Source of the DNA: Macrostomum lignano
Lineage: Eukaryota
Direction: 5' to 3'
DNA: 64,000 nucleotides
Assembly (NCBI GenBank): GCA_002269645.1
Contig: NIVC01002328.1
Span: forward strand, 60,923-124,922
Below, one piece after another: positions 1 to 64,000 of the stretch. The notes beneath the pieces were generated by a model. It was not told the origin of the DNA. It worked only from the letters and a program-made list of their open reading frames with translations, and made no database searches. Positions within the stretch are counted from its first letter, which is position 1. The number at the start of each line of letters is the position of its first letter. The position numbers and the translations under genes are program-made.

Positions 1-1522
1 TGCCATAACTGATGTTGGAGTCTGTCTGTCATAATGATGGAGTCTGTCTGTCATAATGATGGAGTCTGTCTGTCATAATGATGGAGTCTGTCTGTCATAA
101 TGATGGAGTCTGTCTGTCATAATGATGGAGTCTGTCTGTCATAATGATGGAGTCTGTCTGTCAAATGATGTTGGAGTCTGTTTGTCATAACTGATGTTGG
201 AGTCTGTCATAACTGATGTTGGAGTTTGTCATAACTGATGTTGGAGTTTGTCTGTCATAAATGATGTTGGAGTCTGTCTGTCATAACTGATGTTGGAGTC
301 TGTCTGTCATAACTGATGTTGGAGCCTGTCTGTCATAATGATGGAGTCTGTCATAATGATGGAGTCTGTCTGTCATAATGATGGAGTCTGTCTGTCATAA
401 TGATGGAGTCTGTCTGTCAAATGATGTTGGAGTCTGTCTGTCATAAATGATGTTGGAGTCTGTCATAACTGATGTTGGAGTCTGTCTGTCATAACTGATG
501 TTGGAGTTTGTCATAACTGATGTTGGAGTTTGTCTGTCATAAATGATGTTGGAGTCTGTCTGTCATAACTGATGTTGGAGTCTGTCTGTCATAATGATGG
601 AGTCTGTCTGTCATAATGATGGAGTCTGTCTGTCATAATGATGAAGTCTGTCTGTCAAATGATGTTGGAGTCTGTCTGTCATTAATGATGTTGGAGTCTG
701 TCATAACTGATGTTGGAGTCTGTCATAACTGATGTTGGAGTTTGTCATAACTGATGTTGGAGTCTGTCATAACTGATGTTGGAGTCTGTCATAACTGATG
801 TTGGAGTTTGTCTGTCATAAATGATGTTGGAGTCTGTTTGTCATAAATGATGTTGGAGTCTGTCTGTCATAAATGATGTTGGAGTCTGTCTGTCATAACT
901 GATGTTGGAGTCTGTCATAACTGATGTTGGAGTTTGTCTGTCATAACTGATGTTGAAGTTTGTCTGTCATAAATGATGTTGGAGTCTGTCTGTCATAAAT
1001 GATGTTGGAGTTTGTCATAAATGATGTTGGAGTCTGTCATAAATGATTTTAAAGTGTGTCTGTCATAAATGATGCTGGAGTTTGTCTGTCATAAATGATG
1101 TTGGAGTCTGTCTGTCATAAATGATGTTGGAGTTTGTCATAAATGATGTTAAAGTGTGTCTGTCATAAATGATGTTGGAGTTTGTCATAAATGATGTTAA
1201 AGTGTGTCAGTCATAACTGATGTTGGAGTTTGTCTGTCATAAATGATGTTGGAGTCTGTCTGTCATAAATGATGTTGGAGTTTGTCATAAATGATGTTAA
1301 AGTGTGTCTGTCATAAATGATGTTGGAGTCTGTCATAAATGATGTTAAAGTGTGTCTGTCATAAATGATGTTGGAGTCTGTCTGTCATAAATGATGTTGG
1401 AGTCTGTCATAAATGATGTTGAAGTCTGTCATAAATGATTTTAAAGTGTGTCTGTCATAAATGATGCTGGAGTCTGTCTGTCATAAATGATGTTGAAGTC
1501 TGTCATAAATGATGTTGGAGTC
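1..1522. repeat. Intronic minisatellite, 22-26 bp variable unit
   Basis: TGTCATAACTGATGTTGGAGTC(TGTC) variants throughout. Confidence 0.95.
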
Positions 1523-1621
1523 TATTAATTAATGATTATGTCTGAGAGTGGTCGGTTAGTCAATCGAAATCAATGAAACAGTTTTCATTTGACAATCACG
1601 AACCCGTCTTCTGCCGCACAG

Positions 1622-3195
1622 GTTTACCTGTACTCAGCCGTCACCCCGACTCCATTTGTGCCGTTTGCAATTCGCCGCCTCGGCGCCGCAGCCGGCGTTA
1701 TGGTAACGGCGTCACACAATCCCAAGGAGGATAATGGCTACAAGGTCTACTGGGACAACGGCGCCCAGATTAAGTCGCCCACGATCGCGGAATTGCTGAC
1801 GCTATTATAGCGAATCTGAAGCCTTGGGAGTTCTCCTACGACTTTGATGATGTGAGTAGCTGATAGTATTTTCAGTTATTTCATTATAGGAATTCTCGTA
1901 ATATTTCATCAGCCTTCTTGTGTACGATGGAGCAATAAAAGCAGTCATTAGCTGTTTGATTGGGCAATAAAAACAGCCATTATCTACCTGTTTGATGGGG
2001 CAATAAAAACAGCTATTATCTACCTGTGTATGATGAGGTAAAGAAAGTATCTTTTATCTACCTGTGTATGATGAGGTAAAGAAAGTATCTTTTATCTACC
2101 TGTGTATGATAAGACAATAAAAGCAAGCCATTATCTACCTGTGTATGATGAGGCAATAAAAACAGCCCTTATCTACCTGTGTATGATAAGACAATAAAAG
2201 CAAGCCATTATCTACCTGTGTATGATAAGACAATAAAAGCAAGCCATTAACTACCTGCGTATGATAAGACAATAAAAGCAAGCCATTATCTACCTGTGTA
2301 TGATAAGACAATAAAAGCAAGCCATTAACTACCTGCGTATGATGAGGCAATAAAAACAGCCATTATCTACCTGTGTATGATGAAACAATAAAAACAGCCA
2401 TTATCTACCTGTGTATGATAAGACAATAAAAACAGCCCTTGTCTACCTGTGTATGATGAGACAATAAAAACAGCCATTATCTAGCTGTGTATGATGAGGC
2501 AATAAAAACAGCCCTTGTCTACCTGTGTATGATGAGACAATAAATGCATCCTTATCTACCTGGCAGCTGAAGCACGACGGCGATCAGGTGGTGGATCCGC
2601 TTGCTGAGATGCAGGCCGCCTACTACGAGGCCCAGACTGAGCAGCTGCGCTACAATGGCACCCAGGCCAACTCGGCCTGCCCTGTCCGGGTTGTGTACAC
2701 AGCTATGCACGGAGTCGGCACTCGCTACGTCACCAGCCTGATGTCCAGTTTTGGTTTCCCAGACAATTTCCTTATTTCCGTGCCGGAACAGGCTTGGCCA
2801 GATCCCGAATTTCCTACGGTTCGATTCCCGAATCCCGAGGAGGGTCGCAGCTGCTTGGACTTGGCTTGCCGGCTAGCCGATAAGGAGGGCTGCCCGGTGA
2901 TTCTGGCCAACGATCCCGATGCCGACCGCCTGGCCGTGGCCGAGGTTGTCGACGCCGGGGCTAGCGCGCCCAGGTAGGCCCGCGGCTGCATCTAGTTTGA
3001 CACTTATTGATTGATTGACGAATCGATGGCTGGACAGATAAATAAATACACTGATATCCATTGGTTAACTGTACTAATTCAAAATTGCACATCAGTTTAT
3101 GATACATATTTAATATTGCAGACGAATAAGATTGATTGACAGGCAGGCAGACAGAGACAAAGAGACAGCTTGGCAGGCAGGCATGCAGCAGACAT

Positions 3196-3266
<71 letters not shown>

Positions 3267-3353
3267 GGCAGACAGACAGACAGACAGGCAGACAGACAGG
3301 CAGACAGACAGACAGACAGACAGGCAGACAGACAGACAGACATACAGACAGAC

Positions 3354-3410
<57 letters not shown>

Positions 3411-3537
3411 GGCAGACAGACAGGCAGACAGACAGGCAGACAGACAGACAGGCAGACAGACAGGCAGACAGACAGACAGACTGGCAGACAGACAGGCAGA
3501 CAGACAGACAGACAGGCAGGCAGACAGACAGACAGGC

Positions 3538-3571
<34 letters not shown>

Positions 3572-5001
3572 CTAACCCAGAAAGCGACTAAATCTTGCAG
3601 GCCCTGGCGCGTGTTCACCGGCAACGAGACGGCCGCCCTGCTGGGCTGGTGGTGCCTGACGTCATTCAAGCGGCGGCACCCGCAAATGCCAGCCGAATCG
3701 CAGCACATGCTGTTCAGCACGGTGTCATCTCGCATTCTGGCCGCCCTGGCCAGACGGGAAGGCGCCCAGGTGCACGAGACGCTCACCGGGTTTAAGTACA
3801 TGGGCAACGAGGCGCACAGGCTGCTGGGAGCCGGCCAGCAGGTTGTGTTCGCCTTCGAGGAGGCCATCGGTTTCATGTGCGGCTCCGCCGTGCTGGACAA
3901 AGACGGAGTCAGCGCCGCAGCCGTCTGCGCGGAGTTGGTGAGCTTTGTTTCTCTAAGTCTTTGTTAGGTTTTTGATGCATACAGATTTTCTGTGCTATCT
4001 CAAGATGATATTCAATAGGTCTCTGTATCTGAAGGTGTCATTTCATATATATATAATATTATCGTTTTGTTAGCTTAAGGTAAAATTTTGAAGTTTTGCT
4101 ATCTCACTGTGAGATTTTGGAGTTTTGCTATCTCAGTGTAAGATTTTAGAGTTTTTTATCTTGGAGTGAGATCTGATAGGTTTGTCATCTCAAGGTAAGA
4201 TTTCATAGTCTTCTGCTAGATCTCATGCTGAGGTTTCATAAGCTTCTGCTAGATTTCATGCTGAGATTTCATAATCTTCTGCTATATCTCATGCTGAGAT
4301 TTCATAATCTTCTGTTATAACTCATGCTGAGATTTCATAAGCTTCTGCTAGATCTCATGCTGAGATTTCATGCTGAGATTAAGAATTCATGAGGCTACCT
4401 CACAGAGAAGAATTCGATGATTAAAAACCAGCTCAGCACTAAAAGCCCAGAGCTTCATTCGGCCATCCGCCAACTGCAGGTAAATCGAGTCTACTCGGAG
4501 GGCAAAACCCTGGCGGCAAAGCTGGCCGAAATCTACGCCGAATACGGCTGGCACGTGACCAACAATGGCTATTTCTTTGCGCACGACCCAACGGAGACCA
4601 AGGCAATGTTTGCCGCTATGCGGGACCCGGCCTACCCTACCCAGCTGCCTGGCATTGATCACGCCGATCCGCCCAAAGCCTACGATGTACTTTCTGTACG
4701 CGACGTGTCGCTCGGTTTCGATTCCGGCCAACCGGACAGGCGCTGCGTTTTCCCGGCAAGCTCTGGCGGCGAGATGCTCACCCTGGTCTGCCGGCCAGTT
4801 GGCGTCACCGACGGTGCAACGGCCACGGTGACTCTGCGTACTAGCGGCACAGAGCCGAAGCTCAAATGGTACTCGGAGATTGTCGGCTCCCCTGGCTGCG
4901 GTCCGGAGCCGCTGAGGCACCAGTTGGATCATCTCATTCGCTGTGTGCATCAGCACCTGGTGCGGCCGGAGCTGCACGGATTCAAACGGATGGACCAGTA
5001 G
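1622..5001 (+). CDS. PGM2: Phosphoglucomutase-2 / phosphopentomutase, 3' four exons (5' exons lie before the window)
   Basis: Hand-spliced exons 1622-1851, 2567-2973, 3601-3937 and 4480-5001, all GT-AG with compatible phases. Motifs TASHNP (catalytic Ser), DPDADR (metal binding), FEEAIG (sugar binding) and RTSGTEPK. One apparent 1-nt deletion at the C run 1778-1780 (SP-HD). Confidence 0.93.
1945..2562. repeat. Intronic minisatellite, 37-39 bp
   Basis: TATCTACCTGTGTATGATAAGACAATAAAAGCAAGCCAT variants. Confidence 0.95.
3135..3570. repeat. (GACA)n/(GGCA) microsatellite
   Basis: Read directly. Source of the spurious QTDR and SVCL ORFs. Confidence 0.97.
4090..4380. repeat. Degenerate repeat of about 33 bp with internal palindrome ATCTCATGCTGAGAT
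   Basis: About 5 clear units at 4205-4380. Confidence 0.75.
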
Positions 5002-5069
5002 GGAGAGGGGATAGGTTAGTATGTATTTGACTGTCGGCTTATGTGCCTAATTGTGAAGGCTACTGAATG

Positions 5070-5606
5070 TAACAGGTGTGGTCAAATCCCCTGTGTAACA
5101 GGTGTGTCAAATCCCCTGTGTAACAGGTGTGTCAAATCCCCTGTGTAACAGGTGTGTCAAATCCCCTGTGTAACAGGTGTGTCAAATCCCCTGTGTAACA
5201 GGTGTGTCAAATCCCCTGTGTAACAGGTGTGTCAAATCCCCTGTGTAACAGGTGTGTCAAATCCCCTGTGTAACAGGTGTGTCAAATCCCCTGTGTAACA
5301 GCTGTGTCAAATCCCCTGTGTAACAGGTGTGTCAAATCCCCTGTGTAACAGGTGTGTCAAATCCCCTGTGTAACAGGTGTGGTCAAATCCCCTGTGTAAC
5401 AGGTGTGTCAAATCCCCTGTGTAACAGTTGTGTCAAATCCCCTGTGTAACAGTTGTGATCAAATCCCCTGTGTAACAGGTGTGTCAAATCCCCTGTGTAA
5501 CAGTTGTGTCAAATCCCCTGTGTAACAGTTGTGATCAAATCCCCTGTGTAACAGTTGTGTCAAATCCCCTGTGTAACAGGTGTGTCAAATCCCCTGTGTA
5601 ACAGGT
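5070..5606. repeat. 25-bp minisatellite downstream of PGM2
   Basis: GTGTCAAATCCCCTGTGTAACAGGT, about 21 copies. Confidence 0.97.
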
Positions 5607-6396
5607 GCTTGCCTCTAAATACCTATCTATGAACAAGACGAGCGAGTTGCAGTGACATGTTTTGGAATTAAAAACTATATGCAATAACAATAATAATGAC
5701 TCGGAAGTGAATTAGCTACTTCTCTGGGATAAAAGTTGCTGTTACTTGTATTATTTTCTATAAATCATGGCGCTTACTTTCATTATCAAATTTCCAACTA
5801 AGAAGTCTGCTTCATTAACATTTTTTTACATTTTCTTCGTCTATTGCTTGATCTGAGATTTCATCTATTAGAGATTGTAATTGATTTTTTGATCAGGTAG
5901 GTAATTAGGTATTTTTGATTGCTTCAATTTTTTACTCATAATACGATAAATTCGATTTTACTTCGATCATTTGTCTTTACGCTCCATCGTGTCAATTCAA
6001 ACTATTGGCATTATTATAAATAATAAATACACTGATTATTGCATTATTCATTCATGCTACACTAAACAGTTGACTAAGTAAGCGTCTATGGTTCAGCTTA
6101 CAAACTTTGTGAAACTCGGCAATACACACGGTTAATTTAAGCTATAGTTAATTTTGAAAAGATCTGAGCCATCGAGAGAAGATAAACTAAGAGCCACTAA
6201 AAATATAGCACATAAGTCAGCTGGAAGACAAGTCAACAATTCAATGTACATCTCGTTGAATCAGCAGTGCTACTCGGAGAAAGATCTAGAGCGACTGTCA
6301 AGGTTAAAGTTGATTTTCTATTTAATACTTTTCAGTTCTGAAGGAGTGAAGCCTTTTCAAGATTAACTTCTCCTTTGGTGTCCTTTTAAGTCCCTC

Positions 6397-6867
6397 ACTG
6401 GGCACCGGGAACCTCTCCATTTGGTAGTCGTAGTACACTGGGCACCGTGAACCTCTCCAATCGGTAGTTCACTGGGCACCGTGAACCTCTCCAATCGGTA
6501 GTTCACTGGGCACCGTGAACCTCTCCAATCGGTAGTTCACTGGGCACTGGGAACCTCTCCAATCGGTAGTTCACTGGGCACCGTGAACCTCTCCAATCGG
6601 TAGTTCACTGGGCACCGTGAACCTCTCCAATCGGTAGTTCACTGGGCACCGTGAACCTCTCCAATCGGTAGTTCACTGGGCACCGTGAACCTCTCCAATC
6701 GGTAGTTCACTGGGCACTGGGAACCTCTCCAATCGGTAGTTCACTAGGCACCGTGAACCTCTCCAATCGGTAGTTCACTGGGCACTGGGAACCTCTCCAA
6801 TCGGTAGTTCACTGGGCACTGGGAACCTCTCCAATCGGTAGTACACTGGGCACCGTGAACCTCTCCA
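6397..6867. repeat. 34-bp minisatellite
   Basis: ACTGGGCACCGTGAACCTCTCCAATCGGTAGTTC, about 14 copies. Confidence 0.97.
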
Positions 6868-7234
6868 TCTACATGTAGTTTTCCATACTGATAGATTCTG
6901 ATTCAGAGGAAGCTGAAGTTCGAGTACTAGGATGAAGGCGCTTGCGATGCCCAAGTGAAATACCTAATGGAGTCATGCCTAAAAATGAAACTTGTGTGGG
7001 CACCGCCAATTCCTCTTTCAACTGATACTGCCGCGTACATATTTCACTGGTGTACAATTAACGGTAAAGTAAAATTTTAACCTTGAATTTGAACTCGTGA
7101 ACTCACCACTAATCTTCAGGCCTCAAGCCAGCTGGCAGCAGCGGTTTATCCAGCTGCAGAGCGGCGACAATCAGAATGCCATCTGCTGCGGCGGCAAGGC
7201 CGTGGAGCAGAGCTGCAGCATCTCGACCGACCCG

Positions 7235-9775
7235 ATGCACGGTACGGTGCCACTGCAGCTGCTTCCGCCAACCGGTGGCATCGACAAGCTAACCCAGATG
7301 CGCCTAATCAGCGAGGACCCGGAGGTGCGCAAGGTTCGCTTAACAAGCGGCGTCAAGTGCAAGAGCCTGTTGAACGACGCGCTGGCCGAGCCGCTGCCGC
7401 CGAGGATTCGCCGGCCGGGCGAAGGCAAATTGCATTCGCGGAGAAAGTCGGAAAGAAAGCTGATTAAAACATGGCAACCGCCGTTGAACCGCACGAAGAA
7501 GCAGAAGGACCTTGACAAGAGCCTGGACCACTTGCCGTTCTTTGGCAGTTGTCGCTACGATAGAATGAAGTTACTGAAACAAGTTACGGAAGTGCGACCG
7601 CTGCGCGGCATGATCAACTACGGCCGGTACTACATAGAAAAGGACTGGAAGAACTACATTGACCCGCGCACGGACCCGGACACTCTGCTGAATTTGCTAG
7701 TGCTGGACAGTCGAAAGCGGAGAAAGTTTCGATCAAGCGGGCCAGTGTATCGCATTGTTGAGCTGTTCATGGAGAAGGTGTTCGACTGGAGTTTATCGAA
7801 GGAGATGCTGGACAGAAATGTGTCGTCAAAGAAATCGAGCATCGCGCTGCTCTGGCTGGGACCCTGTCTGGCTAAGAAGATGCTCAACGAGCTCTGCATA
7901 GTCAACGACCCGAGCAGGTCCTACATGCTAGCCGGCACTCGGTCCGTTGACGAAGATTTCTACTTGATCAATCGACTAGCCATTGACGTCTTCTTCAGCG
8001 ATAAGGAGGCTTTCTACTACATGCTGAAGGGCTACGTACTCAGCCCGTCTCTCACCTGCAAGACCCAGCCTAGTGAGATGCGATTTTGTGGCGACAACGC
8101 CAACGTATCGTGCTTAGATCTCGAAGCGAATCGCTCCGTAACCAGGCGAATTTGCGTCCACCAGAACTTGTCGCTTTCTCTGAAGCCTTGCTTGGTGCCG
8201 AACTGTCCTAACTATAAGCTTCCTGTGTGCGAGCACCTGTACGCATTCATACCGGAGACTATTACTATCAACTCTTACGTCTCTATGTTGCACTTTATTG
8301 AACGCTTCCACCGTGTCGAAGATCTAAAAGGTACCATCTTCATCACTAAGCCTGCTTATCTTTGCAACGGTCGCGGTATCAACTTCCTAGTTGATGTCAA
8401 ACAGTTTGAGTGCTTCTATCACATGCTGGATGGAAAATCAACCAGCAGGCACGGCGTTATACTGCAGCGGTACATCGAGTGCCCAAGACTGTTTGACCAC
8501 AGCAAATTCACTATTCGATTCTTCCTACTGATTATCGTGCTGCCAAGGCGCCGCGTCATCGGTTTTATTCATTACGGATTGGCCATATTCTGCCTTTTGC
8601 CCTACCAGCAGGTCAGTCAGTTTATTTTTCCAGCTGGCCTCCTCGGCTAGCGTTTGATTTTTCTATCGAGCCGAGCCATTTTAAACTTACTTTTCAGGCT
8701 GTTTTAGTGTCATACCTTCCATGCCTTATGGTTGCTTCAGCGACTTGGCTTCCATGCTTTGCATATTGTTTTATTCACGTGGCTTTCATGCCTTGTAGGT
8801 TGTTTCAATCACGTGGCTTCCATACTTTGGCGAGCAGTCCGTTTTGCAGATTTATAAAGTTATTCGAAGGCGCTTACTCGTAGCACCCATTTGTGTGATT
8901 TAATTTTCATTTCAAACAATCAGGTGAATCGCGAGGACTTCCCGCCCGAGGAGGAGGCGCTGGAGGGCAAAGAGCCGAACCTGAAAATCCCGATCGCCAA
9001 CCGGACTGTCGGACGCGTCCTGACCGAGCGGTTTAGCCGACAATCGCATTTGTCGAACTATCGCGACCCGAACGTCCTGACTATGATCAAGGAAGAAATT
9101 AAATATGGCCGGGCATCCATGATGGAGATGGACGAAGACAATGTTTTCTACATTGAGGATGTCCTGCCAGCTAAATGCCTGAACTCCAAGTCTATTTACA
9201 TACAGATGCTGTTCGCCTCCCAGTGCATCATGGACTACATGCAGCCGGTTGTTCAAGACTATCCCGGAACGTTCCAGACTGTGTCCATTGACTCGCTGGT
9301 TGACGCGCGCAACAAACTGTGGATTCTAGAGGCTGGCACAAAGATCTTCTCCGGACTGTTGACCGTGGCACCCAGGCAGCGGCAAATAATGTCCAGCATC
9401 ATTCAGGAGTCTTTAGGCATCACAGTGGAGTGCTTCTACAAGAGCCTAATGGGCCTGCCGCTCTACTGGGACTACAACAATGCTTGCGAAGATTACGACG
9501 CTTTCTACTTCGCCCAGGACTTCAACTTTTTCTACGAGACCGACGTCAATAAGCAGACTAGCGAGCCCGAGGTGCAGAGGCAGCTCAGAGCGCCGAGGCT
9601 GCCGCCGCCGCCGCCGCCAGGCAAGAAACTGGAGGATCGATACCGCGAAGTCGACGACATGCGACAGCTGGCGCGCCGTCGAAAGCTGGAGAATGCCCGG
9701 CGCAAACGGGAAGTTGTTGCCCAGAGGCTGGCCTACATCAACCGGCTGAAGCAGAAGACTTCAGAGGAGTCTTAG
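7235..9775 (+). CDS. Divergent tubulin-tyrosine-ligase-like protein (TTLL, most like the TTLL10/glycylase group), about 742 aa
   Basis: Exons 7235-8611 (CAG|gtcagt) and 8924-9775 (aatcag|GTG). TTL-domain motifs ITKPAYLCNGRGI, LQRYIECP, KFTIR, HLSN, SIDSLVD and WILEAG. Start is uncertain: 7235 is the first in-frame ATG after a probable 56-nt intron at 7064-7119. Confidence 0.8.
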
Positions 9776-10322
9776 ATGGGATCCCTGCATTTGGCTCATT
9801 GCTGGTTTTTTCTTTCTATAAGTTGCAATAATTTCTTTACAATGACATTTCACAATCTGGACAGACGGTCGGTCTTAACACTTATTGTATTTGTACGAAT
9901 TTGCCAGAGCGGTTTTTTAATACTTTTTAAATAATCGGCGTCATCGGTATACTTTCGTAAATACAAATTTGTCTAATCGTTAACTTTTGACTCTTATTTT
10001 TCTGGATACGGCAGACTATACAATGGATGGCTGTTAGCAGTAGAGCTAATGGGTTCCATTGTCTGCATCTGTTGCTTAAATTAGCCTACTGAGCAACGCT
10101 AATGTACAGACAAAGTACCGGTTTTCCATGGAATTCTCCGCGGAAAAACCTGTAGCTAAAATTAACTATTACGCAGAGAATTCATTCGATGAGTTTTCAA
10201 ATGAAAATATTTAATTTTTAGAACTCGATAATCTCTTGATAAATCGGTGAAAATATCTCGGTGAATATTTATTTATTTTCTCGGTGAAAATATTTTTTAT
10301 ACATTTTTATGATAAGTATTTA

Positions 10323-10958
10323 TTACGAGCGCTCGGAGATCTCATTGTGAGGTACAAAAGCCGGTGAAAAATGTTGGATACGATCATTGTCACCGTCTTC
10401 TGGCTCAGAATCTGATGCCGACTCTCCCAGATGGCGCTCCGATTCATCGTTCTCCTGCAAAGCATTGCTGAACTCCAGTTGCGCTGTAGCTTTAGCACTG
10501 CTGTCTCTGTCAAGTAGTGGAGGTTGGACTCCTTCGGTATTCCGCGAACGCTTTCTCCATAGCCATAGGCCAATGCATGCTATTATAAGCAAGGCGATTG
10601 AGCAGCCTAGGACAGTCAGTACAATGTGAAGCGGCGATACAGCGGTCTCCGGTTGAGCATAGCTTTGAAGCGGTAAGCTCGGCGTTCGAGTTATTCCCCG
10701 TTTGATATGGTCGACATTCGTAGCTCTGCAGTAGCCGCACTCGCGCTGTCGTTCACAGAAATCCCGGTAGAAGCCGCCAGAGATTCCAGTCTTCTGATAG
10801 TCGTAGCACTGCTCAGGGCACGGCTGGCAGAGTCCAATCTCTGTTAAATACTGTCCAGCATTGCAGATGATGTCTGTGTCAGTGTGGCACACTGGCTTTC
10901 CTAACACTATTGGATAGAAGAGAATGCAAAGAAGTGTGACTGCATAATAGCACGCCAT
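10323..10958 (-). CDS. Type I membrane protein with one TNFR-like cysteine-rich domain, 211 aa
   Basis: ATG at 10958. Signal peptide MACYYAVTLLCILFYPIVLG; 8 Cys including CNAGQY and CQPCPEQC; TM LHIVLTVLGCSIALLIIACIGLWLW followed by RKR; acidic tail. Single exon. Confidence 0.75.
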   Translation of the reverse strand: MACYYAVTLLCILFYPIVLGKPVCHTDTDIICNAGQYLTEIGLCQPCPEQCYDYQKTGISGGFYRDFCERQRECGYCRATNVDHIKRGITRTPSLPLQSYAQPETAVSPLHIVLTVLGCSIALLIIACIGLWLWRKRSRNTEGVQPPLLDRDSSAKATAQLEFSNALQENDESERHLGESASDSEPEDGDNDRIQHFSPAFVPHNEISERS

Positions 10959-11530
10959 GCTTCTACGAGATGTTAACACAGAGAGTCTTAAACGAAACAA
11001 TAAACGAGCAAGCCTAGAGGAGTCGGTTTTCTATGCAAGTCTCTCATTAAAACCTAATAGTTTGGCCGGTCCCCGGCACTCCCCAGTGTCTTCCACGGCA
11101 AGGCCGTGGATTTTCACCATCAACGAGATGACTGGTTAGAATTCTAGTTTTTTTACTGTTTTTTCTCCTTTTGTTTTTCTAGCACATTTTGTTTGGGCAC
11201 ATACACGGTGAGGCGAATGTCTGATACACTTCTGCAGACGATTCGAAAAGGTCTGGTACAACGTCTTTCGAACTTCTGAATGTATCTTCTGGGAAACTGT
11301 CTGGGAAAAATAATATCTTTGCAGACAAAAAATCTTTTTCACGATTTATCCAATGTCTGGTACACGAACTCAAAAAAAGAGTGATACACCGTTCAATCAA
11401 TGTACGGAAATGCCGGATGCACAATTTGTAGAGTTTTTTATTTCAACAGCATGTCGCCTAGCTGTCAACGCATTTTAAACACGATTTTTCGTGTCAAGAG
11501 AGTCAAGCTGGCAAGGCAAACCATATCAGA

Positions 11531-11716
11531 TCACTGCGTGAAGAACACAAAACACGAACAGGTGAAAATGACACTCAAACAGCAGGCAATGAGATAGCCG
11601 GCTCCCAGCGGACTCTCCGTGAGCAGCAGGACTGTGGAAGCAACAACGGAGCAGATTGCCAGTAGGAAGAGGATCACGGCTAGTAGGAAAGCAGTGGGGC
11701 TGCTGTGCCATGCCAT
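11531..11716 (-). CDS. Possible 61-aa two-helix membrane microprotein
   Basis: ATG in tccATGG context. Two hydrophobic stretches separated by TESP. GC content is higher than the flanks. No recognised homology. Confidence 0.4.
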   Translation of the reverse strand: MAWHSSPTAFLLAVILFLLAICSVVASTVLLLTESPLGAGYLIACCLSVIFTCSCFVFFTQ

Positions 11717-13716
11717 GGAACTCCGTTATGAATGCAGCGACTGTGGGATACAAGGTTTTCATAGAAACTTAACAATAGTTTGTAGAAATGTAGATCTTTC
11801 TCCTTTGTCGCTTAAATTAGTAGTTTAAATTCGTGCCAAAAAAGAAACACATTGTTATAAAACCATTTGGCTGAAGATAAGAATTGCACCTGCTGCGCTT
11901 ATTAGGTATTTGAATGAATTACATTGTAGTTCGAATTAAACTAACATTTCAGATTTCACAGGAACTTACCAAAAAATGCAATCAGTTTATTCAGCTCCGA
12001 ATGCAATCCGCAAAACACTACGAAAAACCGTTTTCATCTATAATTATCTGTAAAATAGATAGATCTGGCACATAGACAAGTAAGTCATTTTTAAAATTAG
12101 TGCGTCAAGAAAACTTTAACAGAAATATTGCTCTTGGAATTTGCAGTGTATATGTTACTTTTAGTAGCAAAAAGAGATCAGTTTATGATTTCTGGAAGTT
12201 GATTAATATTTAATTTCGGCTATGGAATGATTTAGGAATGCTGTACAGTTAGCATGTAAGCATGCTAGTATAGAGTTTTTTTCAAGATTTAAACATCCAA
12301 CGCAGAAAGTTCCTACTTAAGGCAATTGGATTTTTCTGCTTTGAATATTCGAATAGTTTTTTTGGTTTTGAAAATTCTCATTTTTAAAGGCTATTAGAAG
12401 ATTAGAAGTTGATAGTTGACTCGATGGTATCAATATATAAAAACATTTTGATACTATACCAATATTGAGAAGCACGCAAAGATCTATATCAGTTGCAGCA
12501 ACTGTCGAAGAAAAAATTAACTATAACTACAGGAAAAAAGAAGTTTCCAACTCAAATAAAACTGTGGGAACTCTCAATACAAGGTCAGTTTTTGTAGCCT
12601 CTCCAAAGAGACACATGTTATGTAATTCAAAACTGACTCTATAGGTGAAGCACCCCAGTGAAGCATGCATATCCATACAGTATGTTTGAGTCCTGTCATG
12701 AATTGCGCAATCGGTTTGCTTAATATTGCTTTGTCTCAGACTCAAACTTGGCTCGTATATCATATCAGCTACAGAGAGTATGCTGCTTGTTTGAGCTCTG
12801 AGTCATAACAGCAGACTGCATTGGTCTTTTCATAAAAGTTTGCCAACTGCCAACATTGGAAAATTGTAAAAGTTTAACTCAGACATCCAGAAACCAGCTA
12901 GCTATGTGATCAAATTTTCCCAGATCTCAGTCCCAAGTGCTGCATTTCCCGCCACTCCTGCGGTTCTCGTCTCAGCTCTTGGGTGATACAATTTATTAAT
13001 GAATTAAAGCTGTTGACAACTGGAAAATTTAACATGCTGTTGAGCGTACGGAGCTAATTAACACTTAGTCCTGCTCGTGCAAGTCTTTCATTTCCGTAGG
13101 ATTCCCCAACAAATCAACTTTGGGACCTTGTTGGTTAGTACGCTCGTAAATGGCCGGTTGCCATGCAGGGCATGCAAACCATGCTGCATATGGTTCAGTT
13201 TATATGCTTGAATAGACAGAGAGGTAAAGTCTGAATGCCAATAGAGATTAAAGTGGTCAGGCGTCAGTCAGTCGCGACAAGTTCGGACCAGAAGACAGAC
13301 GTGCAGTGGTGGATTTGCAGGGCAATACAGCGAATGATGAGACACTTTTTCAATCTGTCATCGTTGCAGGGTTGCAAGCTGGCAAGTCTGCGGGTTGTAG
13401 ACAGAACTGCATGGGGTGGGGTGTGTTAGCAGTAGGCTCACAATTCCACCAAGTTGCTAGGAAGGTATACAATCTCTGTGAGTATTTAAACATGCAGAAT
13501 TTACAAGCAGCACGCATAGAGGCACTCATATGAACGGCGGGATTCTTCAGAAAGCAGATTCAGGTCTACAATTATTGCCAGACGGACGTTAAACAGCCCC
13601 CAGTGTAAAATTAAGTCGATTGAGTAGATCTACCGAGATGTCTATATAGTTTCTACACTATATTTTGGTAGTTTAAATTTCGAACGTAAGGAAAAATAAG
13701 GCATGATGGTTTACAG

Positions 13717-14126
13717 CAGGGGTCGGCAAATTTCGACCAGCGGCCCGCAAAGCCTCTCTGTCCGGCCCTCGGATCCTTTGAAACTTCACAACAGCGATCC
13801 GGCAGCTCAATGTCTATATCTCTTCTCAGTGCTCTTCTCTCTAATCTCCTCTCTTGCTCTCTTCTCCTCTCCTCTCTTCTCTTCTGTCTCTCCTCACCTC
13901 TTCTCTTTCCTCTCTTCTCTCCTCTCTCCTCTCCTCTATTCTCTCCTCTAGCTCTCCTCTCCGATTCAACACTCGTTTCCTCTCTTCTCCTTTATTTTCT
14001 CGCCTCTCCTTTCTCCTATATTCCTTCTTTCTTTTCTATTACCTCTCTTCTCTCCCCTCATCCGGGCCGCAGTCATGCCCTAGTTTCTGCATCTGGCCCT
14101 TGAGGTAAAAAGTTTGCCGACCCCTG
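13717..14126. mobile_element. hAT-type MITE with internal CT-rich microsatellite
   Basis: Perfect 14-bp TIRs CAGGGGTCGGCAAA / TTTGCCGACCCCTG. Perfect 8-bp TSD GTTTACAG at 13709-13716 and 14127-14134. Confidence 0.9.
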
Positions 14127-16693
14127 GTTTACAGGGAAGTCTCCAAAACCATTAGGGCTACAAGGATCGAGAAGAAAGCGTCTTTGAAAGAGCCTTCATC
14201 ATCGCAAGTCAAGTTAGAAGTAGCTGAATGCTAAATGCTCACTTTTACTAACAGATAATACACCTGGAGGGGCTGTTGAGCATCAAGGCGTAACACCTTC
14301 GGCCACATATCGTTCCATAGCTGGCGATGATGCACCTCTGCCGATTCCTCTTGACGCAACCTATTGGGCACAGATCGCTCAGCCTCAACCTTAGCCTGTG
14401 CAAGCGCGGGCAACACACGCCATCAACGTGACAGGTCGAAATTCCCGCAACCTTATTTGGAAATAAGACCTCAACTACTGCAGCTATTCTGACGCCTTTC
14501 TTGACCTGATACTTTACAGTGGGTCTTATACGATGGTGTTTATGAAGTAATTCTCCAGGCCTATCTATAGCATTGGAAACGGGGTGAAATTATGGCAGAT
14601 GGGCAGGATAATGCCTTCTATATAGGTCAGCTGAGGTCATGGTAACTTTACACGCCCTCTATTCGAACGCTTGTTGTAAATCTTTCTCTATTTTATCTAT
14701 GCAGGATGTGGGGGCGATTATGAATTATCACTCGCAGAAAAAGCACATGTCATTAGTTTCGCCCTATGGAATGCAGTGAATTGGTAATTCGAGATGGGCG
14801 TACGGCTTATCGACTTTTTACAACTCGGTGTAACATGGCCTGGATCGCGCGGGTGCTCCAGATTTGAACCCAAATGCGGACACAGGCAGCTTAACACAGG
14901 AGCCCCGGAGACCTGCACTTAAGCTATTAAATTTTATTAAGCTATAACCCAAGGGTTTATCATAACTGATTCCCCTCTAAGAAAGAGGAAGGAAATGCAC
15001 CAAGATTAAACTGAACTGCACGCAAATGTATAGGCCTAGTCAGACACTGGGTATGATATATATGGCTACAGTTGCTTGATGAAGATATAGTTGAGTCACC
15101 GAAACTGAGAGGCAGGTCGCTTGTAGGTAGGCAGATTATACAATCCATACGAGTATTGCATGCAATTCAGAATACTATAGCATTAGTGCGTGTGGCAGTG
15201 CAATCATAGCAGTTATGGCACTGCTGCAACTGGCACCATTTGCCGCCGTCGGGGAACCGTAAAAATCGCTGCTGTGTAATCAATAAACAGGGATTTTTCA
15301 CTCTCTCTCTTCTCCTTTAACCCCGTTCTCTATTCCCCTGTTTCTATTCCAGCTCCAGTTCTCCCCTTCCCCTTGTGTCGCTCCTCCTCGATACCCTAAA
15401 ATCCCCCAATGGTTCCCCAACTCCCCGGGGGGATGTGGACTTGGATTCTATATATTCTATACGGATATACCTACGAGTAGTGCAGGTCAGGAAGCAAGTC
15501 CCCATAATTTCCTGTGTTTCCCCGGTGCCACAACCAGCTGTCCAAGTCAAAATTGCACTGCAATGCTGATTATACAGTTCCTTACCTCAACTATATAGAT
15601 ATAGATCGGGCTTCACTTGATAGAAAAAGCATCTAACAGTCGGTGGGGGGTCAGCTACATGCGCCCCCCCCCCCAGCGAAGCCTCTCTTTCCGGCCCTTG
15701 GGACCTTGGAAACTTTACCATAGCAAATCCAGCCCACTCAATGTTTGTGTCTCTACCTCTTTCTCATCTCTCATCAAATCTCCTCCTTCCCCTATGATCT
15801 GGCCCTCGAGAAAAAAAAGTTTTCCAACCCCCCAGGCCCTGAAATATTTTGTTTAAATAATCTAACGGTTTCTTTCTTTGTAGTTTCCTTCTAAAATCAA
15901 ATTAGCTAAATGTGAAATAGTGCCCACCCGAACCTGTAAGACTTGGAAGCCTGCCGGCCCGGCCGTGACTACGCACGTTTTAATCTATCTTTTGCCATCT
16001 AAAACTGCAACTACATAATTCCCAGCAGGCTGTGGCATGCTGCCATTCATCTTGTAGTTTGTTTGCATCGTGAAACTACAAGTATTAAGCTTAAGCTTAC
16101 GTTTTTGGTAGAAAATGCAATACCACCAGGCTATAATAGGATCAAGAGGTGAATTATCCGTCTGACAGGACCAGGCTGATACAGGCAATGCTAGCAAGCA
16201 AATTTTGAAGCAGATTAAGTTGAGGAAGGATGGACCGGCCTTGCGGTGAGCGGGGCATGCAAATACTGGGGCTCTTGTGAGGCTGCCCTCTCTCTCACTT
16301 TCAAAAAAATGTACATACCATACAGCCCCAACTCCCCAGGGTCCACCGACCCCACCCCAACCCCTGCTGCCACTCAGCGGCGCGCCTTGGACCGACCGTG
16401 CAACCCCCCACCCCACCACCCCACCACCCCACCACCCCCACTACCCCTGGGGGCAGAGCTTTCAACACACTGCAGTCCAACGTGAATCCCCCCCAAACCA
16501 ACCCCTAAAACAACCCAACCCCTACTACAGACAGAGAAACGAAGGAACGCGGGGTTAGCTGGAGGGTAGAAAAAGAGGTCTCAGGAAAGAGCGACAGTAA
16601 AATCTTCCTTTTAAATTATACTAGCGTCTCTCGATTGAGCACGCCTGGTAAAAGAGACTGCAAGAAAGGGCAATTATTGTTTGGCAACTATCA

Positions 16694-19102
16694 ATGACCG
16701 CCTTGTCACAACTGCTACTGCTTCAAGTGCTGACAGTGTCTGCAATGGTGGCAGGCCTGCAGCAGCACTACCCGAAGCCGGAGTGCGACTGTTTTATCCG
16801 CCAGCCGCAAAGGCTGTCGAGCCTGCGGCAGCACTATCTGCAGCAGCAGGTCGGGGGTGAGTTGTTCTGCCAGAACAGCCACGCCTCGCCTCTGCCGTAT
16901 CCGCATCAGCAGCAGCCGCTTAGAGGCGCCAATTTTTATTGCGCCGACTACAAACTGCGCGCCGAGAACTTTGGAATCGGTGCTATCGAAGGCCAATTGT
17001 TGAAAACTCTGGCAGTTTCCACGCATATTCAACAGGTTGAACTAACCGGAAATCGGCTGTCGCTGCTCACCCAGGCCCACTTTGCCTCGGTGCCGAATCT
17101 GCGGCGACTGAGTTTGAATCGCAACGCGATTCGCGAATTAAATTATCACGCATTCAACGGCTTGCACCGCCTGTTCTACTTGGACTTGGACGACAACCGG
17201 CTCATAGAGATCACGCCAATGACATTTGGCACCACGACTGTGCACTCGACTGGGCATCGGTGCAATCTCAGGTCTTTGGTCTACCTGTATCTAGCTAATA
17301 ATCAGATTGAACACATCGAGCCGAAAAGCTTCGAGTGCATGACCAACCTGCGCGAGCTCAACCTGCAGAAGAACATCATCAAGATGCTGCCAGACCGAGC
17401 CTTCTTCAACCTGCTCTCGCTGAACACGCTGAAACTTTACGACAACCAGATTAGCGAAATCCACGAGCTTGCCTTCACCGAATGCTGCGGCTTGATCCGC
17501 TACCTGAGCCTGGTGGACAACAGGCTGTCCGACTTGCCGCACAACACCTTGAAGACGATGGAAAACCTCACCAGCCTGTACCTGGACCGCAACCAGTTCG
17601 TCCACGTGCCAAATTACCTGCTATCTACCATCGACAGTCACCAGCGCAGCGCCTCGTCGAAGATCTCCGACTTCCATCTGCAGCGCAATCACATCGTGCA
17701 GATTAGTCGGAAAGATTTCCAAGGCGCCGGGAAAGTTGAGTCAGTCAATCTATTCGATAACAGCATTCAGCGCATCGAGGACTACAGCTTCTCCAGCCTG
17801 AGCTATACCGTTAATCTCGTGTTGCAGAAGAACGAAATTCGAAGCGTAACCAATCGAACATTTTCTGGCCTAGTCCGGCTCCGCTATCTGATCCTGACGG
17901 ACAACCGGTTGGAGCACATCGACGACTGCGCGTTCAGTCCGTTGATCCGACTGGACACCCTGTCTCTGGCCTCCAACCGGCTCACAGGTGTGCGCCGGCT
18001 CATGTTCAAGAACCTCAACTATACGTTCTCGCTAAATCTAGCTTCGAACTACATCAACCAGCTGCAAGGAGACGAGTTCAGTCTGCTGCCTGGACTCAAA
18101 TATTTGTACTTGGAGAAGAACTCGCTAACTCACCTGCGCAAAAACTATTTTCAAGGCCTCGCCGGATTGCGCAAGCTCGACCTGAGCGACAATCGAATTC
18201 GAACTATCGATCCGTTAACATTCGGCAAACTGGACCAGCTGGCGTTTCTCGACCTGAGCGGCAATCTCCTGACGTCAGTGTGCTCCTACGAGCTGCACGG
18301 CTTGTCCAGTTTGCACTCGCTGCTGCTTGGCAAGAACCAAATTGCCAGCTTTGATCCGGACGCTCTAGACCAGCTGGCTGACTCGCTGAACCTGCTGGAC
18401 CTGCACGACAACCGCCTGACTGAGTTCTCCACTGGCTACACTAAGCCCGGGATGAGTCTGGTCTACTTGGACTTGAGCAGCAACCGGCTGATATTGGACG
18501 ACGATTGCACTTTCTGCGGCTTCGACTCTGTCCGACACGCACACATCGGCGTGGCTACGCGGAGCGGCGACAACGGCACGAGTGTCGATTTCCGGTTGAA
18601 CTCGGCTCGACTGCCCGGCCTTGGCGGCGGCGGGCCGTCCGGCCTTCTCGACCTGACCGTGAACGGCGTCTCCAGCCGCAACAGTTGGTCTGGGCCGTGC
18701 AGGCCGGGGGCCGTTTCCGGGTGTCGCGAGGTTCGGGCTAGCCGAATCCAGACCGCCAGGAACCTCGCCTGCGCCGGCGGCGGCAGCGGCAGCTCCGATG
18801 TAAACAGCAACGGAAGATCCAACGGGAAATCTGGCCATGACGGCTCCCACTCGGGCGTGACGCTCAGCCACGTCGTGCTGTACGTGTCTATCCCGGTGCT
18901 GCTGCTCCTCCTGGCTGCCGCCGCAATCGTTCTCGGCTTCTGCGTGGCCTCGAGGCGGAAGAGCGCACTCAGGCGGAGACAATTTCAACAGCGACACATC
19001 TGGGAGCCGGACTCGAACCTGCTCGAGCTGAACGTTGAGCAGTCATCCAGCATGTCTGAGATGCCCAAGTTCAGCAATAAAATCTATGGAAATCTGTTGT
19101 GA
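16694..19102 (+). CDS. Single-pass leucine-rich-repeat receptor or adhesion protein, 802 aa, no TIR domain
   Basis: Intronless ORF. Signal peptide, Cys LRR-NT (ECDC...FC), 20 counted LxxLxLxxNxL repeats, degenerate Cys-containing cap, TM VVLYVSIPVLLLLLAAAAIVLGFCVA, basic stop-transfer segment, and a tail of about 45 aa ending IYGNLL. Confidence 0.92.
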   Translation: MTALSQLLLLQVLTVSAMVAGLQQHYPKPECDCFIRQPQRLSSLRQHYLQQQVGGELFCQNSHASPLPYPHQQQPLRGANFYCADYKLRAENFGIGAIEGQLLKTLAVSTHIQQVELTGNRLSLLTQAHFASVPNLRRLSLNRNAIRELNYHAFNGLHRLFYLDLDDNRLIEITPMTFGTTTVHSTGHRCNLRSLVYLYLANNQIEHIEPKSFECMTNLRELNLQKNIIKMLPDRAFFNLLSLNTLKLYDNQISEIHELAFTECCGLIRYLSLVDNRLSDLPHNTLKTMENLTSLYLDRNQFVHVPNYLLSTIDSHQRSASSKISDFHLQRNHIVQISRKDFQGAGKVESVNLFDNSIQRIEDYSFSSLSYTVNLVLQKNEIRSVTNRTFSGLVRLRYLILTDNRLEHIDDCAFSPLIRLDTLSLASNRLTGVRRLMFKNLNYTFSLNLASNYINQLQGDEFSLLPGLKYLYLEKNSLTHLRKNYFQGLAGLRKLDLSDNRIRTIDPLTFGKLDQLAFLDLSGNLLTSVCSYELHGLSSLHSLLLGKNQIASFDPDALDQLADSLNLLDLHDNRLTEFSTGYTKPGMSLVYLDLSSNRLILDDDCTFCGFDSVRHAHIGVATRSGDNGTSVDFRLNSARLPGLGGGGPSGLLDLTVNGVSSRNSWSGPCRPGAVSGCREVRASRIQTARNLACAGGGSGSSDVNSNGRSNGKSGHDGSHSGVTLSHVVLYVSIPVLLLLLAAAAIVLGFCVASRRKSALRRRQFQQRHIWEPDSNLLELNVEQSSSMSEMPKFSNKIYGNLL

Positions 19103-19834
19103 ATTTCCAACTGGCGCGCCAAGCAACAAGAGTTGTACAGAAATGCTTGGTGCATATGCAACTATCAGTTTTAATTAATTACTTAATGCTTCATCGCAAT
19201 TTGAAATTGATTACCAACTATCAGTATGATCTCAGCGAAGCTGTCACTGTTTTTTACTTACAATCGTTTAGTTGGCCTCGATCCATTTCACAATAAAAAT
19301 CCACATAGTTCAACATTAAGCTGTAATCCCCATAGCCTCGCTACCTCTGAAAGTTTTGTTCTACTCGTGTCATGAATGAGTCAGGATGACATGCCAACCG
19401 ATTGATTTTTTTCAGTTTTGTCTGCCTGTCACGGTTTCTTTTTGTCTTGAAAGTGTCTAAAAGCGTTTTCCTATTTGTCAATCAATATTTTGTACCAGTT
19501 GGCCTGTTCTCCCATAGGATGAATGAGGGTTCACTCTCTGTGCAGTGAATATTGTACTTAGTACAGATGTCTGCATTGCATTGCAAAGATTGCATCAACA
19601 GCTTATTGTACAAACTGATTCAAGCTCAATAAAAATTCAACTGTACAATGCGCTACACTGGCCTGAGCTGTCCTATCGAATATTTTGTATCTGTCTTTAG
19701 CTCAATGAGAAAGTTACAAAATAGGAGCTGAGCTACAAATTTTTGTAGTATGAGATCAGAAGGCAGATTGAGGTGCCGGTAGATATAATTTGAAAAGTTA
19801 AAAGTTAAAATTAGGTTAGGAGACTCAGTGGGGG

Positions 19835-20835
19835 AGAGCGGAGAGGCAGATTCAGTCAGAGAGCAGAGAGGCAGATTCAGTCAGAGAGTGGAGAGGCAGA
19901 TTCAGTCAGATAGCGGAGAGGCAGATTCAGTCAGAGAGCGGAGAGGCAGATTCAGTCAGAGAGAGCGGAGAGGCAGATTCAGTCAGAGAGTGGAGAGGCA
20001 GATTCAGTCAGATAGCGGAGAGGCAGATTCAGTCAGAGAGCGGAGAGGCAGATTCAGTCAGAGAGCGGAGAGGCAGATTCAGTCAGAGAGCGGAGAGGCA
20101 GATTCAGTCAGAGAGCGGAGAGGCAAATTCAGCCAGAGCGGACAGGCAGATTCAGCCAGAGCGGAGAGGCAGATTCAGTCAGAGAGGAGAGGCAGATTCA
20201 GTCAGAGAGGAGAGGCAGATTCAGTCAGAGCGGAGAGGCAGATTCAGTCAGAGAGGAGAGGCAGATTCAGTCAGAGCGGAGAGGCAGATTCAGCCAGAGC
20301 GGAGAGGCAGATTCAGCCAGAGCGGAGAGGCAGATTCAGTCAGAGCGGAGAGGCGGAGCGGAGAGGCAGATTCAGTCAGAGAGCGGAGAGGCAGATTCAG
20401 TCAGAGCGGAGAGGCAGATTCAGTCGGAGCGGAGAGGCAGACTCAGCCAGAGCGGAGAGGCAGATTCAGCCAGAGCGGAGAGGCAGATTCAGCCAGAGCG
20501 GAGAGGCAGATTCAGCCAGAGCAGAGAGGCAGATTCAGTCAGAGCGGACAGGCAGATTCAGCCAGAGCGGAGAGGCAGATTCAGTCAGAGCGGAGAGGCA
20601 GATTCAGCCAGAGCGGAGAGGCAGATTTAGCCAGAGCGGAGAGGCAGATTCAGCCAGAGCGGAGAGGCAGATTCAGCCAGAGCGGAGAGGCAGATTCAGT
20701 CAGAGCGGAGAGGCAGATTCAGTCAGAGCGGAGAGGCAGATTCAGTCAGAGCGGAGAGGCAGATTCAGCCAGAGCGGAGAGGCAGATTCAGTCAGAGCGG
20801 AGAGGCAGATTCAGCCAGAGCGGAGAGGCAGACTC
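19835..20835. repeat. 23-25 bp purine-rich minisatellite
   Basis: GAGCGGAGAGGCAGATTCAGTCA variants. Confidence 0.97.
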
Positions 20836-21164
20836 AGAGTCAAGAGAGAACTTCAATCATTTTATTTAAAAAAACTAAGAAAGCCTCAGCCAGCTAGGCG
20901 GCTTAATTTCTTGTTAACTTTATTTCCTCAGAATTTATTCTTTGCAAAGTTCCGCTTGACCGACATTTTAGCCGTTTATTTGCTGCAGCAAAAAAGTATT
21001 TATTGATTTTATAATTATTTTACAATCTAAAAGACATCCATGCAATTTATCGTATACAGCGTTTGGTATAAGATTTATCCTTAGTGTAATGTGACAGCAT
21101 GCGTGTACCAAGTAATCCAAGCAGTTAATCCAAGTATGACAAAAAGAGCAAATTTGGCATTAGC

Positions 21165-23589
21165 TTAAGCCAGTCCAGTGATGCCAGACTTGCGGAATAT
21201 TTCTTTCAATTCACCGCTCTCGTGAAATCTTTTGATCTCCAACTCGCCTCCGATGTGCCGGCCGTCAACGAACAGGTGAGGGACCTGTTTGAATTGGGAT
21301 TTGGGATTGATCAGTTGAGCTGTAATTCACTTGGAATTTGAAGTAGTTGCTAAGGGGTGTAGTTTTGGGTTTTGGTGAGCCTGTTTGCGGGGTAGTTTTG
21401 GCTGTTGGTGGAGTAGTTTCGGCTCTTGGTGGGGTACATGTAGTTTCGGCTGTTTTAGAGCAGTTTCGGTTGTAGGTGGGGTAGTTTCGACTGTAGGTGG
21501 GGTAGTTTCGGCTGTAGGTGGGGTAGTTTCGGCTGTAGGTGGGGTAGTTTCGGCTGTAGGTGGGGTAGTTTCGGCTGTAGGTGGGGTAGTTTCGGCTGTA
21601 GGTGGGGTAGTTTCGGCTGTAGGTGGGGTAGTTTCGGCTGTAGGTAGGGTAGTTTCGGCTGTAGGTGGGGTAGTTTCGGCTGTAGGTGGGGTAGTTTCGG
21701 CTGTAGGTGGGGTAGTTTCGGCTGCAGGTGGGGTAGTTTCGGCTGTAGGTGGGGTAGTTTCGGCTGTAGGTGGGGTAGTTTCGGCTGTAGGTGGGGTAGT
21801 TTCGGCTGCAGGTGGGGTAGTTTCGGCTCTAGGTGGGGTAGTTTCGGCTGCAGGTGGGGTAGTTTCGGCCCTTGATGTGGGCAGTTTCATTTTTTATTGC
21901 GCTTCAAAAGTATACAGTACTGTATATAGTGTAGGGGTCTACTTTCGCCTATCATCGTGGCAGACAGGCAGACCAGGCCCATGCAGCTGCAGTTTACAGC
22001 AGCACATCGCTTGCAGTCGACCTACCGCAAATGCGTCTTCTGCATCTTTAACCCAATTGTGTGTTTGGCTTTATGCAAAAGCAGAAAAGTTTCTCCTTCA
22101 ATACAAATTGCAGGGATGCTGCAGCGTATGCAAGCAACAACGCGCAGCAGCTGCTGACAGAACCCCCCCCCCATCGGTGAAGAAGGCGCTCGGGTGGGGG
22201 GGGGGTTACGGCTCTGTCGAAGCAGAAATTCGCAAATCGGAAACTTTATAAGAATAAAAGAAAAAAGCTATTTTTGTTGCAGAGAAGTGCGCTGGCTCTG
22301 CATGTCACTGTGCTACTCCGTAGACATTCTTGTTTGCTTGTTTGCTGCGGAAACAGCTGTTGCTGCTTTCGTCTCCCTCTCTCTCTCCCTCTCTCTCTTC
22401 GCATCTTTGACTTATTGTGAACTGGAAACGGGACAAGACGATCAGGAAAAAAAAGTTTGTAACTAAAAAAATGGGCCTTTGCGGACGAACGAATTGTACT
22501 TTTTATATAACAATAAGTGCATACATTGTTTGAAAATGGTGCGTTACGATTTTAGTATGGAAACCCTGGTATGGCTCGTAAAAAACTTTCATTTCATTTG
22601 AGCGGGGCGCCATTTTGTTTGAACGTGGCGCCAATGCATTCAAGCGGGGGAGCCATCTCATTTGAATTTATTTGTGATATTCCATCAAATTTTTCTGTTT
22701 ATATTGAGTCTCAAAAAGGTACTGATTCAGCAAGGTCACGGGCATGAAGTGCGCTGAAATAAAAACAGCCTTAAGACTTGGGATTTACAATCCTAAATAG
22801 AACTGGCAGTTGCGGTTTTACTGGCTTTCCTACTGCGAAATTGCGTCCCTCGCGGGGGGGGGGGGGCTCGGGCAATGGGCCTGCATTGCATCCACAGCTG
22901 CCCTCTCAATGCTGGACTAGAGGCCGAAGCCCCAGACAGAGCGGCGTCCTACCACACGTTTTATTTGCTTAACTTTGTATAATATAAAATATAAATGCTA
23001 AGCATCAAGTTTACAGTACTGCGTGACAAATGTAGCAAAAAATTTCTATTTCTCGTATTTACTGTAAGCTATAATAACTTGATATTTAAATATGCTACTT
23101 TTAGTAGGCTATTAAGAAAGGGGAAGCCCACCTACACAGGGGTGTCCCCATGGATTTGATGGTGGAGGTGGGAGACTAACCAAAAATCATCGACGAAAAA
23201 TCCCCCCCCCCCTATTACGCTCGTATTTAGGGATCAGTGTTGTTATTACTGCATGATTTTTGGCACTGCAGACAATCATTTTGGCGCCACAGGTGCTCAG
23301 GCCATTAATTTAGCGCCGCATATACCGGTACTCCTGAGCATACATGTAAAATCTGACTTACTTCTCTCCTATCAAACAGCGTCTTAGTGAGGAGATAGTC
23401 TTCCAGCTGCGAACAGTCGGTCCTGGCCTCGATGTTGACAGTTTCGAATACACCCTGGCGATCTTTATTGAGCCCGTACGATTCCAGAATAACTCGGCAC
23501 TGCTTGCACGATGGTACTGAGGATTTTTCGAAGAGAACAACCTTTCTGTGGCGGATCTTTTTCTCGACATAGCCCTGCGTGTAGGTCAT
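21165..23589 (-). CDS. Glutaredoxin-1-like protein, atypical active site, 115 aa
   Basis: Exons 23362-23589 (GAA|gtaagt) and 21165-21284 (aaacag|GTC) join in frame: MTYTQGYVEKKIRHRKVVLFEKSSVPSCKQC...REVPHLFVDGRHIGGELEIKRFHESGELKEIFRKSGITGLA. It has the Grx VP and GG motifs and the SGEL tail. Exon 2 is absent from the ORF track. Confidence 0.85.
21410..21870. repeat. 21-bp intronic minisatellite
   Basis: GTAGTTTCGGCTGTAGGTGGG, inside the glutaredoxin intron. Confidence 0.95.
23137..23322. mobile_element. Truncated inverted copy of the MITE family at 33172-33549
   Basis: CAGGGGTGTCCCCATGGATTT resembles the reverse complement of the 33549 end. TTTTGGCGCCACAGGTGCTCA and ATTTAGCGCCGCA resemble the reverse complement of that element's internal repeats. 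Confidence 0.5.
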
Positions 23590-26142
23590 AGCGACTTTTT
23601 CACAGGTCTGAATAGTTTATACATGCAATGAAAACCAATGGGAGTTTAAGACACAAAAACAAAACAGTGTCGTGATTTCATATAGTAAGTTTTTTACATT
23701 TTAAGCGCACTAATTCTTGCACAAGACAATAAATAAGATATATAGCTTGCATTGAATTGAAATTAAAGTTTATTGGCTACTTGCTGATAAAATGTATATG
23801 CAAATGACTTATTATAAAATACTAAACATGATTTGGTCATTAAAACGAATTTGTAGGGAAGTTTTTTAACGTTAAATGCTTTTTCATTAGTACACCACTA
23901 CTCCAACAAACAAAATGTAATAAAAATAAGTAGTTAAAATGATAGAATTATCACATAGAATTAGAAAAAAATTGTTCTAGATGAAGTAATGGTAATTATC
24001 TTTTGTTTTGACCATAACTTTATATTTATTCTTAATAGAAGAATAATAAAAATTTTATTTTATTTTAATTATATTGATAGGAAAATCATTGCCTTGACAC
24101 AAAAAATTTACAGTAGTTGCAGTTCTGCTAGTGCTGAGCTCATAAAGCTAGATGTGGTAAGGGTTTAAAAAATTAAAACTCAATATTATATTATTAAACA
24201 TTTTCATCATTTTTATTTTTCTTATCCACAATTCCGACCTTGTCCTATAATTCCATCTCTTACTGGAATACACTTTTGATGCAAGTTAAATGGTTTATTA
24301 AAGTTACCATGTTAATGTATGAATGTGTTGAATGTGTTGATTGTTGGCTTTCATATGAAGAAAGAAAGTTTATTTCTATCATAGACGGTGCAAAATATAT
24401 AGAAAGATCGAAGTCAAAATTGACAAACAACGACGCAATGCCAGATGCATACATACTAAAGCACATTTTTGAGCGTGCTTTTAGAAGTTTATTTTTATTT
24501 TTTATTCTTTAAGAAATATTTGGTGGATAAAATATTACAGCTTTAATTCGAATAAAACGTTTTGTTTAACCGTGTTCTTAAAAGTTTTTAGCGGAACCTA
24601 GAATAAATGAGTGGACTACTGCGTTAAAAATGAATTTATTTCACCTTCAAATTGCACACTAAGGTAAATTCCAGGTAAATTTTTATTATAAGAGGTTGTA
24701 CTGGCACTATTTAGATCATGGCTTCCCTGTTAAAAGGCCATTTCAAATACTTACTTACAATAAAATTTCCCCTGCAGGAGGCCAAAGTAGATTTTAGCTG
24801 TTTTGTACATCAATTACTACTGAAAAAGAAGTTGAAGAAAATGTAGAATTAAAAATGTTAATGGCTAATACTTTGGGTAAGCAATTAAATTAGCAAGGTG
24901 ATTAAAAATTGCAGAGCTGAAGAGATTTGGAAATTTAGAAAACGGAAGCTTCATTACATTTATAGATATTGAACCTACTCTAGTAAACATGTAAACTTAA
25001 TTTATCATACGTGTAGTTTACATGTTGGTATAAATAAGCATTTAGTTTCTTGACCCTGTAAGTAAACATAAAATTCCTATTTATTTAGCTGCACTGTGAC
25101 TTATACAACTACATGTAGGTGAATTACATAAATTTTATGTACATGTACATATATTCATGTTATACCTACTGTACAATATACTGCCTGTGGTCAAAATCTG
25201 CGTAAAACGAATACAATTGCATTTATGTTAAGAAAATCCACTAGAAATGCTTCCAGAATGCGCAATTGAGTTTTAAAAATTGCAATTTGCTGTCAGATAT
25301 ACAGAAAATTTTACATAGTATACTCATCAATTTTCAAGTGCCTGTGAACCTAACGTATCAGAATATGTATAGGAATAGATGTGACTTGAACTAACAATTG
25401 TCCCTGCAGCTGTCCATCAGTTGTAAGATGCACCCAGTCTCTCAAGGACACGGTGCCTTGCTGCAAGTTGCAAGCAATTCAGTGACTGCACCTGTGTGCA
25501 ATAAAGGTCTTATTGCCTTAAGACGCTCCTCCTTTCGCAGGTAAACTTCAGTTTGTTGGGAACTGATATCATGGCAAACAAGCGATAGGGAGACTGCATG
25601 ATTCTCTCTTTCGTTCTCCCGCTTTCACTGGACAAAGAAGTTTGCCTAGCAACACGATATCGGTTTTAAGTTTCAACTGCTACGTTCGAGCTTAACATGA
25701 AAAATCTGTACAAGCATGCCGCTATACATGTACATTTATAGACCCTTTTAGCCTAATAGTCTAATCTCAACGGCTATCAAGAAAATCGGAACCTGGATGG
25801 ATTACTGGACACCTGACAAGTGTCCAAAATTCAGAAAAGTAAAAAATCCCACATCCTTGAAAAGGCAGAACTCGTCGAGCTCATCCTATCGAGCTTGACG
25901 TGACACTTCATGAGACGACACAGTACAACAGATTACCAAATCAAAAAGATCAAATAATGAGAACAGCTTCACAGGGCCTGGGCAGCATCTTCTGCAGATT
26001 ACTCGACTCGGTGAGAATGATGTAGCTGCCGCATTGGTGATTGGTCAGCGTCCAGGACTCGGCGTTGTACAGCCAGTGTTGTTGAATATCTTGTCCACCG
26101 CACTCTGGCCTCGGACTGCAGGACGAAGAGAAGCCTTTAGGC

Positions 26143-26538
26143 CAGGCATCGTTACCTCCAGGGGAAATCCGCAGTGAGGAATGCCCTTTCTGCCTCTCCG
26201 GTGTCGAGAATGCGGAGCACTTCATCTGTGAATGCCCCGCCTTTACTCAGGACAGGCTCACCTACCTCGGCCCAAACCCGGACCTCTCCGACGTTTTCAG
26301 GCCCGAGAATCTCTGCCAGCTCGTCCGCTACCTAAGGGCTACCGGGCGAGCGACAATCCACCTCCTGGATTCTCCGGAGGGGGACCGCGCTGCGGACGCC
26401 GGCGCCACCGGAACTCCCTGCGCGACACCGCAGCACTAGCTGCTCGTGGTCGCCAGGGGTTAGCGAAATGGGCGGCAACGCCTCCTCGCTGTTTCCGGAC
26501 GCACGGAGCCCCCTGCAGCTAAGTCAAGAAGTAAGTCA
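26143..26538 (+). mobile_element. 5'-truncated non-LTR retrotransposon (I/R1/Ingi-like C-terminal CCHC finger)
   Basis: Encodes [22 protein letters not shown]...[10 protein letters not shown]. Tail is (TAAGTCAAG)-type. 14-bp TSD AGAAGCCTTTAGGC at 26129-26142 and 26539-26552. Confidence 0.85.
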
Positions 26539-27124
26539 AGAAGCCTTTAGGCAATCCGTCACCGACGCTTCAGATCGGGAGCCAGACCGCCGAGGTACAT
26601 GTAGACGAATTTCTGGTATCGTCGTTCCGTCGCTTGTCTGTCAGGGCCTCGGCACAAAATTTCGTGTAGCTGCAATGTAGAAAAGTGACAAAAACTGAAA
26701 TAACTGAAACTATGCAGGTTTGACAATTATTTCAACTGCAGGAATCAGTGACGATGGTGTGAAGGTAAATTCCCTGCCCTTGGGGCTTCTGATATCTAAT
26801 TCTATCCCATCGTGAGAACAAGGACCCTTCGAGCAATCGGAAGTTAAATCTTCCCTTCGTCGAAGCCATGCAGATTTAGAGAATACGAGCTACCGCCCGA
26901 CCTGGCTTGAAGTCATAGGCGACAATTGGCTTGAGGCAAGTGAAGAATTCAACTCCATCATTACATCCCTGAACACAGTTAACGCAAATTAACCAGATAA
27001 TTTGAACGAAAATTACTACTCTGGACGTCTAATTCAAAAATTTCTCTTCTGATTGGCTTATTTCGATCTTACTTATGTTTTATTAGATCTTCAACCTGCT
27101 TTATAGCTGGTTACAACAGCGATT

Positions 27125-27403
27125 GCAGCTTAGGGGTTAGAGTGTCGGACTCGCGACTGTAAGGTCGACACACTCGAAAAATATTGCGTCCTTGAGCAAG
27201 GCACCTACATGTACCTAACTCTGCATTGCTTCAGTTCACTCATGCAGATGGGGTAACTTTTTGGGTGTGTGTGGCGACCCCCCCCCCCCAGTCCTTGGAC
27301 TGAACAGCCTTACGCAGCCTTCAGATGCGCCGCATAATAGCTGCGGCTGAGCTGTCGGTTGCACATCTGCTCATTAGGGCAGGTGTAATCAATCATTATT
27401 ATT
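27125..27403 (+). mobile_element. tRNA-derived SINE with CORE-like central domain
   Basis: tRNA-like head, central CCTTGAGCAAG...TGCATTGC...CAGTTCAC, (ATT)n tail. Near-identical 3' half to the inverted copy at 63147-63440. Confidence 0.75.
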
Positions 27404-27484
27404 TGTTAGGCCCCTTCAACCTGCTTAGTTAGGACTTAATTAGGACCTCTACCCTTTTCCAGAATGAATAGCGCTTCCAGCAGC

Positions 27485-28250
27485 CTTGACTTACTTGACT
27501 TAGCTGCAGAGTGGTCCGAAGACACAGCGGGGAGGCAAGGGTCACCCATTCCGCTAACCCCTGAAGGCCCGCAAACAAGCAGAGGCGTGGGTGCCGGTCA
27601 GGGCCGGTGGTCCACACAGTCCGTCCTGCAGCGTGATCTTCCTGCAGTGTTTCTGACGTTCCGTCTCCACGCGATGCGATTCGCGATGCGCACGGCCATC
27701 AACTTGAAGGAGATGAACTTGTGATCGGAGAGGGGGACACTGCGAGACACTGTCGAGTTGTCGAGGTCCTGCTCCTCCCCGAAAACAATGCCCGCCGGTT
27801 GGAGCCTGACCTTTGTGGCGTAGTTGGTGGTGGTGGCTCCCGGAGGACCGGCCGCACTGATGGCGGGTTTGCTGGGTGGCATACCAAGCGGGGATTTTTT
27901 ACTGGGGCAGGGGTCACTGTGGTTCCTTTCGGCCCGACAGCAGCATGCATCGCCTTCCCAAGGTTCCCCTCCACAAGTGGCCGGCCCGCTACCTACCTTT
28001 CGCGTTGTCGCGGCGTTGATTGCGAGCACGTCGGGCCTCCGCGGAGGGCCCGGGTGCTCATGTGTGTTTGTCACCAGATGAGCTGGCGTCGAGCCCAACT
28101 GCTCTCGGCAGGGCGGCGCTGGCATCAGAATCACGGAGTTGCTGGGGTCCCGGCTTCAGCAGGAGTTTTTGCGGCGGTAGAAGCCATGGCTGAAAGCGGG
28201 AAAGAATGAGCAGAGTCACGGAAGAACGAAGAAGAAAAAAAAGGAAACCG
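27485..28250 (-). mobile_element. Internally deleted non-LTR element, same family as 26143-26538
   Basis: Shares the 3' UTR and tail (CAGGGGTTAGCG.AATGGG...CTGCAGCTAAGTCAAG). Encodes an APE-endonuclease C-terminal motif (VSRSVPLSDHKFISFKL...RNVRNT) directly before the tail, with no RT domain. 5' boundary uncertain. Confidence 0.65.
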
Positions 28251-28552
28251 CTAGCGGGTTTAGCTCCACGACCTTCCAGCCCCTCGGCGCGGTCAACACC
28301 TTAGGCATTAGAGGGCAGCAATTAGCAGTGCCAGGTCCTGCAGTCTGGCTGCATACCCTGTTACGATCAAAGGGTATCACCTCTATCTCAGAGCCGTAGC
28401 CAGAGGCACCTGATCACGCACAAGTAGGGTAAGTGCACCGGAATAAGTGGACAAAAGGCGTCCAACCGTCCGTCGCAATTTTGTAATTTTCCAGTGTCGC
28501 GTCGCGGCTGCAGTCAAGGCAGGTGATGTCGCGGCGCGTTGCAGTTTTTGAA

Positions 28553-28612
28553 TAAACCGTAAGAGTAACTTAACAGTCTTATTGAGGCTACATGCCTCGT
28601 CATCTAATTAGT
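28553..28612 (+). other. Diverged fragment of 28S rRNA (region of the R2 target site); not an rRNA gene
   Basis: 21-nt match ATGCCTCGTCATCTAATTAGT (28592-28612) to the conserved eukaryotic LSU sequence as recalled, with collinear upstream matches TAAAC, GAGTAACT and TCTTA. Confidence 0.55.
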
Positions 28613-29859
28613 ACTACGCCTGTATTCGGTGCGAAAGTTAATATGTTCTGTGTCGCGTCGCGTTTTTGAGCTACAATTTTAGACCCCGTGTCGCGTGTCC
28701 GCAGGTTTTTTACACTTATTCCAATAGGGCGGATAGCCCGTACCTTTTGCAGCATATTGCCAAAGGCCGAAAACTTCGGAAGGGTGACCAGCGCTGAGCG
28801 TGGAGATTAAATCTCCAGCCACGCCTGCTCTAAAAAAGAGGTTGAGCAGGTGTAAAACATCCCAGACTGCAGCTCGAGGGCCTGTCTCATTTCATAGGCA
28901 TCCTGTACCTACCGCTGTTAGCTCCAACTCAGCCTGATTCGGCGTGCAATCTGTCTAATTCAGCCTAAAAGCAGCCAGTTCGGCTTATATTCAGCTAATT
29001 TATTTCTCCCGATCTGTCTAATTCGGAGTTCTCTCTGTTTCCGTTTCCTGTCTTAGGACATTGTGCCGTGTGGGGGGGGGCAACATAAGCTAGGCAAAAT
29101 AGACAATTATAGTCCACTAAGTTCGTGTGATGGCGTCACAGCCAAGTATATTTTTCGATAGGCCAACAAAGACGTCGCGAAAAAACAGACAAGATCTGGC
29201 AAGGTTTCTACCTCGCGTGTCGGATCCGAGATCCTCACTAATACGAAATGCTTCTTTTGCCGACTTTAGCTTTGATCAGTATCAATCTGTCCAGTTTGCT
29301 TAGTCTTTCATAATAATGTTGCATGCCGAGTAACTTGAGTCCGGCTTGTGTAGCTGTGCACACTTTCTAAACTTGCTACACTGGCGGCTTTATCAGACGA
29401 TGCTTGATCGATTGCTTTTTTCGAAAATTTGAATTGGGGTGCGTTGAGAACGGTCCTTTGGCCATAGACATTCTCAGCGAGCGGTCTGCCGTGAGTTCCA
29501 ATAAAATTTTACGAATTCGATGGAGAGATCCATGCCTGTGGCTTGCGAAGGGAGGTAGGGAGCTTTCGAACTACAGTAGGACGTCTCGAACACGTCTAAA
29601 TTGTAGTATTCACTAATCAGCAACTAACGAACGAGCGCAAATAACTGCAAATCAAATGCGAGTATTTTTAGCCATTTTGGCTGTGACCGTCCATCTGTTT
29701 ATAGGAAAAAAGCTGTCCTTTATGCTTCTGTCTATTTATTTAAAGCCAAATTGCGTCAAGTGAACCAACAACATAGTAGGCCAGTCAATAACTTTGCTGT
29801 AAATTGCTTTTGCCATGCAGTCATGTCTCATTCTGGGTGGTTATCACTGCGACTTTTTT

Positions 29860-30393
29860 CTAGAACGGAGTGCGCTTCTTCCAGAAAGGATCCCGCTTCC
29901 AGAATGGAGCACGCTTCCAGAATGGAGCCCGCTTCCAGAATGGAGCACGCTTCCAGAATGGAGCCCGCTTCCAGAATGGAGCACGCTTCCAGAATGGAGC
30001 ACGCTTCCAGAATGGAGCACGCTTCCAGAATGGAGCCCGCTTCCAGAATGGAGCCCGCTTCCAGAAAGGAGCACGCTTCCAGAATGGAGCCCGCTTCCAG
30101 AATGGATCCCGCTTCCAGAATGGAGCCCGCTTCCAGAATGGAGCACGCTTGTCCTCTTTCAAAGCGTCGTGATCCGGCATCTCCATCTCAGCAGCGTCGC
30201 TCTCCTCGCCAAGCATTCGTTCGTCATCAGACGCTGCTACAGTCGCCGCTTCAACAGCCGCCTCGTGCCGTTGCAGGCCGCCATGGTCAGCGTGTCTGGC
30301 CGAAGTGGCTTCGGCTGCTTCAGCTGACGCGGTGACCAACGCAGCAGAGAGTATCAGGCAGAGGCCAGCTCGAAGGATGGCAGAACCCCGCAT
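29860..30393 (-). CDS. Neuropeptide precursor (xPFW peptides: 13 APFW, 2 DPFW, terminal TPF), 177 aa
   Basis: ATG at 30393. Signal peptide, acidic pro-region, then 15 tandem 18-bp units each encoding KR-xPFW. Unit variation is mostly synonymous (CGT/CGG, CCA/CCT). Confidence 0.9.
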   Translation of the reverse strand: MRGSAILRAGLCLILSAALVTASAEAAEATSARHADHGGLQRHEAAVEAATVAASDDERMLGEESDAAEMEMPDHDALKEDKRAPFWKRAPFWKRDPFWKRAPFWKRAPFWKRAPFWKRAPFWKRAPFWKRAPFWKRAPFWKRAPFWKRAPFWKRAPFWKRAPFWKRDPFWKKRTPF

Positions 30394-33171
30394 CACTGTT
30401 GTTGTGCTTGGCTTTGGTTTGAATCAACCTACGGATTACAAAATAGGGCGATGCGAGCTCTGTAAGTTGAGATTACAGCTTTTAAGAAGCAAAATCAGTT
30501 GTGAACAGGTGCAGAACACAGGAGCCAACACTCACGTCGCGTGGCGATGTCCCAGTCTCGAGCTGAAAACAATGGATGATTGGGGGAGTAATGCAAAGGT
30601 ATTTGCCGCTGCTCACTGTTGCAAATTTTAGACACTGAGCTGCCTCGGCCAAAGCAGAAGAGAATGCGAGCAGTTTGAAATACTGTCAAATTCAGACTCT
30701 TTATGAAAGTCGGGACGAAGGCCGCTCAGCAATGACTCTCAACTCTTATTGGCTTTCACCTGTCCTGTCTGGCCAAGGCTCCTAGCATTAAGCGAGAGGA
30801 GACATATTGTCTCCACTTACCGGGGATCGTCACTTGCCGCCTCCGTTTCTGTGCGACTCCTCAGAGTTGGGAAATTTCTCCGCTAGCGAAGTCAACGGAG
30901 CTGCTGCTGGTCTCCTTTTATCCCCGAGGCCCAAGCCAGCGACGCTAATCCGATCGTCTAATTGTCCCAGCAACGAGTCCCGCTCTGGTTATTTAATTAT
31001 GGCCTCAGCCAGACAAACTGTCTGCCTGACTGTCAAGCATTAGATTTTATTCCTCATCTAAGCCGGGCGACGCTGCAAACTGACAACATCTGCGTCGAAA
31101 ATGAATTCCCAAATTGTCCCTGTCCGGTTACTGGGAGCCTCACACTCGCAACCGGTACAAGCCAGCATGCAGCTGCAGCTGGATTGTGTGCTCATACGCG
31201 ATCGCAGAAATTCAACTAGATTAATAAAATTAGTTGCCATGGAAATGTCAAACTGGATTGAAGAAATGTTGCAGTTGCGCATAGCGCCACAATATCAGCA
31301 GCATTTTCCCGTACAACTCAGTGCATTGTGCTCCGTTTTAATTGGGACTTTAGGCAGCATCAAAGTTGCAAATGTAGCAGGTCGTGCCGCCAAATGAGAT
31401 TGTTGACTGTACGTACGTACTTTTATCCGAAAGATGACTTAGCACTGGATCGCAGCCGAGTTTCTCAATGCAAAACTGCAGAACAGAAGCATGACCTGAC
31501 CACACTGTGTGCATGTGCTTCTGGTTGGGTCAAGCGAGGGGCGGATGTCATGCTGCTAAGAGGCAGCCCATCTGCAGCCAGGTCTATGCAGACATTCTCT
31601 AGTCAGTGTTGCATTCATTATGGATGGTAACTTAGCACACAGCGTCCCAAACTGGTGACAAGAACATGCATGGACGTGGTCTGATTCAAGGACGTCTGGC
31701 TATCATCATCGTCAGACTCTGTGACTAAGCTGGACTATCTTGCTGGGGCAGCATTGCCAGTCTAACTGCGCACTGCTATTATTGATTTCTAGAGGAAAAG
31801 CTTTACAAGAATATCTACATACAATTAACGTATATGTTGTCTGAAACATAATACGAAAAAGGACAAAGCAAAATTCTTCTTTTGTTTTGGATCTTTGGAA
31901 CCTTCCAGGGTACCTTAAATTACATGCTTAAAATGCATCGCATGAGGATGTACGCGTCGCCTGCAGCTTTTACTTGCTGCCTTACCAAACTGCAGACAAC
32001 AAAATGGAACGGAAAATAATTAAAAGTGGCGATGGAGAGCCCCGTGTTTTGCTGCTTCTAAAAGATAAAACATTTTTGTTAAAAAATGATATATCTGCAC
32101 GGATTTGTTGACTCGAGATATTTGCTCTCCCGGCCTGCTTGGATGAAAATCACTTTCGAGTATTTCCTTTAGATGAATTCCAATACTTGTGACTGTCCCT
32201 ACGAGAGAGTATTTACCTGAAATTACTCTTGGTGGGTCTTGCTCGTTTTTCATGTACAGTACGACAGTTATTCAATACATAAATGGACTTTTTGATTGGC
32301 AATGCTTTAAAAAACTTCATTTGTGAGCATCTTTTGTATCACGAAAGCCCTTTCATGGCGCGGCTTCTATACACCCGTTCTATCTGGACAGTTGAAGTTG
32401 AAAGGACCGTTTCACTTGATTTTCGTAGAAATGAGTTGCATGCAGGTTGCCTGGGTTTTCTTATTTGTCTAATGGTAAAGCCTAAATGCACACTACCGGT
32501 ACGACAATATCAAATATGCGTTCTTTATCTGGCCTCCAGTTGATTTCTAAGAAAATCGAGTATGTGTGTACTCATAGCGTCCTTTAATTGTACACTTCAG
32601 TTGCTCGATATGTATGTACATTACATGCATGTACATCCATGCTGCAAGAGGTCCTCCACTTGGAATTCCAAATTTATGGGTACAAACAGTACCCATACCC
32701 ATGCTACGCGCAGCTGATCTTTGTGCCAATTGATTCGATTCCAAATTAACATACAGCTGTAACTGCATGGTTATAGCGCGCTGATGCTACACACATCAAA
32801 TTTTTTATTCTTCGTTTGGGTATTTTGTAGCTACAAAAACTGGCTAAAATATGGAAAAGTTACATGTAATAAGAATGGAATCTATTTAATCTCTGTTCGT
32901 CTACATTTACATTTACGTCTACATTTATAGTAGCAATAAAAAACTAACATGTATTAATGTACATACATATTGGCCGAGAGGTTATTGTTTGTTTTTGACT
33001 TGTTGATTACGAAAATCCACGCTTACATCTTGATAACGACAGATTTTGTGATCTAAATTCACATGAGGATGTTAATTTCCAACTTTTCAACACAAATTTG
33101 CTCATGTATAAACACATGCATTAACATGTATAACACAATTGTCACATGTCACACATACATGAATGCTTTAC

Positions 33172-33549
33172 CAGGGGCGTCGCCTGCAGCACGGTGGGGG
33201 GGACACAGGGGGACATGTACCCCCCCACCCCCCCGTAAAAGATAGCTGTTTTGTCCCCCTACCCCACCCTGTGACCCGTTATGGAAATCAACAATTTTGC
33301 TGCAGGGCGACAAAACATAGTGCTGCGGCGGCACCAAAAATGAGTGGCTGCGGCGCCAAAATGAGTGCCTGCGGCGCTAAAATGAGAGCGCCTGCGGCGC
33401 CAAAAAAAGTGCTTGCGGCGCTAAAATGAGTGCTCACAACACCGATTCTGAAAAATTTACATGTAAGAATTCATGTACAGTCATGACATGTACATGTATA
33501 TTACTGGCTTTTTGTTCCTCTCACAATAAAATCCATGGCGACGCCCCCG
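33172..33549. mobile_element. hAT-like MITE
   Basis: 13-bp TIRs CAGGGGCGTCGCC / GGCGACGCCCCCG (1 mismatch). Imperfect flanking duplication ATGCTTTAC / ATGCTTAC. Internal repeats of about 21 bp (AAAATGAGTGCCTGCGGCGC). Confidence 0.75.
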
Positions 33550-35053
33550 ATGCTTACTGGTAAGTGATTCTCAATCTTTCTTCGTTAATGATTCGTATTA
33601 GCATTTATAATTTTGACAAGGAGTCAAGGACCACGAATGTTGATAGCTTGCTAGCAATTTTTTTACAGTCGAAGCATTAACTTCCGATAATGTAAACTAC
33701 ACACCACCGGCATGAATGAAATTCTACTATAACTTTTTTAACAAATCTTTTGAGGATAAAAGACTTTATTTGGTTAGGTAGGATAAAAGAAGAAAGTGTA
33801 TCTTTTTTCTTTGTTGATAAGGTTAAGAATTTAATCTCATATCAAAATACACTGTTTTTGTCTGTTTTACCCGGATACCGCATTGTTTAAAGAATGAATT
33901 CACTATTCGATTCGACTACAATTAGCTTTGACGTTGTACATACGTTGGTAAAAATGTACGTTGTAGATAAAATTTGGATAAATTTAATGTAATCGACGTC
34001 CGCAAGAGTAAAATTCTGTATTTAATTCAATTAGAGTATCACAAAGCTTAGCTAGATATAATCCAATATACTAATTCCGTAATCTGCTTAAGAGACCTAG
34101 AAATAACTAGATATAACTATATTAGTTATTTCTAGTAATCAGTATTTCTAGTTTTGCTTTTTGCTAAAATTTTCTGAAAGTTATTCCATTACTTTTTATA
34201 TGGTTTGATTTATTAGTATTTGAAGAAGAATACCTATTTCTATTAATTTTAGGTTTCTAGACGTTGTTTTTATACAAAGTTTATAGGAATTGGAAGAAAT
34301 ATGTATTAACAAATGCAAGTTTTAATCTACAACTTGCAAATAAAGTCAATATTATTTTTGACTTTTAAAGAAGAATTATAAACTATCTGACCTTTTTAAA
34401 TGCAGCTCTGAATTAAAATGTCCAAATTATAAGAAAAACAAGAATCAATGATGAGTTGACGCCTTGTAGTTGTAGTATAAGGTTAGATTGTGCTCCTCAA
34501 CCTTTAAAGTACAGTAATGCTTTAGCTAAAATAGCAAAAAGCAAAAACATTTTTTAAATTGTAAGTTGTGAATATTAATGACAATTAGCATTTTAAAGGC
34601 ATTATGTCAATTTATATGGTCCTGTATCAGCAGTCATAAATAATAAAGGTGGAATTCCTGGAGTTACTTGAATTATATTAACACTATTTTCTTGTGTATT
34701 TTATACATGTCATGCTAAAATTCAATTGAAATAAAATTTTAGGAAATACGCACTTATTGTCTACTTTAAAAACACAGATTAAATTTGAATTAATAGCTCT
34801 AAATATTTCTTCTAATGAAATTCTATCTCTCAAATAATTTAAACAAATTCATTTTGACCATTTAAATAAGAATAATGAACTATATGACCTCTGGAAATAG
34901 AATTTTTTAACAAAATTAAAAATAAGAAAGTTATAAAAAACAAAAATTTACAATGGATCGAAAACTTGATAAACTTGCATCTTCATGCCAGCGAAATTGG
35001 CGTCCCAGCTGAAACTGCCCAGCCCATAAGCCAGCCGCTGTCCACCGTGTCCA

Positions 35054-37605
35054 ATGGCAAGCAGGCCATTTGGCGGTGGCCGCAAGAGCACCCTGGTGCC
35101 AATCAACACCAAGGCAGCGCCGCCAGAGCCGGATTCCGGCCTAGGGACGCCGTGCATCTCGTCGGCGTCAACGGACTCCTCGTCCGGCGGCTCGTCCGGG
35201 CGACGTAGGCGAGCAAATCAGCCGCTGAGGACCAGCTCCTCGGATGACGACAGCGCCGAGGACACCAGCAGCTGCGCCTCCTCCACCTGCCAGGTTTACC
35301 GTCGGGCGCCGGGCTTCCTGGACCATGCGCACGCTCACCCGGTGCAGCAGCACAGAGCAGGTGACGGAAGATTCCAGACTTTTTTATTTTGTGTCTTTCA
35401 TCAGATGTCCCTGCAGTGTCCTCCATCAGCTGTCCCTACAGTGTCCTCCATCAGCTGTCCCTGCAGTGTCCTCCATCAGATGTCCCTGCAGTGTCCTCCA
35501 TCAGATGTCCCTGCAGTGTCCTCCATCAGATGTCCCTGCAGTGTCCTCCATCAGATGTCCCTGCAATGTCCTCCATCAGATGTCCCTGCAGTGTCCTCCA
35601 TCAGATGTCCCTGCAGTGTCCTCCATCAGCTGTCCCTACAGTGTCCTCCATCAGATGTCCCTGCAATGTCCTCCATCAGCTGTCCCTGCAGTGTCTTCCA
35701 TCAGCTGTCCCTGCAATGTCCTCCATCAGCTGTCCCTACAGTGTCCTCCATCAGATGTCCCTGCAGTGTCCTCCATCAGCTGTCCCTACAGTGTCCTCCA
35801 TCAGCTGTCCCTGCAATGTCCTCCATCAGCTGTCCTTGCAATGTCCTCCATCAGATGTCCCTACAGTGTCCTCCATCAGCTGTCCCTGCAATGTCCTCCA
35901 TCAGCTGTCCCTGCAGTGTCCTCCATCAGATGTCCCTGCAGTGTCCTCCATCAGATGTCCCTGCAATGTCCTCCATCAGATGTCCCTGCAATGTCCTCCA
36001 TCAGCTGTCCCTGCAGTGTCCTCCATCAGCTGTCCCTGCAGTGTCCTCCATCAGCTGTCCCTGCAATGTCCTCCATCAGCTGTCCCTACAGTGTCCTCCA
36101 TCAGCTGTCCCTGCAATGTCCTCCATCAGCTGTCCCTGCAGTGTCCTCCATCAGCTGTCCCTGCAATGTCCTCCATCAGCTGTCCCTGCAGTGTCCTCCA
36201 TCAGCTGTCCCTGCAGTGTCCTCCATCAGCTGTCCCTGCAGTGTCCTCCATCAGCTGTCCCTGCAATGTCCTCCATCAGCTGTCCCTGCAGTGTCCAGCT
36301 CCATCCTGCCCTGCTTACTTATTAAAGTAAACAAATCAATGCATTCTCTTTCGCAAAAACTTCTCCGAATTGAACTGGATAGGCGGCGGCCGTCTGAAGG
36401 AGAAGCGCGCCCTTCTTCAGCAGCAGCAGCAGCTTCCGTCCGTGGCCCCAGTAGCCGCCAGCGTTCCCATGCGAAGCCGCCACCTTCCCAAGTCGATGTG
36501 GCAGGAGCCGGACGAAGCCAGCTACAGTCCGGCCACACTGCTGCCGCGGCTGGCTCTGCACCGTAGCGTCGACGACGTCTCCGAGCTGGGTAAGAAGAGC
36601 GAACCTGATTGCCCATCCTACTTTTAGTAGACTTTGCGCGTATTTTTCGGCCTAATGGGCAAAAGCTTATCAAACTGATTTTTAACTGCAACCAAGGACC
36701 TGAAGAAACATTTTTTCTCTCATGCGTGCTTCTTCATCTGTCCGCAATTTACCCACAGGCCTAACCGGCAGTTCCCCGTTTAGAAACCGGTGCGCGGCGG
36801 GCGGCCCGCTTAAACCGCCGATTCGAACGGTGCTCAACTTGGATCCGAGCGAGTGCCTGCAGAGGAAACTCTTTGAGGTGGCGCTGAAGCCTCCGCCAGC
36901 CATTGAGCAGCAAAAGAAGCAGCAGCAGCTCCGGCCAACTGACCGGTGAGTCACTGGAGACTTCCTTCTTCATCTCTGGTTGAGAGCGCTTTGCCTGGGA
37001 TCCCTGTGAATGACATTGAGCTGTTCACCTTGAATCTCTGTGAATGATATTGAGCTGTTCACCTTAAATCTCTGTGAATGATATTGAGCTGTTCACCTTG
37101 AATCTCTGTGAATGACATTGAGCTGTTCACCTTGAATCTCTGTGAATGATATTGAGCTGTTCACCTTGAATCTCTGTGAATGATATTGAGCTGTTCACCT
37201 TGAATCTCTGTGAATGATATTGAGCTGTTCACCTTGAATCTCTGTGAATGATATTGAGCTGTTCACCTTGGATTTCTGTGAATGATATTGAGCTGTTCAC
37301 CTTGGATTTCTGTGAATGATATTGAGCTGCTCACCTGCGATTCCGAGAAAGCATCTATGATACTCACAAAGGATTTCCGTGCAAGAATGCAAAAAAATGG
37401 CAAAAACATGGCAACATCCCGCAGCCTGCAGCCCATAGCGCAGAGACCGCCAGTGGGCAGCAAGTCCAGCTTTCTATCCAACAATGATCCCTGCCTGAGT
37501 GACTGCAATAAATTTCCCTACCTGGGCCGGACAGGTCTGGCCGCGGCTGTGCTGTCTGACTCGTCTGACTGTCTGCACCAGCAACAGCCCCTGCAGCAGC
37601 AACTG

Positions 37606-37637
<32 letters not shown>

Positions 37638-37689
37638 CAGGGACAGCAGTCCCACTAGATTGCTCGCCGAGGTTGCTAAGCAGCTTTGA
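35054..37689 (+). CDS. Orphan low-complexity S/P/Q-rich protein, about 321 aa, 4 exons
   Basis: Exons 35054-35360, 36383-36589, 36759-36945 and 37425-37689 have GT-AG ends and compatible phases (1,1,2), totalling 966 nt with a single terminal stop. Last acceptor and start codon are less certain. Confidence 0.7.
35395..36300. repeat. 25-bp intronic minisatellite
   Basis: CCTGCAGTGTCCTCCATCAG(A/C)TGTC, about 36 copies. Confidence 0.97.
37005..37336. repeat. 34-bp intronic minisatellite
   Basis: GTGAATGATATTGAGCTGTTCACCTTGAATCTCT, about 10 copies. Confidence 0.95.
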
Positions 37690-40087
37690 CGGGCAAAAAT
37701 TGAGTCTAAAGTGAATAAGAGGCCACTAGAAAATGTTTTAGTTACTACTTATATAGGGATTTTCAGTTATTAGCTGAGCTTGTTCGACTTTTGAATAGCA
37801 GGAAGTTTTCTTAAACACGGATATTATTAGAAACACTAGATTTGTCCCTCGCTAAATTTCTTGCAAAATGCATTCAGTCTACTTCGGGACGTACGAATGC
37901 GCACGGCTTTTTAAATATTTAAGCCACCTCAGAAATTAAGGATTTTCACGAAAGGAACGCGCGCAACACGCAGTCGTAAATAATTTGTTATCGCGGTTTA
38001 GTCTTAATGTACATTGGCTAGCCGCCACCGAAAATGTACATGGCAGAGGGTAAGGCAATAAAACGGGACGGGAGCGGGACTTGGGTGGAGAGACTCTCCA
38101 CTGCAGCAGCACTGAGAGTCTCTCCACTGGGGTGGAGAGACTTCGCGTGTGGAAGACGCCGTCGGAGGGAGGGGTTTGGTCGATAAAATTAAGAGTCAAG
38201 CACGAAAGATACGAGTAAAAGCAAGGTAGCAAGGTATCTAATACATGTAAGCCAAAGCCCTAAGTCTAAAATCTAAATATTACAGATAATTTTAGTTTCA
38301 ATATAAATTTAGCCATAAAAATCTAAACAGACGCTTAATGGAAAGTAGTTCAGTGCAGGTATCAAACAAATGAGTTGGTCTAATCTATGTGTTTCTAATA
38401 TGTGGTACTCATGGCTAAATTAGCAACATATACTTTTTCTGCGGCCGAAATTCACTACATAAATAAAATAACGCCACGTGAATACTTGAGCAGGCTCGAC
38501 CATTAAGCATGTAAATGTTGCAAGAGAATCGTGTCTCATACACTGGTAACTCCTTAAAAATAGAGTGCCTTAAATATATATTTTTTCACTCATACCAGCT
38601 AGATTTTTATATAGTAGCTAGACAGTAGTATGAACCGCGTTTTTTTCAGAAACTTTCTTCTCGACCGATTTTTTAAGATATAAATGTATTTTAAAAACTC
38701 AATGCTTTTCTACTCTATCCGTCCAATCGATCACGTGACTTTGTTGATCTATTTTCAGAGAATAAAAGCCACCTTTTAAAAAGCCGTCCTAAATGTTTTT
38801 TTTACTTTTTATTGATTCTTTCTTGGTATTAACAACAGGCCAATTGTGATGCTCAGACCTGTGCAGATTTTTGTAAATAAAATTAACCAGATGACAGATT
38901 GCACTTTTAATTTACTCTCTGTCCTAACAAAGCATCCGTTGCTACTGTACATTATAAAGTGCACTTGTACTTGTACTTAATTATTGTAGAGGTTAAATAA
39001 TTTGTTTTTGTTCAACTAACTAAGCCGAATTTAAAGCCAAATTTTGATTTTTTAAAACCAGGATTGCTATTTTTCTTTTTTTCAGATTTTTTCGCTTCAA
39101 AAAGCCAATCGAGAGTTATTTTGAAATTTAACTCATCAAAACGATAATAATAACATTTTTTTTCGCGCCGATTAGAACAATTCGGCAAATTTCTGCTTCG
39201 CAAGAGAGCCGGCGAATCTCTCTGCTTTTCGCTTCGCCTATTTTTTGTTAATTTGCTTTCCATTTTTCCGTTTCGATGCCCCAGTGGCTGCAGTGTTATC
39301 GCTTTGTAATTCTCAGCTCATGCGGTCTGTGCATATACATGTACGAGTAATCTCTTCATTCCTTAATTTTGTCGTCTTAAAACGAGTTTAAAAATGATTT
39401 CCCCGTATAATTAACAAATAATTATAAACTATTTTTCTATGAAACATATTCATATTTTAATAACAATTTATTTATGCAGAATAAAATTAATTTTGAGCAG
39501 AATTAATCAGAATAAAAGATTAAAGACCAATTTTGACGGTGCAGAATTTTATTGATTAATCTTGGATATATTATGTCAATAGTTATAGCTCAAATGTAAG
39601 TCTCTACACGCAGTGGATGCGACAATTTGTTAAAACTTGATCCAAGTTTAGCGCGACCTAACAAACAAACAAACAAACACAAATTAGACTATCAGAAAAA
39701 TAACAATTGAAAATCGAGACAGAAATCATCCGGGATATTAAGTTTTTTGTTCTTTCGATCTCACCAACATTATAAATTGAATATTATATCATTACGTCGG
39801 CATACTAACAGTTATAGAAAAACACGAGGCAGAGAAATTTACAAAACAAATATAAGAATAGCAATATTAATATGGATATATGCACTAATATGATCATAGC
39901 GAATGATGCCGGTTATAAAAGTGTGAACAAATCATCTCAAGATGGCCGCATGCACAGGGTCAGACAGAATCAGTTTGGAGAGCTCTGCTACAACAGAGTT
40001 GAATTTCAAATACGCATTAGAAAGACAGCCGGTCTGACAGCGCAGACAGACAGACGCGTGAATTTAAATAATTATATTCTAGGCTCA

Positions 40088-40430
40088 TATAGAATTCCTT
40101 ACACTATGGGATTCCCCCTATAGAATTCCTTACACTATGGGATTCCCCCTATAGAATTCCTTACACTATGGGATTCCCCCTATAGAATTCCTTACACTAT
40201 GGGATTCCCCCTATAGAATTCCTTACACTATGGAAATTCCCCCTATAGAATTCCCTACACTATGGAAGTTCCCCCTACAGAATTCCTTACACTATGGAAA
40301 TTCCCCTATAGAGTTCCTTACACTATGGAAATTCCCTATAGAGTTCCTTACACTATGGAAATTCCCCTATAGAATTCCTTACACTATGGAAATTCCCCTA
40401 TAGAATTCCTTAAGCTATGGAACTTCCCCA
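40088..40430. repeat. 30-31 bp minisatellite just 3' of the DNAJC13 stop
   Basis: TATAGAATTCCTTACACTATGGGATTCCCCC variants. Confidence 0.93.
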
Positions 40431-40562
40431 ATGGAATCTCAAACTATGGTGCCAGTGCCAACTGCTAACATCAGCGCTAATATCTATGCTGCACTTCTAT
40501 AATTCAATAAAGTACATTACGTCATCAGTTAGGATCAGGTATTTAACAATCGGAATTGCCAA

Positions 40563-42507
40563 TTAACTAAGAAACGGATCCTTTGGCGGAGCTTTGCTAG
40601 CGGCCGGGCCGCCGCCGCCGCCACTGGCCGAGTTCAACAGGTAGCCGGCCACCTGGGGAGTGCCCGCCGTCAGGTAGCCGGCCACAGACGGCGCGTTGGA
40701 GATGAACAGGTCGTGCAGCTGGTCTTTATAGTCCTTCCACACCGGGGAAGCGTCCAGGATGGCACCGACCTGGGCGATGGGGACATTGGGAGGCTGAGTT
40801 AGGGATTCGGCGTTGGGACTGAGGCGATTCACGGTTGGGACTCAGGTGATTCACGGTTGGGACTCAGGTGATACACGGTTGGGAATCAGGTGATTCACGG
40901 TTGGGACTCAGGTGATACACGGTTGGGACTCAGGTGATACACGGTTGGGACTCAGGTGATTCACAGTTGGGACTCAGGTGATTCACGGTTGGGACTCAGG
41001 TGATACACGGTTGGGACTCAGGCGATTCACGGTTGGGACTCAGGTGATTCACGGTTGGGACTCAGGTGAATCACGGTAGGGACTCAGGTGATTCACGGTT
41101 GGGACTCAGGCGATTCACGGTTGGGACTCAGGCGATTCACGGTTGGGACTCAGGTGATTTACGGTTCACTGACTCACTCCAATCGGGACTCACTGACTCA
41201 CTGCAATTGGGACTCACTGACTCACTGCAATCGGGACTTACTGACTCACTCCAATCAGGACTCACTGCAAGTAGGACTCACTGACTCACTGCAATTGGGA
41301 CTCACTGCCACCGGAATCACTGACTCACTCCAATCGGGATTTCACAGCTCACCCTCTCCCCGTGCTGAAGCGACTTCTGCAACGCCTTGAGCGCATTGAC
41401 CACCTGCGCCTTGGTGGCCCCGGATTTTCCACCCGCTCCAGGCCGGACTGCAGCAATCCGAGCAGGTGCTGCACCAGGCCGCAGGTGAGCGCCTGCTCGG
41501 CAGCCAGATCCTCCTGACCCTCGGCCAGACGCAGCACAGTCTCGCAGGCGTAGGCCAGCAGATCCGGCCGCTGCTCCATGCCCCGCTTAACCGAGCGTAG
41601 GCAGTGGCCGGCCGACACCAGCGACCGGACGCAGCCAGTGTTAGCCGAGAAGGCGTGCAGCATCAGCAGGCAGGAGCGCAGGGCGCCGGCATCCTCAGAG
41701 GTGGCCAACGCGTCCAGTAGCTGGGGAAAATATCCCAGCTGAGGCAGGGAGTCCAGCAGGGCCGGCTGGGTGGCAACCAGACCAACCATGGAGGAGGTGA
41801 CCAGCTCCAACAGCTGGGCGTCGGCCTGTACACCCCGGCGAACCAGTTCAATCCACTTGTCCATCAGGCAGCGGGTGAACTCCTTGGGGTTGCGCAGCAC
41901 CCAGCCGGGGTTCTGCACAAACAGGCGCAGGTAGACTCCGCCAACGACTGGCTCGCCGCCCACGCAGTCATTGGAATCCCCGGCCGCGATGAAGGGCATT
42001 CGAAAGTCCTCAGGGATATTCCACTTGACGGCCGGGTCCAGCACCTGGCGGTGGTAGAACTCGCCGCGCATCCTGGCGACCGTCTGACTGACGTCGGAAC
42101 GAGTGTCGTCGTTCCACAGGAGCTCCGGGTTTTCCTGATTGGGAAGGCAAAAACCTTTGCTTACTACTGATAGTAATACTGATCTTATGTGATTTTAAAT
42201 GATTGATACTGATTAATCAATCTATTGAGTAATAATCCATAATTCATTTATTGTCTATTAATAAAACAGTCGATCAACAATCAAACAGATAGTCAATAAA
42301 CCAATCAATCAATCAATCAATCAATAATCAATCAATCAATCATTAATCAATCAATCAACTGAAATCATCAATCAATCAATCAATCAATAATCAATCAATC
42401 ATTAATCAATCTATCTATCTATCGATCAATCAATTGAAATTATCAATCAATCAAAAAATCTAATCATTAGTCAGTCAGTCAGTCAGTCAATCATCAATCG
42501 ATCAATA

Positions 42508-42540
<33 letters not shown>

Positions 42541-43644
42541 TCAATCAATCAATCATTATTCAATCAATCAACTGAAATCATCAATCAATCAATCAATCAA
42601 TAATCAATCAATCAATAATCAATCAATCAATAATCAATCAATCATTAATCAATCAATCAACTGAAATCATCAATCAATCAATCAATCAATAATCAATCAA
42701 TCAATCATTAATCAATCAATCAACTGAAATCATCAATCAATCAATCAATAATCAATCAATCAATCATTAATCAATCAATCAACTGAAATCATCAATCAAT
42801 CAATCAATCAATAATCAATCAATCAACTGAAATCATCAATCAATCAATCAATAATCAATCAATAATCAATCAATCAACTGAAATCATCAATCAATCAATC
42901 AATCAATAATCAATCAATCATTAATCAATCTATCTATCTATCGATCAATCAATTGAAATTATCAATCAATCAAAAAATTCAATCATTAGTCAGTCAGTCA
43001 GTCAGTCAATCATCAATCGATCAATAAATCAATCAATCAATCTGCAGCCGTACCAGCCGCGCAGCTGGTCTGTCTCACCTGACTGGTCTCAAACATATTG
43101 ACGGCCGTCTCCGGGGCGTCACGCATCGCGTCAACAAAGATGGCGGGCAGGAACTTGTTGAGGATGAGGCGAATCCGCGGCCCAACCAGCTTGTTGGCCG
43201 TCAGCTTGGCCAGCAGCTGGGCCGCCTGCTGGCGCAGCTCCTGATCTGAGGAGCTGCAGAACAGGTCCAGCAGGTGGATGATGACGCCCTGTACACGGAG
43301 TCCTTCACCAGGTCCGTGTGCGACATCAGCGGGCTGAGCGTGCTGAGCAGCAGGCCGTGGCACTCGGGCAGAGTCTGGAACAGCATCACCAGATAGCAGA
43401 GCACGTTTGCTGCCGCGATGTCCTTCACGCATTCCTGATTCTCCGTGACGCAGCTGATCACCTGCGGCGGGCGGGGTTGGTTGCTGGTGCAGCCTGTGCC
43501 TGTCTGTCTGTCTGTCTGTCTGCCTGTCTGTCTGTCTGCCTGCCTGCCTGTCTGTCTGCCTGCCTGTCTGTCTGTCTGTCTGTCTGTCTGCCTGTCTGTC
43601 TGTCTGTCTGCCTGCCTGCCTGCCTGTCTGTCTGTCTGTCTGCC

Positions 43645-43681
<37 letters not shown>

Positions 43682-46600
43682 GCCTGTCTGTCTGTCTGTC
43701 AGTCTGTCTGTCTGTCTGTCTGCCTGTCTGTCTGTCAGTCCCTCAGACCATCGGCTCACCTCAAGCGCCCTCTGCATGGTGGTGTGACAGCCGTTGAGCC
43801 TGAGCAGGGCGAACAGCAGCTGGAAGTAGCCGATGCACTGCATCTCAACCCCCGGATGATTTCTAATAACGTTGCGCAGAGCCTCAAGCGCGGCGTCAAC
43901 TTTAGTGAGGTTGCGCCGCTGGTCGTCGTTGAGAATCAACGTCTCCTGCTGGTCCCGCTGCATTGCCAGCAGCGAGTGCAGGTACTGGGCGCTCGTGTTC
44001 AGGTAGTGCAGAATGTCTATGGTCAAGCCTTTGGGATTCTGCGGTATCAGACGGGAGTTTGGGTGGCCCATTGGGATGCGTGGAGGTCACTAAAGCACTG
44101 AGATGTGTAGAGAAGGTCACTGAAGCACTGAGATGTGTAGAGAAGGTCACTGAAGCACTGAGATGTGTAGAGAAGGTCACTGAAGCACTGAGATGTGTAG
44201 AGAAGGTCACTGAAGCACTGAGATGTGTAGAGAAGGTCACTGAAGCACTGAGATGTGTAGAGAAGGTCACTGAAGCACTGAGATGTGTAGAGAAGGTCAC
44301 TGAAGCACTGAGATGTGTAGAGAAGGTCACTGAAGCACTGAGATGTGTAGAGAAGGTCACTGAAGCACTGAGATGTGTAGAGAAGGTCACTGAAGCACTG
44401 AGATGTGTAGAGAAGGTCACTGAAGCACTGAGATGTGTAGAGAAGGTCATTGAAGCACTGGAAAGAAAAGGTGAAGATTCCCCATCCAATGGTTACCTCC
44501 AGCGGATAAGTCGGCTGCTCATTGTACACTCGAATGAAAACGTCTCCGATGATGAGCTCCTTGCCGAAGATGCTGTACTGGAACTCGGTGCCCAGCGATT
44601 GGTCGCACTCGCCCTGGAAGGTCAAACACGAATTTAGTCTATGGGGCTGGTTTGGGGCGATTCTCAGTCTGGTTTAGGGGCGATTCTCAGGATGGTTTAG
44701 GGGCGATTCTCAGGATGGTTTAGGGGCGATTCTCAGTCTGGTTTAGGGGCGATTCTCAGTCTGGTTTAGGGGCGATTCTCAGTCTGGTTTAGGGGCGATT
44801 CTCAGTCTGGTTTAGGGGCGATTCTCAGTCTGGTTTAGGGGCGATTCTCAGTCTGGTTTAGGGGCGATTCTCAGTCTGGTTTAGGGGCGATTCTCAGTCT
44901 GGTTTAGGGGCGATTCTCAGTCTGGTTTAGGGGCGATTCTCAGTCTGGTTTAGGGACGATTCTCAGTCTGGTTTAGGGGCGATTCTCAGTCTGGTTTAGG
45001 GGCGATTCTCAGTCTGGTTTAGGGATGATTCTCAGTCTGGTTTAGGGGCGATTCTCAGTCTGGTTTAGGGGCGATTCTCAGTCTGGTTTAGGGGCGATTC
45101 TCAGTCTGGTTTAGGGGCGATTCTCAGTCTGGTTTAGGGGCGATTCTCAGGATGGTTTAGGGGCGATTCTCAGTCTGGTTTAGGGACGATTCTCAGTCTG
45201 GTTTAGGGGTGATTCTCAGGATGGTTTAGGGCGATTCTCAGTCTGGTTTAGGGGCGATTCTCAGGATGGTTTAGGGGCGATTCTCAGTCTGGTTTAGGGA
45301 CGATTCTCAGTCTGGTTTAGGGGTGATTCTCAGGATGGTTTAGGGGTGATTCTCAGTCTGGTTTGGGGCGATTCTCAGTCTGGTTTGGGGCGATTCTCAG
45401 TCTGGTTTAGGGGCGATTCTCAGTCTGGTTTAGGGGCGATTCTCAGTCTGGTTTAGGGGCGATTTTCAGGATGGTTTAGGGGTGATTCTCAGATGGTTTA
45501 GGGGTGATTCTCAGTCTGGTTTGGGGCGATTCTCAGTCTGGTTTAGGGGCGATTCTCAGTCTGGTTTAGGGGCGATTCTCAGTCTGGTTTAGGGGCGATT
45601 CTCAGTCTGGTTTAGGGGCGATTCTCAGTCTGGTTTAGGGGCGATTCTCAGTCTGGTTTAGGGGCGATTCTCAGTCTGGTTTAGGGGCGATTCTCAGTCT
45701 GGTTTAGGGGCGATTCTCAGTCTGGTTTAGGGGCGATTCTCAGTCTGGTTTAGGGGCGATTCTCAGTCTGGTTTAGGGGCGATTCTCAGTCTGGTTTAGG
45801 GGCGATTCTCAGTCTGGTTTAGGGACGATTCTCAGTCTGGTTTAGGGGCGATTCTCAGTCTGGTTTAGGGGCGATTCTCAGTCTGGTTTAGGGATGATTC
45901 TCAGTCTGGTTTAGGGGCGATTCTCAGTCTGGTTTAGGGGCGATTCTCAGTCTGGTTTAGGGGCGATTCTCAGTCTGGTTTAGGGGCGATTCTCAGGATG
46001 GTTTAGGGGCGATTCTCAGGATGGTTTAGGGCGATTCTCAGTCTGGTTTAGGGACGATTCTCAGTCTGGTTTAGGGGTGATTCTCAGGATGGTTTAGGGG
46101 CGATTCTCAGTCTGGTTTAGGGGCGATTCTCAGGATGGTTTAGGGGCGATTCTCAGGATGGTTTAGGGGCGATTCTCAGGATGGTTTAGGGGCGATTCTC
46201 AGTCTGGTTTAGGGGTGACTTAACAAACAAACCAACTAACAGCTCTGATTTCAGGCTCCGTTGCAGAGGCCCCACTCACAGTGCGAATCAGACTCTGCTG
46301 CTGGTCCTCCAAATAGCCCAACAGTTCGGCCCTGGTCGCATTGTCCCAGATTAAATATGGCGTCTGGCAATTGGAATTCAGCAGCTTCAGCAGCCAGCCT
46401 GGCCGCTGGTCCTGCATTCGGCGGCAAACAAACGGCGTGACCAGAGCCTTCAGCGACTGCTGCACTGACGGATTGTCTGGATAGCAGGCGCCGCCGTCGC
46501 TGCTGCTGTTGCTCGCGTCTGCGGCCACTGCGGGGACGTCGTCTGAGGCCTCGGCTCGGCCAGGCTCGCCCGAGTCGACCGCTACGGCCACTGTCGGGGA

Positions 46601-47495
46601 GGTGGCGACGGCACGATAGCCGGCCAGGGCGGAGCAGGCCCTGAGGGCGGCCTCGGCCAAGCGGTTGTTCTGCTCCTGCTGTTGCTGTCCTCCGCCCGTT
46701 CAACGCCGCCCTCGTCCAGGGTGTAGTCGTAGCCGAATAGCAGCGGCAGCAGGTGGTAGAGCGCACCAGACTGGTACATGTTCGTCTGCAGCCAGAAGTC
46801 CAGGCAGAAGGCTGAGGGGGCGGGTTTGTATCAGTTAGCTGCGATAAGAGTGCGCTGCAAAGTAGTGGAGCCCTGAATTGGTCTGCCCACTGGCTCTGTA
46901 TGATAACTGGCTACTATAACTATTCTGTGTAGATTATTATGCTTATTTTAGTACTTACTATTCAATTAAAGTAAATCAAAACTAAATGAACAAAAACGAC
47001 GACTACTACTACTGCTACTAGTACTACTACCACTACTACTGCTACTACTAATACTACTGGTACTACTACTACAATACTACTGGTACTACTACTACCACAC
47101 TACTACTGGTACTACTAATACTACTGCTACTACTACTACAATACTACTGGTACTACTACTACCACCACTACTACTGGTACTACTAATGCAACTGCTACTA
47201 CTACTACTACTACTGCTACTGCTACTACTAATACTACCGCGTACTACTACTACTACTACTACTACTGGTACTACTACTACCACCACTACTACTGGTACTA
47301 CTAATGCAACTGCTACTACTACTACTACTACTACTACCGCTACTGCTACTACTGGTACTACTACTACTGTACTACTACTATTGCTACTACTACTACTACT
47401 ACTGGTACTACTACTACCACCACTACTACTGGTACTACTAATGCAACTGCTACTACTACTACTACTACTGCTACTGCTACTACTAATACTACCGG

Positions 47496-47529
<34 letters not shown>

Positions 47530-50500
47530 GGTACTACTACTACTGCTACTACTACTACTGCTACTGCTACTACTACTACTACTAGTACCACTACTAGCAT
47601 CACCACAGCAACAGACCTGCGGCGCACTCAACGGCCACTGTAGCCAGCCGGGGCAGGTGCTTAAAGTACATAACCCGCAGCAGATCCTTGACAATCTGAG
47701 GCTGCTCTTGAATCCTCGATCGGCAGGCTTCAAACTTGGCGGCAACGGTGAAACAGCGCAGAATGTTGACACAGACTCTGGCTGGAGTCTCGTCGGGTTT
47801 CGAGCCGGGCGTTATCACGGAGACGCAACGGGAGAAGGCCTCCTGCAGGGCCTCGATGCCGTTCTCGCGACGCAACTCCTCGGCGTTAAGATTCGAGCAG
47901 TTGACAGTGTGGTAGCAGAGCTCGGCGGCAGACTCTAGCAGGGGCACCTCTTTGGAGAACAGCTGATCCTCTGAGGTCTCCATGCGGACCGTTTTAATGA
48001 GTGCCGGATAGCCAGCGTACTTGTAGGGCTGCAGCACTGGGGACGGGAGGGAGAGTTGGGGTGTCCGGCTGGCTTGGGGTTTGGAGTGGATCAGCTGATG
48101 ACAGCCTTTGTGTTTACCATGACAGGGAATATGACTCAGGCTGTATTTACATTACAGGGAATCTGACACAGGCTGTATGTACATTACAGGGAATCTGACT
48201 CAGGCTGTATGTACATTACAGGGAATCTGACTCAAGCTGTATGTACATTACAGGGAATCTGACTCAAGCTGTATGTACATTACAGGGAATATGACTCAGG
48301 CTGTATGTACAGTACAGGGAATCTGACTCAGGCTGTATGTACAGTACAGGGAATCTGACTCAGGCTGTATGTACATTACAGGGAATCTGACTCAGGCTGT
48401 ATGTACAGTACAGGGAATCTGACTCAGGCTGTATGTACATTACAGGGAATCTGACTCAGGCTGTATGTACAGTACAGGGAAAGACACAGGCTGTATGCAC
48501 ACTACATGGAGTGACACAGGCTGTATGCACACTACATGGAGTGACACAGGCTGTATGCACACTACATGGAGTGACACAGGCTGTATGCACACTACATGGA
48601 GTGACACAGGCTGTATGCACACTACATGGAGTGACACAGGCTGTATGCACACTACATGGAGTGACACAGGCTGTATGCACACTACATGGAGTGACACAGG
48701 CTGTATGCACACTACATGGAGTGACACAGGCTGTATGCACACTACATGGAGTGACACAGGCTGTATGCACACTACATGGAGTGACACAGGCTGTATGCAC
48801 ACTACATGGAGTGACACAGGCTGTATGCACACTACATGGAGTGACACAGGCTGTATGCACACTACATGGAGTGACACAGGCTGTATGCACACTACATGGA
48901 GTGACACAGGCTGTATGCACACTACATGGAGTGACACAGGCTGTATGCACACTACATGGAGTGACACAGGCTGTATGCACACTACATGGAGTGACACAGG
49001 CTGTATGCACACTACATGGAGTGACACAGGCTGTATGCACACTACATGGAGTGACACAGGCTGTATGCACACTACATGGAGTGACACAGGCGGTATGCAC
49101 ACTACACAGGCACAGCACTTACAATCCTTGTACCGGCTGAACAGAATGCTCTGGGACCGCAGGATGAGCACAATATTCTTGGGTCGGGGCCCTGCACGAG
49201 GTTGGCTTTGCTGCACAAAAATTCGTAGGCCTTGTTGACCGATTCAAATTTCTCTCGGCCGTCCGGGTTTTTGTCCGGATGATATTTCTGGGCTAAACGG
49301 AAGTAGCTCTTCCGGATCTGCGCCTCGTCTGGGCTGAATGGGACACCGAATTTGGGGATTTGATTCGCTCTTGATTGACAGTTCTCAATTGTTTCGCAAC
49401 TAGAAAAAGTTATCTGTTTAATATCTGTTTCCCAAGCGTCTAGTATCTGTTTCCCAAGCGTGTAATATCTGTTTCGCAAGCGTCTAATATCTGTTTCGCA
49501 AGCGTCTAATATCTGTTTCGCAAGCGTCTAATATCTGTTTCGCAAGCGTCTAATATCTGTTTCGCAAGCGTGTAATATCTATTTCTTAACCGGCCTTAAT
49601 TTGTGATTTCCTAAGCGCCTAATTTGTGATTTCTTAAGCATCTAATTTGCGATTTCCTAAGCGCCTAATTTGTGATTTCTTAAGCATCTAATTTGCGATT
49701 TCCTAAGCGCCTAATGATTTCCTAAGCATCTAATTTGTGATGTCTTAAGCGCCTAATTTGTGATTTCCTAAGTACCTAATTTGTGATTTCCTACGCGCCT
49801 AATTGGCGATTTCCTAAGCATCTAATTTGTGATTTCCTAAGTACCTAATATGTGATTTCCTAAGCGCCTACTTTGTGGTTTCCTAAGCATCTAATTTGTG
49901 ATTTCCGAAGCATCTAATTTGTGATTTCCTAAGTCCCTGGAAGCCAAAGTTCCGTTACCTAATAGCCGACAAACTAATCAAAAGAACGCAAGAATTTTTA
50001 CTACTAGTAGCCACTCACGCTCCATCCTTGCTAGTCAGCCCCAATTCGCTGTAGGCCTCCTCTAAACTCATCGTTGGCGGCCGTTTCTCAACTTCGCGTT
50101 TCCAAGCCTCTAAAATGTCTTTGAGCAAAGCGATTGGCTCTTTGATTGGCCAATCGGGAAATCTGGCAGTGTCGCACAGGTGGCGCAGGTAATAGATATT
50201 GCAGAATAGCTCATTCTCAAGCTGAGGATACTGCACCCGAGGGATGGCGCAGTACTGGTACAGAGCTCTCGTATTAGACTGCAGCCGGGGCGAGAAGTCG
50301 GCCAGGTGGGCGGCAATTTTGCTAATCATGAGACGGCGCATCTCGGAATTCCAGATCGCCTCAGGCGTGTCGAATTCGCCCAGAAATATTTCGGCAAATT
50401 TTTCCGGCGTATAGTTCTCTAAGTAGCAGACCATGGCCTCGGGTAGCAGGTGGCCAAGCACCGACTGCTGCATCAGACTGTGACCGGCCTGGGCGGATAA

Positions 50501-53500
50501 ATTATTAACCAGCTAGTTATACTACTGAGTAGAACCCTAAGGATATTAACGCAAAAAGGTTTCACAACATTTTAAATGAAAATTAAGTCCTTAGTTTGCA
50601 AAACGATAAAAGAACGGAAAAATAAAAATATCATTGTGTACTTTTGCGCAGATATTTTTAAAGTACATCGCTTCTATAATGGAAACAGGCAGCGTATCAA
50701 GTTTGTGAAAATTTCTAATTTGTTAAGTTTCGAGCTCGTGACGATTCGAGCTTGTGAAGTTTTAAGCATGTGAAGCTTCGAGCTTGTGAAGATTCGAGCT
50801 CGTGAAGATTTGAGCTTGTGAAGATTCGAGCTTGTGAAGTTTTAAGCATGTGAAGCTTCGAGCTTGTGAAGTTTCGAGCTGGTGAAGTTTCGAGCTTGTG
50901 AAGTTTTAAGCATGTGAAGCTTCGAGCTTGTGAAGATTCGAGCTTGTGAAGTTTCGAGCTTGTGAAGTTTCGAGCTGGTGAAGTTTTAAGCTTGTGAAGA
51001 TTCGAGCTTGTGAAGATTCGAGCTTGTGAAGATTCGAGCTTGTGAAGATTCGAGCTTGTGGAGTTTCGAGCTTGTGAAGATTCGAGCTTGTGAAGTTTTA
51101 AGCATGTGAAGCTTCGAGCTGGTGAAGCTTCGAGCTGGTGAAGATTCGAGCTGGTGAAGATTCGAGCATGTGAAGCTTCGAGCTGGTGAAGCTTCGAGCT
51201 GGTGAAGATTCGAGCTGGCGAAAACAATTCCTCAGCTTGACATTGTTTCACATTGTGAAGATTCGAGCTTGTGAAGATTCGAGCTGGTGAAGATTCGAGC
51301 TGGTGAAGCTTCGAGCTGGTGAAGATTCGAGCTGGTGAAGATTCGAGCTGGTGAAGATTCGAGCTGGTGAAGATTCGAGCTGGTGAAGCTTCGAGCTGGT
51401 GAAGCTTCGAGCTGGTGAAGATTCGAGCTGGCGAAAACAATTCCTCAGCTTGACATTGTTCACCAACTAAGCTAAGGAACAGTTACACTTTACCCTAATT
51501 TATTATACTATATTAGAACACAGTAACCAGTTAGAGTAGAAAAATTAAAAACATTTTAACTTAACTTACAACATTAACAGTTTGACAGGGCACCACAGGA
51601 GAGGGGGTAGGGAGAGACAAACAGATAGAGGAGGCAACAGTCATGTACATTGCCCAGGGCAACTTTATGCCCAAGCATTAGAAATGTACACTTAATGACA
51701 TGCCAGATTACATACGTGAGGGTGTGTTCAGGCATATGACAGCTATCTACATGTAATATCTCCTCTCTTGCCAAAGGCTGAAACACGCAACTGTATTTCA
51801 TGGCCTGTTGACTTCACTTTTGCGTGCAGTGATTCAACTTCAACATGGCTTAAATATCTGATATCGTTGCACTATTATGCACTTTGCAGTAATAAATGTA
51901 CATGGTGTCTGCAGAATTGCGCTTGAGGAAACAAAATTGTCCAATGCAATAATTTTGAGCTTGATATTTCTAGGCTTGATATTTCCCCATTTCATAACTT
52001 TATGTTAAATATCATGGGGGTATCAGTGTCCCACTGACTGATCAGGGGTATTAGTTCCCCAGTGACAGATCATGGGGGTATCAGTGTCCCACTGACTGAT
52101 CAGGGGTATTAGTTCCCCAGTGACAGATCATGGGGGTATCATTGTCCCACTGACTGATCAGGGGTATTAGTTCCCCAGTGACAGATCATGGGGGTATCAT
52201 TGTCCCATTAACAGAAGCATGCCACAGAGCAGGGGTATCAGTGCCCCATTAACAGAAGCATGACACAGATCAGGGATATCACTGTCCCATTAACAGAAGC
52301 ATGACACAGATCAGGGGTATCAGTGCCCCATTAACAGAAGCATGACACAGATCAGGGATATCAGTGCCCCATTAACAGAAGCATGACACAGATCAGGGAT
52401 ATCAGTGCCCCATTAACAGAAGCATGACACAGATCAGGGATATCAGTGCCCCATTAACAGAAGCATGCCACAGAGCAGGGGATATCAGTGCCTCATTAAC
52501 AGAAGCATGACACAGATCAGGGATATCAGTGCCCCATTAACAGAAGCATGACACAGATCAGGGATATCAGTGCCCCATTAACAGAAGCATGCCACAGAGC
52601 AGGGGATATCAGTGTCCCATTAACAGAAGCATGCCACAGAGCAGGGGATATCAGTGTCCCATTAACAGAAGCATGCCACAGAGCAGGGGATATCAGTGCC
52701 CCATTAACAGAAGCATGCCACAGAGCAGGGGATATCAGTGTCCCATTAACAGAAGCATGCCACAGAGCAGGGGTATCAGTGTCCCATTAACAGAAGCATG
52801 ACACAGATCAGGGGTATCAGTGTCCCATTAACAGAAGCATGACACAGATCAGGGATATCAGTGTCCCATTAACAGAAGCATGACACAGATCAGGGGTATC
52901 ACTGTCCCATTAACAGAAGCATGACACAGAGCAGGGGATATCAGTGCCCCATTAACAGAAGCATGACACAGATCAGGGGATATCAGTGTCCCATTAACAG
53001 AAGCATGACACAGAGCAGGGGATCAGTGCCCCATTAACAGAAGCATGACACAGATCAGGGATATCACTGTCCCATTAACAGAAGCATGACACAGATCAGG
53101 GGTATCAGTGTCCCATTAACAGAAGCATGACACAGATCAGGGGTATCAGTGTCCCATTAACAGAAGCATGACACAGATCAGGGATATCAGTGCCCCATTA
53201 ACAGAAGCATGACACAGATCAGGGATATCAGTGCCCCATTAACAGAAGCATGACACAGATCAGGGGATATCAGTGTCCCATTAACAGAAGCATGACACAG
53301 AGCAGGGGATCAGTGCCCCATTAACAGAAGCATGACACAGATCAGGGGATCAGTGCCCCATTAACAGAAGCATGCCACAGAGCAGGGGATATCAGTGCCT
53401 CATTAACAGAAGCATGACACAGATCAGGGATATCAGTGCCCCATTAACAGAAGCATGACACAGATCAGGGATATCAGTGCCCCATTAACAGAAGCATGCC

Positions 53501-56500
53501 ACAGAGCAGGGGATATCAGTGTCCCATTAACAGAAGCATGCCACAGAGCAGGGGATATCAGTGTCCCATTAACAGAAGCATGCCACAGAGCAGGGGATAT
53601 CAGTGCCCCATTAACAGAAGCATGCCACAGAGCAGGGGATATCAGTGTCCCATTAACAGAAGCATGCCACAGAGCAGGGGTATCAGTGTCCCATTAACAG
53701 AAGCATGACACAGATCAGGGGTATCAGTGTCCCATTAACAGAAGCATGACACAGATCAGGGATATCAGTGTCCCATTAACAGAAGCATGACACAGATCAG
53801 GGGTATCACTGTCCCATTAACAGAAGCATGACACAGAGCAGGGGATATCAGTGCCCCATTAACAGAAGCATGACACAGATCAGGGGATATCAGTGTCCCA
53901 TTAACAGAAGCATGACACAGAGCAGGGGATCAGTGCCCCATTAACAGAAGCATGACACAGATCAGGGATATCACTGTCCCATTAACAGAAGCATGACACA
54001 GATCAGGGGTATCAGTGTCCCATTAACAGAAGCATGACACAGATCAGGGGTATCAGTGTCCCATTAACAGAAGCATGACACAGATCAGGGATATCAGTGC
54101 CCCATTAACAGAAGCATGACACAGATCAGGGGATATCAGTGCCCCATTAACAGAAGCATGACACAGATCAGGGGATATCAGTGTCCCATTAACAGAAGCA
54201 TGACACAGAGCAGGGGATCAGTGCCCCATTAACAGAAGCATGACACAGATCAGGGATATCACTGTCCCATTAACAGAAGCATGACACAGATCAGGGGTAT
54301 CAGTGTCCCATTAACAGAAGCATGACACAGATCAGGGATATCAGTGTCCCATTAACAGAAGCATGACACAGATCAGGGGTATCAGTGTCCCATTAACAGA
54401 AGCATGACACAGATCAGGGATATCACTGTCCCATTAACAGAAGCATGACACAGATCAGGGGTATCAGTGTCCCATTAACAGAAGCATGACACAGAGCAGG
54501 GGATATCAGTGCCCCATTAACAGAAGCATGACACAGATCAGGGGATATCAGTGTCCCATTAACAGAAGCATGACACAGAGCAGGGGATCAGTGCCCCATT
54601 AACAGAAGCATGACACAGAGCAGGGGATATCAGTGCCCCATTAACAGAAGCATGACACAGATCAGGGATATCAGTGCCCCATTAACAGAAGCATGACACA
54701 GATCAGGGGTATCAGTGTCCCATTAACAGAAGCATGACACAGAGCAGGGGGTATCAGTGCCCCATTAACAGAAGCATGACACAGATCAGGGGATCAGTGT
54801 CCCATTAACAGAAGCATGCCACAGAGCAGGGGATATCAGTGTCCCATTAACAGAAGCATGACACAGATCAGGGGATCAGTGCCCCATTAACAGAAGCATG
54901 CCACAGAGCAGACCCAGCCACCCTAGTCCTCACCTCTTCTGTCCGAAACGCCTGCAGCAGGTGGGTGTACTTGAGAAACTGAGCAATGGGTATCAGATTA
55001 GAGCCAGAGTACATCAGTATGAAGAAGAAGACTCCAGTTAGGTACAGCCTGGATATGTAAGGATTCTCCACCATCATATGGTTGAGCAGGGTGGCCACCT
55101 TCTCAACTAGCACAGAGTCGAATGTGAGCAGCAGCTGCACCAGATGCGGCAGGCAGGCGCCGCTACTCAATGCGGTTTTCACCCTGGGCAGCGGCCTGAT
55201 CACGGCGCCAAACTGGTCAGTGCTGGGGAAGAACTCGCACATGCGGATGAGAATGTTGAGCCCGGCCACTGCCAGGTCACTCTCATTTAGCACCTGTAGG
55301 GGTGGGTTTAAATCCCTTAGCATAAATATTATAAATTCATTTCTGTCAAGTCAGTCAGTCAGTCAGTCAGTCAGTCAGTCAGTCAGTCAGTCAGTCAGCC
55401 AGCCAGTCAGTCAGTCAGTCAGTCAGTCAGTCAGTCAGTCAGTCAGTCAGCCAGTCAGTCAGTCAGTCAGTCAGTCAGTCAGTCAGTCAGTCAGTCAGTC
55501 AGTCAGTCAGCCAGCCAGCCAGCCAGCCAGTCAGTCAGTCAGTCAGTGAGCCAGCCAGCCAGTCAGTCAGTCAGTCAGTCAGTCAGTCAGTCAGTCAGTC
55601 AGTCAGTCAGTCAGTCAGTCAGTCAGTCAGTCAGTCAGTCAGTCAGTCAGTCAGTCAGTCAGCCAGTCAGTCAGTCAGTCAGTCAGTCAGTCAGTCAGCC
55701 AGTGCTAACCTCTTTGCCAGTAGCCAGCAGGGTCCAGCGCAGCTGCGGCACGGAAGCCAGAGGTTTCCAGCCCTCGAAGCCCTGCGCCCAGACCCGAGTG
55801 TCCTTATTAACGCTGCCATTTTCGAAGAGCTCCTTGAGCTCGTCAAAGCTGAAGGGCCGCACTTCTCCTTGGCCGAGCTGCCGTAGTACCACTCCTTCTC
55901 GCCCGGCCGGCGCATGTCCGGACTGGCTTCAAGGATGTTCGACTGGAGGAAACGGGTTTGCAGAGTTAGATAGGATGATGATTGATAGACTCATTGAATG
56001 CCATAAATTACTAGTAGACTGACTCACTTGCATCGGGGTGTGCGCTCGAGAAATGTGCAGATGCGCCAGGGTTACAAAGTCGATAATGATTTTCACACCG
56101 TTTGCGTCCAGAATCTCCTTGACGTTTTCCTGTGGGAAATAAACATAATTGAGAAGCTCAGGGTAGCGGCGATCCGGGGAGGGTAGCGGCGATCCGGGGA
56201 GGGTAGCGGCGATCCGGGGAGGGTAGCGGCGATCCGGGGAGGGTAGCGGCGATCCGGGGAGGGTAGCGGCGATCCGGGGAGGGTAGCGGCAATGCACTGA
56301 AGGATCAGGGAGAGGATAGCGGCAATGCACTGAAGGATCAGGGAGAGGATAGCGGCAATGCACTGAAGGATCAGGGAGAGGATAGCGGCAATGCACTGAA
56401 GGATCAGGGAGAGGATAGCGGCAATGCACTGAAGGATCAGGGAGAGGATAGCGGCAATGCACTGAAGGATCAGGGAGAGGATAGCGGCAATGCACTGAAG

Positions 56501-59500
56501 GTATAGTTTTACTAAATGAAAGAAATGGCACAGACCTTGTTGAGCACGAGTCGACTAAGAAACAGCATGAGTCGATCCCGCTCCAGCTTGTCAGTGGTCT
56601 GAAGTGTTGAAACAATGAAACTAATGCATTAGAATCAGCAGCACAATGCGATTGGGATTACATTGGGAGCGAGTGCTCTGATTTCCTCACCCTCTCCAGC
56701 ATGCTAACAATGTAGCGAGTGTCTCCGAACGGCCCGATCTCAGCGTGGCACCGGCCGTACACGATGGTCATGGCGTGAAGGCACATGCATTTCATGTTCA
56801 CTTTTTGCGTCAGCAGAAACCGGTGATAAAGATCGTTGAAGAACTGGAAGCTGAAAGTACAGTTGAGGTCAAAAAACAATCAGAGTGCCTTTGAGTAGCA
56901 GCAGCTACCTGAAGGTCTAGAATGTTCAGCAGCTACCTGAAGGTCTAGAATGTTCAGCAGCTACCTGAAGGTCTAGAATATTCAGCAGCTACCTCAAGGT
57001 CTAGAATGTTCAGCAGCTACCTGAATGTCTAGAATATTCAGCAGCTACTTAAAGGTCTAGAATGTTCAGCAGCTACCTGAAGGTCAAGAATGTTCAGCAG
57101 CTACCTGAAGGTCAAGAATGTTCAGCAGCTACTTAAAGGTCTAGAATGTTCAGCAGCTACCTGAAGGTCTAGAATGTTCAGCAGCTACCTGAAGGTCAAG
57201 AATGTTCAGCAGCTACTTAAAGGTCTAGAATGTTCAGCAGCTACCTGAAGGTCAAGAATGTTTAGCAGCTACCTGAAGGTCTAGAATGTTTAGCAGCTAC
57301 CTGAAGGTCTAGAATGTTCAGCAGCTACCTGAAGGTCTAGAATATTCAGCAGCTACCTGAAGGTCTAGAATGTTGAGCAGCTACCTGAAGGTCTAGAATG
57401 TTTAGCAGCTACCTGAATGTCTAGAATATTCAGCAGCTACCTGAAGGTCAAGAATGTTTAGCAGCTACCTGAAGGTCTAGAATGTTTAGCAGCTACCTGA
57501 ATGTCTAGAATATTCAGCAGCTACCTGAAGGTCTAGAATGTTCAGCAGCTACCTGAAGGTCTAGAATATTCAGCAGCTACCTGAAGGTCTAGAATGTTCA
57601 GCAGCTACCTGAAGGTCTAGAATATTCAGCAGCTACCTGAAGGTCTAGAATGTTCAGCAGCTACCTGAAGGTCTAGAATATTCAGCAGCTACCTGAAGGT
57701 CTAGAATATTCAGCAGCTACCTGAAGGTCTAGAATGTTTAGCAGCTACCTGAAGGTCTAGAATGTTTAGCAGCTACCTGAAGGTCTAGAATGTTTAGCAG
57801 CTACCTGAAGGTCTAGAATGTTTAGCAGCTACCTGAAGGTCTAGAATGTTTAGCAGCTACCTGAAGGTCTAGAATGTTCAGCAGCTACCTGAAGGTCTAG
57901 AATGTTTAGCAGCTACCTGAAGGTCTAGAATGTTCAGCAGCTACCCGAAGGTTCACAAAGCCTACAAAGACTTGAGCACTCACGATTGGCTAATAACCAG
58001 AGTGCTCTCCTCATCGCCAGTCAGCTTGTCGTCCTCTTCCAGCAGCACTCGCAGAAAATAATCGCCAATTTTAATCTCCTCAGCTAGGCTGGGAAATATC
58101 ACTTGAAATTCTTCGTGATTCCAGCTAATCTGCTTCTTGCCGGACAGGTCTTTGTCCGAGTTGAAGGCTCGCAATTCGTTGTCTAAGGCCTCCCTAAGCT
58201 CCTCTCTAGTCCTGTAGTTCCACAGCAGATTCGGCTTGGTGTGGTCCTTGCAGAACTGATAATAGAACATGGCCCAGTTTGCCTCGGACTTGACTCGCTG
58301 CCTCCGCTTGCGCAGCACAATGGGCTTTTCCTCTTTCTGCGGCTGCTTCTTCTGGAAGCCGATTCTAGATCGCCAGTGCACCAGGAAATTCTCAATTTGA
58401 CGCTCAACAGCTCGCCATTGCTGGTTCGCTGACCGCTGGTTCTCCTGGTCGGTGGCCAGCTTCAGATTGTCGCGCGTGTTCAGCCGGTCGATGTCGTCTC
58501 GCGGCGGCTCCTCGGTGGAGTCCAAGTAGGACAACAGGCCCTGCGGCTGCGTTGGGGACAGGGGCCAGGTGCGCGGATCAGGTAGATATGCGACTGACTG
58601 CATCTGACTGCAGTATTGGTGACAGTAGCTGAAGTCTTCTCACACCTGAAGCATTCCTGACCGATTAAGATAAGGGACAGCACACTCACACCTGAAGCAT
58701 TCCTGACAGATTAAGATAAGGGACAGCACACTCACACCTGAAGCATTCCTGACCAATTAAGATAAGGGACAGCACACTCACACCTGAAGCATTCCTGAGA
58801 CAGATTAAGACAAGGGACTGCACACTCACACCTGAAGCATTCCTGACCAATTAAGATAAGGGACAGCACACTCACACCTGAAGCATTCCTGACCAATTAA
58901 GATAAGGGACAGCACACTCACACCTGAAGCATTCCTGACCAATTAAGATAAGGGACAGCACACTCACACCTGAAGCATTCCTGAGACAGATTAAGACAAG
59001 GGACTGCACACTCACACCTGAAGCATTCCTGACCAATTAAGATAAGGGACAGCACACTCACACCTGAAGCATTCCTGACCAATTAAGATAAGGGACAGCA
59101 CACTCACACCTGAAGCATTCCTGAGACAGATTAAGACAAGGGACTGCACACTCACACCTGAAGCATTCCTGACAGATTAAGATAAGGGACAGCACACTCA
59201 CACCTGAAGCATTCCTGACAGATTAAGATAAGGGACAGCACACGCACACCTGAAGCATTCCTGGCAGATTAAGATAAGGGACAGCACACGCACACCTGAA
59301 GCATTCCTGGCAGATTAAGATAAGGGACAGCACACGCACACCTGAAGCATTCCTGACAGATTAAGATAAGGGACTTACAAAGATCCTTCTAAGCAGGGTC
59401 ATGGCCACCTGGTTGTCGGTGACCCACAGTCCGATGAGGTGCCTGCTGAGCTGCCTATTAACCAGCATCCTGCCGTCGGCAGACTGGGTGAACAGAGCCG

Positions 59501-62500
59501 TGTGCAGGTGTGCCGGCAGAGCGGCCTCAGCCAGTGACAGGGCCTGCATCCGGGCGGCCACTTCCGGTTCGGCCTCTTCAACTATGGAGCGCATGACGAG
59601 ACCGGCGCCTTTCAATATAGCTGTGGACGGGTGCTGGAACAGCTTGAAGAATGCGCGACCTCTAGCCGCGGTCATGATCAGCAGGGTGTCGAAGTGGCCG
59701 CCCTCGGTGGTCTCCGAATAAGGCGCGCACAGTGCGAAGGTGAGGAAGTCCAGCATAGCGGAGATGAACAGGGCGCCTGTGCCTTTTAGCACGTGCGCTT
59801 CGAATATGTCGAGCAGCGATTCCAGAAATTTCTTTGATGACATTATGCTCGACTTGTTCAGCTGCTCCTAAAACAGGTGAGTAGACTGAGTTTTTTTCAT
59901 TATGACCTAGAAATGATACAAAGCATCCACCATGACCTAGAAATGACACAAAGCATCCACCATGACCTAGAAATGACACAAAGCATCCACTATGACATAG
60001 AAATGACACAAAGCATCCACTATGACCTAGAAATGACACAAAGAATCCACTATGACCTAGAAATGACACAAAGAATCCACTATGACCTAAAAATGACACA
60101 AGCATCCACTATGACCTAGAAATGACACAAAGCATCCACTATGACCTAGAAATGACACAAAGCATCCACTATGACCTAGAAATGACACAAAGCATCCACT
60201 ATGACCTAGAAATGACACAAGTATCCACTATGACCTAGAAATGACACAAAGCATCCACTATGACCTAGAAATGACACAAAGCATCCACTATGACCTAGAA
60301 ATGACACAAAGCATCCACTATGACCTAGAAATGACACAAAGCATCCACTATGACCTAGAAATGACACAAAGCATCCACTATGACATAGAAATGACACAAA
60401 GCATCCACTATGACCTAGAAATGACACAAAGCATCCACTATGACCTAGAAATGACACAAGTATCCACTATGACCTAGAGATGACACAAAGCATCCACTAT
60501 GACCTAGAAATGACACAAAGCATCCACTATGACCTAGAAATGACACAAAGCATCCACTATGACCTAGAAATGACACAAAGCATCCACTATGACCTAGAAA
60601 TGACACAAAGCATCCACTATGACATAGAAATGACACAAAGCATCCTCTATGACCAGGTGCTGACAAAAAGCAGTCAATCCCGACCCACTAAAAGCCGAAC
60701 CTGTTTCAAATCGTAGTTATCGTGCATCGGCTGCATCAGCGAGTTGATGGTGTCGATGGCCGCGTGTCCAACGCCGCCGTCGTCGTCGGCCCGGCGCAGC
60801 GCGGCGACCACCTTCCGGCCGAGGGTCTCCCGCATGCCGCTGAGGTCTGTGAACGCGGAGAAGCCGGCTCTGCTGGCTACTAAACGCCGCAGTGCGTGAA
60901 ACTCTGCCTCCACTGAGCCGCCGCCGCCGTCGTGGTGGATGAGCGCGGACAGGGCCTGGGTGATGAGGCGCTCCTTGTTCTCGGAGAAGAAGCCGTCCTG
61001 AGTCACCGCGTGGAGCAGGCCGCTGTATGGCACGTTGGCGTTGAATCTGGCTACCGCCTGCGGTTTGCAGCGCGTTGGTGATTGTTGAGACAATGATAGA
61101 CTCTTGAGTCAAGGGGTTGGCAGCGGCATATTGAAGGACCAAAGAGCGGCCTATTGAAGAACCAAAGAGCGGCCCATTGAAGGACCAAAGAGCAGCCCAT
61201 TGAAGGACCAAAGAGCGGCCCATTGAAGGACCAAAGAGCACCCCATTGAAGGAACAAAGAGCGGCCTATAGAAGAACCAAAGAGCGGCCCATTGGAGAAA
61301 CAAAGAGCACCCCATTAGAGGAACAAAGAGCGGCCTATTGAAGGACCAAAGAGCGGCCTATTGAAGGATCAAAGAGCGGCCCATTGAAGGACCAAAGAGC
61401 GGCCCATTGAAGGACCAAAGAGTGGCCTATTGAAAGACCAAAGAGCGATTCATTGGAGGAACAAAGAGCGGCCTATAGAAGAACCAAAGAGCGGCCCATT
61501 GGAGGAACAAAGGGCAGCCCATTAGAGGAACAAAGGGCGGCCTATGAAGGAACAAAGAGCGGCCCATTGGAGGAACAAAGAGCAGCCCATTAGAGGAACA
61601 AAGAGCGGCCTATTGAAGGATCAAAGAGCGGCCCATTGAAGGACCAAAGAGCGGCCCATTGAAGGACCAAAGAGTGGCCTATTGAAAGACCAAAGAGCGA
61701 TTCATTGGAGGAACAAAGAGCGGCCTATTGAAGGACCAAAGAGCGGCCTATTGAAGGATCAAAGAGCGGCCCATTGAAGGACCAAAGAGCGGCCCATTGA
61801 AGGACCAAAGAGTGGCCTATTGAAAGACCAAAGAGCGATTCATTGGAGGAACAAAGAGCGGCCTATAGAAGAACCAAAGAGCGGCCCATTGGAGGAACAA
61901 AGAGCAGCCCATTAGAGGAACAAAGGGCGGCCTATGAAGGAACAAAGAGCGGCCCATTGGAGGAACAAAGAGCAGCCCATTAGAGGAACAAAGAGCGGCC
62001 TATTGAAGGAACAAAGAGCGGCCCATTGGAGGAACAAAGAGTGGCCTATTGAAGGCCCAAAGAGCGGCCTATTGAAGAACCAAGTTGAGTAAAACTAAAG
62101 CAACAACTCGCCTGAGCAAAGGTGACGCCAGGCGGTTGCTGATAGAGATGCCGGAGGCATTGGCTCTCAACCTCCTCAGATAGCGGCGTGCTCAACGGAC
62201 CAAACCGCAGTCCCCGATCGATCGGTGCCCGTTTAACGCACACGTCACGATTGCCGGATGCGCGAACTCCGTCCAGCACGGAGGCGATGAGGGCGTCCCG
62301 ATCGGTGCTGGTGTAATAGCGGGGCGGGCCGCGGACGCTTTCGATGGCCACTAGTTGGGGATTGGCCGGGTCTCTGGTCATTGAGAACACATCGCAGAGC
62401 GGCTTGACGGACACTGCATGATAGGTGGCCGGATCTCGCTCGATTAGGCAGGTCTCGGACAGGCACAGCAGCCGCCTGACAGGCTCTCTGAGAACGGGGA

Positions 62501-63014
62501 TGGCGTTGAAAACCATTGGCCACTGTGTAATGTTAGGGTGGGGTCTGGGTGTACAGTTGGGGTGCGGGTCTGGGTGTACAGTTGGGGTGCGGGTCTGGGT
62601 GTACAGTTGGGGTGCGGGTCTGGGTGTACAGTTGGGGTGCGGGTCTGGGTGTACAGTTGCGGTTGGGGTCTGGGTGTACAGTTAGGGTGGGGGTCTGGGT
62701 GTACAGTTGGGGTGGGGGTCTGGGTGTACAGTTGGGGTGGGGGTCAGAGCCAGTGTACATTACAACGGCCTAGAGCACATTAGTTAAAATCGTGTATTGT
62801 TTTACTTGTGCCTCGGCGTCCGCGTCTTAGCAACTGGGAATTCGCTGTGCGAGGTCAGGTGCTCGTCGCCAGAGTATTTGCCGAACTTGTTAATTAGCAA
62901 CTGCTCGTAGGTGCTCTGGCTTTGGTGCACCCGAATTTGCAGTCCAATGTAGTGCTGCGCCGCCTCTTTAATCGCTTTGATTAAATTGTCCTGGTCTTGG
63001 GTGGCGAATATGTG
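40563..63014 (-). CDS. DNAJC13: DnaJ homolog subfamily C member 13 (RME-8), 19 exons; 5' end beyond the window
   Basis: Exons in transcript order: 62806-63014, 62112-62487, 60701-61057, 59379-59867, 57984-58546, 56691-56850, 56536-56598, 56028-56129, 55710-55942, 54934-55293, 50019-50488, 49123-49333, 47617-48036, 46280-46811, 44497-44613, 43760-44038, 43079-43461, 41353-42134, 40563-40769. Contains J-domain HPDKN, a GYF-like EKEWYY...WAQG segment, IWN repeats and C-terminal HDLFIS...VAGYL. Five exons are 1 nt short. Confidence 0.97.
40826..41340. repeat. Two adjacent intronic minisatellites (22 bp, then about 24 bp)
   Basis: GATTCACGGTTGGGACTCAGGT to about 41162, then CACTGACTCACTGCAATCGGGACT. 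Confidence 0.93.
42300..43040. repeat. (ATCA)n-derived microsatellite with higher-order blocks
   Basis: Recurrent AACTGAAATCATC. A block of about 100 bp is repeated at about 42410 and 42930. Confidence 0.93.
43498..43740. repeat. (TGTC)n/(TGCC) microsatellite
   Basis: Read directly. Confidence 0.97.
44085..44461. repeat. Near-perfect 30-bp minisatellite
   Basis: AGATGTGTAGAGAAGGTCACTGAAGCACTG, about 12 copies. Confidence 0.97.
44648..46218. repeat. 23-bp minisatellite containing TTAGGG
   Basis: CTCAGTCTGGTTTAGGGGCGATT, about 68 copies. Confidence 0.97.
47000..47600. repeat. (CTA)n-type trinucleotide microsatellite
   Basis: CTA/CTG/GTA triplets. Source of the poly-L/T/S/V ORFs. Confidence 0.95.
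48120..49110. repeat. 32-bp minisatellite grading into a near-perfect 30-bp unit
   Basis: CTGACTCAGGCTGTATGTACATTACAGGGAAT, then GTGACACAGGCTGTATGCACACTACATGGA (about 20 identical copies). Confidence 0.97.
49410..49935. repeat. Two related 22-23 bp minisatellites
   Basis: AAGCGTCTAATATCTGTTTCGC, then CTAATTTGTGATTTCCTAAGCGC. Confidence 0.9.
50726..51460. repeat. 16-bp minisatellite (GTGAAGNTTCGAGCTT)
   Basis: About 40 units, with one 31-bp interruption block present twice. Confidence 0.95.
52010..54910. repeat. 41-42 bp satellite with a higher-order duplication
   Basis: GATCAGGGATATCAGTGCCCCATTAACAGAAGCATGACACA, about 65 copies. Identical ORFs at 52548 and 53455. Confidence 0.97.
55347..55700. 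repeat. (AGTC)n/(AGCC) microsatellite
   Basis: Read directly. Confidence 0.97.
56160..56500. repeat. 20-bp then 33-bp minisatellites sharing TAGCGGC
   Basis: GGGTAGCGGCGATCCGGGGA x6, then GCGGCAATGCACTGAAGGATCAGGGAGAGGATA x6-7. Confidence 0.95.
56897..57950. repeat. 28-bp minisatellite
   Basis: CAGCAGCTACCTGAAGGTCTAGAATGTT, about 37 copies. Confidence 0.97.
58640..59374. repeat. About 46-bp minisatellite
   Basis: CACACCTGAAGCATTCCTGACCAATTAAGATAAGGGACAGCACACT, about 16 copies. Confidence 0.97.
59898..60655. repeat. 30-bp minisatellite
   Basis: CTATGACCTAGAAATGACACAAAGCATCCA, about 25 copies. Confidence 0.97.
61130..62085. repeat. 23-bp minisatellite
   Basis: AAAGAGCGGCCCATTGAAGGACC variants, about 41 copies. 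Confidence 0.97.
62536..62744. repeat. 25-bp G-rich minisatellite
   Basis: GGGTGCGGGTCTGGGTGTACAGTTG, about 8 copies. Confidence 0.95.
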
Positions 63015-63146
63015 CTGCAAATTGGGGATTTTATAGACGAAGATACAGTGCGAAAGTGCCTCGTGCTCAACGGAGTGTGCGTCCCCGACGATAGGACAGA
63101 GCGTAATGGTACAGCCACTATATTATGAGAAATGCTGTACGCAGGC

Positions 63147-63440
63147 ATAATAATAATAATAATTGATTTCACTTGCCCTAATGGCCCGAGATGTGCAACC
63201 GACAGCTCAGCCGCAGCTATGGCGCGGCGCATCTGAAGGCTGCGTACGGCTGTTCAGTCCAAGGACTAAGGGGGGGGTCGCCACACAGCCTCAATTACCC
63301 CAGCTAATGCTGGCACCCATTTTACAGCTGTGTGAACTGGAGCAATGCAGAGTGAAGTGTCTTGCTCAAGGACACAAACTGTTCCGAGTGGGTCGAGAAT
63401 CGAACCCCCGACCTTCCAGTCGTGAGTCGGTACATCGGTC
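63147..63440 (-). mobile_element. tRNA-derived SINE, second copy
   Basis: B-box GGTTCGATTC (63397-63406, minus strand), CORE-like GTGTCCTTGAGCAAGACACTT...CAGCTGTAAATGGG, shared 3' domain and (ATT)n tail. Confidence 0.8.
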
Positions 63441-63919
63441 CTGACTTTCTAATCGTCAGGCATGTACACTCTCTGAGCCTTGGGGGTTGGTCCTCATGGC
63501 TGTGAACCGCACGACAACCCCCCTCCCCAGCCCAATATCCGTGCACACAAGCCCCAAATAAATGTGGGAATCGAACCAGGGATCATGGCGCGTTTTTATG
63601 CTGAGCTGATTTGCCCGCCCCCCGCGAACCAACTTGACTATTTTATGTAGAAAAGCGCATAAAAACTCACATTGCGTCCGAAGCCGCCGCAAACGACGGA
63701 AATTCCGCCGGGTAGGTCGGGAATCTTGAAAGACAGGGATTGGATTAGGCGAGAGCTGTTATCGGGATCCATTTTAAACTATACAGCCAGTGCAGGCTTT
63801 TCAGCACATGCAAAATCTTCTTCTGAATTGTAATATTAGTTTCTTGTGCTTCTGGTTTGATTACTACTGATAATTGCAAAAACACAAATTACTATTTATT
63901 CTGCTGAGTATTATCACAT

Positions 63920-64000
63920 CTGCTACTACTACACAAGTACTACGAGCGTACTACTACTGCTGCTACTAATACTGCTGCTACTACTACTGCTACTACTACT
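63920..64000. repeat. (CTA)n-type microsatellite running off the window end
   Basis: Read directly. Confidence 0.85.

What the first reader, a model, noticed from the sequence alone, without database searches (positions are those of the whole stretch)
29860..30393. Neuropeptide precursor releasing 15 non-amidated xPFW tetrapeptides
Seen: signal peptide, acidic spacer, then KR-APFW x13 and KR-DPFW x2, ending KKR-TPF-stop. No Gly precedes the basic sites, so the products would be free acids. Unlike the window's other tandem arrays, unit variation is mainly synonymous, which indicates selection on the peptide. Established: multi-copy dibasic-flanked precursors are typical prohormones. APGWamide is similar but amidated, while achatin (G-dF-A-D) is a non-amidated tetrapeptide family with a D-residue. 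I do not recognise APFW as a named family. Inference: a possibly undescribed peptide signalling system with its own GPCR, and possible isomerisation at position 2 or 3.
Basis: partly seen in the sequence, partly recalled or inferred. Interest (0 to 1): 0.85.

Follow-up and report, generated by a model that had tools for sequence, protein, structure and literature searches.

The report
Flatworm precursor for APFW peptides
This is a real single-exon gene of the flatworm Macrostomum lignano encoding a secreted precursor that should be cut into 15 tiny non-amidated peptides (APFW/DPFW), and it belongs to a little-noticed family of "-FW" peptide precursors also found in tapeworms.

Summary
On the minus strand, 30393..29860 encodes 177 aa: a signal-like N-terminus, an acidic spacer, 13 KR-APFW and 2 KR-DPFW units, then KKR-TPF-stop, with no Gly before any basic site. 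The window is Macrostomum lignano contig NIVC01002328.1.

An open frame alone proves nothing here. 13 of 30 tandem arrays in the window have a stop-free frame, and this array is open in all six frames.

The gene is shown to be real by relatives with the same architecture:
- An environmental contig encodes APFW and DPFW with 5-6 nucleotide differences per 18-nt unit, all synonymous.
- Diphyllobothriid and taeniid tapeworm precursors (SAFW, ASFW, SDFW, ENFW...) end in FW-stop.
- A second M. lignano copy differs by 1.2% in the flanks and by nothing in a 913-bp block containing the gene.

UniProt labels two taeniid members "Neuropeptide". I found no paper describing the family. It is absent from a Taenia crassiceps list of npp families 1-44, although that species has an orthologue.

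The planarian npp-12 (KR-NYFG x3 plus NYFW, expressed in neurons) is a possible relative.

Most likely this is a prohormone-convertase-processed signalling-peptide precursor. Neuronal expression, the mature peptides and a receptor are untested. It is a new member of a known kind and of moderate interest.

The parts
29860..30393 (-). Complete single-exon CDS (177 codons plus TAG) of the APFW/DPFW precursor
   Evidence: The exact product is encoded on two contigs of M. lignano assembly GCA_002269645.1.
30322..30393 (-). Predicted signal peptide MRGSAILRAGLCLILSAALVTASA. It has two Arg in the n-region and a 10-residue core with mean Kyte-Doolittle 2.9. The A-x-A motif suggests cleavage before EAAE.
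   Evidence: heuristic only; SignalP was not available. Every family member has a comparable N-terminal hydrophobic core.
30151..30321 (-). Acidic spacer propeptide of 57 aa, unique sequence. One search counted 17 Asp+Glu against 8 Lys+Arg+His over a 59-residue stretch spanning this spacer.
   Evidence: It is not significantly similar to cestode spacers.
29881..30150 (-). Fifteen 18-nt units: KR-APFW x13 and KR-DPFW x2 (units 3 and 15)
   Evidence: Identical hexapeptides in L003 are encoded with 5-6 synonymous and 0 nonsynonymous differences per unit.
29860..29880 (-). Degenerate last unit K-KR-TPF plus stop. The TAG stop sits where the unit's TGG (Trp) codon would be, one substitution away.
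   Evidence: AAG AAG CGC ACT CCG TTC TAG against unit AAG CGG GCT CCA TTC TGG.
29735..29740 (-). AATAAA, candidate polyadenylation signal about 120 nt after the stop
   Evidence: sequence match only.
29511..30423 (.). 913-bp block with zero differences from the second genomic copy (L002, NIVC01000629.1), flanked by DNA that differs at 1.24% of positions
   Evidence: 21 differences in the 1687 bp outside the block and none inside it. Poisson P is about 1e-5 for the block and about 1.3e-3 for the CDS alone.

Best explanation
This is a protein-coding gene of Macrostomum lignano for a secreted prepropeptide.

Shown by the sequence: a signal-like N-terminus, an acidic spacer, 15 tandem KR-xPFW units, a degenerate last unit, and no Gly.

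Inferred from the established secretory-peptide pathway:
- The signal peptide is removed.
- A prohormone convertase (PC2/PC1-type) cuts after each Lys-Arg.
- A carboxypeptidase E/D-type enzyme trims the basic residues.
- This releases 13 APFW, 2 DPFW and 1 TPF per precursor, all with free C-termini because there is no Gly substrate for the amidating enzyme (PAM).

The functional core is the C-terminal Phe-Trp, which is the only part conserved in relatives from tapeworms and environmental samples. The peptides most likely act as intercellular signals (neuropeptide or peptide hormone) on an unidentified receptor. The high copy number and near-identical DNA units indicate a recent, concertedly evolving expansion of an old 4-8-copy precursor.
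For: - Anatomy.
- Organism: the locus matches M. lignano Mlig_3_7 contig NIVC01002328.1 exactly.
- Same peptides in another species: P0001/L003, a 30% GC environmental contig, encodes signal peptide, acidic spacer and KR-separated GKQFW, APFW, DPFW, EAFW and EPFW. The shared KRAPFW and KRDPFW units differ at 5-6 of 18 nt, all synonymous.
- Same architecture in cestodes: D. latus, Spirometra, Schistocephalus, Taenia and Echinococcus have 3-6 peptides that all end in FW. The cestode members seen complete, and the unidentified P0068, end in FW-stop, which argues for a free Trp C-terminus.
- UniProt names the E. granulosus and T. asiatica members 'Neuropeptide'.
- The two M. lignano copies are identical across the gene, including repeat number and pattern, while the flanks differ by 1.24%.
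- M. lignano has a PC2 homologue with nervous-system expression whose knock-down is lethal (PMC4490696).
- Planarian npp-12 has the same 6-residue period (KR-NYFG x3 then NYFW-KKK) and is expressed in brain and photoreceptor neurons. Its profile match is probability 94%, E 1.2e-7.
Against: - No transcript, peptide or expression data for the M. lignano gene were available to me.
- Signal-peptide prediction is heuristic only.
- Similarity to the cestode and planarian precursors rests on the short repeated motif. The N-terminal halves alone are not significantly similar, so convergence cannot be formally excluded for the distant members.
- Stop-free frames are common in this window's tandem arrays. 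FWKR-periodic ORFs without signal peptides are easy to find in a very large metagenome collection, so the motif alone is weak evidence.
- The origin of the UniProt name 'Neuropeptide' is unknown and may be automatic.
Confidence: 0.7

Rival explanations
1. The precursor is real, but the peptides are made by non-neuronal gland cells and act outside the body or on a partner, as a pheromone, seminal-fluid, adhesive-gland, defensive or antimicrobial secretion. They would not be neuropeptides.
For: Nothing in the sequence specifies the cell type. Multi-copy KR-processed precursors are also used for exocrine peptides. Planarian prohormone genes are also expressed in pharynx, intestine and adhesive glands (PMC2953531).
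Against: The family persists in endoparasitic tapeworms with very different ecology. Tetrapeptides are too short for typical membrane-active peptides. The possible planarian relative npp-12 is neuronal.
Confidence: 0.2
2. The ORF is a chance product of an 18-bp minisatellite in a repeat-rich genome. It is not translated.
For: 13 of 30 arrays in the window have stop-free frames, and this array is open in all six frames. Signal-less FWKR repeat ORFs occur by chance in metagenomes.
Against: The ORF extends 243 nt into unique sequence to an ATG with a signal-like peptide and acidic spacer. Identical peptides occur in another species with only synonymous differences. The same architecture is found in at least six cestode genera. 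There are zero differences between the two genomic copies across the gene.
Confidence: 0.03
3. The precursor is real, but the active products are not free tetrapeptides. Possibilities are partial cleavage giving longer KR-containing peptides, or further modification such as Trp or Pro modification or L-to-D isomerisation.
For: Processing is inferred, not observed. Cestode members carry a few KRR/KKR sites and peptides of 4-11 residues, showing that length is not fixed.
Against: Every unit is bounded by canonical Lys-Arg. The cestode members seen complete end in FW-stop, so an unextended Trp C-terminus is encoded directly. No modifying enzyme or motif is implicated, and position 2 of APFW is Pro, an unlikely isomerisation site.
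Confidence: 0.1

Closest known systems
Cestode -FW precursors: E. granulosus A0A068WEX8 / CDS16177.1 and T. asiatica A0A0R3W293 (UniProt name 'Neuropeptide'), E. multilocularis CDS40984.1, T. solium TsM_000200800, T. crassiceps TcWFU_000704, D. latus VDN16890.1 and VDK82978.1, Spirometra KAL7063363.1, S. solidus VDL91577.1 and VDL91578.1
   Same: Signal peptide, acidic spacer, and KR-separated short peptides that all end in Phe-Trp with no Gly. Tetrapeptides are common (SAFW, ASFW, SDFW, ENFW), and D. latus even encodes APFW.
   Different: They have 3-6 copies of varied sequence rather than 15 near-identical ones. Their last peptide ends in FW-stop, whereas M. lignano ends in TPF-stop. Their repeat DNA is not homogeneous. 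Their spacers are not alignable with the M. lignano spacer.
Schmidtea mediterranea npp-12 (GU295182; Collins et al. 2010, PMC2953531)
   Same: Signal peptide, acidic spacer, and a 6-residue period KR-x-x-F-x. The last copy is NYFW followed by KKK. Profile match to the -FW alignment has probability 94% and E 1.2e-7. BLASTP against P0001 gives E 4e-7 and includes an EFE motif in the spacer.
   Different: Three of its four copies end in Gly (NYFG), giving the amidated tripeptide NYFamide. It has only four copies. The similarity scores are driven by the repeat, so homology is plausible but unproven.
Molluscan APGWamide precursor
   Same: A multi-copy KR-flanked tetrapeptide with Ala-Pro at positions 1-2 and Trp at position 4 (from my own knowledge).
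   Different: APGWamide has Gly at position 3 and a C-terminal Gly amidation donor. Here position 3 is the conserved Phe and there is no Gly. Family members outside M. lignano often lack Ala-Pro altogether. This is a resemblance only.
Flatworm npp-29 (T. crassiceps TcrWFU_01870; supplement of PMC11196405)
   Same: It encodes a KR-flanked non-amidated tetrapeptide ending in aromatic-Trp (MLYW). This shows that such products are already accepted as candidate flatworm neuropeptides.
   Different: It has a single copy followed by a long unrelated C-terminal domain. There is no profile similarity (hhalign probability 2%).
Fungal KEX2-processed repeat precursors (ustiloxin / dikaritin type)
   Same: Signal peptide plus many KR-separated copies of a 4-6-residue core (from my own knowledge).
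   Different: Those are fungal precursors clustered with modifying enzymes. This locus is an animal genome, with RME-8, TTL, PGM and LRR genes around it.

Membership tests
Dibasic-processed multi-copy peptide-hormone/neuropeptide precursor (generic class) | N-terminal signal peptide | tested here: met
   Positively charged n-region, 10-residue hydrophobic core (mean KD 2.9) and an A-x-A site. This is heuristic; SignalP was not available.
Dibasic-processed multi-copy peptide-hormone/neuropeptide precursor (generic class) | Repeated short peptide, each copy flanked by Lys-Arg or Lys-Lys-Arg | tested here: met
   15 KR sites and one KKR site in register.
Dibasic-processed multi-copy peptide-hormone/neuropeptide precursor (generic class) | Between species, conservation is confined to the peptide and its cleavage sites | tested here: met
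   K, R, F and W columns are invariant while spacers are not alignable. Differences from L003 are 5-6 synonymous and 0 nonsynonymous per unit.
Dibasic-processed multi-copy peptide-hormone/neuropeptide precursor (generic class) | Processing enzymes present in the organism | tested here: met
   From the literature only: an M. lignano PC2 homologue (RNA815_2403.2) is expressed in the nervous system (PMC4490696).
Dibasic-processed multi-copy peptide-hormone/neuropeptide precursor (generic class) | Expression in neurons or endocrine cells, and mature peptides detectable | not testable with these tools
   No M. lignano transcriptome, in situ or peptidomic data were accessible.
Flatworm -FW precursor family (cestode 'Neuropeptide' / hypothetical proteins) | Signal peptide, acidic spacer, and at least 3 KR-separated peptides ending in Phe-Trp without Gly | tested here: met
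Flatworm -FW precursor family (cestode 'Neuropeptide' / hypothetical proteins) | Statistically supported sequence similarity | tested here: inconclusive
   phmmer finds P0001 at 1.8e-20, P0026 at 1.5e-8, P0043 at 9.5e-7 and P0068 at 2.9e-5. Profile searches recover the taeniid members. The scores come from the repeat; the N-terminal halves alone give E = 72 or no alignment.
Flatworm -FW precursor family (cestode 'Neuropeptide' / hypothetical proteins) | Last peptide ends in FW immediately before the stop codon | tested here: not met
   M. lignano ends in KKR-TPF-TAG, and the TAG is one substitution from the unit's TGG. P0001 also departs from this pattern, ending in ...FWKRDGN.
Planarian npp-12 (NYFamide) family | KR-x-x-F-G units giving an amidated tripeptide | tested here: not met
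   There is no Gly in any M. lignano unit; Trp occupies that position. Only the last Smed-npp-12 copy (NYFW) matches.
Planarian npp-12 (NYFamide) family | Profile or sequence similarity of the precursor | tested here: inconclusive
   hhalign probability 94%, E 1.2e-7 over 29 columns. BLASTP of P0001 against npp-12 gives E 4e-7. Both are dominated by the repeat.
APGWamide | APGW core followed by Gly (amidation) and dibasic site | tested here: not met
   The units are APFW-KR with no Gly.
Achatin-like peptides (G-[D-Phe]-x-D) | GFxD motif and a D-residue at position 2 | tested here: not met
   The motif is absent. Chirality cannot be tested from sequence.
Fungal KEX2-processed repeat RiPP precursors | Fungal genome context with clustered modifying enzymes | tested here: not met
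   The contig belongs to M. lignano. The neighbouring genes are metazoan-type RME-8, TTL, PGM and LRR genes.

The most novel reading that the evidence does not exclude
Free-acid peptides ending in Phe-Trp form a so-far undescribed, phylum-wide flatworm signalling system with its own receptor, present from Macrostomorpha to tapeworms. The planarian NYFamide gene npp-12 would be its orthologue. In that case a single TGG-to-GGG change (Trp to Gly) switched the product from x-x-F-W-COOH to x-x-F-amide, a rare documented route between a non-amidated and an amidated neuropeptide.
Probability: 0.3. Interest if true: 0.6.

Novelty: new member of a known kind. Interest (0 to 1): 0.45.

Why it matters
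Neuropeptide systems of flatworms are studied as drug targets in parasites and as regulators of regeneration and reproduction in free-living models. A peptide family shared by a transgenic laboratory model (M. lignano) and by Echinococcus, Taenia and the broad tapeworms would allow function and receptor to be worked out in the tractable species and then transferred to the parasites.

The family is also easy to miss. It is non-amidated, the peptides are very short, and the genes are small. They are annotated as 'hypothetical' and in one case mislabelled 'RxLR effector'. Recording the family is therefore useful for annotation. It is not a new kind of biology: the architecture and the inferred processing are textbook.

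Tried and rejected
- Full-text literature searches for APFW, DPFW, KRAPFW, PFWKR, AFWKR, SPFWKR, SPHFW and similar strings, and for the accession numbers of the cestode homologues, gave nothing relevant.
- Searches inside flatworm neuropeptide papers and their supplements for FW-type peptides: S. mansoni and Fasciola gave nothing. The T. crassiceps supplement lists npp 1-44 without this family. Collins 2010 yielded only npp-12 and 1020HH-1.
- Koziol et al. 2016 and McVeigh et al. 2009 are not held. I therefore could not check whether the Echinococcus gene carries an npp number.
- Pfam finds no domain and Rfam finds nothing in the window.
- The exhaustive phmmer search returned 106 hits, but apart from five true members they are unrelated repeat proteins.
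- The metagenome DNA-pattern scan returned more than 120 loci, almost all signal-less tandem repeats. It added no convincing member beyond L003.
- The within-array synonymous/nonsynonymous argument was rejected as insufficient on its own: 3 variable columns, P about 0.1.
- Homology to npp-29 was rejected.
- APGWamide, achatin and fungal RiPP memberships were rejected on their defining features.

Full report
**1. What is in the sequence**

The minus strand from 30393 (ATG) to 29860 (end of TAG) is one uninterrupted reading frame of 177 codons. It reads MRGSAILRAGLCLILSAALVTASA, then a 57-residue acidic stretch, then fifteen 6-residue units, then KKRTPF-stop. Thirteen units are KRAPFW. Units 3 and 15 are KRDPFW. 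Tandem Repeats Finder sees the array at 29878-30150 with period 18, 15.2 copies and 94% matches.

Only three of the 18 unit positions vary. They are the third base of Arg (CGT in 7 units, CGG in 8), the third base of Pro (CCT in 2 units) and the second base of the Ala/Asp codon (2 units).

The final unit is a decayed copy, AAG AAG CGC ACT CCG TTC TAG. Its stop codon sits where the Trp codon TGG should be, one substitution away. No unit has a Gly before the basic pair.

**2. Is it more than chance?**

The frame alone is not evidence. The window is packed with minisatellites. In 13 of 30 arrays at least one frame crosses the whole array without a stop, and the APFW array is open in all six frames. 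Another array (19.8-20.8 kb) even carries many dibasic pairs by accident. A pattern scan of a very large metagenome collection found more than 120 loci with FW-KR periodicity. Nearly all are repeat ORFs without a signal peptide. The within-array excess of synonymous variation, two of three variable columns, is also weak by itself (about P = 0.1 by my estimate).

Three other observations make the gene real.

- Only one frame has one dibasic site per unit. That frame continues 243 nt into unique sequence, to an ATG followed by a signal-like hydrophobic core and an acidic spacer.
- A 660-bp environmental contig (L003, 30% GC against 47% for the window) encodes a 104-aa protein, P0001. It has a signal peptide, an acidic spacer and KR-separated GKQFW, APFW, DPFW, EAFW, APFW, EAFW, EPFW and EAFW. 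Its KRAPFW and KRDPFW units differ from the M. lignano units at 5-6 of 18 nucleotides, and every difference is synonymous.
- The genome holds a second copy of the locus (L002). Over 2.6 kb the two copies differ at 21 places in the flanks (1.24%). They do not differ at all in a 913-bp block, window 29511-30423, that contains the whole gene with the same repeat number and the same pattern of synonymous variants. The Poisson P is about 1e-5 for the block and about 1.3e-3 for the CDS alone. Gene conversion is an alternative to selection for this point.

**3. Where the window comes from**

The encoded protein is found on exactly two contigs, NIVC01002328.1 and NIVC01000629.1, of assembly GCA_002269645.1. 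Several papers identify this assembly as Mlig_3_7 of the free-living flatworm Macrostomum lignano, a neopolyploid. That fits the two near-identical copies. The window is identical to the first contig over the stretch compared.

Neighbouring genes are ordinary metazoan genes:
- a phosphoglucomutase-type gene at 2.5-5 kb;
- a tubulin-tyrosine-ligase-like gene at 7.1-9.8 kb;
- a leucine-rich-repeat membrane protein at 16.7-19.1 kb;
- a multi-exon RME-8/DNAJC13 gene on the minus strand, running from about 41 to 62 kb.

The peptide gene lies alone in a gene-poor stretch. An AATAAA lies on the minus strand 120 nt after the stop (29740-29735). Rfam finds nothing in the window and Pfam finds nothing in the protein.

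**4. The family**

One word-indexed search, one exhaustive phmmer search of 1.84 billion representatives, and two profile searches recovered a coherent set. I inspected the hits by hand. The members are:
- two tandem genes in Dibothriocephalus latus, one with decayed cleavage sites;
- Spirometra;
- two neighbouring genes in Schistocephalus solidus;
- Taenia solium, T. asiatica and T. crassiceps;
- Echinococcus granulosus and E. multilocularis;
- four sequences from unidentified samples (P0068, P0113, P0117, P0118).

All have a signal-like N-terminus, an acidic spacer and 3-9 peptides bounded by KR, KRR or KKR that end in Phe-Trp. Examples are SPHFW, SPAFW, SAFW, ASFW, SDFW, YGNQAFW and ENFW. 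D. latus even has APFW. In the cestode members seen complete, and in the unidentified P0068, the last peptide is followed directly by the stop codon, so the free Trp C-terminus is encoded as such. The conserved element is thus -FW, not 'xPFW'.

Outside the peptides there is no detectable similarity. The N-terminal halves of the M. lignano and diphyllobothriid proteins give E = 72 or no alignment. This is usual for neuropeptide precursors. It also means that the E-values rest on the repeat.

Compared with its relatives, the M. lignano gene has two to four times as many copies and almost uniform DNA units. This points to a recent, concertedly evolving expansion.

**5. What is known about the family**

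In the databases the members are 'hypothetical' or 'unnamed'. The exceptions are the E. granulosus and T. asiatica entries, which UniProt calls 'Neuropeptide', and the two S. solidus entries, which are labelled 'RxLR effector protein' and evidently mislabelled.

I found no paper that describes the peptides. A 2024 study lists T. crassiceps orthologues of the established flatworm npp families (numbers 1 to 44). It does not contain this precursor, although T. crassiceps has one, TcWFU_000704. This suggests that the family is not in the standard set. The two key papers, McVeigh 2009 and Koziol 2016, are not in the library, so this is not proven.

The same list shows npp-29 with a KR-MLYW-KR tetrapeptide. 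Free-acid aromatic-Trp tetrapeptides are therefore already accepted candidates in flatworms, but npp-29 is not related by profile (probability 2%).

The planarian gene Smed-npp-12 is more interesting. It has a signal peptide, an acidic spacer, then KRNYFG three times and NYFW-KKK. It is expressed in the cephalic ganglia, in cells near the nerve cords, in the pharynx and in anterior photoreceptor neurons. The -FW profile matches it with probability 94% and E 1.2e-7. P0001 matches it by BLASTP with E 4e-7, including a short EFE motif in the spacer. Because both scores are repeat-driven, I treat homology as plausible, about even odds, and not established. If it is true, Gly and Trp alternate at the same unit position (GGG and TGG differ by one base). 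That switches the product between an amidated tripeptide and a free-acid tetrapeptide.

**6. How it most likely works**

Shown: the encoded architecture and its conservation.

Inferred from the established regulated-secretory pathway:
- co-translational removal of the signal peptide, most likely after TASA;
- cleavage after each Lys-Arg by a PC2/PC1-type convertase;
- removal of the basic residues by a carboxypeptidase E/D-type enzyme;
- no amidation, because peptidylglycine alpha-amidating monooxygenase needs a C-terminal Gly.

One precursor would yield 13 APFW, 2 DPFW, 1 TPF and one acidic propeptide. M. lignano has a PC2 homologue expressed in the nervous system whose knock-down is lethal in hatchlings (PMC4490696).

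That the peptides act as neuropeptides or hormones on a receptor is inference. It rests on the class, on the UniProt label of the taeniid members, and on the neuronal expression of the possible planarian relative. I put about 0.9 on a real secreted-peptide precursor and about 0.65 on a neuronal or endocrine signal.

The main rival is an exocrine peptide such as a pheromone, seminal-fluid or gland product (0.2). A non-coding minisatellite is essentially excluded (0.03).

**7. Verdict**

The finding is real and correctly described. The interpretation as a multi-copy, non-amidated peptide precursor holds. It is not an isolated novelty. It is the M. lignano member, unusually expanded, of a flatworm family of -FW peptides that is present but essentially uncharacterised in tapeworm genomes and may be related to planarian npp-12. 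That makes it a new member of a known kind. It has moderate interest, chiefly as an annotation gain and as an entry point, in a transgenic model, to a peptide system shared with medically important cestodes.

Noticed in passing
window 1-64000: Minisatellite density is extreme: TRF reports 70 rows, about 30 distinct arrays with periods of 3-288 bp. 13 of 30 arrays have at least one stop-free frame across the whole array, which produces many long spurious ORFs (for example 19828-21006 and 35054-36566).
   Followed up: partly
window 29878-30150: The APFW array is stop-free in all six reading frames. The plus-strand ORFs 29751-30335 and 29815-30327 are by-products of the repeat, not genes.
   Followed up: yes
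window 41349-62516, minus strand: A multi-exon RME-8/DNAJC13-like gene: Pfam RME-8_N matches at 57980-58603 and 59361-59843. Its apparent introns are largely filled with minisatellites (for example 44647-46215, 52181-54911, 56899-57952).
   Followed up: partly
window 2525-5001, 7097-9775 and 16694-19102, plus strand: A phosphoglucomutase-type gene interrupted by a (CAGA)n array at 3189-3570, a tubulin-tyrosine-ligase-like gene, and an 802-aa leucine-rich-repeat protein with a signal peptide and a C-terminal hydrophobic, membrane-anchor-like segment.
   Followed up: partly
L004 9778-10132 and 15340-15669 (Dibothriocephalus latus UYRU01043596.1): Two tandem -FW precursor genes lie 5 kb apart and the database gene model (P0002) fuses them. 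The second has decayed cleavage sites (ER, KQ, KH, GK instead of KR) and looks like a pseudogene or a diverging paralogue. Assembly gaps interrupt the first.
   Followed up: partly
P0109 and P0110 (Schistocephalus solidus VDL91578.1 and VDL91577.1, same contig): UniRef names these -FW peptide precursors 'RxLR effector protein'. This is an evident automatic mis-annotation.
   Followed up: no
P0117 (Logan contig) and P0118 (ENA metagenome contig): Two more distant precursors from unidentified organisms carry 6-9 longer KR-separated peptides ending in D/A-[SA]-FW (for example GDADSAFW and NAQDSFW). The -FW family may extend beyond the flatworms identified here.
   Followed up: no
Supplement of PMC2953531 (Smed-1020HH-1) and of PMC11196405 (T. 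crassiceps Npp 29): Other flatworm prohormones also encode non-amidated Trp-terminal peptides (YSYLKGGIRW; MLYW). A free Trp C-terminus is a recurring feature of flatworm peptides.
   Followed up: partly
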